Source: an uncultured Solirubrobacterales bacterium
GTDB lineage: Bacteria > Actinomycetota > Thermoleophilia > Solirubrobacterales > Solirubrobacteraceae
Assembly (NCBI GenBank): GCA_963767695.1
Contig: CAVYFE010000010.1
Coordinates: forward strand, 71,872-135,871
DNA length: 64,000 nt
Direction of reading: 5' to 3'
Shown here: positions 1 to 64,000 of the stretch, piece by piece
Position numbering within the stretch: the stretch's first letter is position 1
How the letters are laid out: each line of letters starts with the position of its first letter
Made by a program: the position numbers and the translations under genes
Notes under the pieces: generated by a model
What the model was told of the DNA's origin: nothing
The model's input: the letters and a program-made list of their open reading frames with translations, nothing else
Database searches by the model: none

Positions 1-798
1 CAGATCACGCCGCTGACGGCGCAGCGGCGGAAGGTACGCGCCAAGTCGCCGAGCGCGCTGTGCGGCCGTCCCGGTGCGAACCGGATTGACGCCGGTCAGC
101 GCCTCATAGGTCATCAGCGCGAGCGAGTAGAGGTCGGCCGGCGCTCCCACCTCCAGCCCCTCCGCCTGCTCGGGCGCCATGTACGCCGCGGTGCCCACGA
201 CGTCGCCCGTGCGCGTCAGCGACCTGCCCCCGATCACCCGCGCTACGCCGAAGTCGGTCAGCTTCGCGAGCTGCGTCGGGCTGGCCGGGTGATCCGGGAT
301 CAGCACGTTCGACGGCTTGACGTCGCGGTGCACGACCCCCTGGGCGTGCGCGTGGAGGAGTGCGTCGCACAGGGGGATCGCGATCCGCACGATGTCGCGG
401 TCGGACAGTCTGCCCGCGTCGAGCAGATCGTCGAGCGTCTCGCCGCGGACCAGCTCGGAGACCAGGTAAGCGCCCTCGTCATCGACCGCCGCCTCATACA
501 GAGTCACGATCCCCGGATGCGAGAGCCGGGCCGCCGCGCGCGCCTCGCGCTCGAAGCGGCCGCCGAGCACGCGTTCGCGGGGCACGATCTTGACTGCGAC
601 GTCGCGTTCGAGTCGTTCGTCGCGCGCCATCCAAACGGTCCCGAAGCCGCCGGCGCCGAGGCGGCGGTGAAGTCGATATCGGCCCAGAACCACGGAGATC
701 TCGTCCCGCCCGCCCCCGCCCCGTCGGGTCGCCGTGGCCGCGGTGGGCGTTTCGCCGGTCGAGGAGAGCCGCGCGGTGGGCAGCTGGCTCGCGCTCAT
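1..798 (-). CDS. Hanks-type Ser/Thr protein kinase (runs off the window start)
   Basis: Manual translation of a minus frame missing from the ORF track: LGAGGFGTVW, VAVK, HRDVKPSN, DFGVAR, GTAAYMAPEQ; ATG at 798. Confidence 0.92.
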   Translation of the reverse strand, partial: MSASQLPTARLSSTGETPTAATATRRGGGGRDEISVVLGRYRLHRRLGAGGFGTVWMARDERLERDVAVKIVPRERVLGGRFEREARAAARLSHPGIVTLYEAAVDDEGAYLVSELVRGETLDDLLDAGRLSDRDIVRIAIPLCDALLHAHAQGVVHRDVKPSNVLIPDHPASPTQLAKLTDFGVARVIGGRSLTRTGDVVGTAAYMAPEQAEGLEVGAPADLYSLALMTYEALTGVNPVRTGTAAQRARRLGAYLPPLRRQRRDL

Positions 799-916
799 CG
801 CTCGCCTTTTCCACGTCGCGGTGCGGGTCCCTGCGAGATCACGTCGCGGTGAGCCGAGCTTCCAGCCGTGCAGGCGTTCATACTGACGCTTTCACAACCC
901 CGCAAGGAGCGATCAG

Positions 917-2017
917 TTGTCGTTCTTCGACGAGGCAGACGAGCCTCGCACGGCGACGCGAACAGCCCCGCGTAGACGCCGTTCTTCGCGCAGCGGCCGC
1001 CGCCCCCCCAGCGATCAGCAGGCGATTCAGATTCGGCGGGCCGTGGCCGCCGCCGTGCTCCTGGTGGCCCTGATCCTGATCGTGCTCGGCGTCCACAGCT
1101 GCCAGGTCAGCGCACGCAACAGCTCGCTGAAGGACTACACCAACAGCGCCTCGTCGCTGATCCAGCAGTCCAATCAGACCGGTAAGGGCTTCTTCTCGCT
1201 GCTCTCAACCGCGGCCGCCGGCAATGTCAGCGGCCTTCAGAACTCGATCAATCAGGTCCGCGCCTGCGCCGCGGCCCAGCTCAAGGACGCCCATTCACTG
1301 AGCGTGCCCGACGAGATGAAGCGGGCGCAGACCAATCTGCTGCTGACCCTGCAGATGCGCAGCGACGCAATCTCCAACATCGCGACCGAGTTCCAGCCAG
1401 CCCTCGGAACTGCGACCAGCAAGGATGCGATCAATGCGATCGCCGCCCAGATGGCGCGCCTGTACGCCTCCGATGTCGTCTACAAGGACTACACCACGCC
1501 GCTGATCGCGAGCGCCCTCCATTCGGCGGGGATCGCGGTGGGCGGCGCCAACGGCGAGTTGATTGCCAGCGGCCAGTTCGTGCCCGACCTGGGCTGGCTG
1601 AGCCCGACGTTCGTCGCCACCAGGCTCGGCGCCAAGGCGCCGGCGTCAAGCGGCAAGATCGCGCCCGGGCTCCACGGCCATGAGCTCAATTCGGTCAGTG
1701 TCGCCGGCACCACGCTGCAGACCGGGTCCCCGAACACGATTCCGGCCAGCCCGGCGCCGACGTTCACGCTCAATTTCACCAATGACGGCCAGAACACCGA
1801 GACGAACGTCATCTGCAAGGTGTCGGTCAGCGGGACGAGCGACAGCGGCCAGAAGGTCATCGCCCAGACGACCGCCGGGGAGACGACTTCGTGTCAGGTG
1901 ACGCTCGCGTCGCCGCCCAGCCCCGGGACCGACACCGTGAACGCGACGGTCGAGCCGGTCCCGGGCGAGAAGAACACCACGAACAACACGATGTCGTTCC
2001 CGGTGACCTTCCAGTAG
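917..2017 (+). CDS. Membrane-anchored hypothetical protein with probable C-terminal Ig-like domain
   Basis: 366 aa; basic N-terminus, one hydrophobic helix (AVAAAVLLVALILIVLGV), Thr/Ser-rich beta-type C-terminus. Confidence 0.7.
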   Translation: MSFFDEADEPRTATRTAPRRRRSSRSGRRPPSDQQAIQIRRAVAAAVLLVALILIVLGVHSCQVSARNSSLKDYTNSASSLIQQSNQTGKGFFSLLSTAAAGNVSGLQNSINQVRACAAAQLKDAHSLSVPDEMKRAQTNLLLTLQMRSDAISNIATEFQPALGTATSKDAINAIAAQMARLYASDVVYKDYTTPLIASALHSAGIAVGGANGELIASGQFVPDLGWLSPTFVATRLGAKAPASSGKIAPGLHGHELNSVSVAGTTLQTGSPNTIPASPAPTFTLNFTNDGQNTETNVICKVSVSGTSDSGQKVIAQTTAGETTSCQVTLASPPSPGTDTVNATVEPVPGEKNTTNNTMSFPVTFQ

Positions 2018-2033
2018 GCACCGCGGGGCGCGC

Positions 2034-2146
2034 GGGGGTCGTGGCCGGCGGGGTCGGCGGCCGTGGCCGGCGGGGTCGGCGGGGGTCGTGGCCGGGGGGG
2101 CGGTCGGCGGCCGTGGCCGGGGGGCGGTCGGGGGTCGTGGCCGGCG
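2034..2146 (+). repeat. G-rich imperfect tandem repeat, 22-25 bp period
   Basis: Core GTGGCCGG at 2041, 2063, 2088, 2113, 2137, separated by G-runs. Confidence 0.85.
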
Positions 2147-2250
2147 CCGGCGTCGGTGCGCAGGGCCGTCCCGGTGGCCGTGGCTGGGCGCGGCCGCCAG
2201 GGGCAGGCCGGACCCGCGGCGCCACCGGGGATCCGCCTATTCTTTCGCGG

Positions 2251-2769
2251 GTGCACAACCTGACCAGCACGGCTGGGATCGTCGCGATCGCCGCTGGAGC
2301 GGTCGCCGTGATCTCGCTGCTGACGAGCATCGTCCTGGCGATCAGGCTGCGCCGGATCCGTGCTGACCAGCGGACCGTGCTCGGCGACCGCCGTCAGGAC
2401 CTCGTCGCCCACGCGGCTGCATTGCAATCGCAGTTCGAGGCGCTGTCGGATTACGTCGAGGACGCCGCCGGGCGGCTCGACGACCGCGTGGGGGCGACCG
2501 AGCATCGGCTCGACGGGGCAATGGCCTACCGGGCGCTGGTTCGCTACGACGCCTACGGCGAGATGTCCGGTCGCCAATCGACATCGATCGCGATCCTCGA
2601 CGCCACCCGCTCCGGCGTGGTCCTCTCCTCGATCCACCACCGCGATCAGGCCCGGGTGTATGCCAAGGAGGTCCGCAACGGCAAGCCCGAGCTCGAGCTC
2701 TCACCCGAGGAGGACGAGGCGATCCGGCTCGCGCTGGAAGGGGACGGCCGCCCGCCGCCGGCGAGATAG
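2251..2769 (+). CDS. DUF4446-family membrane protein
   Basis: N-terminal TM helix, coiled coil, LVRYDAYGEMSGRQSTSIAILD...GVVLSSIHHRDQARVYAKEV...LSPEE; GTG start. Confidence 0.8.
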   Translation: MHNLTSTAGIVAIAAGAVAVISLLTSIVLAIRLRRIRADQRTVLGDRRQDLVAHAAALQSQFEALSDYVEDAAGRLDDRVGATEHRLDGAMAYRALVRYDAYGEMSGRQSTSIAILDATRSGVVLSSIHHRDQARVYAKEVRNGKPELELSPEEDEAIRLALEGDGRPPPAR

Positions 2770-2779
2770 CGCCCCTGCG

Positions 2780-3679
2780 TTGTCCCCGATCCGCGCCGGC
2801 TACCTCGGTCCCGAGGGCACCTTCACCCAGGAGGCGCTGCTCGATGCCGCCGGTACGGCGGAGTTCGAGCTCGTCTCGTTTCCCACCATCTACGACACGG
2901 TGATGGCGGTTCACGACCGCTCCGTCGAGCGGGCTCTGGTCCCGATCGAGAACTCGCTCGAGGGGTCGGTCAACGCGACCCTCGACGCCCTGGCGATGGA
3001 GACCGAGGACGTGGCGATCCTCGGCGAGCTCGTGCACCCGATCCGCCAGTGCCTGATCGCGCGCAGCGAGCTGGAGCTCGGCGACATCGAGGTGGTGGTC
3101 TCCCATCCCCAGGCGAACGCGCAGTGCGGACGGTTCATCCGCACTCGCCTCGCCGCGGCGACCGTCCTCTCCGGCAGCTCGACCGCCGACGCGGTGAGGA
3201 TGGTGGCCGAGCACGAAGGGCCGTGGGCGGCGATCGGGACGCGGCTGGCCGCTGAGCGCTATGGCTGCCGCGTACTGCGCGCCGGCATCGAGGACGTGGC
3301 CGATAACGAGACGCGGTTCGTGTGGCTCGGGCCGGTCGGCGCGGTGCCCGGCGGGCCGGGTGCTCGAACCCGACTAGCTGGCCACGCCGATCCACCGGGC
3401 CACATCCGTCCACTCGGTCCCTGGAAAACCGCGATCGTGTTCTGGGGTATCGGGTCCGAAGCGCCGGGATGGCTGGTCAGCTGTCTCTCGGAATTCGCGG
3501 CCCGGCAAGTCAACCTGACCCGCATCGAGTCGCGCCCGCGCAAGCAGGGGCTTGGGCGCTATATGTTCTTCGCCGATCTGGAGGGCCGAGACGCAGAACC
3601 CCACGTCGCCGAGGCCCTTGAAGGGCTGCGCCAGCACGTTGAAGTACTCCGCGTCCTGGGCTCGTTTCCGACCGGTTAA
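2780..3679 (+). CDS. pheA: Prephenate dehydratase with ACT domain
   Basis: YLGPEGTFTQEA, VPIENSLEGSV, SHPQA, NETRF, NLTRIESRP; TTG start inferred. Confidence 0.93.
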   Translation: MSPIRAGYLGPEGTFTQEALLDAAGTAEFELVSFPTIYDTVMAVHDRSVERALVPIENSLEGSVNATLDALAMETEDVAILGELVHPIRQCLIARSELELGDIEVVVSHPQANAQCGRFIRTRLAAATVLSGSSTADAVRMVAEHEGPWAAIGTRLAAERYGCRVLRAGIEDVADNETRFVWLGPVGAVPGGPGARTRLAGHADPPGHIRPLGPWKTAIVFWGIGSEAPGWLVSCLSEFAARQVNLTRIESRPRKQGLGRYMFFADLEGRDAEPHVAEALEGLRQHVEVLRVLGSFPTG

Positions 3680-3722
3680 CGGCGATTGGCACGGCTGGAC
3701 CCATCGGTACACTGGCGCCATC

Positions 3723-4289
3723 ATGGCCACTTCAGTACCAGCGCCAGTGTGGTCCGCGCCGCCTTCAGAGCACCAGCGGCGCGGGCGAGAGGTTGGCCGG
3801 GTGCTCGTCTTAAACGCGACCTACGAACCGATCAACGTGTGCACGGTTCGCAGAGCCGTCGTACTGCTGCTGAAGGACAAGGCCGAGATGGTCGAGCGCG
3901 CCGAGCTCGAGCTTCACTCCGCCACGTGCACGATCGCCCGCCCGGTCGTGATCCGGCTCGTCAGCTACGTGCGGATCCCCCGCGACACCCATCGCCGCAA
4001 GATCACCAGGCGCGCGGTCTTCGCCCGCGATGACTGGACGTGCCAGTACTGCGGGTCGCGCTCGAATCTCACCGTCGACCACGTCGTTCCGCGCTCCAAG
4101 GGGGGCACCTCCAACTGGGAGAACATCGTCGCCTCATGCGCGCCCTGCAATCGCCGTAAGGGCAACGCGCTGCCGCACCACGCCGGGATGCGACTGCGCA
4201 AGCAGCCCCGGACGCCCAGCCCGCACGTGTTCATCCGAGTCGCGAGCCCGACGATTCCGACGGTCTGGCGTCAGTACCTGGCGGCCTGA
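3723..4289 (+). CDS. HNH endonuclease (conserved actinobacterial McrA-like type)
   Basis: VLVLNATYEP, RDDWTCQYCG, TVDHVVPRSKGG, NIVASCAPCNRRKG. Confidence 0.9.
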   Translation: MATSVPAPVWSAPPSEHQRRGREVGRVLVLNATYEPINVCTVRRAVVLLLKDKAEMVERAELELHSATCTIARPVVIRLVSYVRIPRDTHRRKITRRAVFARDDWTCQYCGSRSNLTVDHVVPRSKGGTSNWENIVASCAPCNRRKGNALPHHAGMRLRKQPRTPSPHVFIRVASPTIPTVWRQYLAA

Positions 4290-4326
4290 GGCACCGCCGG
4301 CAGCGGACGAAGGCCGGCCGGGGCGA

Positions 4327-4372
4327 GAACCCCACCGGGCGCGCCCCCGCAGGGCGCGCCCCGATGGGGTTC
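4327..4372. terminator. GC-rich hairpin between convergent genes (probable bidirectional terminator)
   Basis: GAACCCCA..GGGCGCGCCC-ccgca-GGGCGCGCCC..TGGGGTTC. Confidence 0.65.
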
Positions 4373-4384
4373 CTCAGGAGGTAA

Positions 4385-4654
4385 CTAAGCCGCGAATCGC
4401 TGGGCTGACCTCGCCCGGGCCTTGGCCGCCTCGGCCTCGCGATCCTTCGGTGGCGCGGAGGTCTGCAGGTCGTGGAGCAATTGCGTCGAGGCCGCGGCGA
4501 CGGCGTCGATCGCTCGTTCGAACGCCTCGGCGTTCGAACGGGAGGGCTTGCTGAAGCCGCTGATCTTTCGCACGTACTGCACGGCAGCGGCCCGCACCTC
4601 TTCGTCGCTCGCCGGGGGATCGAAGTTGTAGAGGGTTCGGATGTTTCGGCACAT
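4385..4654 (-). CDS. DUF2277-family small protein
   Basis: MCRNIRTLYNFDPPASDEEVRAAAVQYVRKISGF. Confidence 0.85.
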   Translation of the reverse strand: MCRNIRTLYNFDPPASDEEVRAAAVQYVRKISGFSKPSRSNAEAFERAIDAVAAASTQLLHDLQTSAPPKDREAEAAKARARSAQRFAA

Positions 4655-4699
4655 ACGCCAAGAGTAGAGATGTGGCGACGCATGCTCCTCAAAACGCAC

Positions 4700-4728
4700 G
4701 AAGGGCGCCGTCGACGCCGGCGCCCTTC
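4700..4728 (-). terminator. Intrinsic terminator-like hairpin
   Basis: Perfect 11-bp stem GAAGGGCGCCG/CGGCGCCCTTC, 7-nt loop, followed by GTGCGTTTT on the minus strand. Confidence 0.7.
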
Positions 4729-4729
4729 G

Positions 4730-4917
4730 CAGACTTCCTTTGGCTACCTATACCGGGTGGACTTGCTCAAAGCCGGAGGGACCAATCCCGGCGCCCACCG
4801 CGGCGGTGTCGCGGGGGGACTCCGCTAAGCGGGGTCAGCCTCCGACCTAGCGGCCGGACACCTCCAGGGTCCCGCAATAACTGTCAGACAAGCTCGGACC
4901 ACCTCCTTTCTCTGGTA
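4730..4917 (-). ncRNA. Candidate structured small RNA, possibly carrying a 14-codon ORF (4847..4891)
   Basis: TATCCT -10-like box at 4924-4929, nested long-range helices, extended SD AGAAAGGAGGTG, terminator downstream. Confidence 0.4.
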
Positions 4918-4952
4918 GGCGGGAGGATAGCGAAGCGCGGAGACGCGCTCAG

Positions 4953-7448
4953 CTATCCGTCGGGCTCGTCATCGAGCACCGCTGCGGCCGTCGCGGCCTC
5001 GGACTCAACCACCAGCGCCACGGCGCTGACCTGATCGTCGTCGCGGATGTTCATCACGCGGACGCCCTGTGAGGCGCGGCCATAGCGGTTGATTCCGCGC
5101 ACCGAGGTCCGCTGCACCATTCCGTTCTGCGAGATGAACACGAGCTCCTGATGCTCGCGCACGACGAGCGCGCCGGCGAGCTGGCCCTTGTTCTCGGTCA
5201 GCGTGATCGTCTTGACGCCCATCGTCCCACGACCCTTCACGGGGTAGTCCGGGATCGGGGTGCGCTTCCCGTACCCGTTCTCGGTCACCACCAGCAGCTC
5301 CTGGTCGTCGCGAGCGACGTCCATCGCCAGCACCGAGTTGCCCTTCTGCGACACGTTCATACCCCGCACACCGCTCGTATCGCGTCCCATCGCGCGGACC
5401 TGGCTCTCGCTGAACCGCGCGGCCTGTCCCGAACGCGAAACCATGATCACGTCGTCGTGGCCGCTGGTTCGGCGGACCGCGATCAGCTCGTCGTCGTCAT
5501 GGATGTTGATCGCGATGATCCCGTCGGCCTTGATCGGAGTGTTGTAGGCGCCGAACTCGGTCTTCTTGATCATCCCCTGCCGGGTCGCGAACACCAGGTA
5601 CTGGCCTTCGTTGAAGTCCCGCGTGGAGAGGACCGACTGGACCCGCTCGCCCTCACGCAGCGGCAACAGGTTGACGAGCGCACGGCCCCGCGCGGTTCGT
5701 GACGCCTCGGGCAGCTCGTAGACCTTGAGGCGGTAGACCTTGCCTCGGTTGGTGAAGAACAAGAGGTAGTCGTGTGTGGAGGAGACAAACAGGTGCTCGA
5801 TGTAGTCGTCGTCCTTCATCTCCATCCCGGTCACGCCGATCCCGCCGCGACGCTGCTGGCGGTAAGTCGACAGCGGCAGTGACTTGATGTAGCCCGAGTG
5901 GGTGATCGAGATCACCATCTGCTGGTCGGCGATCAGGTCCTCGATGTCAATCTCGCCCTCGGCGTGCGTGATCTCGGTCCGCCGCTCGTCCCCGTAGGTG
6001 CTGGCGATCTCCGTGAGCTCGTCCTTGATCAGCCCGCTGACCCGGCTCTCGTCGCCAAGAATCTCGCGCAGCTCCGTGATCCGCTCCATCAGATCGGCGT
6101 GCTCCTGCTTGATCTTGTCGGCCTCGAGCGCGGTCAGCCGGCTGAGGGTCAACTGCAGGACCGCCTGCGCCTGGACCACCGTCAGCTCGAACCGCTCGAC
6201 GAGACCCTTGCGCGCCGTCTCCGGGTCGCGCGAGCCGCGGATCAGCGCGATCACCTCGTCGAGGCTGTCGAGCGCGATCAGCAGTCCCTCGAGCACGTGC
6301 GCCCGCTCCTCCGCCCGGCGCAGCTCGTACTTGGTGCGGCGGATGATGACTTCGCGCTGGTGATCGACGTAGTGGCCGATCACCTCGCGCAGCGACAGGG
6401 TCCGCGGCACGTTGTCGACGAGCGCAATCATGTTGACGCCGAACGTGGTCTGCAGGGGGGTGTGCTTGTAGAGCTTGTTGAGCACGACCTTGGGAATCGC
6501 GTCGCGCTTGAGCTCGATCACGATCCGGATGCCGTGGCGGTCGGACTCGTTGCGGAGATCGCTGATCTCGGGCAGCTTCTTCTGCTCGTGCAGCTCCTTG
6601 ATCTTCAGGATCAGGCCGCCTTCGCCGTCCCGGCGCACCTGGTAGGGCAGCTCGGTGACGATGATCGCCTCTTTGCCTTGCCCGATCGGCTCGATGTGCG
6701 CCCTGCCCTGCACACGCACCCGGCCGCGCCCGGTCTCATAGGCATCCCGAATGCCGTCCCGACCGAGGATGATCCCCGCCGTCGGGAAATCTGGGCCCTT
6801 GATGTGCTTCATCAGGCCATCGACGTCGATGTTCGGATTGTCGATATAGGCGACCGTCGCGCCGATCACTTCACGCAGGTTGTGCGGCGGAATGTTCGTG
6901 GCCATCCCCACCGCGATCCCCGACCCGCCGTTGACGAGCAGGTTCGGGAACCGCGACGGCAGCACGATCGGCTCCTGGCGAGTGCCGTCGTAGGTCGGCG
7001 TGAAGTCGACCGTGTCCTGGTCGAGGTCGCGCAGCATCTCGGTCGCGAGGCGGTCGAGGCGCGCCTCGGTGTAGCGCATGGCAGCTGCCGAGTACCCGTC
7101 GATGTTGCCGAAGTTGCCGTGACCGTCGACGAGCGGGTAGCGCATCGAGAAGTCCTGCGCGAGCCGCACCAGCGTGTCGTAGATCGCGCTGTCGCCATGG
7201 GGGTGGTACTTGCCCATCACCTCGCCGACGATCTGCGCGCACTTCACGTGCTTGCGGTTCGGCTGCAGGCCGAGCTCGTTCATGACGTACAGCACGCGGC
7301 GGTGGACCGGCTTCAGTCCGTCGCGGACGTCGGGCAGCGCACGCCCGACGATGACCGACATCGCGTAGTCGAGATACGCCGAGCGCATCTCCTCCTCGAG
7401 CCCACGGGGCTCGATGTTGCCGCCGCCGATTGTGTCGATCGCAGACAT
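4953..7448 (-). CDS. gyrA: DNA gyrase subunit A
   Basis: [25 protein letters not shown], GyrA-box QRRGGIG. Confidence 0.99.
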
Positions 7449-7458
7449 CCTCGCTGCC

Positions 7459-10113
<2,655 letters not shown>

Positions 10114-10410
10114 TTACACCGCCACGCACCGCAGCCGCTCGATTCGCCCGTCGCTCAGCCGCGCGTTCAGGCGACCCAGGATCGCCGGCGCCATCAGGTC
10201 GAGCTCCTGCGCCCACACCGCCGCCGAGCACGACACCGTGAGCACGCCGCCGCGCTCGGCGGTTGGGGTCGCCTCGCCGGCGATCGCCGCGCCGACCACG
10301 TCCGGCCAGACCCGCTGGACATCGGCGAGCAGCGTCTCGGGGGCAAGGTCGTCCCGCAACGCCTCCAGCGCTAACGTCATCGAACGGGGGGCGCCGCGGT
10401 AGCGGGTCAA
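10114..10410 (-). CDS. DUF721/DciA-family protein
   Basis: WPDVVGAAIA...GVLTVSCSAAVWAQEL; lies between recF and gyrB. Confidence 0.85.
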   Translation of the reverse strand: MTRYRGAPRSMTLALEALRDDLAPETLLADVQRVWPDVVGAAIAGEATPTAERGGVLTVSCSAAVWAQELDLMAPAILGRLNARLSDGRIERLRCVAV

Positions 10411-11513
10411 GCGACCAGCGCCTCCTTCAGCAGCCGGCCACTCGAGACTTCGATTCGGCTGACATCCGGCGCGTCGGCGCCCGGCACATGCTCCAGATCG
10501 GTGCTGGTGATGATCGATTGCCCGCCGCAGCTGCGCAGCAGCTCGACCAGCGCCTCGCGGCGATCGCGGTCGAGCTCGCTCATCACATCGTCGAGCAGCA
10601 TCAGCGGGGGCGAGCCGCGGGCGGTCGCAATCGCCTCGCGCTCGGCGAGCAACAGCGCCAGCAGCGCGAGCCGCTGCTGTCCCTGGGAGCCATAGGTCCG
10701 CAGATCGCGGCCCTCCCGGAGTGTCGCGAGTTCGTCGCGGTGCGGACCGTGGCCGCTGAATCCCCGTTCGAGATCGCTGTCGTGTCGGTCAGCCAGCTCG
10801 GCGGCGAGCTCCTCGACCCCGGTGGCGCGCGAGCGAGGTCGGTATTGCACCGCGGGCGCGCCGTCGAGCCCCAGGGTCGAGGCCAAGCGCGAGAACGAGC
10901 CGCTCACGCGCTCGAGCGCCGCCGCACGATCGTTCATCAACGCGATTGCATGCTGTGCGAGCTGCTGATCCCAGGCGGCGAGCGACTCTCGCGCGGAGCC
11001 ATGCGAGCGGATGCGGGCGATCAGCGCGTTTCGTTGCGCCAGTGTCTGGGCGTAGGCTCGGCGGGTTACGCTCCGCGACGGCCACAGCGCGGCGACGAAC
11101 TGGTCGAGGTGGGCGCGGCGCAAGCTCGGGGCGCCCTTGACCAGCTCGAGCCGGTCGGGCAGGAAGACACTCAGGAGCGGGCGCTCGCCGAGGTCCACCA
11201 GACTCTCGACCGTGGCGCCGTCGACGCGCATCCGCTTCGGCTGACCGGGGGTAAAGCCGACCGACAGCTCATGGAATCCGTCCTCGCCCTCAGCATCGAT
11301 CACGACGCGCGTCGTCGCGGCGCCGAACCGGACCAGTTCGCGCTCGTTGTTGGTGCGGCACGAGCGACCGGTACAACCGAAGTACACCGCCTCCAGCAGG
11401 TTGGTCTTGCCGGCGCCGTTGGGTCCCCACACCACGGTCACGCCGTCTCCGAGCGGGGCCCGCGCGTCTTCGTAGCCGCGGAACTCGCGGAGGCTGACGG
11501 CGGTGACGCGCAC
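10407..11513 (-). CDS. recF: DNA replication and repair protein RecF
   Basis: GPNGAGKTNLLEA, GPHRDEL, GSQGQQR, LLLDDVMSELD. Confidence 0.97.
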   Translation of the reverse strand: MRVTAVSLREFRGYEDARAPLGDGVTVVWGPNGAGKTNLLEAVYFGCTGRSCRTNNERELVRFGAATTRVVIDAEGEDGFHELSVGFTPGQPKRMRVDGATVESLVDLGERPLLSVFLPDRLELVKGAPSLRRAHLDQFVAALWPSRSVTRRAYAQTLAQRNALIARIRSHGSARESLAAWDQQLAQHAIALMNDRAAALERVSGSFSRLASTLGLDGAPAVQYRPRSRATGVEELAAELADRHDSDLERGFSGHGPHRDELATLREGRDLRTYGSQGQQRLALLALLLAEREAIATARGSPPLMLLDDVMSELDRDRREALVELLRSCGGQSIITSTDLEHVPGADAPDVSRIEVSSGRLLKEALVA

Positions 11514-11516
11514 GAC

Positions 11517-12626
11517 TTACACGTTCAGCCTGATCGGCATGATCAGGTACTTGAAGCCACTGTCGTCGGCTGACTCGATCAGACCGGGACGCAACGGGCT
11601 GATCAGCTTCAGCAGCACGTCGCCTTCGTCGATCGCCTCCAGCCCGTCGCGGAGAAAGTCGGGGTTGAAGCCGATCTCGAGCGGTTCCCCTTGGAAGGCG
11701 ACGGGCAGCGACTCCTCCGCTTCGCCGACGTCTGGAGTCTGCGCGGAGACACTCAGCTCGCCGGGCGTAAACGACAACCGCAGCGGGGCATTCTTCTGCG
11801 CCAGCAGGCTGATCCGGCGGACCACGTCGGTGAGCTCGGGCCCCCCGACCCGCAGCTCGTGCTCGAAGCTTTCCGGGAGCAGTTGCCGGTAGTTGGGGAA
11901 CTGCCCATCAATCAGCCGGGAGGACAGGATGACCCGGCCGAGCACGAACAAGACCTGGTTCTGGCGGACCGTCACCGTCACCTGGTCGTCGTCGGCGTGG
12001 GAGGCCACGCGCGCGAGCTCTTGCAGCGCGCGGGCGGGCACGTTGACCTCGAATCCGGAGGGGAGCGGCGCCTCGAGCGTCGTCTCCTTGACGCTCAACC
12101 GGTATGAGTCCGTAGCCACCATCCGTAGCTCGCGGTCCGAGACCGAGACGAGGATCCCGGTGAGCACGGGCCGGGTCTCATCGCGCGACGCCGACCCGGC
12201 GACCTTGAGCGCCGTCGACACGAACGCCTCCGATGGAAGCGATACCGCCGAGTCACCATCGGGCTCCGGGAACGGGGGGAAGTCCTCGGTGCGCAGCGTC
12301 CGGATATGGAACGTGGCCGAGCCCGAGACGAGCTCGACATCCTGCTCGGCGGGACGGACCTCCAGTGTGACCTGAGGGGAGGGCAGCGACCGGATCACGT
12401 CGAGAATCAGGCGCGCTGGCAGCACGACCACTCCCTCTCGGGTGACCTCGGCCTCGAGTGGGACCCGCAGGCCGACGTCCATATCGGTCGCGCGGAGCTC
12501 GCAAGCACCGGCAGATGCCGTGAGCTGAACCCCGGACAGCGCTTGGATGGCGCTCCGCGTCGATGCGACTCGGCTGACCGTCTGGAGCTGCCCAAGCAGG
12601 GCGTCTCGCTCGAGGGAGATCTTCAC
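11517..12626 (-). CDS. dnaN: DNA polymerase III beta clamp
   Basis: ATDMDV, RPVLTGIL, VATDSYRL, SRLIDGQFPNY, YLIMPIRL. Confidence 0.98.
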   Translation of the reverse strand: MKISLERDALLGQLQTVSRVASTRSAIQALSGVQLTASAGACELRATDMDVGLRVPLEAEVTREGVVVLPARLILDVIRSLPSPQVTLEVRPAEQDVELVSGSATFHIRTLRTEDFPPFPEPDGDSAVSLPSEAFVSTALKVAGSASRDETRPVLTGILVSVSDRELRMVATDSYRLSVKETTLEAPLPSGFEVNVPARALQELARVASHADDDQVTVTVRQNQVLFVLGRVILSSRLIDGQFPNYRQLLPESFEHELRVGGPELTDVVRRISLLAQKNAPLRLSFTPGELSVSAQTPDVGEAEESLPVAFQGEPLEIGFNPDFLRDGLEAIDEGDVLLKLISPLRPGLIESADDSGFKYLIMPIRLNV

Positions 12627-12741
12627 GATGAATACCTCAGCAGGAAGGTAGAAGTCATAGGGCGAATCGAAGCTGTGGAGAAGTACGTATTCATCCGCAA
12701 CGAGCGAGCAAGTTGTTGCTCTGGCAGGACAGACAAGTGTG
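12627..12741. other. Probable oriC unwinding region
   Basis: dnaA-dnaN gap. DnaA-box-like TTCTCCACA (minus, 12674-12682) and TCATCCGCA (plus, 12691-12699); GCCC then DnaA-trio-like TATGACTTCTACCTTC (minus, 12644-12663), resembling the B. subtilis box-GC-trio layout. Confidence 0.65.
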
Positions 12742-14120
12742 TCAACAGAGCCGGTCGCCTCCGCCTGCGCTCAGCGATGCACGAAGGCGGTCGACCTGTT
12801 GCTCCGCTTCTTGATCGGTGGCCAGGCGCTCCGATACGCGCTTGCACGCATGTAGGACCGTCGCATGGTTGCGCCCGCCAAACGCGGCGCCGATCGCCGT
12901 CGTCGACGACCTCGGTGAGCTCGCGCACGAGGTGGATCGCCACGTGCCGGGGCCACGCTATGCGCACGGCCCTGCTCGATGACGTGAGCTCCTCGACGGA
13001 GATCCCATAGGCGGCCGCGACCGCAGCCTGAATGCCGTGGACCGACAGCGCGCCCGGGCGCGTGCTGGGGTGGATCTCATCGAGGACCTCGGTCGTGAGG
13101 TAGGAGTCGATCGGATGGCCGGTCAGCGAGTGGTAGGCGACGACCCGAATCAGCGCTCCCTCGAGCGCACGGACGTTATGGGTGATGCGCTCCGCGATCA
13201 CGTCGAGCACGGACGTGTCGGTGAGGGCGACGTGGTCGACCGCTGCACGCTTGCGCAGGATCGCCACGCGCGTCGCGAAGTCGGGGGGGCGAATGTCGGC
13301 CACGAGTCCGGACTCGAACCGCTCGCGCAACCTTGCCTCGACGGCTGAGAGCTGTCGCGGCAGGCGATCGCAGGTCAGCACGAGCTGGCGTCCATCCTCG
13401 TAAAGCGCGTTGAAGGTGTGGAAGAACTCCTCTTCGGTCTTGGCCTTGCTGGCGAGGAACTGGACGTCGTCGATGAGCAGGACGTCGGCGTCGCGATAGG
13501 CCCGCTTGAAGTGGTCGATCGACCGCGAACCGAGCGCGGTGATGAAGTGGTTGGTGAACGCCTCGACGGTGGTGTAGCGGACCGTCGTGCCAGCTCCAAA
13601 CGCCAGCACGTAGTTGCCGATCGCGTGCAGCAGGTGGGTCTTGCCGAGCCCCGGTGGCGCGTGCATGAACAGCGGGTTGTATGCCTGTCCGGGGAGCTCG
13701 GCGACCGCCAGCGCCGCGGCGTGCGCCAACCGGTTGCCGTCGCCGATGATGAACTGGTTGAAGCTGTAGCGCGGGTTGAGAGTTTCGACGACGCTGCGGT
13801 TGCGCGCCGGCGCCGGCGGATGTCCCGGTCGGCCGGGCGACGGAGCAGCTGGCAACCAACGGCTCGAGCTCGACTCGCGCCGGCGTGCCGAGCACGGCCC
13901 GCGCGGAGGTCTCGAGGATCCGTCCGAAGCGCTTTGCCACCCAGGTCTGTGTAGCGGGCGGTGCCTCGAGCACGAGGACCTGGCCATCCCACGCCTTGAT
14001 CGTCAGCGAGGAGAGCCAGATCTCATAGGTGGAGTCGCCGACAGCCCGTCGCAGTTCGGCGCGAATCGCGCGCCAGCCAGGTTCGAGCTCGGGGTGCGCG
14101 GGTTGCGCGGGCAGCACCAA
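12742..14120 (-). CDS. dnaA: Replication initiator DnaA (two apparent frameshifts, ~13830-13860 and ~12900)
   Basis: Domain I (TYEIWLSSL), AAA+ (YNPLF, GLGKTHLL, LLIDDVQF, NVRALEGAL) and domain IV (FGGRNHATVLHACKRV) lie in different frames. Confidence 0.95.
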
Positions 14121-14395
14121 GCGACTCCTCCGGGGAGCATCAACAGACCGTTTTCGCGAGGCCCGAGCACACCGGCCCGGAGGAGGCGAATATACCGCGG
14201 CGTCTCACGGCGCAGGGCGCCGTCATCGGCGCGTTGGTGCAAAGCGCGGGAAAAAAGCGAACTGGTCCGGAACACCAACGGTTGAGTGCTCAATGGTGTG
14301 CCGATCTGGCCCGAGTGCACCCATGGCGAGGGTCCGCCGGAGGGCCGTCTGGCGCTGCGTATACTGACCACTGACCCGCCGAGGGCTTGTGAGCT

Positions 14396-14530
14396 ATGAA
14401 ACGCACCTATCAGCCGAAAAAGCGCAAGCGCGCGCGGACCCATGGTTTCCGCGCCCGGATGCGGACCCGCGCTGGGCGGCTTACGCTGAAGCGCCGTCGC
14501 GCCAAGGGTCGCAAGCGGCTCACGGTGTGA
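14396..14530 (+). CDS. rpmH: 50S ribosomal protein L34
   Basis: [44 protein letters not shown] (44 aa, below ORF-track cutoff). Confidence 0.99.
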
Positions 14531-14949
14531 TGGCCGGTCCGGCCGGGGCGCGGCCGCGAGCGGGTCGAGGACGGCTTTCGCGCAGCGCTGACTTCGACCG
14601 CGTGTTTCGCGCGGGCCGCGCACACGCGGGCCCTGAACTGGTCCTGTACGTCTTCCCGCGCGGGGACAGCGACGCCTCCAGACTGGGCCTCTCGGTGTCC
14701 CGGAAGGTGGGGGGTGCGGTGGAGCGAAACCGCGTCAAGCGCCTGCTGCGGGAGGCGTTTGCCCAGGAGAGCACGCGATTGCCGGAGGGCACCGACGCTG
14801 TCGTCGTGGCTCGTCCGGGCGCCGGGGCGCTCGCCGAGCGAGACGGTTTAGCCGGTATCCGCCGCGCTCTGGCCGAGTTGGTGGGGCGGGTCCAGGGGGT
14901 TGGCGAGGCGTCGGCGAACGAGGTTCTGGATCCCGAGCCCGCGCAATGA
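14530..14949 (+). CDS. rnpA: RNase P protein component
   Basis: [37 protein letters not shown]. Confidence 0.96.
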
Positions 14950-15206
14950 CCCCGCTGCGATCAGCGGCGATCGCTCCGATCAGGCTCTACCAGCGGCTGC
15001 TCGCCCCGGCGTTCGGAGCGCGCTGCAAGTACTACCCCTCCTGCTCGGAGTACGCCGCGCAGGCGATCGGTAGATTCGGCATACTGCGCGGGCTGATTCT
15101 GGCCGGTTGGCGATTGCTTCGATGTAACCCCTGGAGCCACGGAGGGTTCGATCCAGTCGAGGACCAGCGGCTGTTCAAGTCCCGAGCACCGGCCACGAGC
15201 GCCTGA
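14946..15206 (+). CDS. yidD: Membrane protein insertion efficiency factor
   Basis: [27 protein letters not shown]. Confidence 0.96.
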
Positions 15207-15209
15207 CCC

Positions 15210-16269
15210 ATGTTTATCCCTGCGAACATCTTCCAGCCGCTAATCGACGTGTTCGAGGCGGTCCTGAAGGCGATCCACGGCGTCATCGGGGGGTCCTGGG
15301 GCTGGTCGATCGTGCTGCTGACGATCCTCGTGCGGGCGCTGCTGATCCCACTGACGCTCAAACAGTTTGGCTCGATGCAGAAGCTCCAACGACTGCAGCC
15401 CGAGCTGAAGGCGCTCCAGAACAAGTACAAGGACGACAAGCAGCGCCAGCAGCAGGAGCTGATGAAGTTCTACAAGGAGAACCAGGTCAATCCGCTGGGC
15501 TCCTGCCTTCCGCTCGTCGCGCAGCTGCCGGTCTTCATCTCGCTGTTCTACATGCTGCGCTCGAGCCTTCGCATCGATATCTGCCCGCAGACCCAGCGCG
15601 CGCACCAACACATCGGCCCGACGGTCCCGATCAGCCACGCGCACACGGTCCCCTGCGGCCCGCACAACGGCGCCAACTTCCTGTTCATCCCAGACCTGAC
15701 GAACAAGGCCACGGGCGCGGTGCTGGTCGTGCTGATCGTGCTCTACGTCGGCACGCAACTGGCGTCCAGCTTGATGATGTCGACCCCCACGATGGACAAG
15801 ACGCAGCGCCAGATCATGCTGGTAATGCCGCTGTTCTTCGTCATCTTCATCATCAACTTCCCGGCCGGCGTGATCGTCTACTGGGTCACCACGAACACGT
15901 GGACGATCCTCCAGCAGTACGTCGTTCGAAGACGCATCGGCCCGATCGGGGCGCCCGTCGTCGCGGCTGAGGTCGCGGCCGATGGCGCTGGCCGCGCCAA
16001 ACCTGATCGCGCCCGCGGCCAGGAACCCGCGGCGAACGGGTCCGATGGGGTCCTGGCCGGCGGATTGGGAGCGCTTCTGCGGGGCCGCGTTAACCAAGGA
16101 GCCCAAGCAGCCGAAGGAGACCAACGGGCCGGAGACCAAAGGGCCGAAGGAGACCACAGGGCCGAAGCAGACCAAGGAAAAGGCTGCGGTCGCCGCCCAG
16201 AACCGCCCGCGCGCCGCGCCTCCACCGCCGCCGAGGAAGAAGAAGAAGCGATCCGGCAGGAGGAGGTAG
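15210..16269 (+). CDS. yidC: YidC/Oxa1 insertase (apparent frameshift ~16080 before the charged tail)
   Basis: WGWSIVLLTILVR, QPELKALQNKYKDDKQRQQQE, NPLGSCLP; tail ending PPPPPRKKKKRSGRRR in another frame. Confidence 0.93.
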
Positions 16270-16271
16270 GA

Positions 16272-16736
16272 GTGGAGACGCTGAGCGAGCCTGCGGAGCG
16301 TGTCCGCGAGCTGATGGAGCGGATCGCCACCGAGGCCGGTGTGCGCGCCGAGATCGAGGTGCACGAAGACGACGACGGGGTATCGGCGCGGTTCGTCGGC
16401 GACGATCTGGGATTGCTGATCGGCCACCACGGCCAGACGATTGACGCCATCCAGCATCTCGCCTACCGGTTCGCGTTCCGTGGTGTCGAGGATCGCAAGC
16501 GGGTCGTCGTTGACGCCGCCGGCTACCGAGAGCGCCGCGCCGTGGCGCTCCGGGCCGCAGGAGACCAGGCAGCCGAGACGGCCGTGCGGGATCGTCGGCC
16601 GGTCCCGCTCGAGGCGATGAGCGCCTTAGAACGCAAGGTCGTCCACGAGCACCTCAAGACCCGCCACGACGTGGAGACCTACAGCGAGGGCCAGGAGCCC
16701 GCTCGCAGGTTGGTCGTCGCGCCCCTGGTGCATTGA
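16272..16736 (+). CDS. jag: Jag/EloR RNA-binding protein (KH + R3H)
   Basis: LGLLIGHHGQTIDAIQHL, VVVDAAGYRERR, ERKVVHEHL. Confidence 0.93.
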   Translation: METLSEPAERVRELMERIATEAGVRAEIEVHEDDDGVSARFVGDDLGLLIGHHGQTIDAIQHLAYRFAFRGVEDRKRVVVDAAGYRERRAVALRAAGDQAAETAVRDRRPVPLEAMSALERKVVHEHLKTRHDVETYSEGQEPARRLVVAPLVH

Positions 16737-16744
16737 GCCCGACC

Positions 16745-16771
16745 GTTTCACGTTTTTCCCTACGGTGAAAC
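16745..16771. promoter_or_regulatory. parS-like site split by 13 bp
   Basis: GTTTCAC-gtttttccctacg-GTGAAAC versus canonical GTTTCACGTGAAAC. Confidence 0.5.
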
Positions 16772-16838
16772 AGGCAAGGCTCGGCCGGTATGGGGGCCGC
16801 GCTACAGGCAAGGCTCGGCCGGTATGGGGGCCGCGCTA
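16771..16838 (+). repeat. Perfect 34-bp tandem duplication
   Basis: CAGGCAAGGCTCGGCCGGTATGGGGGCCGCGCTA at 16771-16804 and 16805-16838. Confidence 0.95.
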
Positions 16839-16849
16839 CAACACCCCCT

Positions 16850-17209
16850 GTGTCTCTATCCGAATTCGAGCGGGGGATCGTAGTCGGGCTGCTGATCGGG
16901 GAGGGCTCTTTCGGCGGGGACGGCAAGCAGCCGCAGATCACGCTCAGGATGCACGTCCGCCACGAGGCCCTGTTCAAATGGCTGGTCGAGCGTTTCCCCG
17001 GCACGCGGCTGTACGGGCCCTATCACCACGGCGGCCGGTCCTACTTCCAGTGGATGGCCCGCGGCCGGGTCCTGGTGCACGACGTCCTACCTCTGCTCGA
17101 GGAAGAAGTTCACGCTGGACTCGACGGTTACGCCGCCGAGCGCCTGGCTTCGATGTGTGATCGCTACGCGGGGTTCATCACGCGCGAGCGCGCACGCTCG
17201 ACGGAGTGA
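16850..17209 (+). CDS. Small single-motif LAGLIDADG-like protein
   Basis: 119 aa; FERGIVVGLLIGEGSF followed by a beta-rich segment (QPQITLRM...YFQWMARG). Confidence 0.65.
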   Translation: MSLSEFERGIVVGLLIGEGSFGGDGKQPQITLRMHVRHEALFKWLVERFPGTRLYGPYHHGGRSYFQWMARGRVLVHDVLPLLEEEVHAGLDGYAAERLASMCDRYAGFITRERARSTE

Positions 17210-17212
17210 CGA

Positions 17213-17935
17213 GTGTCGCGCCCGGTCATCGACGCGGTCGCCGGTGAGGTCGCGGCATTGGCGCACCGATACGCGCTATCGGAGGTTGCGGGAAGGCAGC
17301 TGCTGGCGCTCCTCGGGCTCGTCGCGACCCACCCGCTGGCGCCGACGACCGTCCGCGAGCCGCCGGCGATCGTGGCCGACCACCTTGCGGATTCACTGGT
17401 CGCGCTCGAACTTCCCGTGGCCCGCGCCGCCGGCACGATCGCGGACATCGGCTCGGGCGCCGGCTTTCCCGGCCTCCCCCTCGCCATCGCGCTTGAGGGG
17501 ACCTCGGTACACCTGATCGACAGCAGTTCGAGGAAGTGCGCGTTCATCGAGCGGGCGATCGAAACCTGCTCGGTGTCGAATGCCCGCGCTGTCCATGCCC
17601 GTGCCGAAGCCTGGGACGAGGGCCTCGGCGTATTCGACCTGGTGACGGCCCGCGCGCTCGCACCGCTCGCGGTGGTCGCCGAGTATGCCGCGCCGCTGTT
17701 GCGGGTCGGTGGCTCGCTGGTGGCCTGGAGGGGCCGGCGCGATCCCAGCGAAGAGGCCAGCGGAGCGCGAGCCGCCGAGGAGCTGGGGCTCCAGCCGGCT
17801 GATCCGTTGCCGGTCCGGCCGTATCAGTTGGCAGAGCACCGGCATCTACAGCTCATGTTGAAGGTGAGAGAAACCCCTTCTGGGTTCCCCCGCCGGCCTG
17901 GAGCCGCGCGCAAACGGCCGCTCGGCACGGGTTGA
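17213..17935 (+). CDS. rsmG: 16S rRNA m7G527 methyltransferase
   Basis: DHLADSL, ADIGSGAGFPGLPLAI, VTARALA. Confidence 0.95.
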   Translation: MSRPVIDAVAGEVAALAHRYALSEVAGRQLLALLGLVATHPLAPTTVREPPAIVADHLADSLVALELPVARAAGTIADIGSGAGFPGLPLAIALEGTSVHLIDSSSRKCAFIERAIETCSVSNARAVHARAEAWDEGLGVFDLVTARALAPLAVVAEYAAPLLRVGGSLVAWRGRRDPSEEASGARAAEELGLQPADPLPVRPYQLAEHRHLQLMLKVRETPSGFPRRPGAARKRPLGTG

Positions 17936-17996
17936 GGATTCGGCAACCTGGCGGCGCCTGCATCTGACCGGGATCGACGGTAGCTTGGTGGCGACG

Positions 17997-18755
17997 ATGG
18001 GCACCGTGTACGCGATCGCCAACCAGAAGGGCGGCGTCGGCAAGACGACCACGGCCGTGAATCTCGCTGCGTGCGTCGCCGAGGCCGGCTACGAGTCCCT
18101 GCTCGTCGACATCGATCCGCAGTGCAACGCGACGGTCGGTCTCGGCATCGGCAAGGACCTGCCAACCACGGTCTATGACGTGCTCATCGGGTCGGCGGCC
18201 CTGGAGCAAATCGCCGTGCCGAGCGGGATCGACCACCTCTCTGTCGCCCCCGCCGGGCCCGATCTCGCAGGAGCGATGGTCGAGTTGCCGCGCGCCCCGG
18301 GGTCGGAAGCGCGCCTGCGGACCGCGCTCGAGCCCGTCCGCGGCCGATATTCGTTCATCCTGCTCGACTGCCCGCCGTCACTCGGCCCGCTGACGATCAA
18401 CGCACTCGTCGCCGCCGACCGGGTGATCGTGCCCGTCCAGGCGGAGTACTTCGCGCTCGAGGGCCTGGCGGGCCTGCTCGACACGTTGTCGCTGGTCCAG
18501 CGCGAGCTGAACCCGCGGCTTACGGTTGCCGGCATGCTGTTGACGATGCACGATGGCCGCACCCGGCTGGCCCAGGACGTCGAGCGCGAGGTCCGGAAGC
18601 ACTTTCCCGAACTGGTGTTCGATACGGTGATCCCGCGGAACGTGCGGATCGGCGAGGCGCCGAGCTTCGGCAGGCCGGTGACCCACCACGACCCGCACTG
18701 CGCCGGCGCCGACGCGTACTTCGAGCTCGCAAAGGAGGTAGCCGCTCGTGGCTGA
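17997..18755 (+). CDS. parA: ParA/Soj ATPase
   Basis: ANQKGGVGKTTT, DIDPQCNAT, DCPPSLGPLT, IPRNVRIGEAPSFG. Confidence 0.97.
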   Translation: MGTVYAIANQKGGVGKTTTAVNLAACVAEAGYESLLVDIDPQCNATVGLGIGKDLPTTVYDVLIGSAALEQIAVPSGIDHLSVAPAGPDLAGAMVELPRAPGSEARLRTALEPVRGRYSFILLDCPPSLGPLTINALVAADRVIVPVQAEYFALEGLAGLLDTLSLVQRELNPRLTVAGMLLTMHDGRTRLAQDVEREVRKHFPELVFDTVIPRNVRIGEAPSFGRPVTHHDPHCAGADAYFELAKEVAARG

Positions 18756-19625
18756 CCGACAGAAGGGAATGGGCCGAGGGCTTGCAGCGATCCTCTCCGT
18801 GGCCCCCAAGGACGAGTCCGAGGAGCTCCGCCAGCTGCCGCTCGAGCTGATCTCCACGAACCCGAGCCAACCACGGCGCTCCCTGGACGAGCAGACCCTG
18901 CTCTCGCTGGCCGATTCGATTCGAGTCCGAGGCGTGCTGCAGCCGGTGCTGGTGAGGCCGCTCGTGGGCGGCCGCTACGAGCTGATCGCGGGCGAGCGCC
19001 GCTGGCGGGCGGCCGCTATCGCCGAGCTGGAAACGATCCCCGCCGTCGTACGCCGCCACGACGACGCCGCCTCACTCGAGGTGGCGTTGATCGAGAACAT
19101 GGCACGCGAGGACCTGAACCCCGTCGATGAGGCGCGGGCGTGCGCGGCGCTGGTCGAGGAGCTGGGGATGACGCGCGAGGACGTCGGGCTCCGTGTCGGC
19201 CGCAGCCGGGTGGCGGTCTCGAACCTGATTCGCCTACTCGACCTGCCCGACGAGGCGCTCGTCTTGATCGAGCGCGGCGAGCTAACCGAAGGCCACGGCC
19301 GCGCGCTGCTGCTGGCCGAGGACCACGCCGACCGCCGGAAGCTGGCCAAGGACGCGCTCGCGGGTCAGTGGTCGGTGCGCGAGCTCGAGGCGCGCGCCCG
19401 GGCTGTCGGCATCGCTGCGCGGGGGCGAAGCGGCCCCCGCCGCGAGCTTCATCCGGATCAGGCGGCGGCGGTCGAGCAGATCGCCGATGCGCTCGGGGAG
19501 GTGCTCGGGGCCGAGCTCGAGGTCAGCCCGGCCGGCCGCGGCTACCGCGCCCGAGCTGACGTTCCAGCTCGCTCGACGAGGCGCTCGAGATGGCCCGCCG
19601 GCTGCGGGTCCGCGCGGCGGCCTGA
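18748..19625 (+). CDS. parB: ParB/Spo0J (apparent C-terminal frameshift ~19550-19570)
   Basis: GMGRGLAAIL, GVLQPVLVR, IAGERRWRA, IENMAREDLNP; removing two extra C residues restores RAELTFSSLDEALEMARRL. Confidence 0.95.
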
Positions 19626-19742
19626 CCTCGCCGGCCTGGGACGCGGCGGCTCGGCGGGGCGCGGCCGGGACCCCGTCCCAGAGGGCTAGAATCCGTCGCG
19701 GATCGAGCGGGACGGTCGCAAAAGACGCCGCCAATACAGCAT

Positions 19743-19816
<74 letters not shown>

Positions 19817-20430
19817 CTGGGGATACCGTGGAAATGGGCAGGTTTCTGCGCCGCGGGCCAGCGACCTGCGGCTCGGTCGCCGCTATGGAATCGCTTTGGA
19901 AGCCTCGTGCCGGCGGACAGCTCCTGCTATGACGCGAGCCTGAAGGTCTAAATCCTGATTGTGCGAGTTCCCCTCCCACTTCAGTGGACGTAACCCCCCG
20001 GGAGGGGCGCTTGAAGCACGAGAGCGTCCCCCGAACCACCGCAGCCGTCGCCCCTGCAAGCTGTCGGACGAGGCCCTCGGATCGCACTCGGGGACCAGGC
20101 CGTCCGAGTCCGTCACGGCCTCGCGCCAACGGTGGCGAGCGGATCGTCGCGGAGGCGATAGTGGGGTCTGCGACCTCGCGCCGTGTAAAGCGGTCGTGCG
20201 TGGCGACGGTCGGCGGCTGCTGACGCGCGAAGGTGCGACTCTCGGGTCGAGACCCGATCCGGCGGTCGCGCCGGCCCTTGTCGATCGAGCTCACGGAGCC
20301 TGGCATCTATCGGCTCAAGCGCGAGCTTCTCCTCTGGGTGCATCGGATCCGTTTGCGACCGGTCCACCGCTTCAGTCGTGAGCAGCGCTCCGCGATCCTC
20401 CCCGGCCTCACGAAGCGTGGTTCGAGAGGC

Positions 20431-20461
20431 TTGACCTGGAGCGCGCGCAAAGTCGTAGGCT
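20431..20461 (+). promoter_or_regulatory. MerR-type promoter (19-bp spacer with dyad), probably leaderless
   Basis: TTGACC-N19-TAGGCT; imperfect palindrome ACCTGGAGCG|CGCGCAAAGT; ATG 6 nt after the -10 box. Confidence 0.55.
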
Positions 20462-20467
20462 GGGGAG

Positions 20468-21433
20468 ATGCCAACGACAACGCCTCAGCACAAGATCGGA
20501 TCGGGTTTCGGAGCACGCAGCACCGTGCGAGAGGTGCTGCAAGGAATCGACCTAACGGGGAAGGTCGCGATCGTCACCGGCGGTTACTCGGGGCTCGGGC
20601 TCGAGACCACGCACGCGTTGGCTGGCGCCGGCGCGCACGTCGTCGTCCCGGCCCGGCGGCGGGCGACGGCCGAGCAGGCACTTGCAGGATTAGATCGCGT
20701 TGAGGTCGACGAGCTCGACCTGGCCGACCTCGCGAGCGTGCGCGCGTTCGCCGAGCGCTTCCTCGCCTCCGGGCGGAGCGTCGAGGTCGTGATTAACAAC
20801 GCCGGAATCATGGCCTGCCCGGAGACACGCGTCGGCCCGGCGTGGGAGGCGCAGTTCGCGACCAACCACCTCGGTCACTATGCGCTCGTGAACCTGCTGT
20901 GGCCGGCGATCGCGCACGACGCGTCGCGTGTCGTGTCGGTGTCCTCGGCCGGTCACCGTCGCTCCCCGATGCGCTGGGACGATGTGATGTTCGAGCGCGG
21001 GTACGACAAGTGGGAGGCCTACGGCCAGGCGAAGACGGCGAACGTGCTTTTCGCCGTCCAACTCGACGCGCTTGGCCAGGATGCCGGCGTGCGGGCGTTC
21101 TCGCTGCACCCCGGCGGGATCCGGACGCCGTTGCAGCGTCACCTGACGACCGAGGAGATGGTAGCCGCCGGCTGGATTGATGAGCACGGCAACTTGATCG
21201 CTTCAGGGTTCAAGACGCCCGAGCAGGGCGCGGCGACACAGGTTTGGGCGGCCACCTCCCCGCAGCTGGAGGGAATGGGCGGCGTCTACTGCGAGGACTG
21301 CGACATCGCCGAACTTGTGCCGGCGGACGACCCCACGTCCGGCGGCGTGCGCGAGTACGCGATCAACCCCGCCCAGGCCGCGCGCCTGTGGGCGCTGTCT
21401 GCCGAGCTCACCGGCATCGACGCATTCGCTTGA
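20468..21433 (+). CDS. SDR oxidoreductase (retinol-dehydrogenase/WWOX-like)
   Basis: VTGGYSGLG, INNAGIM, QFATNHLGH, YGQAKTAN, SLHPGGI. Confidence 0.92.
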   Translation: MPTTTPQHKIGSGFGARSTVREVLQGIDLTGKVAIVTGGYSGLGLETTHALAGAGAHVVVPARRRATAEQALAGLDRVEVDELDLADLASVRAFAERFLASGRSVEVVINNAGIMACPETRVGPAWEAQFATNHLGHYALVNLLWPAIAHDASRVVSVSSAGHRRSPMRWDDVMFERGYDKWEAYGQAKTANVLFAVQLDALGQDAGVRAFSLHPGGIRTPLQRHLTTEEMVAAGWIDEHGNLIASGFKTPEQGAATQVWAATSPQLEGMGGVYCEDCDIAELVPADDPTSGGVREYAINPAQAARLWALSAELTGIDAFA

Positions 21434-22262
21434 AACAACCAGGATCCGCTCGTCGCGGTAGGTCTCGGCGGCTCGCCGGCCGGCCCGCCGATCTGGCTCC
21501 AGCCGCGGCCTGGCGGGCCGTAGGGATTCGCGAGAGCCGCGTCGTCCCGGCGGGTGCAGAGCTCGAAGAACGCGACGGGGTTCCTCGCGGGCGATCTCGC
21601 CCAGCGCTCGATGGCTCGATGCGATCGCCTGCTCGAAGGTCTCCGCCGCACTCGTAGAGCACCTCAGGCGCCGTTGGCGTCGACCAACAGATCGCAGAAA
21701 GGATTTCCCAGCCAATCTAACCAGGATCGCAGCCGATCCATCGTTCATCCGAGCCGCAACGGACATCTCGCCGTGGCCGTGGTCCGCCCTCAGATGCGCG
21801 GCAACCAGGGCTACTCCCCGGTGCGTGCCCGTACCTCTTCTCCTAGGCGCCACCCAGGCAGGTCGGGGCTAAGGTTCGAGTCCTGGATCGCCCACTCGGC
21901 GTTTGCCCTGTAAATCGCCAGGTTTCTGTGCTGACGGCGGCTGCAGCGGACCGTGCTAACCGGTCACAGGTTCCGTCCGGACGCTACCGCTGACCCGCCG
22001 CTGCTGTCCACGCAGGTGATTTTCAACAGACGCGAGATGACCAGCAGCTCGCGTTTCTCGTCACGGCGCCGTACGCAGGCTAGGCTGGCGTCTAGTGGGT
22101 CCCACCGAAACGTTCCACCGGTTATGGCGGCCCCGGATGACCGCCAGGCTTCCTCCTCGAATCCTCGCGCAGCGCTGCTGCGCGTCGGATGCTGCGTCCG
22201 CGCATTACGGCCCCCGGGTCTCGCCCTTCCCGGCGGCACGTTCCGGCGAGACCCACTAGCGA

Positions 22263-23180
22263 GTGTCTGGAACAGTCGGTGTCATTGTCCTGGTCGTTGG
22301 GATCGGCGTGGTCGTGCTCGCGGCCGACATGTTCGTCGACGGCCTGCTCGGGGTCGCCCGAAAGGTGGGGATCGCGCCATTCGTACTCTCGGTCGCCCTC
22401 TCTGGATTTGAGACCGAGAACCTAGCCGCCGGGATCGCGGCCAACGCGAAGGGCTTGCCTGGAGCGGCGGCCGGCACATTCCTGGGCGGCGTCACGTTCG
22501 TGGCGCTAGGCGTGGCCGGTCTCGGCGGGCTGATCGCACCGATCCGCGTGGAGCTACCTGCGCGCTTCGCCGTTTGGACCGCGATCGCCCCGCTGCCGCT
22601 GCTCGGGTTCGCGATCGACGGGCGCCTCTCGCGCCCAGAAGGCGCACTCCTCGTGGTCTGGTCGGTTGTGGCGCTGGTTGGGCTGGCACGTTCGGGACGG
22701 GCGCTGCTCGCCGTCGAGGACGAGGAGCGCGTCCGGCGGCCCGCCCTGCGACTCCTTGCTGGACTGGGGCTTCTGACGGGCGGGGGATGGCTGATCGGCG
22801 AGGGTCTTCGCACTACCGTGCGCCAGCTGGGCGTCCCGCAGACGCTGCTTGGCAACACCGCGCTGGCGGCCACGGTCGAGGCCGAGGAGCTCGCACGCTT
22901 TGCGGTGCCGGCCCGTCGCGGACGCCCCGAGATCGGCCTCGGCAACATTGCCGGAACCGTTGTCCACTTCGCGGCGCTCAACGCCGGCATCATCGCGCTC
23001 GTCAAACCCCTCACGCTCGGGCACGACACCACCCGCTTCTACCTGCCGGTCGCGGCCGCCAGCCCCGCGGTCCTCGCCGCGCTGCTCCTTGCGCGCAAAC
23101 AGCTGGGGCGGACCGAAGGCGCGGCGCTGACCGGCCTCTACGCCGCCTATGTCGCAGCCGCGATCATCATCTCGACCTGA
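22263..23180 (+). CDS. CaCA-family (Na+/Ca2+ exchanger-like) cation antiporter with atypical alpha-repeats
   Basis: ~10 TM helices in two internal repeats; GFETENL and TVEAEEL at alpha-repeat positions, followed by GNIAGT-type motif. Confidence 0.7.
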   Translation: MSGTVGVIVLVVGIGVVVLAADMFVDGLLGVARKVGIAPFVLSVALSGFETENLAAGIAANAKGLPGAAAGTFLGGVTFVALGVAGLGGLIAPIRVELPARFAVWTAIAPLPLLGFAIDGRLSRPEGALLVVWSVVALVGLARSGRALLAVEDEERVRRPALRLLAGLGLLTGGGWLIGEGLRTTVRQLGVPQTLLGNTALAATVEAEELARFAVPARRGRPEIGLGNIAGTVVHFAALNAGIIALVKPLTLGHDTTRFYLPVAAASPAVLAALLLARKQLGRTEGAALTGLYAAYVAAAIIIST

Positions 23181-23185
23181 ACTCG

Positions 23186-23956
23186 CTAGGCCGCGGTCCG
23201 GGCCTCGATCAGGCTGGCGATGGATAGACGCCGCCGGCACATCTCCACAGCCTCCTGCCGGGTTGCCGCGGGCACGGCGTCGCCCCATGCCGCCGCCGCC
23301 TCGTCCGCACGGTCCAGCACGTTGCTAACGGAGTCCGCGGATCCATCCTCGATCAGGCAGCGCAGGCCGAAGCCGACGTGCCAGCGCTCGTCGAGCTCGA
23401 TGTGCCCCACGCCCTCGCGAATTCCGGGCAGGGCACCGTCGGCCAGATCGTCGAGCAACGCACGTTGGCCGGCGGCGAAGACGGCCCCCTCGAGCACCAT
23501 GTGGTAGAGGGCGACGCCGTCGACCAGTCGGGTACGGCCCGCCGCGAGCTCGGCGGCCATTGCAGGCAGCCGCATCTCGAAGAGCTCGAGCAGGGCGGCC
23601 GGGACGTGCGCCCGGGCCGCGGCGCGCCGCTCGGCCGGGGCATCTCCGGGCAGCCCGAGCACGTCGGCAGCGATGCGGTCGAAGAGCAGCGCGTGGCGGT
23701 CCTCGTCGCGACGCTGGAGAAAGAAGACCCACATCAGCATGCTGTCTACGGTCTCGGTCACATCGGCGAACGGCAAGAGGTGCTCAGCGACGGCGTCCTC
23801 GGCCACGCGGAAGCCGGCGAGAAGCGTGGTGAGGCGGCGACGGCGCTCGACCGGGAGCCCGGGCCACGCCCGAGCGTCGGGGGCGAGGTCGATAGCCGCC
23901 GCATCCCAATGCAGACGAGCCACGATCTGGGAGTACGTCGCGAGCCTCGGGAACAT
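23186..23956 (-). CDS. R2-like ligand-binding oxidase (R2lox, ferritin-like dimetal protein)
   Basis: AEDAV, DEDRH, YHMVLEG, DERWH. Confidence 0.8.
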   Translation of the reverse strand: MFPRLATYSQIVARLHWDAAAIDLAPDARAWPGLPVERRRRLTTLLAGFRVAEDAVAEHLLPFADVTETVDSMLMWVFFLQRRDEDRHALLFDRIAADVLGLPGDAPAERRAAARAHVPAALLELFEMRLPAMAAELAAGRTRLVDGVALYHMVLEGAVFAAGQRALLDDLADGALPGIREGVGHIELDERWHVGFGLRCLIEDGSADSVSNVLDRADEAAAAWGDAVPAATRQEAVEMCRRRLSIASLIEARTAA

Positions 23957-24121
23957 CAACAGCTCAGAGCGGTCAGCGGTGGGAACGCTGAGACCACCTG
24001 GTCCCATGTTGGGATGTGCTTTCACGACCTACGAGGTTGGGATCGGTTGCGCCATCAAAGATAGCTTGCCGCATAGGCTTGGGAACCGGCGACGACGGAC
24101 GCAACCGACCGCGCACATCGC

Positions 24122-25219
24122 TCAGACACGCGCCGGTCGCTTCATCGTGCGATAGACGAACTCCTCCGTCTGCGCCGACTCGCGTGCCGTGATGACGCGG
24201 CCGTGATGTGGCGAGAACCGGCACACCGGGTCCGTGGCCGCCGCGTCGCCCGTCAGCCGCAGGGCCTGGCAGCGGCAGCCGCCCCAATCCACCTCTTGCT
24301 GTCCGAGCGGGCACGAGCCGCACGGCTCCTGCATCCAGCCCGTACCCCGGAAGCGCGCGAACGCGTGGGACTCGTTCCAGATCCATTCCAGGGGGTGCTC
24401 GCGGACGTTGGCGAACTCGAGCCCCGGAATCGTCGACGCCGCCTGGCAGGGCAACGCGTCGCCGTTCGGGGCGAGCACCATCGCCGTCCGGCCCCAGCCG
24501 CCCATGCATGGCTTCGGCAGCTCCTCGTAGAGGTCGGGGAGCACCCAGAGCACGTCGACTTGTGGTCCGACGCGCTCGCGGAAGCGCTTGACCGCTTCCT
24601 CCCCGCGTCGAAGCTGCTCCCACGACGGCAGGAGCGCCTCCTGGTTGACAACCGCCCAGCCGTAATACTGGGCGTTGGCAAGCTCGAGCCGCTGGGCCCC
24701 GAGATCGAGGGCGAGCTCGAGCAGCTCCTCGATGCGATCGAGGTTCTGCCTGTGCAGGACGCAGTTGATCGTCAGCGGGAAGTCGAGCTCCTTGACGAGG
24801 CGCGCAGCCGCGATCTTCTTCTCGAACGATCGGTTCCCCGCGATGCGGTCGTTGTCCTCTGCGTCCGGGCTTTGAATCGAGATCTGCACGTGGTCGAGCC
24901 CGGCGGCCTTGAGCGCCTCTGCGCGCTCGCGCGTGAACAGGGTGCCCGCGGTGATCAGCGACGAGTAGAGACCGGCGTCGCGCGCGGCCGCGCACAGCTG
25001 AACCAGGTCGCGGCGCAGCATCGGCTCGCCGCCAGTCAGCGCGAGCTGAAGGACGCCGAGCCCGCTCGCTTCCCGGAACACCCGGATCCAGTCCTCGGTC
25101 TCGAGTTCCCGGCGGTACCTCTCGCCGCCGATGTCCACCGGATTTGAGCAGTAGGGGCAGTGGAGTGGGCACCGGTAGGAAAGCTCGGCGATCAGCGTGA
25201 ACGGCCTAAGCTGCTGCAT
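24122..25219 (-). CDS. pqqE: PqqA peptide cyclase, radical SAM/SPASM
   Basis: ELSYRCPLHCPYCSNP, LTGGEP, PKPCMGGWG, DWGGCRCQA. Confidence 0.97.
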   Translation of the reverse strand: MQQLRPFTLIAELSYRCPLHCPYCSNPVDIGGERYRRELETEDWIRVFREASGLGVLQLALTGGEPMLRRDLVQLCAAARDAGLYSSLITAGTLFTRERAEALKAAGLDHVQISIQSPDAEDNDRIAGNRSFEKKIAAARLVKELDFPLTINCVLHRQNLDRIEELLELALDLGAQRLELANAQYYGWAVVNQEALLPSWEQLRRGEEAVKRFRERVGPQVDVLWVLPDLYEELPKPCMGGWGRTAMVLAPNGDALPCQAASTIPGLEFANVREHPLEWIWNESHAFARFRGTGWMQEPCGSCPLGQQEVDWGGCRCQALRLTGDAAATDPVCRFSPHHGRVITARESAQTEEFVYRTMKRPARV

Positions 25220-25469
25220 CGATCAGGAGTCCTCTCTGGGCCATGGCGTCGAGGAGCCCTCGGACGTCGTCGCGCAGGTCGGCGCCGGCGTACCGCGCAG
25301 CGAGGACGCCGACGATGTCGTCGAGCGATCGCTGTCCGTCGCACAGCTCGAGCACCTCCGCCGCGGTGGGATTGAGCCGCACGGCCCCCTCAGGGACCAG
25401 CAGCAGGTGCTCCTCGCGCACCTCGTCATACCGCAGTCGCGCGCCGGTGACGAGGCGAGGCCGAGTCAT
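25206..25469 (-). CDS. pqqD: PQQ peptide chaperone
   Basis: LRYDEVREEHLLLVPEGAVRLNPTAAEVLELCDG. Confidence 0.95.
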   Translation of the reverse strand: MTRPRLVTGARLRYDEVREEHLLLVPEGAVRLNPTAAEVLELCDGQRSLDDIVGVLAARYAGADLRDDVRGLLDAMAQRGLLIDAAA

Positions 25470-26203
25470 GCGGCACGGCCTGGCGGCTGCGTGTCGCCGC
25501 GCTCGATGGCGTCGAGTTGCGTCCAAAGCATCTCGGTCTTGAAGCGGAGCGCCGCGACCGCCGCGTTTTGTTGCTCGCGCGTTCGGCAGCGTTCGACCGT
25601 GAGCTCGAGCGCATACTGCGCGTCACGTGGCGCCTTCACGAGCCGGGTCTGGAAGTACTCCAGGCCAGCGGGGTCGATCCACGCGTAGTGGCGCTTGAGT
25701 GCCTCGAGCCGCACCTGGATCGCGGCCGGTCCGAACAGCTCGGTGAGCGATGAGGCGACCGCGTCGAGCCACGGCTTCTGGCGCGCGAAGTTCACGTAAG
25801 CATCAACCGCGTAGCGCACCGCCGGGAGCACATGCCGCTCGGACCCCAGTTCTGCTCGCGAGACGCCGAGCGCCTCGCCGAGCCGGAGCCACGACTCGAT
25901 GCCGCCCGTTCCCTCCGTTGTCCCGTCGTGGTCGATGATCCGCTGGATCCACTCGCGTCGGACCTCGACCTCGGGGCAGTTCGACAGGATCGCCGCGTCC
26001 TTCAGCGGGATGCACTTCTGGTAGTAGAAGCGGTTTGAGACCCAGCGCTGCAGCTCCTCGCGGGTGAGCTCTCCCGCGTCCATTCTCCTGTGGAAGGGAT
26101 GCAGATTGTGGTAGCGCGTTCCCTGGGCGCGCAGCTCGGCGATGAACTCCTCGGGCAGCGCCGGCGCGCTCTCGCCCGTCGGTCTCGTGGCAGTCTCAGT
26201 CAC
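25466..26203 (-). CDS. pqqC: Pyrroloquinoline-quinone synthase
   Basis: YHNLHPFH, NRFYYQKCIPLKDAAILSNC, RIIDHDG, AVDAYVNF. Confidence 0.97.
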   Translation of the reverse strand: MTETATRPTGESAPALPEEFIAELRAQGTRYHNLHPFHRRMDAGELTREELQRWVSNRFYYQKCIPLKDAAILSNCPEVEVRREWIQRIIDHDGTTEGTGGIESWLRLGEALGVSRAELGSERHVLPAVRYAVDAYVNFARQKPWLDAVASSLTELFGPAAIQVRLEALKRHYAWIDPAGLEYFQTRLVKAPRDAQYALELTVERCRTREQQNAAVAALRFKTEMLWTQLDAIERGDTQPPGRAA

Positions 26204-27129
26204 AGCTCGACCTCGAGGCCATCGTAGGCGACTTCGATCCCTGCGCGGGTGACCGCCCCCCGCTCGGGAGAGTCATCGAGCAGGATCGGGTTGGTGTTGT
26301 TGATGTGGACGAGCGCCTTGCGCGGTCGCTCCAGCCGCGCGAGCGCCTCGAGCGTCCCGCCGGGACCTGAGAGCGGCACGTGGCCCATCTCCCGCGCGCT
26401 CCGAGGCGAGATGCCGAGTCGGGCGAGCTCATCGTCGCGCCAAAAAGTGCCGTCGACGAGCACGAGATCGCTGGTGGCGAACCGGGAGAGCACGTCGTTG
26501 TCCAATCGGGCGAGACCGGGGGCGTAGGTCACGACCCCTCCACCCGCGCGGTCCCGAAAGACAAACCCGCTCGCGCCGAGCTCCAGATCCGACCCGTCCT
26601 GATAGCGCGGAGGGTCACCGCCCACGTCGAACGCCTCGACGCTGAGGCTCGACCCCTCGAGCGGACTGGGCAGCTCTGGTTCCAGCCTCCGCCACTCGGC
26701 GCCGCAATAACGGTCGAGAATCGGCAGCACGGGATATCCCTGCCTCAGCGCGCGCTCGACACCCTCGTCGCCGTATACGCGCACCGGCGTCGCCGACTCC
26801 CGCAGGAGCAGAAGCCCTGCCGTGTGATCGATCTCCGCGTCAGTCAGGAGCACGCCGGCGATCGGTGACGCGCGGACACCGTCGACCCGCGGAGGCACGA
26901 TCGCTGCAAGCTGCTGGCGCGCGTCCGGCGAGGCGTTTACGAGAAACCAGGGTCCCTCGCCGCCACGGATCGCCAGCGACGACTGCGTACGGGGTCGCGC
27001 ACGCGCACCCGCGCGCGCAGCCTCACATGTCGGGCAATGGCAATTCCACTGCGGAAACCCTCCGCCAGCGGCCGAGCCGAGAATCAGAACGCGCACGCGG
27101 CAGAAGAACCGGTTCGTAGCCCCAGGCAA
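26200..27129 (-). CDS. pqqB: PQQ biosynthesis hydroxylase (start may be ~27096)
   Basis: LGSAAGGGFPQWNC, RTQSSLAI, LTDAEIDH, VHINNTNP. Confidence 0.96.
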   Translation of the reverse strand: MPGATNRFFCRVRVLILGSAAGGGFPQWNCHCPTCEAARAGARARPRTQSSLAIRGGEGPWFLVNASPDARQQLAAIVPPRVDGVRASPIAGVLLTDAEIDHTAGLLLLRESATPVRVYGDEGVERALRQGYPVLPILDRYCGAEWRRLEPELPSPLEGSSLSVEAFDVGGDPPRYQDGSDLELGASGFVFRDRAGGGVVTYAPGLARLDNDVLSRFATSDLVLVDGTFWRDDELARLGISPRSAREMGHVPLSGPGGTLEALARLERPRKALVHINNTNPILLDDSPERGAVTRAGIEVAYDGLEVEL

Positions 27130-27158
27130 GCACCGGAGGCCACGCCGGCTTCAGCGTC

Positions 27159-27233
27159 CTACCGGTGGTACAGGTAGGAGGTGACCTCCGAGCACATCTC
27201 GATGAACTCAAACTCCGGCTTGGTCCACACCAT
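27159..27233 (-). CDS. pqqA: PQQ precursor peptide
   Basis: MVWTKPEFEFIEMCSEVTSYLYHR with the E-x3-Y core, directly upstream of pqqB. Confidence 0.93.
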   Translation of the reverse strand: MVWTKPEFEFIEMCSEVTSYLYHR

Positions 27234-27310
27234 AGGATGCCTCTCCCTCTTAGAGTTCAACGTCGCGGGCATCTTAGCGAACGACTGCAAGCAGAAGAAA
27301 GGGCCGCCAC

Positions 27311-28724
27311 ATGATGCGCGTCGAGGTAACCGCGGGCGACCCGGACACGAGCGGCGCCGACCTCGTCGCAGTCGCGGCGGGAGCGCGGGCCTCGGAGCTC
27401 GGCGCCCCCGAGCGCGCGATCGCGGACGCCGATCCGGTCGCGATCGTCTATCAGCACTCGGCCCACCCCGGCGCCCCGCTCGCTGTCGTCGCGCTCGAGC
27501 CGGACGCCGAGGGACTGCGGACGGCTGCGGCGCGGGCAGTGCGCGCGTGCAGGGGTGGCGGGACTGTCGTGTGGGCGCTCGATGCATCCCTGCCGGTCAC
27601 CGTCGAGGAGCAGGTGCGGGCGCTGAGCGAAGGCGCCGTCATCGGCGGCTACGACGGCCGGCGCTGGCGAAGCGGCGAGCGGCCGCGCAGCGTGGAGCGC
27701 TTCGTGATCAGCGGCTGCGGCGGGGAGCTCGCACCCGTGGCCGATCGCGCCGCGCTCGTCGCGCGCTGGACGAACACCGCTCGCGAGCTCGTCGACGCCC
27801 CACCCAACGTGATGTCACCGACCGCGCTCGCGGACCGGGCGGCGGAGTTTGCGGGGCTCGCGGAGCGAGAGCATCGACCCCGCCGAGGCGGGGCTTGGCG
27901 CGCTCGCCGCGGTCGGCGCGAGCAGCCCGGCCGCGCCGCTGCTCCTGGTCCTCCGGCACGAGTCACCCGACGCGCAGGATGCACCGCGGCTGGCGCTCGT
28001 CGGCAAGGCTGTCACGTTCGATACGGGGGGCTACTTCCTCAAGTCGCAGACGGACATCGTCCGCCAGAAGGCCGATATGGCGGGCGGCGCGGCGGTCGTG
28101 GCAGCGCTCGGCGCGATCGCCGAGCTGGGGCTCCCGCTGGCGGTCACCGGTGTCGTACCGGCCTGCGAGAACATGCTCAGCGGCAGCGCAATGCGTCCGA
28201 CCGACGTCATCCCGACAGCTTCCGGCCTCACCGTCGAAGTGACGAATCCTGACGCTGAGGGGCGTCTGATCCTGGCGGATGCCCTGTGGTACGCGCGCCG
28301 CGACGGCGCGACCCACCTCGTGGACTTAGCGACCCTGACAGGCGCGTTGCGCGCCGGCATGGGCGATCTCTACGCCGGCGTCTTCGCGACAGACGAATCG
28401 TGGCGCGACGCCGTCGTCGATGCGGGCAACGCAAGCGGCGATCTTGCCTGGCCGTGGCCGCTTCACCCGCGCTATCGACCACTGATCGACTCGACGGTGG
28501 CCGACCTGCGCAACACAGCCGGAAAGAGCTTCGGCTTCCCGATTGTCGCCGCGACGTTCTTGGCGCAGTTCGCTGGCCAGGGGCCGTGGGCACACGTCGA
28601 CATGCTGGGCCCCGCGCTGCTCGACGAGGACCGCGGCGACGCGTTCGGGCGCGGCGCGACTGGCTATGGCGTCCGCCTGCTGGTCGAGCTCGCGACGCGC
28701 CTGAGCGCCGCGGCGACAACGTGA
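27311..28724 (+). CDS. M17 leucyl aminopeptidase family (apparent frameshift ~27860)
   Basis: LVGKAVTFDTGG, KADMAGGA, ENMLSG, NPDAEGRLILAD, DLATLTGA. Confidence 0.88.
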
Positions 28725-28752
28725 GTGAATGCCCAGGCGTTACGCTGGCGCC

Positions 28753-29367
28753 ATGGATGTCGGAGGTCGCGATCCGCAAGCTGCGACCGCTATCACGCTC
28801 GGACGGGTCGTCGACGCCTCCAAGTTCGACTTCGCCGCCGCGGAGCGCGCCGCGCTGGAGTTGCTGCGCGCGATTGGCGCCGACGTCGCCTCTCCGGCTC
28901 TGCTCGAGACTCCGCGCCGGGTCGCCGCCTCCTTCGTCGAGCTGGTCACGCCCGCCGAGCTCGGCGCGACCTTATTTCCGAATGAAGGCTGCTACGACGA
29001 GCTCGTGGTGGTGCGCGATATCCCGTTCCACACGCTGTGCATGCATCACCTGCTGCCGTTCCACGGTTGTGCCCACGTCGGGTATCTGCCGGGAGAGTGC
29101 ATCATCGGGATATCGAAGCTCGCGCGCGTGGTCGAGGCGTTCGCCCGGGACCTGCAGCTGCAAGAGCGCCTGACGGTGCAGATCGCCGATTGGCTGGAGC
29201 AGGAGCTCGCGCCGCGGGGCGTGGGGGTGGTGCTCAGCGCGGAGCATATGTGCATGACGATCCGCGGCGTCCGCAAGCCGGGGGCTCGAACCGTCACCTC
29301 GGCGCTGCGCGGCTCACTGCGCGACGATGCGCGCACGCGCCAGGAGTTCCTCAGCCTTGTCGGCTGA
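28753..29367 (+). CDS. folE: GTP cyclohydrolase I (FolE type)
   Basis: ETPRRV, FHTLCMHHLLPF, ISKLAR, QLQERLT, AEHMCM. Confidence 0.95.
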   Translation: MDVGGRDPQAATAITLGRVVDASKFDFAAAERAALELLRAIGADVASPALLETPRRVAASFVELVTPAELGATLFPNEGCYDELVVVRDIPFHTLCMHHLLPFHGCAHVGYLPGECIIGISKLARVVEAFARDLQLQERLTVQIADWLEQELAPRGVGVVLSAEHMCMTIRGVRKPGARTVTSALRGSLRDDARTRQEFLSLVG

Positions 29368-29386
29368 AACCGGTGAGCAGAGACCG

Positions 29387-29944
29387 CTGATCGAGACCGT
29401 GGTGACCACGACCGGGAGCGACGGTGTCGTCAACTGCGGCGCGATGGGGGTGCGCTGGAGCGAGGAGGAGCTTGTCTTCTGGCCCTTCGAGGCCACGCGC
29501 ACATTGCGGAACCTGCGCCTTCGAGGCGAGGCGGTCGTGCATCTCACCGACGATGTGCTCCTGTTTGTGCGGGCCGCGCTGGGTCATCCACGCCCCGCTA
29601 TGCGCGCCGCGAGCGCGATCGGCGGCTCGGTGATCGAGGAGGCGAACTCCTGGCGGGAGGTAGTCGTGACCGAAATCACGCCCTGCGAGGGTGGGCTGGC
29701 TCGCTCCCGGGTGCGTGCGCGGGTCGTTGCGACCGGCACAGGCACGCGGCAGCCACTCGGCCTGTGCCGCGCCCGGCACGCCGCCGTCGAAGCGTCGATC
29801 TTCGCCAGCCGGATTAAATGGCTCGGCGCCGAGCGCGTCCAGACGGAACTCCACCGCCTTCAGGAGCTGGTGGACAAGACCGGCGGACCCCGCGAGCATG
29901 CGGCGATGGAGTACGTGCGACGCTACGTCGTCGAGCGAACGTGA
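29387..29944 (+). CDS. DUF447-family protein (found in methanopterin clusters); start uncertain
   Basis: IETVVTT...NCGAMG...PFEATRTLRNL...HLTDDVLLF; CRARHAAVEASI. Confidence 0.75.
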   Translation: MIETVVTTTGSDGVVNCGAMGVRWSEEELVFWPFEATRTLRNLRLRGEAVVHLTDDVLLFVRAALGHPRPAMRAASAIGGSVIEEANSWREVVVTEITPCEGGLARSRVRARVVATGTGTRQPLGLCRARHAAVEASIFASRIKWLGAERVQTELHRLQELVDKTGGPREHAAMEYVRRYVVERT

Positions 29945-30906
29945 CCGAGATCGTGGTCACCGCGCCGGCGCGGCTGCATTTCGGAATGCTCGATCCGGCG
30001 GGCCTTGGAGCGCGCCGCTTCGGGGGCTTTGGCGTGGGGGTCGAGTCTCCGCGAGTGGTCGTGGCGGTCAGGCGCCGGTCCGGGGACGCGGTCAGCGTGT
30101 CCGGATCAGAGCCCGAGCGTGCCACGACGTTCGCTCGCCAGGCGCGAAGGGCATTCGGGCTCAGCGGGGGCGTGGAGGTGAACGTGCGCGAGGCGATCCC
30201 GCCACACGTCGGGCTCGGGTCGGGCACCAAGCTGGGCCTGGCGATCGCGCGCGGGCTAGCCGAGCTCGCGGGCATCTCCGCGGGCCCGGAGCAGCTGACC
30301 GAGGCGAGCGGGCGTGGGGCGCGATCCAGCGTCGGCTGTTGGACGTTTGCCGCCCCGGGACTCGTGGTCGAGGCCGGCGTCCGCGACGGGGACTACATCA
30401 GCCCCGTGGTGGCCCGGTACCCCATGCCTGAGCGGTGGCGGTGCGTGCTCGCGCTGCCCCTCGGGGTGGAGGGAGTCTCCGGGGACGCGGAGGAGCGCTT
30501 CTTCGGTCAGCTGCGCGAGTCGCCGGCCGCCGAGCCGCGCGTGCCCCGGCTGCTGCTGACCGCGCTGCTGCCCGGCCTGCTGAGAAGCGACATCGATCAG
30601 TTCGGCGTCGCGCTCGCCCAGATCCAGCGCGAGATGGGATCGATCTTCGCCGCCCAGCAGGGTGGCGTGTTTCACCCGCGCGCGGCTCCGCTGGTCGACG
30701 CGCTGCTGGCCTTGGGCGTCGGAGCGGTGGGACAGAGCTCGTGGGGCCCTTCGGTCTACGGGATCGTCGATGGCCCCCAGGCCGCCGCCGACGTGGCCGA
30801 CCGACTGCGTGTCGCGGCGGGCGCCGGCACTGAGGTCAGCGTGGTCGACTTCGATCGCCGGGGCGCGTGGATTGCCCGCCGCGGCTCGGGGCAGGCGGCG
30901 GCATGA
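29941..30906 (+). CDS. mptG: beta-RFAP synthase (GHMP family)
   Basis: TAPARLHFGMLD, HVGLGSGT, GQSSWGP. Confidence 0.92.
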   Translation: MTEIVVTAPARLHFGMLDPAGLGARRFGGFGVGVESPRVVVAVRRRSGDAVSVSGSEPERATTFARQARRAFGLSGGVEVNVREAIPPHVGLGSGTKLGLAIARGLAELAGISAGPEQLTEASGRGARSSVGCWTFAAPGLVVEAGVRDGDYISPVVARYPMPERWRCVLALPLGVEGVSGDAEERFFGQLRESPAAEPRVPRLLLTALLPGLLRSDIDQFGVALAQIQREMGSIFAAQQGGVFHPRAAPLVDALLALGVGAVGQSSWGPSVYGIVDGPQAAADVADRLRVAAGAGTEVSVVDFDRRGAWIARRGSGQAAA

Positions 30907-31628
30907 GGTTGCTGGTCAGCGTCGTCTCCGCGGAGGAGGCCCGGCGCGCACTCGCCGGTGGAGCGGACATCATCGATGTCAAGGATCCGGGCGAAGGGGC
31001 GCTCGGTGCCCCGTCGCCGGGCGTCCTGTCCGAGGTGGTGCGGGTGGTCGGCACGGCTGTCCCCGTGAGCGTCGCGCTGGGTGACCTGCCCAACCTCCCG
31101 CACACCGCGGCGCTGGCCGGGCGCGGCGCCGCGTTCAGCGGCGCCAGCTATGTCAAGGTCGGGCTACGCGGGGTGCGCGAGCTAGACGCCGCCGTGGCGC
31201 TGGTGGGCGCCGTGGCGGACGCGGTGGGACCACGGACCGCGGTGATTGCCGCAGCGTACGCGGACGCCGACGCGCTCGATCCTCCCGCTCTCGCTCCCGG
31301 GTGGCTGCCCGTGCTGGTGGACGGGGCGGGCATCTCCGGCGCACTCGTCGACACGTTCGTGAAGGACGGCCGTGGCCTGTACGGCTGGATGTCCGAGTGC
31401 GAACTGGCCGACCTCATCGCTCGCACGCGCAAGGCGGGCGCGAGCTTCGGCGTCGCCGGACAGCTGACCCGGGGCCAGCTGCGCCGAGTGGCGGCCGATG
31501 TCGTCGGTGTCCGCTCGGCGGTCTGTCGCGGTGGCGACCGAGCGGCCGAGCTCGACGCCGAGCTGGTGGCAGCCGCGGTCGCGGAGGTGCGCGCCCGCAA
31601 TGGGTGGGCGGGTCCTAATCCCGAGTGA
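30903..31628 (+). CDS. mfnB: (5-formylfuran-3-yl)methyl phosphate synthase (DUF556)
   Basis: LLVSV..AEEA..ALAGGADIIDVKDPGEGALGA, YVKVG, LVDTFVKDG, GVRSAVC. Confidence 0.9.
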   Translation: MRLLVSVVSAEEARRALAGGADIIDVKDPGEGALGAPSPGVLSEVVRVVGTAVPVSVALGDLPNLPHTAALAGRGAAFSGASYVKVGLRGVRELDAAVALVGAVADAVGPRTAVIAAAYADADALDPPALAPGWLPVLVDGAGISGALVDTFVKDGRGLYGWMSECELADLIARTRKAGASFGVAGQLTRGQLRRVAADVVGVRSAVCRGGDRAAELDAELVAAAVAEVRARNGWAGPNPE

Positions 31629-32256
31629 TCCGCGTGCCGACCGGGTGGGCGGCGCCCGGTCTACGCACCACCACGGCCACCCCGGTGCGGCGCACGGCCT
31701 CGGGCAGGTAGGCGTCCACGGCTCGCCCGCCGCCACGCGCCTGAAGCGCCTGCAGCTCGCCGGCGGTCAACCTGGGTAGCGGTGGGCTGTCTGCACCGTA
31801 CGGCGCGAGCACTCCGGCGATCGGCTTGAGCAGGATCGCCTCCTCGGCCCCGATCGCAGCGGCCGCCAGCACCGCCAGCGAGTCGCTGGTCACGGCCCAG
31901 GTCTCCGGGACCTCGGGCCGGTCACGGAATGCCGGCGCCGCCAGGAGCACGGCCAGTGCGCGGGGTGTGACCAGGCGGGTGAGCAGCTCGGCGGTCGGCA
32001 GCAGCGCTGCCAGCAGCACTCCAAGCTGATCCATCGCCCGCAGCGCCAGCGCGTGCGCCACGTCATCGGCGAGGCCCACCTGCGCGTCAACCGCGCGCAC
32101 CGCATCGGCGAACGGACCGCCCCCGGGCACGACCAGCACCGGCCGATGGCTGGCCATCTCTGCCGCGTCCGCGCACGCCCGGCGCAGGCCTTCAAGGCCC
32201 TCGGCCCGCAGCAGCCCGCCGCCGATCTTGACCACCAGCGGGCAGAGCTCACCCAC
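31615..32256 (-). CDS. Amino-acid-kinase-family protein, MfnE-like
   Basis: VVKIGGGL, VPGGGPFADAVR, AHALALRAMDQ, WAVTSDSLA. Confidence 0.8.
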   Translation of the reverse strand: MGELCPLVVKIGGGLLRAEGLEGLRRACADAAEMASHRPVLVVPGGGPFADAVRAVDAQVGLADDVAHALALRAMDQLGVLLAALLPTAELLTRLVTPRALAVLLAAPAFRDRPEVPETWAVTSDSLAVLAAAAIGAEEAILLKPIAGVLAPYGADSPPLPRLTAGELQALQARGGGRAVDAYLPEAVRRTGVAVVVRRPGAAHPVGTRITRD

Positions 32257-33283
32257 GACCCAGCACCGACAGCGCGACGGCGGCGGCGACCTCTCCGCCC
32301 TGACCGCTGAGCGGCGACGGCGGGCCGGTGTCCGAATGGAGCGGCAGCCCGCAGCGCTGCGCCGCCGCGCGGGCCAGGAACGCGCCGACACCGACTGCGA
32401 TCACCGGGGCGCCGGCGGGAAGCCGTGCAGCGACGCGGCCAAGGGCGGCGGCGATCGACGCAATCTGCGCCTCCTCGACGGCGGCGGCGACCGCCTCCAG
32501 GTCGCCGTCGGCGAGCTGCTCGGGGTCGGCGCAGACGACGCGCGCCAGCCGGGAGCGCACTTCGGGGAGCGAGGGTCCGCGATTATCAGGGAAAGTGCAG
32601 GTGCACTGCTCGGGAGTGAGGCTGCCACACAGCAGGTGCGCATCGGCGCTGATCGCGAACAGCTCGGAGGACACCGGGCAGGGTTCCCCGCCGATCGGCA
32701 CCTGCGCGAGTATCGCTGCGACGTTGGTCCGCAGCGCGCCGGTGTAGACCAGCTCGCCTGCGAGCAGCCGCTCGATGTCGGTGCGCCCCCGAGCGGCGAC
32801 CTCGCCGGCCACGATCGGGATCACGTCGGTGGTCGTCCCGCCGCAGTCCAGCAGGATCGCGTCGGGCAGCGAGCGCGCGATCAGAAGCGCGGTGGCCACC
32901 CAGTTGGCGGCCGCGCACCGCAACGGTGCGGCCCGGGCCTCCGGCAAGGCGATCAGCTCGCCGGCGGTAGTCATGACCCGCAACCGGCGCCCGGGCAGCG
33001 CCTGCCGCGCGGCCTCGAGCACGTGCAGCACTCCTTCTCGCTTGCTGGCAAACACGTCGACGAGCTCGGCGGTCGTGGTCAGGGCGACTGGGGCGCGACC
33101 CAGCCCCAGCCGACCGACGACGGACGCGATCGCATCGACCAGCGCCTCGGGCGCGCGCCACACCTCAAATGGCTCGGACACGATCTCGACCCGATCGTCG
33201 CCGTCCACCACCGCCGCTTTGGTGTTGGCGCCGCCGACATCGAGCCCGATCACCGGGTCCGGCGGCTGTCGCGACGCGGGCAT
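32249..33283 (-). CDS. Hydantoinase/oxoprolinase-like protein, MfnF-like
   Basis: IGLDVGGANTK, TTTAELVD, AAANW, DCGGTTTDVIP, ELVYTG. Confidence 0.85.
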   Translation of the reverse strand: MPASRQPPDPVIGLDVGGANTKAAVVDGDDRVEIVSEPFEVWRAPEALVDAIASVVGRLGLGRAPVALTTTAELVDVFASKREGVLHVLEAARQALPGRRLRVMTTAGELIALPEARAAPLRCAAANWVATALLIARSLPDAILLDCGGTTTDVIPIVAGEVAARGRTDIERLLAGELVYTGALRTNVAAILAQVPIGGEPCPVSSELFAISADAHLLCGSLTPEQCTCTFPDNRGPSLPEVRSRLARVVCADPEQLADGDLEAVAAAVEEAQIASIAAALGRVAARLPAGAPVIAVGVGAFLARAAAQRCGLPLHSDTGPPSPLSGQGGEVAAAVALSVLGRG

Positions 33284-33323
33284 CGACCAATTCCAGCAGT
33301 TCCGTACTGTCTCGAGGCCGACG

Positions 33324-34025
33324 ATGCAGATTGTGCCGGTTCTCGATCTCAAGGCCGGGATCGTCGTGCATGCCCGCCGCGGGCGGCGCGCCGACTACGC
33401 GCCGCTGCGTAGCCCGCTGGTCGCAGGGTGCGAGCCCGTCGCGGTGGCGCGGGCGCTGTGCGCCGTCTGCCGGACCAACAGCCTGTACGTCGCCGATCTT
33501 GACGCGCTGGCCGGGGAGCCGGTGGACGAGGCGACGCTGGCAGCCTTGGCAGCGGTGGCAGAGCCGTGGGTCGACGCTGGCGCCACCACCCCCGAGCGGG
33601 CTGCGGCGCTGACACGCGCCGGTGTGGCGCGCAGCGTTGTCGGTACGGAGTCGTTAGGGCCCGATACGTTGACCGGGGACCTTCTTGCCGCTCCGGCGCC
33701 CCCGCGGGTGCTCAGCGTCGACCTGCGCGAGGGGAGGCTGATCTCTCCTCACCCCGAGCTCGCCGGCCGCGAACCCGCGGCCGCCGCGCCGCTCGCGACC
33801 GCGCTGGGCGCGAGCGAGCTGCTGGTGATCGACCTGGCGCGCGTGGGCAGCGGCTCCGGCCCGCCGCTGCGCGCCGTGGCCCAGCTCGCGGCGACCCTTC
33901 CGGGAATCGCGGTCTACGCGGGCGGTGGTGTGCGCGACGACAACGACCTGCTGGCGCTCCAGGCCGCCGGGGCCGCCGGGGCGCTGGTCGCCACCGCCTT
34001 GCACGAAGGTCGCCTCACGCCGTGA
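33324..34025 (+). CDS. HisA/HisF-related TIM-barrel protein of H4MPT clusters
   Basis: IVPVLDLKAGIVVHARRGRRADYAP, LYVADLDAL, IDLARVGSGSGP, YAGGGVR. Confidence 0.85.
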   Translation: MQIVPVLDLKAGIVVHARRGRRADYAPLRSPLVAGCEPVAVARALCAVCRTNSLYVADLDALAGEPVDEATLAALAAVAEPWVDAGATTPERAAALTRAGVARSVVGTESLGPDTLTGDLLAAPAPPRVLSVDLREGRLISPHPELAGREPAAAAPLATALGASELLVIDLARVGSGSGPPLRAVAQLAATLPGIAVYAGGGVRDDNDLLALQAAGAAGALVATALHEGRLTP

Positions 34026-34914
34026 CCAGCACCTCGCAAGTCGCGACGACCCGCTCTGTGAGATCCTCTTCGCAGGTCGACTGCAGTGCCTGCCAGCCGG
34101 GGATCCCGTTGACCTCCAGCACGACGATTTCCCCGTCGGGCGCGACGAGCAGGTCCACGCCGGCGACGTCGGCCTCCATGGCGGTGGCCGCCGCGAGCGC
34201 AACGCTGCGCTCGGCGTCGCTCAGCGTGACAGCGCGTGTACGGGCGCCACGCGCGACGTTGGCCCGCCACGAATCGGCCACGCGTTCCATCGCGCCGGCC
34301 ACCTCGCCCCCGACGACCAGCACCCGCAGGTTCCGGCGGCCGGAGGGCGCGATCGTGCGCTGCACGTAGTAGACCGTCCGCTCCAGCTCCAGGGCGCGGA
34401 ACACTCGGTGGGCCAAGTCGCGATCCTCGACGCGGACGATCCCGTTGCCCATCGCGCCGAACAGCGGCTTGACGACGACGTCGCCGCCCAGGCGCTCAAA
34501 CGCCTGCATGGCGCCGTCGTAGCGCTCGCAGACGATCGTCGGCGGAGTGGGCAGCCCGGCCCCGGCAAGCACGGCGCCGGCCCACGACTTGTCGACGGTG
34601 CGTTCGATTGCGCGGGGGCTGTTGACGCAGCGGACGCCGTGCTCGGCGAGGACGTGCAGCGCGTCCATGCGGAAGATCACCTGCTCCAGCGAGCCACGGG
34701 GGAGTCCACGGACGACCAGCAGGTCGAGCGCGTCGAGCACCACGCTCTCGGGCCCGAGCACGTGCACGTCTCCGTGCTCGTCGATCTCGGACCGCAATCG
34801 CGTCGCGGGGATGGCGAGTACCTCGTGGCCGCGAGCGGTCAGCGCGGTGAGCAGCCCGTGCGTGTGCCAGGAGCGGGAGGCGCCGAGCACTCCGACGCGC
34901 AGCCGTCGGATCAC
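34015..34914 (-). CDS. RimK-family ATP-grasp glutamate ligase (cofactor glutamylation)
   Basis: GSLEQVIFRMDAL, VNSPRAIERTVDK, KPLFGAMG, WRANVARG, LEVNGIPGW. Confidence 0.88.
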   Translation of the reverse strand: MIRRLRVGVLGASRSWHTHGLLTALTARGHEVLAIPATRLRSEIDEHGDVHVLGPESVVLDALDLLVVRGLPRGSLEQVIFRMDALHVLAEHGVRCVNSPRAIERTVDKSWAGAVLAGAGLPTPPTIVCERYDGAMQAFERLGGDVVVKPLFGAMGNGIVRVEDRDLAHRVFRALELERTVYYVQRTIAPSGRRNLRVLVVGGEVAGAMERVADSWRANVARGARTRAVTLSDAERSVALAAATAMEADVAGVDLLVAPDGEIVVLEVNGIPGWQALQSTCEEDLTERVVATCEVLVTA

Positions 34915-35862
34915 CGGGAGAACGAGCGCTCGAGCACCTCGGGAGCCAGCCCGCCTCCATGATGGGCCCGTCCGGACTCGGTGCTGGTGAGCGTGACCGC
35001 CGCGGGGCTGAACAGCATCGGATCGATGTCGTAGAAGTTCCAGTCGGCGGCGGCCAGCAGCTCCCCGAACGGGACGCCGAACGCCTCCGAGGCGGCGGAG
35101 GGGAGCCGCTGGGCCAGGTCGGCGACCTCCTCGTCCGCGGCCTCGATCCACAGGTGCACGGTCCCGCCGTACAGGATCGCGTCGTTGGTGCGTCCGATCG
35201 CCGCCGGGTCGTCGGCGGCCACCGGAGCGATGGGGCAACACCCCCAGCCGCCCAGTACCCGGGCCGGGTCAACGCCGAGCTCGTGCAGCTTGTGCAGCGC
35301 GGTCTCGACCACGCGGGCCGAGATCTGCACCGAGCCGCACAGGGACGCGGTTGGGGCGATCAGAAACGTAACCTCGGACGCCGGCACTCCGCAGCGCTGC
35401 GAGACCTTGTCGACGATCTCCGCCGGCGGGGCCTGCCGGGTCTCCAGGCAGAGGACCGCCCGCTCCGCCTCGCTCGCGCCAGGTCAGCTCCTCGAACAGG
35501 TCCTCCGCGCGTGCCAGGGCGCGCCCCGGGCCGCTGGCCATCGCGAAGAACTTCTCGTGCTCGAGCTTCCAGCCGGCGTACTGCGCGGCCAGGCACGCGG
35601 CCGCCGGCTCGTCCACGGCGACGCCGACGCCGGGCCAGGTTCGCTGGCCGACCGGTACCGCCAGGGGGTCGATCCGGCCCAGCCCACCCATGCAGGCGGC
35701 GGCGAAGCCCAGACCGGCCTGCACTCCGCCGCGCGCCTGAGCGCCGCAATCCACCAGGCGCGCGCCGGAGTCCAAGGTGCGGACCTCGATTCCCAGCGCG
35801 GCGGCGTCGGCGACCAGCGCATCCACCTGCGCCGCGGCACGTTCGTTCATCGACAGGCTCAT
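34911..35862 (-). CDS. mch: Methenyl-H4MPT cyclohydrolase (apparent +1 frameshift ~35470)
   Basis: ACMGGLG, CLAAQYAGW, AMASGPGRALA, APTASLCGSVQISARVVETALHK, GRTNDAILYGG, FYDIDPMLFSPA. Confidence 0.93.
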
Positions 35863-36681
35863 GGGCGCTCCTCCTCGTCAAAGATCAGGATCTCGCCCCG
35901 GCCGAGCTCGGTCCGGTCGCCGGACCATCTCGCCCAGGCTCCGCCCAGGAGTCGCCTCGCTGACCATCAGACCGAGCACGCGCGCCCGGCGCAGCTGCAG
36001 CCGGAGAGCGGGGGGGCGAAAGCGGGTGGCGAAGGCATAACTCGGCAGCGGCTCGAGCGTTGCCCCCGAGACGAGGCTTCCGCGCTTGTTGCCGAGCCCC
36101 GCCTCCGCCCCGATTCCGCCCAGCGCGATCACCGTGCCCGCCAGCATCCGCAGCCCGGCGCCGCTCCCCGTCCGGCCGCTGACCACCACCAGCCCGCGGC
36201 GCATGCCAGCGCCGGCCTCTTCTCCTGCGTCGCCCAACGCGACGATCTCGCCTCCGGTCATGCCGATGCGAGCTCCGGGGTAGGCAGCGCCGAGACGGGC
36301 GCCCGCATCACCCCAGATCCGCAGAAGACCGCCGGCCAGCTCGGCCCCCGCCCAAGCGCCGGCGTCGCCGCGCACGGCGATCTCACCGCCGCTCATACGG
36401 GCGCCGAGGTGGTCACCGCACGATCCCTCCACAAGCACCCGGCCATGCGACATGCCGGCGCCGATCCCGTCCACTTGGCGCAGGTCGCCTGCGAGCCACA
36501 GCTGCTCGTCGCCCGTGCCGGACACGTCGAACAGGTCGCCCAGGCTCAGCCTCTGGCGGCCGCAGCGCACGGTCATGGCGGCGACCTTGGCCGCATCGAG
36601 GCCTCGCAGTCGCTCCGGTGTCAGCGAGCCGGCCGGGATCCGCGCCGGCGGCTGGGTGCGGAGGGTGAGCCTCAGCGTCAC
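35859..36681 (-). CDS. fhcC: Formyltransferase/hydrolase complex subunit C (apparent frameshift near C-terminus)
   Basis: GXGM-x-GG beta-helix repeats, GARIGMTGG, MRRGLV. Confidence 0.9.
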
Positions 36682-37583
36682 GGCGGATCCCGCAGCTCGC
36701 TGAGCGGAAAATGGAATTCGCCGAGCTTGCCGCCGAAGTTGGCGGCGCTGACATGTGTCGCACCGCCGCCGGCGGCGGCGTGCAGTCCGCGGCGCATCGC
36801 TTCGCGCACTGCCTCCTCGGACACGCCGTCGATGACGATCTCGAACAGCGCGCCGACGCCCTCGGGAACGAGCGTGTCGTCGACCTGCACGCGCAGCGTG
36901 GGAGCGAGCTGGTGGTTGGTCGAGGCAGGCATCGAGGAGGAGGTGCGGGCGCCGACCTTGCTGCCGCTGCGAACGATGCCGCCTGGGAATGGGAGCGCGA
37001 TGCCCTCGCCGCGCATCGCGTCGGCCGCCGCCTGCGCGGCCGCCAGTGCAGCGTCCTCTTCGGCCGCCCCGATCACCAAGTTCCCTCCCCCGACGCCCCT
37101 GCCGACACCGACCGAATCGCAGACCAGGAACTCGCCCTCCATTACCGGGATCCGCCAAAAGCGCTGCCCCGCGATCACCTTGCTGGCCTGAAAGCCGTCG
37201 CCGAAGTAGCGCAGGCTCGATCCCAGCTTCGCAGTCCTCTCGGCGCCCGCCAACCCATCGAAGCAGGCCGTCGTGGGACAGGTCATCACGCACTGGCCCA
37301 CCCGGTCCAGGACTCGCTCGCCGACGCCCTCGCGGTCCATCGCGAACAGCAGCACGGCGACTCCCGGCCGGCCGTCAGGGGTCTGCTCCGCGCCGAGCAG
37401 GCGTTCGATCGCGGCCTCGCACTTGCAGCCGATCACCGACGTGGCAAAGCCGGTCGCGGAGCGGGCCGCCTCGTGCGCCCAGTCCGCGGTCGCGGCCGTT
37501 ATCACGAGCCGGGCGTAGCGCATCGGAAACGCCTCCGCGAACGTGTCGGCAACCTCGCTGGCACCGAGCCGATAGCCGCTCAC
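36678..37583 (-). CDS. fhcD: Formylmethanofuran:H4MPT formyltransferase
   Basis: DTFAEAF, TGFATSVIGCKCEA, TPDGRPG, RVGQCVMTCPTT, GVGGGN, SAANFGGKLG. Confidence 0.95.
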   Translation of the reverse strand: MSGYRLGASEVADTFAEAFPMRYARLVITAATADWAHEAARSATGFATSVIGCKCEAAIERLLGAEQTPDGRPGVAVLLFAMDREGVGERVLDRVGQCVMTCPTTACFDGLAGAERTAKLGSSLRYFGDGFQASKVIAGQRFWRIPVMEGEFLVCDSVGVGRGVGGGNLVIGAAEEDAALAAAQAAADAMRGEGIALPFPGGIVRSGSKVGARTSSSMPASTNHQLAPTLRVQVDDTLVPEGVGALFEIVIDGVSEEAVREAMRRGLHAAAGGGATHVSAANFGGKLGEFHFPLSELRDPP

Positions 37584-39229
37584 GCTCGGGCCTCCACTAT
37601 CCGTGCGGGCTCGCGCAGCGCCGGGTCGCGTACCGGGTAGTGCTCGAACCCCACCGTGTAGCGCTCGCCGAACAGCGGTTCCAGCACACTGCTCACCTCG
37701 GGATCGAAGGCGGCGCGGCTCGAGAGCAGCAGCCCGTCGTCGACCCGGCGCAGGTCGCCGTCCTCGACGGCCAACTCCCCGCCCTTGATCACGTACCGGG
37801 GGGTGGCGAACATCTCCTCGCGGTCGGCGCGATCGTGGTAGATCGTCACATCGGCGTCGGCACCGATCCCGAGGTGGCCCTTGTCGCGCAGGCCGAGGCG
37901 GCGCGCGGGAGCGGCGCGGGTGATGATCGCGACCTCGTTCAGGGTGTACTCGCGGTCCAGCCCGTCGGGCAGGGTGGTGCGCCGGATCGCTCGCTGGTTG
38001 GCGCGGCCCAGCTGATCCTCCCGGAAGGCACGGTCCATCAGCAGACGGATCAACTTCGGGTAGGAGAGGAACGAGCCGCCGTTGGGATGGTCGGTGGACA
38101 GCATCACCTGCCAGGGGTTCTGGCCCAGCAGGAACAGCTCTAGTCCGATCCCCCACTGCAGGGCGTGGACGTAGTTGCCCGCCCGGTACGTGTAGGGGAC
38201 GATCCCGCAGCCGGTCTCCACCTCGGTGTCGTGGTTGATCCATTTATCAGCGCCGAGGTCGCGCAGCACGGCCGAAAGTGGAGCGTCGGCCGTCATCGTC
38301 ACGGCCGGCCCGAACATCACCTGGCCGACGTCGGCGGTGATCTCGGGATGCTTGTCCAGGTATTCGACCAGCTCGGGCGCACGGGAGCGAGGCTGACCTC
38401 CAGGGCGGCCGCCGTAGCTGTGAAACTGGAGGTGGGCGAAGTGCGCCTGGCGGCCTGAGAGCGTGCGCATCGTCTCCAGCGTCGTGTCGGCGTTGCCGGA
38501 TACGCCGAGGTTGTTGGGGTGAACATGCACGGGATGCGGGAGCCCGAGCTCGTGCACGGCCCCGCCGATCGCCTCCAGCACCTGGCGCGGGGTGACCTCG
38601 AAGCCCGCCACCTCGTCGTCCAGCGAATGCACGTTGCCGTTCCCCTGCTTCCAGAGCTCCACCCCGCCGGGGTTGACGAGCTTGACGCCGTAGCCACCGG
38701 TGGCCTGAAGCCACCACGCGACGGCATCGCGCAGCTGGGGCGAGGCGGCGCCGCCGGACTGGCGGATCAGCTCGAACAGCACCTGGTTGTTGCCCATCAG
38801 GATCAGGAACGCCTTGTCGATCATCGGCGTGTCGCGCAGCTCCGAGAGCACGTGGCGCGCGGCCAACGGCGGGGCGGCCGCCTCCACGACGGTGGTGTAG
38901 CCCAGCAGCGAGTAGCGGTAGCCGGTGGTGAATGTGGAGGGGACCAAGCCGCCGGTGCCCGAGCGCAAGAGCTCGGTTCGATCCACGGGATGGTCGCGGC
39001 GCTCGTCGGGCGAGAGCTTGCGGGCGGCGTTTACCTTGGGACCGGCGATGTGGGCGTGTATGTCGACGCCGCCGGGCATCACCACCATCCCGCGCGCGTC
39101 GATCCGGCGGGCCTCGGGACCGACCTCGGCGACCACCTTGCCGTCCTTCAGGCACACATCGCGGACCTCGCCGTCGATCTCGTTGGCGGGGTCGTGGACT
39201 CGGCCGCCGCTGATCCGGATCGCCGTCAC
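37580..39229 (-). CDS. fhcA: Formyltransferase/hydrolase complex subunit A (amidohydrolase)
   Basis: PGGVDIHAHIAG, GVKLVNPGG, HVHPNNLG, HLQFHSYG, STDHPNGG. Confidence 0.95.
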   Translation of the reverse strand: MTAIRISGGRVHDPANEIDGEVRDVCLKDGKVVAEVGPEARRIDARGMVVMPGGVDIHAHIAGPKVNAARKLSPDERRDHPVDRTELLRSGTGGLVPSTFTTGYRYSLLGYTTVVEAAAPPLAARHVLSELRDTPMIDKAFLILMGNNQVLFELIRQSGGAASPQLRDAVAWWLQATGGYGVKLVNPGGVELWKQGNGNVHSLDDEVAGFEVTPRQVLEAIGGAVHELGLPHPVHVHPNNLGVSGNADTTLETMRTLSGRQAHFAHLQFHSYGGRPGGQPRSRAPELVEYLDKHPEITADVGQVMFGPAVTMTADAPLSAVLRDLGADKWINHDTEVETGCGIVPYTYRAGNYVHALQWGIGLELFLLGQNPWQVMLSTDHPNGGSFLSYPKLIRLLMDRAFREDQLGRANQRAIRRTTLPDGLDREYTLNEVAIITRAAPARRLGLRDKGHLGIGADADVTIYHDRADREEMFATPRYVIKGGELAVEDGDLRRVDDGLLLSSRAAFDPEVSSVLEPLFGERYTVGFEHYPVRDPALREPARIVEARA

Positions 39230-40449
39230 CGCCCGATCTCCGCGAGCAGCCGCGTCAGCAGCGCGGCCGCTGTCGGCGCGTCGCCCGCCAGCGGTGCCTG
39301 GAGCGCCAGCGGGACCCCGTCCAGCCGGTGCGCGGTGCCTCTCGCCTCCACGCCGGCGGCTGCGGTGCGGATCGACACCTCCGGATGAGCCCCCGGCCAC
39401 CCCGCCGGCAGGCTGCATAGCGCGATCTCCGCCACGGCCGCGGGCAGCCGCCCCGGGCCGCCCTCGATGCGCAGCGAAACGTCGATGCCCTCGCCGGTCT
39501 CGAGCGGCACGGTTGCAGTGACGAGCTCCGGATGACCGCTGGCGAGATCGACGTTCCCGCCATATCCGGTCTGCCAGGCCAGCACGTCCTGCGCGCCCCT
39601 GGTCCCGGCGGCGCTCGGCAGCGCCAGCGTGACCACGTGGCGTTCGTGGCACAGCGCGCGCACCAACTCGTGCAGCGCGAGCGCGCGGCGGTGACCGCCC
39701 GCGCCGGTGGCGAGGCCGGGTCCGTGCACAAACGCAACATGAGGCACGGCGCCCACGCGCTCCAGCAGCCGGCCCAGCTGCGCTTCGAAGTCGCTGGGCC
39801 CCGTCGCCAGCCTCCGCTGCATCGCGTGCAGCGTGATCAGCGCATCGAGGTCGCGCTCCCGCGCCCAGCGGAGCTGCAGGTCCGCGCGCGCAGCAGTGGC
39901 GGTAGCACGGTCGTCGACGACCACCAGGGTGCGCTCGGTACGGGTCCGGGAGGGCGCCGCGCCGCCGAAGCCGAGGCGATCGAGCAACCGCGGATGGGTG
40001 GTCTCGGGATCCTCGCGCCAGACGACGACCAGCTGCGAGCGATCGCGGATCTCGCCCAGGGTGGCGGTCGACCCGCCGCGCAGGGGTACCGCCGGGGCGC
40101 CGGGCCACGGGCCGGCCACGTTCTCGGTCGCGACCAGCGCGCCCAGGCGGTCGGCGAGGGCGACGGCCGCGCGCGCGTCCTCCACGGTGGCCCCGTCGAA
40201 GCCGTGCAGCAGCGGCCGGCGCGCCCCGCGCAGCAGCTCGACGGCACGGGTCAGTGCCGTCTCGACATCGGCCGGCTGACCGTTGACAGTGGCGGGTGCG
40301 CTCGCCGGCCGGCGCGTGCGCTCGGAGAACCACTCAGCGCCCAGGCGACAGGGGGGCTGCAGGCCCACGGCGTCGCCCGAGCGCTCCACGGTCACGTCGT
40401 CGCACAGGACGCCACAGCCCGCACAGGTAATCGGCCCGAACTCAGCCAC
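39226..40449 (-). CDS. fhcB: Formyltransferase/hydrolase complex subunit B (FwdB-like)
   Basis: TCAGCGVLCDD...PCRLG, TATLGEIRDR, VLAWQTGY. Confidence 0.88.
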   Translation of the reverse strand: MAEFGPITCAGCGVLCDDVTVERSGDAVGLQPPCRLGAEWFSERTRRPASAPATVNGQPADVETALTRAVELLRGARRPLLHGFDGATVEDARAAVALADRLGALVATENVAGPWPGAPAVPLRGGSTATLGEIRDRSQLVVVWREDPETTHPRLLDRLGFGGAAPSRTRTERTLVVVDDRATATAARADLQLRWARERDLDALITLHAMQRRLATGPSDFEAQLGRLLERVGAVPHVAFVHGPGLATGAGGHRRALALHELVRALCHERHVVTLALPSAAGTRGAQDVLAWQTGYGGNVDLASGHPELVTATVPLETGEGIDVSLRIEGGPGRLPAAVAEIALCSLPAGWPGAHPEVSIRTAAAGVEARGTAHRLDGVPLALQAPLAGDAPTAAALLTRLLAEIGR

Positions 40450-41548
40450 CGGCGAGCACCGCCTCGGGGAGGGCGGACAGGAGACGGGCCCCGCGCTCGG
40501 CGAGCTCCGGCGCGCTCGCGCTGGCCGAGACCAGAGTGCACACCGGCGCGCCTCGTTTGATCGTCTCACCGGCATGGGGGACATCGCGCACCAGGCCTGC
40601 CGGCCACCAGCCGGGATCGGGGACGCGAAGGTCGCGGTCGGCGAACAGCACCAGCTTCACCCTTGCACACCTCGTCGGCGGAGGTGTGCTGGCATTGGGG
40701 AGCCCGAGCCCGCGCGCTCCCCGTACGTGCGCCTCGAAGCTGCGGGGCCCGAACAGTTCCAGCCCGGCCGGCGGTCGTGGGTTGACCTCCAGCACCCAGG
40801 CGTTGCGCCCGTCCCAGACCGCGTCCACCCCGAACGCCCCGCACACGCCGAAGCGGGCCGCCACCTCGCCGCAGACCGCGCGCAGCTGGCCCTCGAGCTC
40901 GGCCCGCTGCGCGTCGGGCAGACGTGGGGGCGCCAGGTTGCCGGTCCACTGAAAGCCCGGGGGAAGATGGAGTTGCTCGGTGAGGCCGAGCACGGCGGCC
41001 CGCCGGCCGTCGCCGATCGCCACCGCCGAGCACGACAGCCCGTGGACGCGGCGCTGCAGGATCTCGGTGGGCCGCAGCGCGCCGCCCGCCCACCGGCGCA
41101 CCCCGCGCCCCCCGCCACCAAGGCGGGGCTTACGCAGCCACACCTCGCGATCCCGCTCTCGCCGGCCGGCGCCGGCGGGCTCTGGGAGCTCGTCGACCGA
41201 CCGCGTGTCCGGAGCGCGCGCGCCCGCGGCGCGTGCGGCGGCGCCCACCGCCCACGGGTCGCGCACGGCCGCCAGCAGCTCGGGAGGCGTTCCCAGCAGC
41301 TCCCGTCCGCCGGCCAGCCGCCTGACCAGGTCGGGCCGATTCTCAAACCCGCCGCCGTACACGACCGCGTCGGCGTCGATGCCCGCGGCGAGCGCCGCCA
41401 GAGCATCGTTGCTGTTCGCCGTCGCTCCGGGGGCGACCGCGCGCAGGTCGACGTCGCCGAAGCGGTCCAGCGCCGTCACCTCATAGCCGTCGGCGACCGC
41501 CAGCTGAGCGAGCATGCGCGCGCTGATCGCGACCACCAACACCCTCAC
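40442..41548 (-). CDS. ATP-grasp ligase associated with methanofuran/methanopterin clusters
   Basis: SARMLAQ, DRFGDVD, LRKPRLGGGG, FGVDAV, LEVNPRP. Confidence 0.8.
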   Translation of the reverse strand: MRVLVVAISARMLAQLAVADGYEVTALDRFGDVDLRAVAPGATANSNDALAALAAGIDADAVVYGGGFENRPDLVRRLAGGRELLGTPPELLAAVRDPWAVGAAARAAGARAPDTRSVDELPEPAGAGRRERDREVWLRKPRLGGGGRGVRRWAGGALRPTEILQRRVHGLSCSAVAIGDGRRAAVLGLTEQLHLPPGFQWTGNLAPPRLPDAQRAELEGQLRAVCGEVAARFGVCGAFGVDAVWDGRNAWVLEVNPRPPAGLELFGPRSFEAHVRGARGLGLPNASTPPPTRCARVKLVLFADRDLRVPDPGWWPAGLVRDVPHAGETIKRGAPVCTLVSASASAPELAERGARLLSALPEAVLAGG

Positions 41549-42406
41549 CGCAGCCTCACTCCCGACAGCAGCGCGGCCAGCAGCGTCCCCGCGACCAGGT
41601 CGGCGGTCGTCCCGGGATTCAGCCGGTTGTCGGCCCCCCGCAGCGAGGCGTCGAACTTCGCCAGCGAGCGGGATCCGTCGCGCACCTCGCGAGCCGCCGC
41701 GCTGACCGCCCGCGCCGCCGCGGCGCCCGCCTTGCGCGCGATCAGGGTGTCAGGATGGGAGGCCAGCAAGCCGACGTGGAGCGACACGATCGCGTCGAGC
41801 GTGGAGAGGCCGTTGCGCAGCGCATCATCCAGCAACGGCAAACCGGTGTCGAATACGATCGCGTAGCCGGTGGCGTATTCGGAGGCGATGCTGTCGCGGT
41901 GCGCGGCGGTCGCCATCGCCTCGCGCAGGGAGACGCGCGCCGGAGCTCCGACGTCGTGCTCAGGGGCCTCGCCGAGGCCGCCGGGATTGGCCCCGGCGAT
42001 CGCCGCGAAGGCCGCGGCGGCATCATCGACGCCAAGCTGCGCGAGGGTCGTCTCGGTAGCCAATCGCAGCGCTTCGCCGGCTCGCCGGGTCGCCGCGGCG
42101 CGGACCAGCGGCGCGAACAGGAGCACGATTCCCAAGTTGGTGTTGGCGCTCGGCGACCCGCGCCGTCGCCCCGACCCCGTCCGCGATCAGCTCGCCAACG
42201 GTCCGCTGTCGGGCCCGGCGGCGGGTGAACACCGGGCCGAGCGCGAGCGCCGAGCGCATCATGTCGGCGTAGGTCGTGTCGGAGAAGTCGTGGGCTGGCG
42301 TGATGTTGCCGGGCTTGGCGGCCGACACCTCCAGCACGCACGCGAGCTGGACGTGATGCTCAAGTAGGTCCCCGCTCAGTCTCGAGTGAGCTAGGGTTGC
42401 GTTCAC
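41545..42406 (-). CDS. CitG-like triphosphoribosyl-dephospho-CoA synthase family (apparent frameshift ~42155)
   Basis: [41 protein letters not shown]. Confidence 0.85.
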
Positions 42407-42439
42407 CGGCGTCACAATACGAGAGGGAGGTACACAAGC

Positions 42440-42952
42440 ATGGCCATCACGCTGGCAACCGGAGAGGCGCTGACCGGTGACGGTAACGAGCTGGCCCACA
42501 TCGACCTTCTGATCGGGTCCAAGAGCGGACCGGTCGGTGAGGCGTTCGCCAGCGCCTTCACCAACGAGAAGGAGGGTCACACCAACCTCATGGCGGTGGT
42601 CACCCCCAACCTGCCGGCCAAACCGGACACGGTGATCTCCAACAAGGTGACGATCAAGGGCGCGAAGCAGGCCGTGCAGCTGTTCGGTCCTGCCCAGGCC
42701 GCGGTCGCCCGCGCGGTGGTGGACTCGGTCGCCGAGGGAGTGATCCCCAAGGATCAGGTCGACGACCTGTGTCTGATCGTGGGCGTGTTCATCCACTGGG
42801 AGGCCGAGGACGACAAGAAGATCTTCGACTACAACTACGAGGCCGTGAAGCTGTCGATCGCCCGCGCCCTCAAGGGTGAGCCGAGCATCGACAAGGTGCT
42901 GGCCGAGACGCCCGCGGCGCGTCACCCGTTCGCCAGCGGCGCCGAGGGATAG
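42440..42952 (+). CDS. fae: Formaldehyde-activating enzyme
   Basis: [52 protein letters not shown]. Confidence 0.96.
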
Positions 42953-42972
42953 CGGCGGCTGGCGAGGAGCCG

Positions 42973-43735
42973 TTGACCGCGCAGACCGGAGAGTCGCCGC
43001 TCGCCGGTCTGCGCACAGTCGTCACCGGAGCCAGCTCCGGGATCGGGAGGGCGATCGCCGTCGCTTTCGCGGGCGCTGGCGCTCGCGTCGGCATCGGCTT
43101 CTGGCGCTCGTCGGGGGCCGCGCAAGCCCTGGCGAGCGAGCTCGGTCCCGTCCATCCCCTGCTGCGAGCGGACCTCAGCACGCTCGACGGCTGCACGTCG
43201 ATTGTGAGGCAGGCATTCGCCGCGCTGCGGCAACGTCGACGTCTGGGTCAACAATGCCGGCGCCGACGTGCTCACAGGCGATGCCGGCCGATGGCCGGCC
43301 GAGCGCAAGCTGCAGGCGTTGCTCGAGCTCGACCTCAAGGCGACGATCCGCTGCTCGCGGCTGGTCGCCGCCCAGATGCGGCCCGGAGGCTGCATCCTCA
43401 ACCTCGGCTGGGACCACGCCACCATCGACGGGATGGCGGGCGACGACCCCGAGCTGTTCGCCGGCGTCAAGGCTGGGGTGCTCGGCTTCTCCAAGTCGTT
43501 CGCGCGCTCGGTCGCACCCGACGTGCGCGTCAACGTGCTGTGCCCGGGCTGGATCGAGACCGCATACGGGGAGGACGTGGACCGCGACTTCTACGCCGAG
43601 ATCGCGGCGAAGACGCCGCTTCGCCGCTGGGGCCAGCCGCAGGACGTGGCGGGCGCCGCGGTCTGGCTGGCCTCGCCGGCCGCCGCCTTCGTCACCGGCC
43701 AGGCGGTCAATGTCAACGGCGGCGCAGTTGGCTGA
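42973..43735 (+). CDS. Atypical SDR oxidoreductase (apparent frameshift ~43230)
   Basis: TGASSGIG, VNNAGAD, F-A-G-V-K in place of YxxxK, VRVNVLCPGWI, TPLRRWG. Confidence 0.85.
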
Positions 43736-45068
43736 CACCCTGTTCCTCACCGGCCGCCTGGCGGAGCCGGCGCTCCGCAACGTCCTCTCCAAGCTGGGCA
43801 TCGACCACCAGGTCTCCGTGATGAACATCAGCGTTGCAGCGCTCATGACCACGCGCTGGATTGCCAGGCGGCTGGAGGTGCCGCCGGGGGTGGACAACAT
43901 CGTGATCCCGGGGCTGTGCGAGGGCGACGTCGACACGCTGCAGCAGGCGACTGGCCTGCCGGTGCGCAAGGGACCGGCCGACGTCCGCGCGCTGCCGGAG
44001 TGGTACGGGCGCGAGGCGGTCCGCGCAGAGCTCGGTCCGCGTGACGTGCGCGTGTTCGCCGAGATCAACCAGGTGCAGTCGCTCTCAGTCGAGCAGGTGA
44101 TCGATCGGGCGCAGGCCTACCGGGCGGAGGGAGCGGACGTGATCGACCTCGGCCTGTCGCTGGATCGCTCGTGGCTGGCCGAGGGGCCGCCGACGATCGC
44201 GGCGCTGCGCGAGCGCGGGCTGTCGCTCAGCATCGACACGCTTGATCCCGAGCACATTTGCATGGCCGACGCCGCCGGAGTGGATTATGTGCTCAGCCTC
44301 ACGCCGGCGACGATCGATCTCGCGAAGGACTTGCGCGCGACCCCGGTGCTGATCACTGAGGATCCCGACGACCTCGGCGGCCTCGACCGGTTGGCCGCCC
44401 GGATGGAGCAGCTGGACCGCCCGTACCTGCTCGACTCGATCCTGGCTCCGATCAACTTCGGCTTCGCCGCGTCGCTGGCGCGCTACGTCGAGGTCCGCCG
44501 GCGCCATCCGGAGGCCGAGCTACTGATGGGGATCGCCAATCTGACGGAGCTCACCGAGGCCGACTCGCCGGGGGTGACGGCGCTGCTGATCGGCTTCTGC
44601 CAGGAGGTTGGCATCGGCGCGGTGTTGACGACCGAGGTGATCGGGTGGGCGCGCGGGGTGGTGCGTGAGACGGTGCTGGCGGCACAGATCATGCACCTGG
44701 CCCAGCGCCAGGCACGGCCGCCCAAGCACATCGACTCCGGACTGGTCACGAGCAAGGACGAGTCGATGCGGGCACCCTCAGAGCAGGAGCTGCGCGCGAT
44801 GCAGACCCAGATCTCGGACGCCAACTACCGCCTGTTCGCCGACGCCGACTGGCTGTACGCGTTCAACGACGAGCGGTTTGTCCGCGAAGCGAACATGTAT
44901 GCGGTGTTCGATCAGCTCGACGTGGACGACGCCTCGCACGCCTTCTATCTCGGCAAGGAGCTGATGAAGGCCACGATCGCGCGCGGCTTGCACAAGAGCT
45001 ATCGCCAGGAGGGTCCCCTCGACTGGGGCCTGCTGAGCTTTCCCGAACCTCGACGGGAGGACATCTGA
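43728..45068 (+). CDS. Dihydropteroate-synthase-like pterin-binding protein (dihydromethanopterin synthesis)
   Basis: FLTGRLAEPAL, VAALMT, GADVIDLG, GIANLTELTEADS, HAFYLGKELMKA; TTG start. Confidence 0.85.
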   Translation: MADTLFLTGRLAEPALRNVLSKLGIDHQVSVMNISVAALMTTRWIARRLEVPPGVDNIVIPGLCEGDVDTLQQATGLPVRKGPADVRALPEWYGREAVRAELGPRDVRVFAEINQVQSLSVEQVIDRAQAYRAEGADVIDLGLSLDRSWLAEGPPTIAALRERGLSLSIDTLDPEHICMADAAGVDYVLSLTPATIDLAKDLRATPVLITEDPDDLGGLDRLAARMEQLDRPYLLDSILAPINFGFAASLARYVEVRRRHPEAELLMGIANLTELTEADSPGVTALLIGFCQEVGIGAVLTTEVIGWARGVVRETVLAAQIMHLAQRQARPPKHIDSGLVTSKDESMRAPSEQELRAMQTQISDANYRLFADADWLYAFNDERFVREANMYAVFDQLDVDDASHAFYLGKELMKATIARGLHKSYRQEGPLDWGLLSFPEPRREDI

Positions 45069-45928
45069 TGAACAAGATCCTGATCCAGCTGGACACCGAC
45101 CAGCACCCCAGTTCGTTCGACGCGATCGCCGCCTACGACGCGGATGTCGACGTGGTGCTGGGGTTCGGCCAGATCACCGCCGAGAACTTGGGGGAGGTCG
45201 TCCAGGGGGCGATCTTCCCGCGCGGACCCGACGGCCTGGCGAACACCGCCTTCTGGGTGGGAGGGTCCAAGGTGCGCGACGGCGAGGCGGTGTTCGCCGC
45301 TGCGCGCAAGCTGTTCTTCGAGCCCTTCCAGCCGTCGATCATGCTCGACTCGGACGGCTCCAACACCACCGCGGCGGCCTGCGTGGCCCGCGTCCGCGGC
45401 GCGGTGGCGCTGGAGGGCAGCCGGGCGGCGGTGATCGGCGTCGGCCCGGTGGGCCTGCGAACGGCGGAGCTGCTGCGACGCGAGGGCGCCGAGGTGACGC
45501 TGTTCACGTTCCCGCCCGATGCGATGGAAGGCGGCTATCGCCGCGCGTCGGGCATCGCGGTCGCGCAGGAGGCGGGGTTCGACGTCGTCGAGCCCGAGTC
45601 CAGCGACGAGCTCGACGCCGCGCTAGGCGGCCACGCGGCGGTGTTCGCCGCCGGTCCGGCGGGCACACAGATCCTGCGGCGCAGCGGCTGGGCGCAGGAG
45701 GGCGTGCGGGTGGTCGTCGACTACTCGGCGGCCGAGCCCGTGGGGGTGGAGGGCGTCGACCGGGGCGACGACCTGAAGGAGGAGGATGGCGTCCTCAAGC
45801 TCGGGGCGCTGGCCGTGGGGGGCCCGAAGATGAAGGTCCAGAAGCGCTGCGTGCAGCGGATGTTCGAGACCAAGGGCACCGTGCTGGATCTCGAGGGCGT
45901 ATACGACGTCGCGCTGGACACGCTGTGA
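45068..45928 (+). CDS. mtd: NAD(P)-dependent methylene-H4MPT dehydrogenase, MtdA/MtdC-like
   Basis: ILIQLDTDQHPSSFD, FPRG, FFEPF, MLDSDGSNTTAAA, LGALAVGGPKMK. Confidence 0.9.
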   Translation: MNKILIQLDTDQHPSSFDAIAAYDADVDVVLGFGQITAENLGEVVQGAIFPRGPDGLANTAFWVGGSKVRDGEAVFAAARKLFFEPFQPSIMLDSDGSNTTAAACVARVRGAVALEGSRAAVIGVGPVGLRTAELLRREGAEVTLFTFPPDAMEGGYRRASGIAVAQEAGFDVVEPESSDELDAALGGHAAVFAAGPAGTQILRRSGWAQEGVRVVVDYSAAEPVGVEGVDRGDDLKEEDGVLKLGALAVGGPKMKVQKRCVQRMFETKGTVLDLEGVYDVALDTL

Positions 45929-46087
45929 GAAAGGGGGGGCCTCGCTCCGCTCGGCGTCCAGCCGGATGACTCGCGGCCGGCCCGTTCAAGCGAGGCCGGA
46001 TGCCGAGCGGGCCGCAGCCGCGAGGCCACGTGCCCCGTCCGGACGGGCCCGCAGGCCCCATGGATGCCGCGAAGCGGCCCCTCTTTA

Positions 46088-46477
46088 TCAGCCGCCGGCG
46101 GGCGCGGACGATTTCGAGAACACGAACTTGCCCATCGGCCCGTCGAGTGGGCTGTCCGGCTCGGGCCGCCACAGGATCGTGTCCTCGATCTTGCGCGCCA
46201 GCGTGAAGTCCTTGTCGGTGATGCCGCCCGCCGAGTGCGTGGCCAGCTTGACCCACAGCTTTCCCCAGGTGACGTTCAGGTCGGCGTGATGGCCTGCGGC
46301 CTCGCACAGGTACCCGACGGCGTTGACCGCCATCAGGGTCGAGGGCCAGCCGTCAGTGTTGTACTTGCGCCGGATCCACTTGTCCTCGTAGTACCACTCG
46401 TCGAGGCCGTACTCCGAGAACTTCGCGGGGATCTCGTCCTCGCTGTAAGTGCGCGGCTTCTCCTTGATTGTGCTCAT
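46088..46477 (-). CDS. Pterin-4a-carbinolamine dehydratase family
   Basis: WIRRKY, EAAGHHADL, LATHSAGGITDKDFTLARKIE. Confidence 0.88.
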   Translation of the reverse strand: MSTIKEKPRTYSEDEIPAKFSEYGLDEWYYEDKWIRRKYNTDGWPSTLMAVNAVGYLCEAAGHHADLNVTWGKLWVKLATHSAGGITDKDFTLARKIEDTILWRPEPDSPLDGPMGKFVFSKSSAPAGG

Positions 46478-46488
46478 GCTCGAATGAT

Positions 46489-47559
46489 ATGCCCCGCGTA
46501 GCCGGTGTCGATCCGGGAACGGTCTCGTTTGATCTGTGCGTGTTGCAGGACAGCGAGCCGGTCGTCGAGCAGGTGTTCGAGACCGGGTCGCTGAGCGAGG
46601 ACAGCAGGCCGCTGTTCGACGCGCTCGCCCGCCACGGACCCTACGACCTGGTCTACGGTCCGAGCGGCTACGGCCTGCCGCTGGTGGCGGCCGCCGATGT
46701 GGGTGAGCGCGAGCTGGCCGAGATGGTGCTCGTGCGCCCGGACGAGGCGCACGCCGACGCCGGGATCAGCGGGATGCGATCGCTGCTCCGCTCGCTGGCG
46801 CAAAGCGGCCTTCCGGTCACGTTTGGTCCCGGCGTCATCCACCTGCCGACGGTTCCGCGGCAGCGCAAGTACAACCGGATCGATCTCGGGACCGCGGACA
46901 AGGTCTGCGCGGCGGCTTGCGCGATCGTCGACCAGTCCGCCCGTCGGGCGATCCCGCTGCACCAGACGGCGTTCGTCCTGCTGGAGCTGGGGGGCGCCTT
47001 CACCGCGGCGCTGGCCGTCGACCACGGACAGATCGTCGACGGCATGGGCGGGTCGTCGGGACCCGTGGGTATGCGGGCCGCCGGGGCCCTGGACGGCGAG
47101 CTGGCTTACCTGCTGGCGCCGGCACTACGCAAGCAGACCCTGTACAGCGGTGGAGCCATCGATCCGGCCGGCGCCCTCGACATGACCGACCTCCAGGCGC
47201 TGTGGGTCTCAGCCGCCCACGCTGAAGGCTGGACGGCACTGCTCGAGGCCGCCGCCAAAGCGGTGCGCGCCCTGGTGGTGAGCGTCCCGATCCCGCACGA
47301 GATCGTCGTTTCCGGCCGTCTGGCCCGCCTGCCCGAGCTGATCGCGACCCTCGGCTCGTCGCTGGGAGCCGTCGCCCCGGTGGTCGCCCTCGTTCCGGGC
47401 CGGGCGAGCGCCGCCGCGTGCGGTGGCGCCCTGCTGGCCGATGCGTTGGCCGGCGGCCGGAACGCGCCCCTCGCGGAGGTGCTGAGGCTGCGCGAGTCGA
47501 GCGGCACCGTGCTCGACTATCTGCGCGTGGCCGGCGCCCAGACGATCTCGCTGGGCTGA
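46489..47559 (+). CDS. DUF1464-family protein (ASKHA/butyrate-kinase-like)
   Basis: AGVDPGTVSFD, GPSGYGLP, VIHLPTVP, NRIDLGTADK, ELGGAFTA. Confidence 0.8.
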   Translation: MPRVAGVDPGTVSFDLCVLQDSEPVVEQVFETGSLSEDSRPLFDALARHGPYDLVYGPSGYGLPLVAAADVGERELAEMVLVRPDEAHADAGISGMRSLLRSLAQSGLPVTFGPGVIHLPTVPRQRKYNRIDLGTADKVCAAACAIVDQSARRAIPLHQTAFVLLELGGAFTAALAVDHGQIVDGMGGSSGPVGMRAAGALDGELAYLLAPALRKQTLYSGGAIDPAGALDMTDLQALWVSAAHAEGWTALLEAAAKAVRALVVSVPIPHEIVVSGRLARLPELIATLGSSLGAVAPVVALVPGRASAAACGGALLADALAGGRNAPLAEVLRLRESSGTVLDYLRVAGAQTISLG

Positions 47560-47605
47560 GAGCGGCAACGGCTCACCTCTTTGCCCGGCGATCAGTGAAT
47601 TGTGA

Positions 47606-47667
47606 CTGATTGGTCAGGATCACCACCTGACCGGTCAGTCAGTGTGCCACCCTGACCGGTCGGTCAG
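47606..47667. promoter_or_regulatory. Three palindromic operator-like boxes upstream of the PQQ dehydrogenase operon
   Basis: CTGATTGGTCAG (47606), CTGACCGGTCAG (47627), CTGACCGGTCGG (47652). Confidence 0.6.
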
Positions 47668-47759
47668 TAGGTGTTCTCGCTGACGGCCAGGTTGTGCCGC
47701 GGTCGCGCCCCTGTTAGGTTTTTTTGGCCCATTTTCCGTGTTGGAAGGAGAGAGTCACT

Positions 47760-48212
47760 GTGGCCGCCACTGCCGATAAGGCTGTTATCGAGGGATTGGC
47801 AAAGCAGAACGGGGTGACGTTGGGGCGGGTGCTCGGCCGCGGAAACGTCGGGATGGCCGAGGAGGGATCCGACGGCAAGATGCACGCCACCGTCCGGATC
47901 CCGCTGGACGAGCTGGTGTTCGATCCCGGGGTCCTGGTCCTCCCTCACGGCGGCCACCTCGAGCTCGAGATCATCAACGACGACAACAACTCCCATTGCG
48001 CGGTCTTGCCGTGCAACGGCGATTCCAAGTTCATCTGGCTCGTGAACTTCTCGAAAGGCAGGGCAAGCCTTGAGCTCGACGGCCCGGGCTACTACTGGTA
48101 CGGCTCCCGGACCGGAAACGACGAGGGCGGCGGCCTGACCGGCACGATCGTCGTCGGCGGAGAGGTCCCGGACGAAGCCAAGCTCCACCGCCCACCCCAG
48201 CCGCGACCGTAG
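47760..48212 (+). CDS. MSMEG_3727-like PQQ-associated cupredoxin-fold protein
   Basis: DELVFDPGVLVLPHGG, NDDNNSHCA, LDGPGYYW, GEVPDEAKLHRPPQPRP; directly upstream of the dehydrogenase. Confidence 0.75.
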   Translation: MAATADKAVIEGLAKQNGVTLGRVLGRGNVGMAEEGSDGKMHATVRIPLDELVFDPGVLVLPHGGHLELEIINDDNNSHCAVLPCNGDSKFIWLVNFSKGRASLELDGPGYYWYGSRTGNDEGGGLTGTIVVGGEVPDEAKLHRPPQPRP

Positions 48213-48225
48213 AAAGGAGCAGTTG

Positions 48226-49926
48226 ATGGCAACTGAGACTGAGTACGTCGACGCCGGCGAGGCGGTCGACTTCCGGAATCTGAGCCCGGGCTATATCGGC
48301 AGTGCCCCGTCGGTGGCGAGAGGCGTCAACTACGACCGGATCCTCAAGGCTCGCGATGCGGAGCCCCATAACTGGCTGACGTACTACGGCGCCTACGACG
48401 GGCAGCGCTTCAGCCCGCTCGACCAGATCACCTCGAGGAATGTCCAGCACCTGAAGCCCGAGTGGGTGTTCCAGTGCGGCTCGGTGGGCATGCACTCGGG
48501 CGCGTCGACGTACTCGTTCGAGGCGTCGCCGCTGGTGGTCGACGGCATCATGTACGTCACCGGCTGGGATGGCTGGGTCTGGGCGCTTGACGCCAAGAAC
48601 GGAGCGGAGCTGTGGCGCTACCACCGCGCGTCCCCGTACGACGTTCGCCTGTGCTGCGGCAACGTCAACCGCGGGTGCGCCGTGGCGGCCGGGAAGGTCT
48701 TCATGGCCACCCTGAACGCCCACGTGATCGCCCTCGACGCCACGAACGGCCAGCTGATCTGGGAACAGCCATACGGCGACGTGCGGGCCGGCGAGAGCGC
48801 AACGGTCGCCCCGCTGATCGTCAAGGACATGGTCATCGTCGGGAGCTCCGGCGGCGAGTTCGGGGTGCGCGGCCACGCCGACGCGTTCAAGCTCGAGACC
48901 GGAGAGCGCGTCTGGCGCACCTACATGGTTCCCGAGCCGGGGGAGCCGGGTTCCGAGACGTGGCCCGCCGAGGGCGAGGCATGGGCGCGCGGCGGCGGTA
49001 ACTGCTGGACCACACCCACGTTCGACCAGGAGCTCAACCTCCTGTACTTCAACACGGGCAACCCGTGCCCCGACTTCGACGGGGCGGTCCGCGAGGGCGA
49101 CAACCTGTTCACGAACTGCGTCGTGGCGGTCGATCCCGACAGCGGCCAGATCAAGGGGCACTACCAGTACACCCCGCACGACGTATGGGACTACGACTCG
49201 ACGATGGAGAACATCCTGTTCGAGATGGACGGGCGGAAGTGTTCCGGACACTTCGACAAGAACGGGTACTTCTTCGTCCTGGACCGCACGGACTGCAGCC
49301 TGATCCGGGTCGTGCCGTTCGTCGATCGCATCACCTGGGGCGAGATCGACGCGAGCGGCAAGGTGACGCCGCGAGTGTTCCCCGACAAGGAGGGGGATCC
49401 CGTCCACTTCTGGCCCGGCCCGGCCGGGGCCAAGGAATGGACGCACGCCGCCTACAGCCCGAGGACGGGGCTGTTCTATGCGCCGGTGCAGGACGTCGGG
49501 GCCACGGCCACGCGACGGCGCCGGGAGTTCAAGGAGAGCATCCCGTACTGGGGCGCGGGCGTCGCCGTGGACACCGAGGACGTGTCCGGTTACCTCTCCG
49601 CCTTCGACCCAGCCACGGGTCAGGAGAAGTGGCGCTTCAGCAATGAACACCCGATGACTGCGTCGGTGCTGGCCACGGCCGGCAACCTCGTGTTCACCGG
49701 CGACCCCGCGGGGATATTCAGGGCGTTCAACGCCAACAGTGGAGAGCTGCTGTGGCAGTTCACGTGCGGCAGCGGCCACCACTCGAGTCCCTGCAGCTAC
49801 AGCGTCGACGGGCGGCAGTACATCGCCGTGCCGGTCGGATATGGCGCTTGGACCGAGGGGTTTTATCCTGGGGCCCTCGCGCAGGCCGGTGGATCCGCCC
49901 TGTTCGCGTTCGCGCTGCCGGAGTAG
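48226..49926 (+). CDS. PQQ-dependent alcohol/methanol dehydrogenase, no signal peptide
   Basis: AGAAAGGAG SD; WLTYYG..QRFSPLDQI, CCGNVNRG, GGEFGVRG, TGNP, TPHDVWDYD, GRQYIAV. Confidence 0.95.
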   Translation: MATETEYVDAGEAVDFRNLSPGYIGSAPSVARGVNYDRILKARDAEPHNWLTYYGAYDGQRFSPLDQITSRNVQHLKPEWVFQCGSVGMHSGASTYSFEASPLVVDGIMYVTGWDGWVWALDAKNGAELWRYHRASPYDVRLCCGNVNRGCAVAAGKVFMATLNAHVIALDATNGQLIWEQPYGDVRAGESATVAPLIVKDMVIVGSSGGEFGVRGHADAFKLETGERVWRTYMVPEPGEPGSETWPAEGEAWARGGGNCWTTPTFDQELNLLYFNTGNPCPDFDGAVREGDNLFTNCVVAVDPDSGQIKGHYQYTPHDVWDYDSTMENILFEMDGRKCSGHFDKNGYFFVLDRTDCSLIRVVPFVDRITWGEIDASGKVTPRVFPDKEGDPVHFWPGPAGAKEWTHAAYSPRTGLFYAPVQDVGATATRRRREFKESIPYWGAGVAVDTEDVSGYLSAFDPATGQEKWRFSNEHPMTASVLATAGNLVFTGDPAGIFRAFNANSGELLWQFTCGSGHHSSPCSYSVDGRQYIAVPVGYGAWTEGFYPGALAQAGGSALFAFALPE

Positions 49927-49947
49927 CGCGCAGCGACCGAAGCCATT

Positions 49948-49986
49948 TGCGATCTGTCACGGCTTGTGATGCCGTGACAGATCGCA
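49948..49986. terminator. Perfect 16-bp stem-loop after the dehydrogenase
   Basis: TGCGATCTGTCACGGC-TTGTGAT-GCCGTGACAGATCGCA; no U-tract. Confidence 0.75.
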
Positions 49987-50017
49987 GCCACTCGACGCCG
50001 ATCTTTCGAAAGAACCA

Positions 50018-50581
50018 GTGTTCGCGCTTATCTCTCTCGGGTTTACCCTGAGCCTGGACAACTTCCGCAGCTCGCTCGTGCTGGGGGGGCTTAAGCCGAC
50101 CTTCCTTCAATCGGTCAAGACATCCGCCATCTTTGGCCTGTGGGATGGCGTCGCACCGGCGGTCGGGATCCTCATCGGCCACTTCCTGAGCGACAAGATC
50201 GACAACACCGCCGACACGTTCGCAATGATCGGCCTTGGTACATACGGCCTGTTCCTCATCGTCCGGGCGGTGATCGCACCCGAGCGCGCGGATCCAAACC
50301 TGACGTGGGCGAGGCGCGGGCTGCCGCTCCCCCTGAGCGTTGACAACGTCGCCGCCGGCACGGCGCTTGGCCTCGCTGGGTTCTCCCCCTGGCTCGCGCC
50401 CATCGTGTTTGGGGTCATCACCTTCGCGGTGTCGGTCGCCGGGCACCAGATCGGCCGCACAGTGGCGCACTTCGTCGACTTCATCCCCCGCATCAACACC
50501 GACCTGTTGACCGGGATCGCGTTCGCCGCAATAGCAGCCTTGATGGCACTCGGTGTTACGCTCCCGCTCTCGGGCGGCTGA
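50018..50581 (+). CDS. MntP-family metal efflux protein
   Basis: Two repeats LSLDNF and LSVDNV; ~6 TM helices. Confidence 0.8.
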   Translation: MFALISLGFTLSLDNFRSSLVLGGLKPTFLQSVKTSAIFGLWDGVAPAVGILIGHFLSDKIDNTADTFAMIGLGTYGLFLIVRAVIAPERADPNLTWARRGLPLPLSVDNVAAGTALGLAGFSPWLAPIVFGVITFAVSVAGHQIGRTVAHFVDFIPRINTDLLTGIAFAAIAALMALGVTLPLSGG

Positions 50582-50607
50582 CGCCGGGGCGCCGGGCAGC
50601 GGGCCTA

Positions 50608-50903
50608 CTAACCGCGGCCGATCAGATCCATCAGGATCCGCCCCAGCTCGGAGGCGTCGCGGGCGACGGCGTCGGCATCCGTCAGTGCGTCGCGCTCAAA
50701 CGGGCCGCTCGCCACCGCCACGCAGCGGACTCCATCCGCGCGCGCGCGATTTCGCCGTCGCTCCGCCCAGCCGTCGGGATGGGCGTCCGGATGAGGCTGG
50801 TGTCGACTCCGTGCACCTCTCGCAGGGCCGCGGCCAGTGCCTCACCCACCAGCGGCGCCGTGCCTTCTATCAGCGTTCCGTCGATGTCGAACAGTAGAAG
50901 CAC
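50608..50903 (-). pseudogene. Internally deleted HAD phosphatase paralog
   Basis: LLFDIDGTL...GEIARA joined out of frame to ADGVRCVAVASGPF...DAVARDASEL, paralleling both ends of the HAD at 56577-57323. Confidence 0.8.
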
Positions 50904-50914
50904 CGATGCCCTCG

Positions 50915-50957
50915 CAGCTCGGGGATGCTGGCGATCACAGCTCAGGGATGCTGGCGA
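50915..50957 (+). repeat. 20-bp direct repeat, 23-bp period, upstream of the Fe-ADH operon
   Basis: CAGCTCGGGGATGCTGGCGA and CAGCTCAGGGATGCTGGCGA. Confidence 0.8.
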
Positions 50958-51039
50958 CCGTGGACATGTCAGCGCCCTGCCGTGACTGGCAGCCGCCAGA
51001 TCGGTAGGATCGCATGGCAACCGGCTGAGGAGGCAAGGA

Positions 51040-52341
51040 TTGGAGCAGTTGACCCCTACACCTCCCGCGATGGCAGAGGGCCTGCCCCCGGCGTCCACCG
51101 CGGTCGCCCCCGCGTCCTCCGCAGCCGCCTCCGAGTCGTCTGAAGCCGCCGCTGCGCCCTCGGAAGCTGCGCCGGCGCTGCAGCCGCTGCGCGGGCGGGT
51201 TAGCAAGTTCGTGATCCCGGAGGTGATCTTCGGCGTAGGCACCCTGGCGGAGGTGGGCGGCGCGGTCCGCCGAGTCGGCGGCCGGCGCCCGATGCTCGTG
51301 AGTGATCCGGGCGTGCTGGCCGCCGGCTGGGTCGAGCGCGCGATGCCGCACCTCGCCAACGTGCGCGTTCAGTGGCGACTGTGGCACGACCTGACGCCCA
51401 ACCCCAAGGACATCGAGGTCGAGGCGGCGTTCGAGAGCTACCTCGAAAGCGGCTGCGACGCGCTCCTCGCAATCGGTGGTGGGAGCTGCATCGACCTCGC
51501 CAAAGCGGTGGCGATCCTCAGCGGCAACGGCGGCCAGATCCTCGACTACGAGGGCATCGACCGCGCCACCAGCCCGATCCCGCCGATGGTGATGGTCCCG
51601 ACGACCGGTGGCTCGGGATCGGACGTGTCCCAATTCTGCGTGGTGACCGACACCAGGCGACGGTTCAAGGCGACGATCGGAGGCCGCGCGCTCGTCCCCG
51701 AGATCTCCTTGACAGACCCGGAGCTGCTGACCACGATGTCCCCCGAGCTGACCGCGCACACCGGGATCGATGCGCTCAGCCATGCGATCGAATCTTCGGT
51801 GTCCGAAGCCTGCGACTTCCTGAGCAAGGGGCTCGCGATCGCCGCGGTTCGGGCGATCGTTGAGCACCTGCCGGCGGCGGTCGAGAATCCGCTCGATCTC
51901 ACGGCGCGCGAGGGTATGGCACGGGCGAGTCTGCAGGCCGGGATGGCGTTCACCAACGCGCTGCTCGGTGCGACGCACGCGATCGCCCACCAGATCGGTG
52001 GTGCGCTCGACCTTCCGCACGGGCTGCTCAACGCGATCCTGATACCGCACGTGATGCGCTTCAACGCCGAGACCCACGCCGACCGCTACGTCGACGTGGC
52101 GAGAGCGCTGGGAATCGAGACCGATGGGCTCGATGCCAGCACCGCCGCCGAGCGGGCAATCGACCGCGTCGAGGAGCTCAGCCGAGCCCTGGGGATTCCC
52201 AGCGGGCTGAAGGAGATCGGCGTCCATCCGGCCGACTTCGACACGTTCGCGGTCAACGCGCTCCGCGACGCCTACATCGCGACCAACCCGAGGCCAGTCG
52301 GGGAGGACGATGTCCGCCGCATCTGCATCGCCGCCTACTGA
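51040..52341 (+). CDS. Iron-containing (type III) alcohol dehydrogenase family
   Basis: PEVIFGVG, GGGSCID, PTTGGSGS, DALSHAIE, HAIAHQ, HGLLNA; Ala/Ser-rich N-extension. Confidence 0.93.
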   Translation: MEQLTPTPPAMAEGLPPASTAVAPASSAAASESSEAAAAPSEAAPALQPLRGRVSKFVIPEVIFGVGTLAEVGGAVRRVGGRRPMLVSDPGVLAAGWVERAMPHLANVRVQWRLWHDLTPNPKDIEVEAAFESYLESGCDALLAIGGGSCIDLAKAVAILSGNGGQILDYEGIDRATSPIPPMVMVPTTGGSGSDVSQFCVVTDTRRRFKATIGGRALVPEISLTDPELLTTMSPELTAHTGIDALSHAIESSVSEACDFLSKGLAIAAVRAIVEHLPAAVENPLDLTAREGMARASLQAGMAFTNALLGATHAIAHQIGGALDLPHGLLNAILIPHVMRFNAETHADRYVDVARALGIETDGLDASTAAERAIDRVEELSRALGIPSGLKEIGVHPADFDTFAVNALRDAYIATNPRPVGEDDVRRICIAAY

Positions 52342-53662
52342 CCAGCCCCCGGCCGTCGACCGGTTGGCGCTCGAGCGCCTGATCGGCGTCCGCTCCTCCA
52401 AGCCGAGCTTCTACGCCGCCTGGCGCGACAAGTCCGCCCGGCTCGACCACACGATCGAGACGCTCGAGTGGATCTCGGCCGCTCTGTGCGCCACTCCCGA
52501 CGGACCGGGGGCCCTGTGCGACGCGGTGGTCGAGGCCGCCGCTCACCACTTCAACTCGCCCTGGGCCGTGATGATGTTCTCGGGCGCCGATGCCGGCGAG
52601 GCTCTTCCCAGGGTCATCGTCCACACCCGCGGCGAGGTCGTCCAGCGCTGGGACGCACCGGCGTCCGCGCTGGCGGAGCTCGCCCAGCGAACGCTCGTCG
52701 CTGAGCGGCCCGTGGTTGTGGCCGAGAACGAGCGGTACGCGCTAGGCGCGGCGGTGGGTGGCGAGCCATGCGCTGCGGTGGCGGCGCCGATGCCAGTCCG
52801 CGGGGAGCTCGCTGGGATGCTCGCCGTGGGGCTGCCGGCTGACGCCCAGGTCGAGCCGAGCGATCTCTCGATCCTGCTGACGCTCGCCAACCACGCCGGC
52901 GTCGCCCTCCACAACGCGTGGCTGTTCCAGGAGAACGAGCGGCGCGCGGCCGAGCTCGAGCGGCGGAGCACGGAGCTCGAGGGCATCCGGCGACGGCTCG
53001 AGCACGCCGGCCGGCGCCAGCTGCTGAGCGCGGAGCGCAACCGCATCGCCCGTGAGCTGCATGACAGCGTCGCCCAGCACTTGTTGACGATCGGCATGAA
53101 CCTCGAGTGGTGCCGCCGCCACGAGTCGACCTCGTCTCCGGTGCTGGAACGCGTGTCGGCGGCGCAGTCCCTCGCGCGCGCGGCCGTGGCCGAGATCCGC
53201 GAGGTGATCTTTGAACTCGCAAGCGACGGCCAGATCGAGCTACGCGGCGCGCTCCGCGACGTGATCAAGGACGTCGAGGCGGGCACACGTCTCGAGGTCG
53301 GGCTCCGGGCGTACGGCGAGACGCATCCGGTCGCGGCGATCACGCAGCACGCGCTCGTGCAGATCGCCCGCGAGGCGCTATTCAACGTCGTCCGTCACGC
53401 GGATGCGGCCCACGCCTGGGTGACGCTCCGATGGCGGCCTCACGTCGTGTCGCTCGCGGTCGCCGACGATGGGCGCGGGCATCCGGTGGAGCTCCACCGC
53501 CATCTTCTCTCTCCGCATCCCTCGGGCGAGCATCTCGGGCTCGCTGGGATCGCGGACCGGGTGCGCGGCCTGGGCGGGACGGCGTGGTTCGAGCGCCGCC
53601 GTGGCGGCGGCGTCAGGCTGAAGGTCGAGGTCCCCCTGGGAGGCACAGTTGGTATCGCCTGA
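52310..53662 (+). CDS. Soluble GAF-HisKA_3 sensor kinase, MnoS/MadS-like
   Basis: LERLIGVRSSKPSFY, ERNRIARELHDSVAQ, EALFNVVRHA, DDGRG, HLGLAGI; no TM helix. Confidence 0.88.
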   Translation: MSAASASPPTDQPPAVDRLALERLIGVRSSKPSFYAAWRDKSARLDHTIETLEWISAALCATPDGPGALCDAVVEAAAHHFNSPWAVMMFSGADAGEALPRVIVHTRGEVVQRWDAPASALAELAQRTLVAERPVVVAENERYALGAAVGGEPCAAVAAPMPVRGELAGMLAVGLPADAQVEPSDLSILLTLANHAGVALHNAWLFQENERRAAELERRSTELEGIRRRLEHAGRRQLLSAERNRIARELHDSVAQHLLTIGMNLEWCRRHESTSSPVLERVSAAQSLARAAVAEIREVIFELASDGQIELRGALRDVIKDVEAGTRLEVGLRAYGETHPVAAITQHALVQIAREALFNVVRHADAAHAWVTLRWRPHVVSLAVADDGRGHPVELHRHLLSPHPSGEHLGLAGIADRVRGLGGTAWFERRRGGGVRLKVEVPLGGTVGIA

Positions 53663-54326
53663 GGCTGTCGACGCGCCCGCCCGCGTGCTGCTTGTCGACG
53701 ATCACGCGATCGTCCGCCGCGGTCTGCGCTCGATCCTCGAGCTCGAGCCCGATGTCTCGGTGGTGGCCGAGGCGGGCGGCCGCAGCGAGGCGCTCCGCGC
53801 GCTCGACCAGGCCAAGCCGGACATCGTGCTGCTCGACCTCAAGCTGAGCTCCGACCACGACGCCGAGGGCCTCGACCTGTGCAGCGAGATCCTCGAGCGC
53901 CGGCCGCAGTCGAACGTCGTCGTCCTGTCGACGTTCCTGGACGAGGGTCTGCTCAATCAGGCGCTTCGGCGCGGCGCCAAGGCATACGTGCTCAAAGAGG
54001 TCGACGTCGTCGAGCTCGTGCGGATCATCCGCGCCGTGTCGCGCGGCGGGTCCGCGTTCGACGGCCGCAGCGCGGCCATGGTCAGGGCACTCGTCGCCGG
54101 CGAGCACGCGCGGGCGGAGCCGGTATTGACCGAGCGCGAGCGCGAGGTCACCAGGCTGATCGCCGGCGGGCTGACCAACCGTGAGATCGGCCACCGCATC
54201 TTCGTGAGCGAAAGCACCGCCAAGTTCCACGTCCGCAACGTGATGCGAAAGCTCGGCGTCCAGAGCCGCGCGGAGGTCGCGTACACCGCCGGCAAGCGCG
54301 GCCTGCTGGACGAGTCGTTGCACTAG
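53649..54326 (+). CDS. NarL/LuxR-type response regulator, MnoR/MadR-like
   Basis: LLVDDHAIVR, LLDLKL, AYVLK, LTERERE, GLTNREI, TAKFHVRN. Confidence 0.92.
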   Translation: MVSPEAVDAPARVLLVDDHAIVRRGLRSILELEPDVSVVAEAGGRSEALRALDQAKPDIVLLDLKLSSDHDAEGLDLCSEILERRPQSNVVVLSTFLDEGLLNQALRRGAKAYVLKEVDVVELVRIIRAVSRGGSAFDGRSAAMVRALVAGEHARAEPVLTEREREVTRLIAGGLTNREIGHRIFVSESTAKFHVRNVMRKLGVQSRAEVAYTAGKRGLLDESLH

Positions 54327-54492
54327 CGCGCCCGGTCACCCGGGCCGGGGTGCGAATACGACATGACCCCTGGCGATCGGCTGGTGCCGCCGAGCTCACG
54401 GATCGATTTGGCGATGAAGCCCGCCACGCGATCCTCAGGCTCTCGGGTTCCCCGCCGCTCGGTCCAGGTGGCGCGGGATAACCTCCTACCCG

Positions 54493-55881
54493 ATGTCCAC
54501 GACCTTCGCTGCCGCGAAGCTCGAGCGAGTGCCGCTCGACTGCAGGCTCGCGCCGCAGGATGCGTTGCGCGCGATCAACGACCAGCCTTGGCCGTTTGCG
54601 CTGACCGGCGACTGGGCCGGGGGTGGGTCGATCGTCGGTTCGAGCCCGCTCGTCGTCGCCGACCCCGACGCCGACCCGTTTGCCTTACTGGACGCGCTGC
54701 CCTCCGTCGGGGGGCACGCGGACGCCGGATCGGTCGGCGGCGGGTGGTTCGGGTGGCTCGGGTACGGACTCGGTCGTCGCATCGAGGACCTGCCGGCGGG
54801 TCCGCCGCGACCCGTTGCGCTGCCCGATTTCCACCTGGCCTATTACGACCACCTGCTGCGCCTCGACCGATTCGGGCAGTGGTGGTTCGAAGCGCTGGTC
54901 AGCACCGGCGCGGAGGACCGTATCGGGCGCCGCCTGGAGGATCTGCGGGCGCGCCTTGCTACTCCTCGGCGCTCCGAGCAGGTCTACGTTGCTCCCGAGC
55001 GGTTTCGTCTCAGCCACACCGACAAGAGCCGTCACATGGCAGCGGTCGAGGAATGCATTGAGCGCATCGTCGCCGGCGAGATCTACCAGGCCAACATCTG
55101 CCTGCGACTCGAAACGCGGTGGCGCGGCTCCGTCACGGAGCTGTACGCACGGGCGCTGGACCGGATCTCGCCCACCCGCGGCGGCGCCTTTGGGACGCCA
55201 TGGGGCGGGATCGCGAGCCTGTCTCCGGAGCTGTTTCTGCGCCGCGTGCGCGATGCGGTCGTGACCGCGCCGATCAAGGGCACGATCAAGCGCCCCGAGG
55301 ACGAGGGAATCGCGCAGGCAGCGCTCGCGGCGCTCCGCCGTTCCGCGAAGGATGCCGCCGAGCACGTGATGATCGTCGACCTGATGCGCAACGACCTGGG
55401 TCGGGTATGCGCGTACGGGACGATCCAGGCGCCACGGGCGCCCGAGGCCGAGTCGCATCCAGGCGTCTGGCACCTGGTGTCCAAGGTGCGCGGCCGTCTG
55501 CGCCCCGGGGTCGGCAACGGAGACCTCCTGCGCGCCACGTTCCCGCCCGGCTCGGTGACGGGAGCGCCGAAGGTCCAGGCGATGCGCGTCATCTCCGAGC
55601 TCGAGCAGACCGGCCGAGAGGTGTACACGGGCGGGATCGGATTCGCGAGCCCGGTGGCGGGGCTCGAGCTCAACGTCGCGATCCGCACCTTCGAGCAACG
55701 CGACAGCCGACTGTGGCTGGGTGCCGGCGGCGGGATCGTGGCCGATTCCGATCCGGAGCACGAGTTCGAGGAGGCTCTGGTCAAGGCGGATCCGCTCGTC
55801 ACCGCAATCGGCTCTCGCATCGCCCCGGACGCGTGGGACGGCTCACGGATCCCAGCCGGCAGCGCTGAGAGCCGTACGTAG
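54493..55881 (+). CDS. pabB: Aminodeoxychorismate synthase component I
   Basis: GEIYQAN, SPELFL, PIKGT, KDAAEHVMIVDLMRNDL, FPPGSVTGAPK, YTGGIG, LNVAIRT. Confidence 0.9.
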   Translation: MSTTFAAAKLERVPLDCRLAPQDALRAINDQPWPFALTGDWAGGGSIVGSSPLVVADPDADPFALLDALPSVGGHADAGSVGGGWFGWLGYGLGRRIEDLPAGPPRPVALPDFHLAYYDHLLRLDRFGQWWFEALVSTGAEDRIGRRLEDLRARLATPRRSEQVYVAPERFRLSHTDKSRHMAAVEECIERIVAGEIYQANICLRLETRWRGSVTELYARALDRISPTRGGAFGTPWGGIASLSPELFLRRVRDAVVTAPIKGTIKRPEDEGIAQAALAALRRSAKDAAEHVMIVDLMRNDLGRVCAYGTIQAPRAPEAESHPGVWHLVSKVRGRLRPGVGNGDLLRATFPPGSVTGAPKVQAMRVISELEQTGREVYTGGIGFASPVAGLELNVAIRTFEQRDSRLWLGAGGGIVADSDPEHEFEEALVKADPLVTAIGSRIAPDAWDGSRIPAGSAESRT

Positions 55882-56580
55882 GACCGCCACGACAGGGCTA
55901 TGACGGTGCGGTGACGGACCGTCGTGGAGCGCGGCGGCCACCGCGTATCGCAGCGACGACGTCAGAAAGATGGCATCCGCCTCGCGAGCGCGGTCGATCG
56001 AGATCGGCTCCGTCGATGCTTTCAGCCCCAGTGCCGGGGCGCATTCGAGCAGGAGCGAGCGAGTGATGCCAGGTAGCAACCGTCCGTCGGCAGCGGGTGT
56101 GACGATGCATCCATCCTCGACGATCCAGACGTTCGCCCAGGCTGCCTCGAGCACGTCGCCCTCGACGTCGACGATCAGGAGTGCGGATCCCGTGGAGCTC
56201 AGATTGTCGAGGAGGCGTCGGTCGCACCACTTGTATCGGCCCAGCCCACCCGGCATGAGGACCGGTGCCAGCATGATCGCCGACTGTGGCCCTGGCGCCG
56301 AGAAGGGCTCCGTCTCGATCCGCACCACGAGGCGGCCAGGCGCGGGGCGCGCGCACACCCGCAGCCGGTGTTCACCCATCAGCTGTCGGGCGATCCGGCG
56401 CGCGCGATCCTCCAGATCGTGCGGCAGTGGCTGGCCGTACAGATCGCATACCGCAGCGGCGAGACGCTCGATGTGCCGGTCGAGCGCCTGCAGACGGCCG
56501 TCGCGCACCGCGAGCGTCTCGAACACGCCGCGGTCGGGGTCGGGTCGCGGCCCGACCGCTGGGACCTTCGTGAATGTCAC
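55843..56580 (-). CDS. pabC: Class IV aminotransferase / aminodeoxychorismate lyase-like
   Basis: RGVFETL, RHIERL, YKW, EAAWANVW, LPGITR, FLTSS; overlaps the pabB 3' end. Confidence 0.75.
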   Translation of the reverse strand: MTFTKVPAVGPRPDPDRGVFETLAVRDGRLQALDRHIERLAAAVCDLYGQPLPHDLEDRARRIARQLMGEHRLRVCARPAPGRLVVRIETEPFSAPGPQSAIMLAPVLMPGGLGRYKWCDRRLLDNLSSTGSALLIVDVEGDVLEAAWANVWIVEDGCIVTPAADGRLLPGITRSLLLECAPALGLKASTEPISIDRAREADAIFLTSSLRYAVAAALHDGPSPHRHSPVVAVLRTALSAAGWDP

Positions 56581-57323
56581 GTGGCCGTTGTCTCGGTAGG
56601 GGCTGGTTGAGGGGTACGAACTACGCCGGAGGCGCCGATTCCGAGATCCGGCAGGATCAGAAGCAGCTCGGCGGCGTCGCGCGCCACGGCGTCGGCACCC
56701 GCCAAGGCATCGTGCGTAAAGGGTCCGCTTGCCACGGCCACGCACCGCAGTCCGTCTGCGCGGGCACACGAGATGTCCGCCGGCGTGTCTCCGATCACGA
56801 TCGTCTCACGACGCGGGTACGGTGCTCCGGGCCCGCCGGCGCGTCGCCGGGCGATCGCCGGCAAGGCTCCGCGATCCTCGGCGTCCGAGCCGAAAGCGCC
56901 CTGTCCCGGTGCAAATGCCCAAGCAATGCCGGCCCGCATCAGCTTCAGCCGCGCGATCGCCTCGTAGTTGCCGGTCAACAATCCAAGCCTCACGTCCATT
57001 TGATCAGTCAGCCAGTTGAGCAGCTCCGGAACCCCGGGAAGCACGGCATGGGACAGATCGGCGGGGAGCAGCCGAGCGCTGGCCCGGCAACAACGTTCCC
57101 GCACGTCGTCAGCGAGAGCGTCGATCCGTTTCGCGGAGACACCGACGTCGAGCAGGATGGCTCGCGCGATTTCGCCGTGGGTTCGGCCGGCCGTGGCGAT
57201 CTCTGTCCGGATGACGCTCGTGTCGACCCCATGCACTTCCTCGAGGGCCGCGCGCAAAGCTTCGCCGACCGGCTGCGCCGAGTCTTCCAGCAGCGTCCCG
57301 TCGATGTCAAACAGCAGGAGCAC
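56577..57323 (-). CDS. HAD-superfamily phosphatase
   Basis: FDIDGTL, LLTGN, VIGDTPADI. Confidence 0.9.
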   Translation of the reverse strand: MLLLFDIDGTLLEDSAQPVGEALRAALEEVHGVDTSVIRTEIATAGRTHGEIARAILLDVGVSAKRIDALADDVRERCCRASARLLPADLSHAVLPGVPELLNWLTDQMDVRLGLLTGNYEAIARLKLMRAGIAWAFAPGQGAFGSDAEDRGALPAIARRRAGGPGAPYPRRETIVIGDTPADISCARADGLRCVAVASGPFTHDALAGADAVARDAAELLLILPDLGIGASGVVRTPQPAPTETTAT

Positions 57324-57621
57324 GAGGGGATCTGGTCAGCATCGCAATCGGCACGCAGTTCGGTCCGACCGAAAGGCCGGCCACGAGGTAGGTGATGATG
57401 CCAGGCGACATCCGTCCTAAAGCGGCGGACGGGACGGCAGACCTCCGACGGCAGACCTGCCCCCGCCCCATACTCTTTGCCGGTGACACCCTCACCACCG
57501 CGGCCTCGGCGTCGCCAGGAGACGAGGCGACGTTGGATGCGCGGCCGCGAGGTGTGCCCGCGACGCGTCCGCTGGCATCCGCGCCAGCGACACTGTGGAG
57601 GCTGAAGAGGAGGCTGAAACC

Positions 57622-57918
57622 ATGGCATTCGACCGGGAACAGATTCGAGCCTCGATCGAACGCGCCGGTGACGCGCACTGGCAGGCCCTCGTCCGGCACC
57701 ACACAGACGTTTATCCCGAGAGCAATCCCACGCCCGGTGACGTTGCCCGGGCCGAGGCTGAGCGGCTGAACGCCCTCGGCTTGGGCGAGAACCCCAACCT
57801 CAAGCTGGTGGAGAGCCGGGTGGAGCGGGTCCCCCCCGCAGTCCGCATCACCCACGTTTTCGAGGATCGCGACAAAGGCACGCGGTCCGAGACCGAGCCG
57901 TTCACTGGCTACGAATGA
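57622..57918 (+). CDS. Small hypothetical protein (98 aa)
   Basis: GAGGAGG SD before ATG; protein-like composition. Confidence 0.6.
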   Translation: MAFDREQIRASIERAGDAHWQALVRHHTDVYPESNPTPGDVARAEAERLNALGLGENPNLKLVESRVERVPPAVRITHVFEDRDKGTRSETEPFTGYE

Positions 57919-58028
57919 GGACGGTTCGGCACTAGCGTCGTCGTGCGGCGCGTTGCTACCTCACCGCTCCTTCTGCCTGCCTGACAGTTGCAGCCGGATC
58001 GTGGACCGGCGCATGCGATCCTGACGCG

Positions 58029-58907
58029 ATGTTGATCGACCGTGCGATTCTGTTCCGGCTGGCTACGAGCCGGCGGTTCGAGAAAACGGTACGAATCCTG
58101 CCGCGCGGTGAGCGGCTGGCCTGGCGCGCGGCCTCTAGGTACGTGTCCGGAAGGACCGCTGCAGACGCCGTTGCGATGGCACTAGAACTGCACCAGCGGG
58201 GAGTTGGCGCCAGCATCGACCAGTTCGGTGAATCGGTCCGCGATGGCGCTGTCGCCGAGAGCGTGGCCGCTGATTACCTGCGGCTGGCGGACGAGCTTGC
58301 TGACCTCCACCACGACGCGTGGCTATCGGCCGACCTGTCACATCTCGGGCTTGACATCGATCCGGCCAGATGCGCTGAGCACCTCGCCGCTATCGCAGGA
58401 CGACTGCCGGCGGGTCGGCGCATCCAGGTCGGCGCGGAAGACTACGATCGCTCCAACGCCGTGTTGGATTGCGTCCTGGCCGTCGCCGATGAGGGCCTGG
58501 CGAACCGCCTCGGCGCCACGGTGCAGGCGAACTTTCGCCGTGCCCCAGCCGATCTGGACCGTCTGCTAGAGGCCGGCGTGCACGTCCGGCTGGTCAAGGG
58601 CGCCTATGTCGAGTCGACTGCACGAGCGCTGTCCTATGGCGAGGCCACGGATGTCACCTACCTGCGCTTGGCGCATCGTCTCGCCGAGGCCGACGCACAA
58701 TTCTCGTTGGCCACCCATGACAGCGTGCTGCGGGAGGCACTGCTTGCCTCGATCGGCGCGCGTCCGGTCGAGCAGTTGCTCGGCGTGCGCCCTTCGGTGC
58801 TTGGCGATCTCGTTGCTCGAGGTGTTCCGACCCGCGTGTACGTGCCCTTCGGCAACGAATGGTTCCGCTATTGGATGCGTCGCCTCGCCGAATCCCGGGG
58901 CCGCTGA
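58029..58907 (+). CDS. Monofunctional proline dehydrogenase
   Basis: RYVSG, IDQFGE, VGAED, VRLVKGAYVE, ATHD, RVYVPFG.WFRYWMRRLAE. Confidence 0.9.
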   Translation: MLIDRAILFRLATSRRFEKTVRILPRGERLAWRAASRYVSGRTAADAVAMALELHQRGVGASIDQFGESVRDGAVAESVAADYLRLADELADLHHDAWLSADLSHLGLDIDPARCAEHLAAIAGRLPAGRRIQVGAEDYDRSNAVLDCVLAVADEGLANRLGATVQANFRRAPADLDRLLEAGVHVRLVKGAYVESTARALSYGEATDVTYLRLAHRLAEADAQFSLATHDSVLREALLASIGARPVEQLLGVRPSVLGDLVARGVPTRVYVPFGNEWFRYWMRRLAESRGR

Positions 58908-59219
58908 ACGACCCGCATGAGGCAGCCCCAGCGCGATCGTCCCGAGCGACGTGTCGCTCTGGAGGGCCTCGCCGTCGACGCGCGACACGCCGCCCGAGGC
59001 CTGCCCTGTGGCGCGCGGAGCCTCGGCCCGGGGCGTCCGATCCGCCATCGCGCGATGGCGGCAGCGGGCGTGGCGGCCTCGAGCGTCAGTCGCCAGCGTG
59101 TGCCTCATGAGTACCCGTGACAGCGGATAACAGCAGTATCACGCAGATCCTCGCTTTCGATCCCGGGAGCGCGTCGCGCTCCACTCGGCGGCAACGTCCG
59201 GCGACTCCTCCGAAGGGAT

Positions 59220-59930
59220 CTACTTGCTTGGAGCCGCGGTGTTGGCGACCGCGTTCTCGCGCGTCAGCATGATGACGCTGCTGACGAGGACGAAGACCAG
59301 GAAGAGCACAAAGCCGATGAGGTCGAGAACGAGCCCGAATGAGGCGATCACGCCGCCGAGGCCGAAGCCTTGAAGGAAGAACAGAATCCCGACAGCGATC
59401 GAGACCCACCCCAGCCAGCGCGGCAGGACGCCGCTCTTTAACACGATCAAGCCCGCCGCTAAAAAACAGAGACTGCCGAAAACGTCCCCGACGCTGTCCA
59501 CAGCAAACGTCGTCAGGAACAGCGAGTAGGAGACGCCCGGATCGTGTTGAGCCCCAAACGACGCGAGCTTCGCGCCGACCAAGCCGGTGATGCCGATGTC
59601 GCTGAGGGCATGTAAGACAATAAAGAGCGCTCCGCCGACCAGCACCAAGGAGCCGAGGACCCGCGGCCGGCCAGGCTCGCCGCGCAGCAGGTTGTACAGA
59701 CTCCAGAGGTAGATCACGAACGCGCCGACGTAGATGACGGACAGGTATGCGATCACCAACAGCCGGTCGCGGTGCTCGTGGAGCGCGCTCGCGATCTTCC
59801 CCGCCGAGTCGTTCTGAGTCACTCCGAGCGTGGTCGCGATCACAGACTCCGCCACCAGCGCGATGACGTAAACGATGCCCGCCACCCAGACATACCGCTC
59901 CCACTCTCTCGAGCTCCGCGCCGCCGCCAC
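59220..59930 (-). CDS. DUF4386-like multi-pass membrane protein
   Basis: Multiple TM helices, SGVLPRWLGW motif; start uncertain. Confidence 0.65.
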   Translation of the reverse strand: MAAARSSREWERYVWVAGIVYVIALVAESVIATTLGVTQNDSAGKIASALHEHRDRLLVIAYLSVIYVGAFVIYLWSLYNLLRGEPGRPRVLGSLVLVGGALFIVLHALSDIGITGLVGAKLASFGAQHDPGVSYSLFLTTFAVDSVGDVFGSLCFLAAGLIVLKSGVLPRWLGWVSIAVGILFFLQGFGLGGVIASFGLVLDLIGFVLFLVFVLVSSVIMLTRENAVANTAAPSK

Positions 59931-60020
59931 GATGCGATCTTCGCCTCTGGCGCCGCGCTTAGCAAGGCTCGAGGTTGAGGAGGGGCCACAGGCAAACCCG
60001 GATTCCGGCTGAACCCGCCT

Positions 60021-60190
60021 TTGTTGAAGGTGGCCCAAGGGAGGTCGACACGGAGATTGCCGCCGAGCTTGTGATCAGCGAGCGCACAGCGCGCACCCGC
60101 GTGAGCACGTCCTGTCCAAGCTTGATCTGAGGTCGCCTACGCACGCGCCGCCGTGGCGGTGCGCGGTTGGCGCCCGCGCGGATTGGGACC
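60021..60190 (+). pseudogene. LuxR-type HTH fragment
   Basis: LLKVAQG..EIAAELVISERTART.VS..KLDL with indels. Confidence 0.6.
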
Positions 60191-60242
60191 AGATCAGGAG
60201 AGCTCGACATGGCACGGCGGAACAACACAAAGGCGCAGTCCG

Positions 60243-60350
60243 GCGATCGAGCTGATCACGGAGCATGTCCTCCAACCCCGGTTGGACTACATAAACGAGT
60301 TCGAGTTCGGAGTCGAGCCGATCCTCGACGGCCCCGCACGATCGTTGAAT
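60243..60350 (+). pseudogene. TetR C-terminal fragment
   Basis: EHVLQPRLDYINEFEFGVEPILDG. Confidence 0.5.
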
Positions 60351-60370
60351 ACGACTTCGCACCGGCTCCG

Positions 60371-61830
60371 TCAGCCAGTATCCGACCGGAATACGGGCAC
60401 GAGCACGCGGAGCGCGAGGATGCCGGCGAACACGAGCAGGCAGTAGCCGAAGAACGCGTACAGGGTGACGCGGTGGGTCACGCTCGGCCCTCCGTGAAGA
60501 CCAAGCATGAGTACGGACATGACGCCGAGGGTGGCGGCGAGGAACGCGAGCACCAGCTGGTGCACGAGGCCGGTTAGGTAGCAGCGGTCGCTGTCGTCGG
60601 CGAGGAGGCGGACGTTGATGCTGAGTCGCCCGTGCTCGAGTGAACCGCCGATCCGGTCCAGCCGGCGCGGCAGCCGGCGCAGCATCGGCACCAACGAGAT
60701 CAGTTCATCGGTGGCGGTCTTGCGTAGCGCTCCGGGGCTGAGCTGTGCGGCGAGATAGTCGGTGGTGAAGCGGCGGCCCTCCGTGAGGATGTCGAAGCCG
60801 GGCGCGAGCTGGGTCAGCGTGCCCTCGATCGTCGCCAGCGCGCGGAACGCGCCCGCGATCTCGGGCGGCACCGATAGTCCATGCTCAGCGATGATCCGGA
60901 AAAGATCGGAACATTCGCACGCGGGAGTGATTCCGGCCCCCACGTGGCAGCCCATGAACACGCCGAGCGCCCGCACGAGCGCGGGCTCGTCGAGCTCATC
61001 GGGCCGCTGCACGATCTCCAGCAGCGCGTCGTTAGCGCCGCCGGATCGCCACGATCGACGGCGACCAGCAGCCGCTGCAGCGCGGCTCGAAGCCCCGCGT
61101 CGATCCGTCCAACGGAGCCGAAGTCGAGCAGCGCGAGCTGTCCGTCGGAGAGCAGCAGCACGTTGCCCGGATGCGGATCGGCGCGGAAGACGCCATCGAT
61201 CATCAGCTCGCCCAGCAGCGCGTCGAACAGGGTGCGGGCGCGTGCCCGGCGGTCCCGATACGCCCATCCGCCGTGATCGCGCCTAATGGCCGTCGAGCCG
61301 CTCCATCACGAGCACGTTCGCGGTACACATGGGCTCGTGCGGTTTCGGTATCCGGACCGATGCGGCGGCGCCCCGCGCGCTCGCCGCCGCGGCCACGGCA
61401 GTCATGTTCTGGGCCTCGATTCGCAGATCGAGTTCCTCCCTGAGCGCCGCCGCGAACCCATTCGAGAGGTCGACGGCGCCGACTCCCCGCCCCCAGCGCG
61501 TGCTGCGCTGCAGGCGCCTCGCCAGTCGATCTACGATGTCCAAATCCCACGCCACGACTGTGTCGATCCCCGGCCGGCGAATCTTCAGGACGACGCGCTC
61601 ACCTGAGTCGAGCACCGCAGCGTGCACCTGCGCGATCGAGGCGGCCGCGAACGAGGTGCGATCGAAGCTCGCGAACACGGCGTCGACTTCGGCTTCGAGC
61701 TCGCGCTGAGCAGGACGCGTGATGTCGCCGGCGAGATGCGTGTGCGATCACGAAAGCAGGTCTGGGGTTGGTCGTACTGTGCCGGCCGAGCGTGGCTGCT
61801 CCACGCTCAAGCCGTCACGCCCGCGGCGTG
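60371..61830 (-). pseudogene. Degraded ABC1/UbiB (AarF) kinase
   Basis: AAASIAQVH, VVLKIRRPG, FRADPHPGN, LDFG in at least three frames; degenerate 5' end. Confidence 0.8.
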
Positions 61831-62000
61831 GCTCCTCTGGATGGAAATTCGGTAGCGCCGTCTCGGCCGCGTGTCGTTTCGCCTGATGGACGGTGTCGTA
61901 GCCCGCTCACTGGGTGGGCTACGACCACCGCTGGTTGACGATGGTGGCGCTCGGTAGGAGACTTCGCGTGGGTTGTCCACCGCTGAGCTGAGGAGGTAAT

Positions 62001-62942
62001 ATGAGAAGGGCTCTTCTTGCGTTGCTGACTTTGTGCGTCGCCTTTTGGTTGCTTGTGGCGCCGGCGGGGGCTCGGACCGAGACGCTGGCCTGTGGGGCCG
62101 TTGTCACGCATAGCGTGCGGCTTGCCGCAGACGTGCAGTGCCCATTTGGGGCGCCGGCTGGCCTAATCGTCGGCGCGGACGGAATCACGATCGATCTGAA
62201 TGGCCACCAGGTTCAGGCGGCGTTCGGATCTGGTGGTGGGATCGGGAACGGTATCGAGAACGACGGCCATGCGCACGTCACGATCCGGAGCGGTTCGATC
62301 GGTGGCTTTGCGGTCGGAGTCTTGCTCAACGCCGCGACCGACAGTCGTCTCTTAGCGCTGGCGCCTCTTGGGCTCACGAACGCGATCGTGATTGACGGCG
62401 GAGGTCGTAACCTCGTCAGGAACAGCTCGGTCTTCGGACGCGCGGTCGGCATCGTGGTGGATGGGTCTGATCACAGTCGCCTGATTGGTAATGCGGCGGG
62501 TGGCTTGAGCGGCGCGATCTCGCTGCAAGCGAGCTACGGTGTCATCGCCAAGAACGTGATGAATGACCAGCCCGGTGATGGCGTGACGGTGTCAGGGTCG
62601 TTCAATCGGATCGCCTACAACGCCATCCGCAGTGGGTTCGTCGGCATCGAGGTTATGTCGGGACAGGCGAACGTGGTTGACCGCAACTGGGTCGTCAACG
62701 TTGGGGGTGACGGAGTGCTGACAGAGCCTCAGGCCACGAGCACCGTCATTAGCCGAAACCTCGCCATGGGCAATGGTGCTGACGGCATCGACGCGGAGGG
62801 GGCCAGCACGGCGATCCTATTCAACGGGGCGAATGACAACGGCGGCTACGGCATCGAGGCTGTGCCGGGGGTGTTTGCGGTCGGCAACAAAGCCAGCGGC
62901 AATGGCAATCCGATGCAATGCCTAAACGTGACGTGCGGCTGA
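62001..62942 (+). CDS. Secreted right-handed parallel beta-helix protein
   Basis: Signal peptide MRRALLALLTLCVAFWLLVAPAGA; G-I/V-x-V...N-x-I-x-x-N repeats; Cys pairs at both ends. Confidence 0.8.
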   Translation: MRRALLALLTLCVAFWLLVAPAGARTETLACGAVVTHSVRLAADVQCPFGAPAGLIVGADGITIDLNGHQVQAAFGSGGGIGNGIENDGHAHVTIRSGSIGGFAVGVLLNAATDSRLLALAPLGLTNAIVIDGGGRNLVRNSSVFGRAVGIVVDGSDHSRLIGNAAGGLSGAISLQASYGVIAKNVMNDQPGDGVTVSGSFNRIAYNAIRSGFVGIEVMSGQANVVDRNWVVNVGGDGVLTEPQATSTVISRNLAMGNGADGIDAEGASTAILFNGANDNGGYGIEAVPGVFAVGNKASGNGNPMQCLNVTCG

Positions 62943-63489
62943 CACTCGACGGTCACCAACGTACCGCGAGCGCCAACGCGCAACTGCACGGTCACGAGGT
63001 GATCAGTCACCCAGGCGAAGCAGCAGCGCCTGCTCGCCGGCTGCCAGCCGGAGCGGTTAGCGGCCCGAGTCCCAGCAAGCGATGCTGGCTGTCGCTCCCT
63101 CACCGGAGCGGCCACGGGTGACGTAGTCGACGACGTGCTCGCAGTGGACGAGCTGGGACAGGCGGTCGCAACCGGTCGGGCGCCTGCTCCGCAGGGTGAA
63201 GCAGCGACCTCGCCGATCGATCCGACGATACCGCTGTTGCATTTCGACCAGCCACGACCTCGGGGCTGCCGGCAGTCGCGCTGGCGCTGTTTCCGGACAC
63301 CGACAGTCACGCGCCGCGGATGCCCGTCTGAATGTGAAGGCAGGGCTCGCCGCGCGCGAGGCAAGAGACCCGAGCTTCGCCACTTGCACGACGGGCTGCG
63401 TCGCTTGCCGCCAAGCGCCGTGAGCGATCGGTCCGAGGCCCTGCTTTAAGCGCTCTGGATCAGCACCTGCGGCCCCATTACGGAGGTCG

Positions 63490-63874
63490 CCGTGGTGCTG
63501 GCCGCTGATCGCATCGATGAGTGTACGGGCGGCGTTTGAGCGAACGTGACAGACGTGGGCCATCGAGTCGCTGATATGGCGCGACTCGATGGCCCACGTC
63601 TGGCGTCCGGGCGCGGCGGGATTGACGCGGACGATCGCGGCGGGCGGGTCGCCGAGCGCGCGCGGATTTATCTCGGCGCAGTAGCCGGTGCTCACGCGGG
63701 CTTGTTCGAGGCGTTTGAGCGGTCGGCGATGGCCGGCGGGGAGAGGCTGACGCGCCTGCCGAGCTTGACGAGCGAGATCCTCCCGTCCGTCATGAGCTCG
63801 CCGATGATCTCGTGGTCGATCGCGTCCAGATCTGGATATTCAGTAGCCGAAAGAGGCCCAGTGCCGTTCTTCAT
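63490..63874 (-). pseudogene. Lrp/AsnC regulator remnant
   Basis: LDAIDHEIIGELMTDGRISLVKLGRRVSLSPPAIADR, frameshift, LKRLEQ...GYCAEINPRALG. Confidence 0.7.
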
Positions 63875-64000
63875 GAGTTGCTTCTTCGATCGGTCCGGGG
63901 CACGTTCGGCGGCGCCGAGGGGAGACGGTGGACTTATCCGGGTAGCGCCGCACATGATTATTGTCAGATGCGTGCTTTTGCTGGTACTCGCGTTGATCGC

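Follow-up and report, generated by a model that had tools for sequence, protein, structure and literature searches.

A copper-ligand-deficient cupredoxin-fold protein encoded beside a lanthanide-type PQQ alcohol dehydrogenase in Solirubrobacterales

Introduction

In the accepted view, PQQ-dependent alcohol and methanol dehydrogenases work in the periplasm, as do their electron acceptors, and the electrons go to cytochromes c. The locus described here, from an uncultured Solirubrobacterales bacterium, departs from this scheme. In the window (by which we mean the whole stretch of DNA analyzed, 64,000 nucleotides), a PQQ dehydrogenase gene is preceded by a gene for a small protein that the initial annotation took to be a cupredoxin whose type-1 copper loop has been replaced. 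The same annotation held that no cytochrome gene is present, and this is borne out: the CxxCH heme motif occurs neither in the small protein nor in any plausibly coding open reading frame (ORF) of the window. What, then, would a cupredoxin without its copper ligands be doing beside such an enzyme? The explanation that we prefer, and to which we give a probability of roughly 0.55, is that the protein was once a blue-copper electron acceptor and now serves, without copper, as a subunit of a lanthanide-type PQQ dehydrogenase that probably works in the cytoplasm. The features on which the argument draws are listed in Table 1.

Table 1. Positions of the small gene, its partner, and associated elements in the window
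Feature	Position	Strand	Remarks
pqqABCDE, PQQ biosynthesis	24122..27233	-	Window genes; cofactor supply
fae (formaldehyde-activating enzyme)	42440..42952	+	First of the H4MPT C1 genes directly upstream
Three 15-nt palindromic boxes TGACnnnnnnGTCAG	47603..47667	.	Upstream of the operon, with starts 25 bp apart; candidate operator array (putative function)
Proximal element GGTTGTGC-N17-TAGGTT	47690..47720	+	Candidate -35/-10 promoter of the two-gene unit; kept in 12 of 12 related loci inspected
Ribosome-binding site GGAAGGAGAG	47743..47752	+	Conserved in related loci; 7 nt 5' of the GTG start
Copper-ligand-deficient cupredoxin-fold protein gene, 150 aa (TIGR04339/PF23509, MSMEG_3727 family)	47760..48212	+	HMM, fold, selection, RNA
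His79 codon	47994..47996	+	Sole type-1 copper ligand position kept; invariant in both family classes
Former copper-binding loop S116-R-T-G-N-D121-E122-G-G-G-L126	48105..48137	+	Cys to Ser, His to Asp, Ala to Glu, Met to Leu; invariant in the actinobacterial class
C-terminal tail GEVPDEAKLHRPPQPRP	48159..48209	+	Conserved in both classes; probably docks onto the dehydrogenase
PQQ-dependent alcohol dehydrogenase, 567 aa	48223..49926	+	No signal peptide; vicinal Cys144-Cys145 (48652-48657); lanthanide-type PHDVWDYD (49174-49197)
MntP-family membrane protein	50018..50581	+	Recurs beside the signal-less module

The small gene, its family, and its fold

The longest form of the ORF begins at a TTG (47724..48212), and the GTG at 47760, placed 7 nt past the ribosome-binding site, is the likely start of the 150-aa protein. 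Because an in-frame stop at 47715 allows at most 14 additional residues, none of them forming a hydrophobic stretch, a signal peptide is impossible, and the initial annotation was right to describe the protein as lacking one. Also confirmed in the 150-aa ORF are the two motifs that first drew attention to it, NNSHCAV (with His79 followed by Cys80, codon 47997-47999) and YWYGSRTGNDEGGGLTG (with Ser116 at 48105-48107, Asp121 at 48120-48122, and Leu126 at 48135-48137), and the position of the dehydrogenase directly downstream, which begins 10 nt beyond the stop codon at 48210-48212. Third-position GC content (GC3 = 0.85), the profile scores given next, dN/dS, and transcription identify the gene as a genuine ORF and not a chance one.

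Over its whole length the small protein scores 241.4 bits against TIGR04339 (curated cutoff 75) and 235.3 bits against PF23509 (cutoff 27), which bears out its proposed membership of the MSMEG_3727, PQQ-associated family, a curated but uncharacterized one. It is a full-length, high-scoring member from an actinobacterium that makes PQQ, and its gene adjoins that of a PQQ dehydrogenase of the methanol/ethanol family, as the name of the family would suggest; at the level of membership there is no difference from the family. The Pfam scan returned PF23509 alone, with no match to the methanol dehydrogenase beta subunit (MxaI), and the Pfam and NCBIfam scans of the protein returned no EF-hand, lanmodulin-type, or other lanthanide- or calcium-binding family; its acidic residues D74, D75, D121, and E122 form no EF-hand motif.

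The description as cupredoxin-like is upheld by an AlphaFold2 model (pLDDT 81.5, pTM 0.72), which in a Foldseek search comes closest to auracyanin, CuA domains, nitrous oxide reductase, and NirK (E values of ~1e-6 to 1e-5). When a profile built from the copper-type family members is aligned with NirK, its H, C, H, and M fall in the type-1 copper region (E 2e-6); pseudoazurin is a further match (E 7e-6). Homology to copper proteins is visible only by this profile and by the fold search; a single-sequence search of the PDB with the small protein gave chance matches only. The homolog search also returned remote matches to very large multi-repeat proteins (P0224, P0235, P0244, and P0259). Our literature search found no paper on the fold of the MSMEG_3727 family, its two ligand states, or a link to export, and no functional study of the family, of cupredoxin or other copper partners of PQQ dehydrogenases, or of cytoplasmic actinobacterial PQQ enzymes.

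Copper-ligand states and export signals

Aligned with relatives that have a full copper site (FGCPVANHAGRGMLG), the small protein has Ser116 in place of Cys, Asp121 in place of His, and Leu126 in place of Met. The residue equivalences first proposed are therefore correct in the family alignment: three of the four type-1 ligands are replaced, and of the set His...Cys-x(n)-His-x(n)-Met only His79 is retained. When the ligand quartet was read from an hmmalign alignment of 382 family proteins, 136 proved to be HSDL (the state in the window), 126 HCHM, and three HSQM, counts that represent a few deep lineages and not hundreds of independent events, the sampled sequences being mostly at least 70% identical within a class. 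Mixed states are nearly absent (one HDHM and a few singletons). Both the HSDL and the HCHM classes fall within one Pfam family, and the HSDL proteins form one clade in the tree. It had been considered that all family members might have this loop whatever dehydrogenase they accompany; they do not, since the loop occurs in two sharply separated states.

The two states differ in their N termini. Among full-length HCHM proteins (n = 123), a lipobox is present in 88% and a hydrophobic N terminus in 91%, and among HSDL proteins (n = 121) there is not one of either; reading the DNA upstream to the preceding stop codon leaves this split unchanged. Five HSDL loci were scored as hydrophobic in the read-back and were rejected as exceptions, the stretch in question being a translated 5' leader with a ribosome-binding site. 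The HCHM proteins, with their full type-1 copper set, are lipoproteins of diderm bacteria (e.g., Nitrospira sp. and Longimicrobium sp.), a taxonomy that was taken via the partner dehydrogenase; the source names of the small proteins themselves gave none. The HSDL proteins belong to Solirubrobacterales and Thermoleophilaceae in the closest 80 loci, and one is found on a plasmid of Streptomyces sp. NBC_01483, adjoining pqqBCDE. The family takes its name from a protein of another actinobacterium, Mycolicibacterium smegmatis. The locus scan covered those closest 80 loci, all of them from Thermoleophilia, and the wider diversity comes from a 50%-identity representative search and contig look-ups.

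Export and copper retention are imperfectly linked, because a second lineage, which is exported (HSQM, HDHM), has also lost the Cys. In the non-redundant HSDL set, six residues do not vary (S116, D121, L126, H79, D74, and N77), and 95% of the proteins have E122.

The partner dehydrogenase

The dehydrogenase scores 592.7 bits against TIGR03075, the methanol/ethanol family (cutoff 480), and lies directly downstream of the small gene in 85 of 87 loci. Its best solved relative is 6zcv, annotated as a quinoprotein ethanol dehydrogenase (E 5e-108), which we take to be PedH; Nitrospira moscoviensis is named as the source of a closely related enzyme. It shares the D-x-D of PedH, ExaF, and XoxF, and the vicinal Cys pair is common to it and 6zcv, but it differs from these enzymes in having no signal peptide and in belonging to a clade of its own. 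This is a separate, uncharacterized clade, always accompanied by a PF23509 protein instead of a cytochrome. The members with a lipoprotein cupredoxin partner are spread over Nitrospira, Gemmatimonadota, and several other diderm phyla (the last by source names).

It had been proposed that the loss of C, H, and M would co-vary with D-x-D in the partner enzyme. This did not hold, and the argument for Ln3+ built on it fails: D-Y-D is present beside both copper-intact and copper-lost proteins, and the lanthanide-type motif (PHDxWDYD) occurs in all 77 partner dehydrogenases in which it is readable. Ligand loss thus tracks the loss of export and not the metal type of the dehydrogenase. The enzymes beside HSDL partners have no hydrophobic N terminus (72 loci), and those beside HCHM or HSQM partners have lipoprotein signals (five loci), so that ligand loss, as read from the alignments, co-varies with loss of the predicted export signal on both proteins.

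Proposed role as a subunit without copper

The preferred explanation starts from an ancestor that would have been a blue-copper (type-1 Cu) lipoprotein, the dedicated partner of a single clade of lanthanide-signature PQQ alcohol dehydrogenases and most likely their electron acceptor. In Actinomycetota (Thermoleophilia, Streptomyces), export signals would have been lost from both proteins, a direction of change that we infer. The absence of Sec, Tat, and lipoprotein signals, taken by itself, makes a cytoplasmic location of the pair most likely, where it would lie beside PQQ synthesis and the Fae/H4MPT formaldehyde pathway. The Cys, His, and Met of the copper site would have turned into Ser116, Asp121, and Leu126, so that type-1 copper could no longer be bound, and the dehydrogenase would have kept the small protein as an obligatory partner, translated along with it. 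Docking probably involves the conserved face of the ligand loop and the C-terminal tail, LDRPxQPRP, and as a copper-free subunit the small protein may stabilize the enzyme or position it for its present electron acceptor. A stable complex of the two has indirect support in the coupling of their genes, in contigs that span the gene junction, and in the conservation of the tail. Electrons may also still pass via the small protein by other means. Conserved positions of the tail are A140, D143, R144, P145, Q147, and P150 (the window protein has His at 143), and its pLDDT is low to moderate in a model of the small protein alone.

Alternative explanations

The strict invariance of His79, Ser116, Asp121, and Glu122 exceeds what a purely structural relic would need. 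It would fit a new ligand set at least as well. The copper site could have been rebuilt as a hard (O/N-donor) metal site from His79, Asp121, Glu122, and Ser116, possibly with Asp74 and Asp75, either for Fe or Mn relaying the electrons of PQQH2 or for Ca2+ or Ln3+ delivered to, or held for, the dehydrogenase. We regard this as possible but unlikely. In its favor, the residues named above are invariant (or nearly so) in the HSDL class despite the loss of copper, and new carboxylates, D121 and E122, stand in place of the solvent-exposed His ligand and its neighbor. The partner has the lanthanide-type motif, and its metal would have to be available within the cell if the enzyme is cytoplasmic; in 49 of 80 loci from Thermoleophilia the next gene after the dehydrogenase encodes an MntP-family cation transporter, and a gene of this kind also flanks the Streptomyces cassette but was absent from the exported-type loci examined, thus being found with the signal-less module only. 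A metal-binding cupredoxin domain without copper (EfeO, 7wgu) is among the fold matches. However, D-x-D is equally common with full-copper partners, and nothing ties the loop change to lanthanide use specifically; the small protein shows no EF-hand, other known lanthanide- or calcium-binding motif, or Pfam match of this kind; one His with carboxylates is no known electron-transfer site; and a conserved protein-protein interface could equally explain why the loop is invariant. The full version of this explanation, in which Actinomycetota would have a cytoplasmic lanthanide-type PQQ dehydrogenase with a cupredoxin re-tooled to a non-copper His/Asp/Glu/Ser metal site that relays electrons or handles Ln3+, is a shade more doubtful.

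It is improbable that the pair is exported without an N-terminal signal and is active outside the cytoplasmic membrane, as in diderms, with the ligand change owing to some other cause (e.g., copper scarcity). PQQ dehydrogenases of this type are otherwise periplasmic, and the signal-less enzymes retain the vicinal Cys-Cys, which normally forms a disulfide, but neither protein has a hydrophobic or twin-arginine N terminus in ~80 loci read back to the preceding stop, no conserved neighbor with a Tat signal was seen, and the genes sit among cytoplasmic PQQ-synthesis and H4MPT genes.

Copper might still be bound through non-canonical residues, for example His79 with Cys80, Cys85, His63, or His66, all of which are present in the window protein; Cys80 is moreover found in 89% of the non-redundant HSDL set. 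This is highly improbable given how these residues behave across the family, as His66 is unconserved, His63 is at 68%, and 84% of the class have Ser where the window protein has Cys85. The HSDL proteins that diverge most have Ala or Ser in place of Cys80, the copper-type class has Ala, Met, or Ile at this core position, and adjacent residues of a beta-strand, judging from the model, would face opposite sides.

Selection and expression

Across 50 orthologs the small gene has a dN/dS of ~0.15, which indicates purifying selection. In three soil metatranscriptomes, contigs span the junction between the small gene and the dehydrogenase, the small gene is covered as deeply as the dehydrogenase, and the contig depths of the two run to hundreds to thousands, with neighbors at no more than ~10. 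The idea that these sharp RNA boundaries are a mere effect of sequence conservation was rejected, given that the contrast persists at 80% likeness and a DNA control is flat. With three of the four ancestral cofactor ligands gone, the gene might be taken for a decaying remnant without present function. This is effectively refuted by the low dN/dS, the invariance of the substituted residues, RNA coverage equal to that of the dehydrogenase, and the fact that in 85 of 87 loci, across two actinobacterial classes, the gene has stayed in place with its ribosome-binding site. A partner protein that is conserved and under constraint fits the sequence data better than a decayed relic does; of the roles first proposed, it may have that of a rewired electron carrier, of a chaperone for another metal or for PQQ, or of a structural subunit.

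Comparison with known systems

Small blue-copper carriers are familiar partners of dehydrogenases: amicyanin serves methylamine dehydrogenase, and azurin serves the quinohemoprotein alcohol dehydrogenase of Pseudomonas putida. The small protein shares with such carriers (amicyanin, azurin, pseudoazurin, auracyanin) the cupredoxin fold and a gene beside that of the dehydrogenase, and its exported sister class likewise resembles the membrane-tethered carriers of the auracyanin type in having a complete H-C-H-M site and a lipid anchor. Unlike the classical carriers, it lacks the Cys, the second His, the Met, and an export signal, and the additional helix at its N terminus and the conserved, Pro-rich tail at its C terminus have no counterpart in them.

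CyoA, subunit II of the cytochrome bo3 quinol oxidase, is a precedent for a cupredoxin domain that lost its copper ligands when the electron route changed and was retained as a subunit. The small protein has likewise lost its ligands, which close homologs keep; however, CyoA belongs to another enzyme system and is membrane anchored and periplasmic, whereas ligand loss in the small protein accompanies loss of export, and the observed likeness lies at the level of the fold. The cupredoxin domain of EfeO also has the fold without classical type-1 ligands, in a protein annotated as metal binding, but EfeO is a periplasmic iron-uptake component with another domain architecture, and the observed likeness is one of fold. 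XoxG is an electron acceptor and MxaI the structural subunit of the MxaFI methanol dehydrogenase. Like XoxG/cytochrome cL and MxaI, the small protein is encoded with a PQQ methanol/ethanol dehydrogenase, but it is a cupredoxin sandwich, with no heme motif and no Pfam or PDB match to either.

Significance

The locus departs from the periplasmic scheme in three respects: lanthanide-signature PQQ dehydrogenases of a widespread clade have a lipoprotein cupredoxin as their partner in place of a cytochrome; the pair in Actinomycetota has no export signals, and its cupredoxin has lost the copper site in one clean switch; and the pair, together with fae, is covered far more deeply than neighboring genes in soil metatranscriptomes. 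It can be regarded as a natural experiment on the loss of a cofactor after relocation to another compartment. If the pair is cytoplasmic, the route of PQQH2 electrons to the respiratory chain, the entry of lanthanides into the cytoplasm, and the role of a copper-free cupredoxin all become questions, and if the site were indeed re-tooled for another metal, it would represent a class of metal site new to the cupredoxin scaffold and a case of non-periplasmic PQQ/lanthanide biochemistry that is highly expressed in soils. Some of the turnover of methanol and alcohols that has been ascribed to Thermoleophilia in soil may be due to the pair. Cultured hosts exist in Streptomyces sp. NBC_01483, Nitrospira moscoviensis, and Mycolicibacterium smegmatis (the last by family name).

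Regulatory elements and gene neighborhood

Boxes similar to the palindromes upstream of the operon (CTGACCGGTCAG) precede the ortholog in some related loci but are not universal, since the strict palindrome pattern is present in just 18 of 85. Because a scan of the region for E. coli-type promoters and terminators gave nothing useful, the candidate -35/-10 promoter is proposed from its conservation. Farther upstream, the product of fae would be a cytoplasmic sink for formaldehyde, and the gene is highly represented in soil RNA along with the cupredoxin-dehydrogenase pair.

Family, fold, and gene structure

The 150-aa product belongs to NCBIfam TIGR04339 and Pfam PF23509 (E about 1e-70), the curated MSMEG_3727 family of PQQ-associated proteins, to which these entries assign no function. 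In our literature search, the only mention of MSMEG_3726 and MSMEG_3727 was their listing within the M. smegmatis PQQ cassette (PMC6529628, PMC3023750). The family is narrow: of 1.8 billion cluster representatives searched, only 141 clusters matched, and a member is encoded in at least 496 of 185,579 species-representative genomes.

An AlphaFold2 model (pLDDT 81.5, pTM 0.72) comprises a helix at the N-terminus, a beta sandwich with eight long strands and a short one (residues 30–32), and a C-terminal tail of lower confidence. Its Foldseek matches in the PDB are auracyanins, CuA domains, the cupredoxin domains of nitrous oxide reductase and EfeO, and NirK (E about 1e-6 to 1e-5). Because these matches are cupredoxin domains, the assignment made in the initial annotation holds.

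The likely GTG start is preceded, at 7 nt, by a ribosome-binding site (GGAAGGAGAG); a longer form could begin at TTG 47724, with an in-frame stop at 47715. GC3 is 0.85, a coding-type composition. Several details recorded initially from the sequence were borne out: the protein contains NNSHCAV (His79, Cys80) and YWYGSRTGNDEGGGLTG (Ser116, Asp121, Glu122, Leu126); its gene is just upstream of the dehydrogenase gene, with 10 nt from stop codon to start; it has no signal peptide; and no cytochrome gene is apparent, in that CxxCH is absent from every plausibly coding ORF of the 64-kb window. A hydrophobic or twin-arginine N-terminus is absent from both proteins, even when translation is extended upstream as far as the previous stop. 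Among solved structures, the dehydrogenase has its best relative in 6zcv (E 5e-108), by annotation a quinoprotein ethanol dehydrogenase, which we take to be the lanthanide enzyme PedH. The window enzyme carries a vicinal Cys pair and PHDVWDYD, the D-x-D lanthanide signature.

Two states of the copper site

Divergent full-length family members read ...H...YWFGCPVANHAGRGMLG..., a complete type-1 copper ligand set. When these members are used as a profile, its H, C, H, and M line up with the type-1 copper region in Geobacillus NirK (E 2e-6); pseudoazurin (E 7e-6) and plastocyanin are further matches. We aligned every one of the 382 collected family proteins to a single HMM and read the residues at positions 79/116/121/126. 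The window protein's state, HSDL, occurs in 136, the Cu-type state, HCHM, in 126, and HSQM in three; mixed quartets are nearly absent (a single HDHM, plus a few singletons). Both major classes have an invariant His79, and the replacements proposed at the outset (Cys by Ser, His by Asp, Met by Leu) are correct by this alignment. As the sampled sequences within each class are mostly close relatives, the sharp division into two states stems from a few deep lineages, not many independent events.

HSDL proteins form a single clade in a neighbor-joining tree. They were found in 80 Solirubrobacterales and Thermoleophilaceae genomes (the 80 closest loci, the nearest at 96% identity) and on a linear plasmid of Streptomyces sp. 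NBC_01483, where the order is katG, cupredoxin, dehydrogenase, pqqBCDE, and an MntP-family gene. HCHM was verified in one Nitrospira sp. and one Longimicrobium sp. genome. The taxonomy of most Cu-type members is taken from names on partner dehydrogenases; closely related dehydrogenases (67%–88% identity) bear the source names Armatimonadota, Verrucomicrobiales, Gemmatimonadota, Thermoanaerobaculia, Gammaproteobacteria, and Nitrospira moscoviensis. In the Nitrospira sp. locus (L089, 5356–10131), a NorB/COX1-like oxidase that includes a cytochrome c-like domain comes after the Cu-type pair; in the Longimicrobium locus (L090/L091) and in another relative's locus (L084), the genes flanking the pair encode DUF2231 membrane proteins. 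The oxidase and the DUF2231 proteins may accept electrons downstream in the exported system.

HSQM and HDHM proteins are exported, were found beside a mer operon, and constitute a separate lineage in the tree, one that appears to have lost Cys independently. One metagenomic contig (L085) carries two cupredoxin–dehydrogenase pairs, at 5967–6599 (−) and 10001–10528 (+): one has the full H-C-H-M site, and the other is an exported H-S-Q-M variant adjoining the mer (mercury resistance) operon. With this variant, the copper Cys would have been lost a second time, independently, without loss of export.

Ligand loss and export

Covariation of C/H/M loss with D-x-D in the partner enzyme had been proposed as a check on a lanthanide role for the altered loop. 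We found no such correlation: all readable partner dehydrogenases have D-Y-D (72 beside HSDL proteins, five beside HCHM or HSQM proteins), and the covariation argument for Ln3+ thus fails. Instead, the ligand switch tracks the presence of export signals. Full-length HCHM proteins (n = 123) have a lipobox in 88% of cases and a hydrophobic N-terminus in 91%; neither occurs in any of 121 HSDL proteins. When the DNA was read upstream to the preceding stop, lipoprotein signals were present at 8/8 loci with C-H-M and 2/2 with S-Q-M, and no signal at 75 of 80 with S-D-L. The remaining five were not counted as exceptions, the hydrophobic stretch being a translated 5′ leader that holds the ribosome-binding site. 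Partner dehydrogenases have lipoprotein signals in Cu-type loci and none in actinobacterial loci.

Constraint and expression

In a set made nonredundant at 80% identity, H79, S116, D121, and L126 are invariant in the HSDL class, as are D74, N77, N86, and D88, and E122 is 95% conserved. Common to both classes are N73, D75, N120, G123, and G125, along with A140, D143, R144, P145, Q147, and P150 of the tail (the window protein has His at 143). Median pairwise dN/dS across 50 orthologs is 0.145, and the cupredoxin–dehydrogenase pairing is kept in 85/87 loci.

In three soil metatranscriptomes (contigs at least 80%–88% identical), contig depth, a rough measure, is about 170–550 for the small gene, 240–2400 for the dehydrogenase, and 140–800 for fae, and mostly ≤10 for genes between fae and the pair and for downstream genes. 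Some contigs span the small gene/dehydrogenase junction. A soil DNA metagenome control is flat, at 5–20 across the same 10 kb, a large contrast with the RNA. In RNA, depth over fae and the pair exceeds that over the intervening H4MPT genes by factors of tens to hundreds. That they are deep in RNA while the DNA is flat suggests that soil Solirubrobacterales actively oxidize C1 compounds or alcohols.

Proposed role of the small protein

From its homology to the corresponding site in other cupredoxins, we infer that the type-1 site is ancestral. In the simplest history, the ancestor would have been a lipoprotein blue-copper protein dedicated to a lipoprotein lanthanide-signature PQQ dehydrogenase, most likely as its electron acceptor, replacing cytochrome cL or XoxG. 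Both proteins would have lost their signals in Actinomycetota, and the cupredoxin its Cys, His, and Met together. Lack of signals would place the pair in the cytoplasm, where alcohol oxidation would share a compartment with PQQ synthesis and the Fae/H4MPT formaldehyde pathway; genes for both surround the pair.

Type-1 copper needs the Cys thiolate, which is lost here, so the small protein is not a blue-copper carrier. It is conserved, coupled to the dehydrogenase, and co-expressed with it, and the loop and tail are kept in both classes. This suggests that loop and tail contact the dehydrogenase, with the protein retained as a copper-free subunit. Quinol oxidase subunit II, with its copper-less cupredoxin domain, is comparable.

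Alternatively, the old copper site may have been rebuilt as an O/N-donor metal site, a reading to which the strict conservation of His79, Ser116, Asp121, and (at 95%) Glu122 gives real weight. We consider it less likely than a copper-free subunit, and its Ln3+ form has lost the covariation argument offered for it. Three further readings are each less likely than a rebuilt metal site: that other residues still bind copper, that export follows a nonstandard route, and that the protein is a relic with no function.

Genomic context of the copper-free subunit candidate

Features of the window (nucleotide positions within the 64,000-nt stretch)
Feature	Position	Strand	Remarks
gyrA, gyrB, recF, dnaN, dnaA, then yidC/jag, parA/parB	4953–19689	− (gyrA to dnaA)	
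Na/Ca-exchanger-family gene	22263–23180		flanks pqqABCDE
pqqABCDE	24122–27233	−	complete cluster
PqqA peptide	27159–27233		MVWTKPEFEFIEMCSEVTSYLYHR
M17 aminopeptidase	27849–28724		flanks pqqABCDE
GTP cyclohydrolase I, DUF447, GHMP-kinase-family protein, 4-HFC-P synthase (MfnB-type)	28729–31628		grouped
fae	42440–42952		
Three 15-nt palindromic boxes	47603–47667		TGACTGATTGGTCAG, TGACCGGTCAGTCAG, TGACCGGTCGGTCAG; exactly 25 bp spacing; upstream of cupredoxin–dehydrogenase unit
Cupredoxin ORF, 150 aa	47760–48212	+	likely start GTG 47760
PQQ-dependent dehydrogenase, 567 aa	48223–49926	+	TIGR03075, 593 bits
MntP-family membrane protein	50018–50581		directly after dehydrogenase
ErcA-like iron alcohol dehydrogenase, then GAF histidine kinase and LuxR-type response regulator	51040–54326		

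The H4MPT-linked C1 transfer and cofactor genes of the window encode Fae, an Mtd-type dehydrogenase, DUF1464, a pterin-binding/DUF6513 protein, CitG-like and ATP-grasp proteins, GTP cyclohydrolase I, a GHMP-kinase-family protein, and 4-HFC-P synthase. In about 60 of the 80 closest loci, H4MPT genes immediately precede the pair. The four grouped genes that include the last three of these functions represent biosynthesis of H4MPT- or methanofuran-type cofactors in an actinobacterium. Because gyrA, gyrB, recF, dnaN, and dnaA lie in the same window, the methylotrophy island adjoins the chromosomal replication origin.

An MntP-family gene (putative cation efflux) follows the signal-less dehydrogenase in 49 of the 80 closest Thermoleophilia loci and, at 14441–15031 of L088, flanks the Streptomyces cupredoxin–dehydrogenase–pqq cassette; none occurs in the seven exported-type loci inspected. 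Its product may serve to transport the enzyme's metal, or else PQQ, through the membrane.

The best NCBIfam match of the iron-type alcohol dehydrogenase is ErcA (432 bits, below the cutoff of 550), a regulatory alcohol dehydrogenase of Pseudomonas. The arrangement of this gene and the two regulators after it resembles ercS'/ercA/erbR, which regulate PQQ ethanol oxidation. The palindromic boxes are a candidate operator array for a regulator, and arrays such as CTGACCGGTCAG are present in some, not all, orthologous loci.
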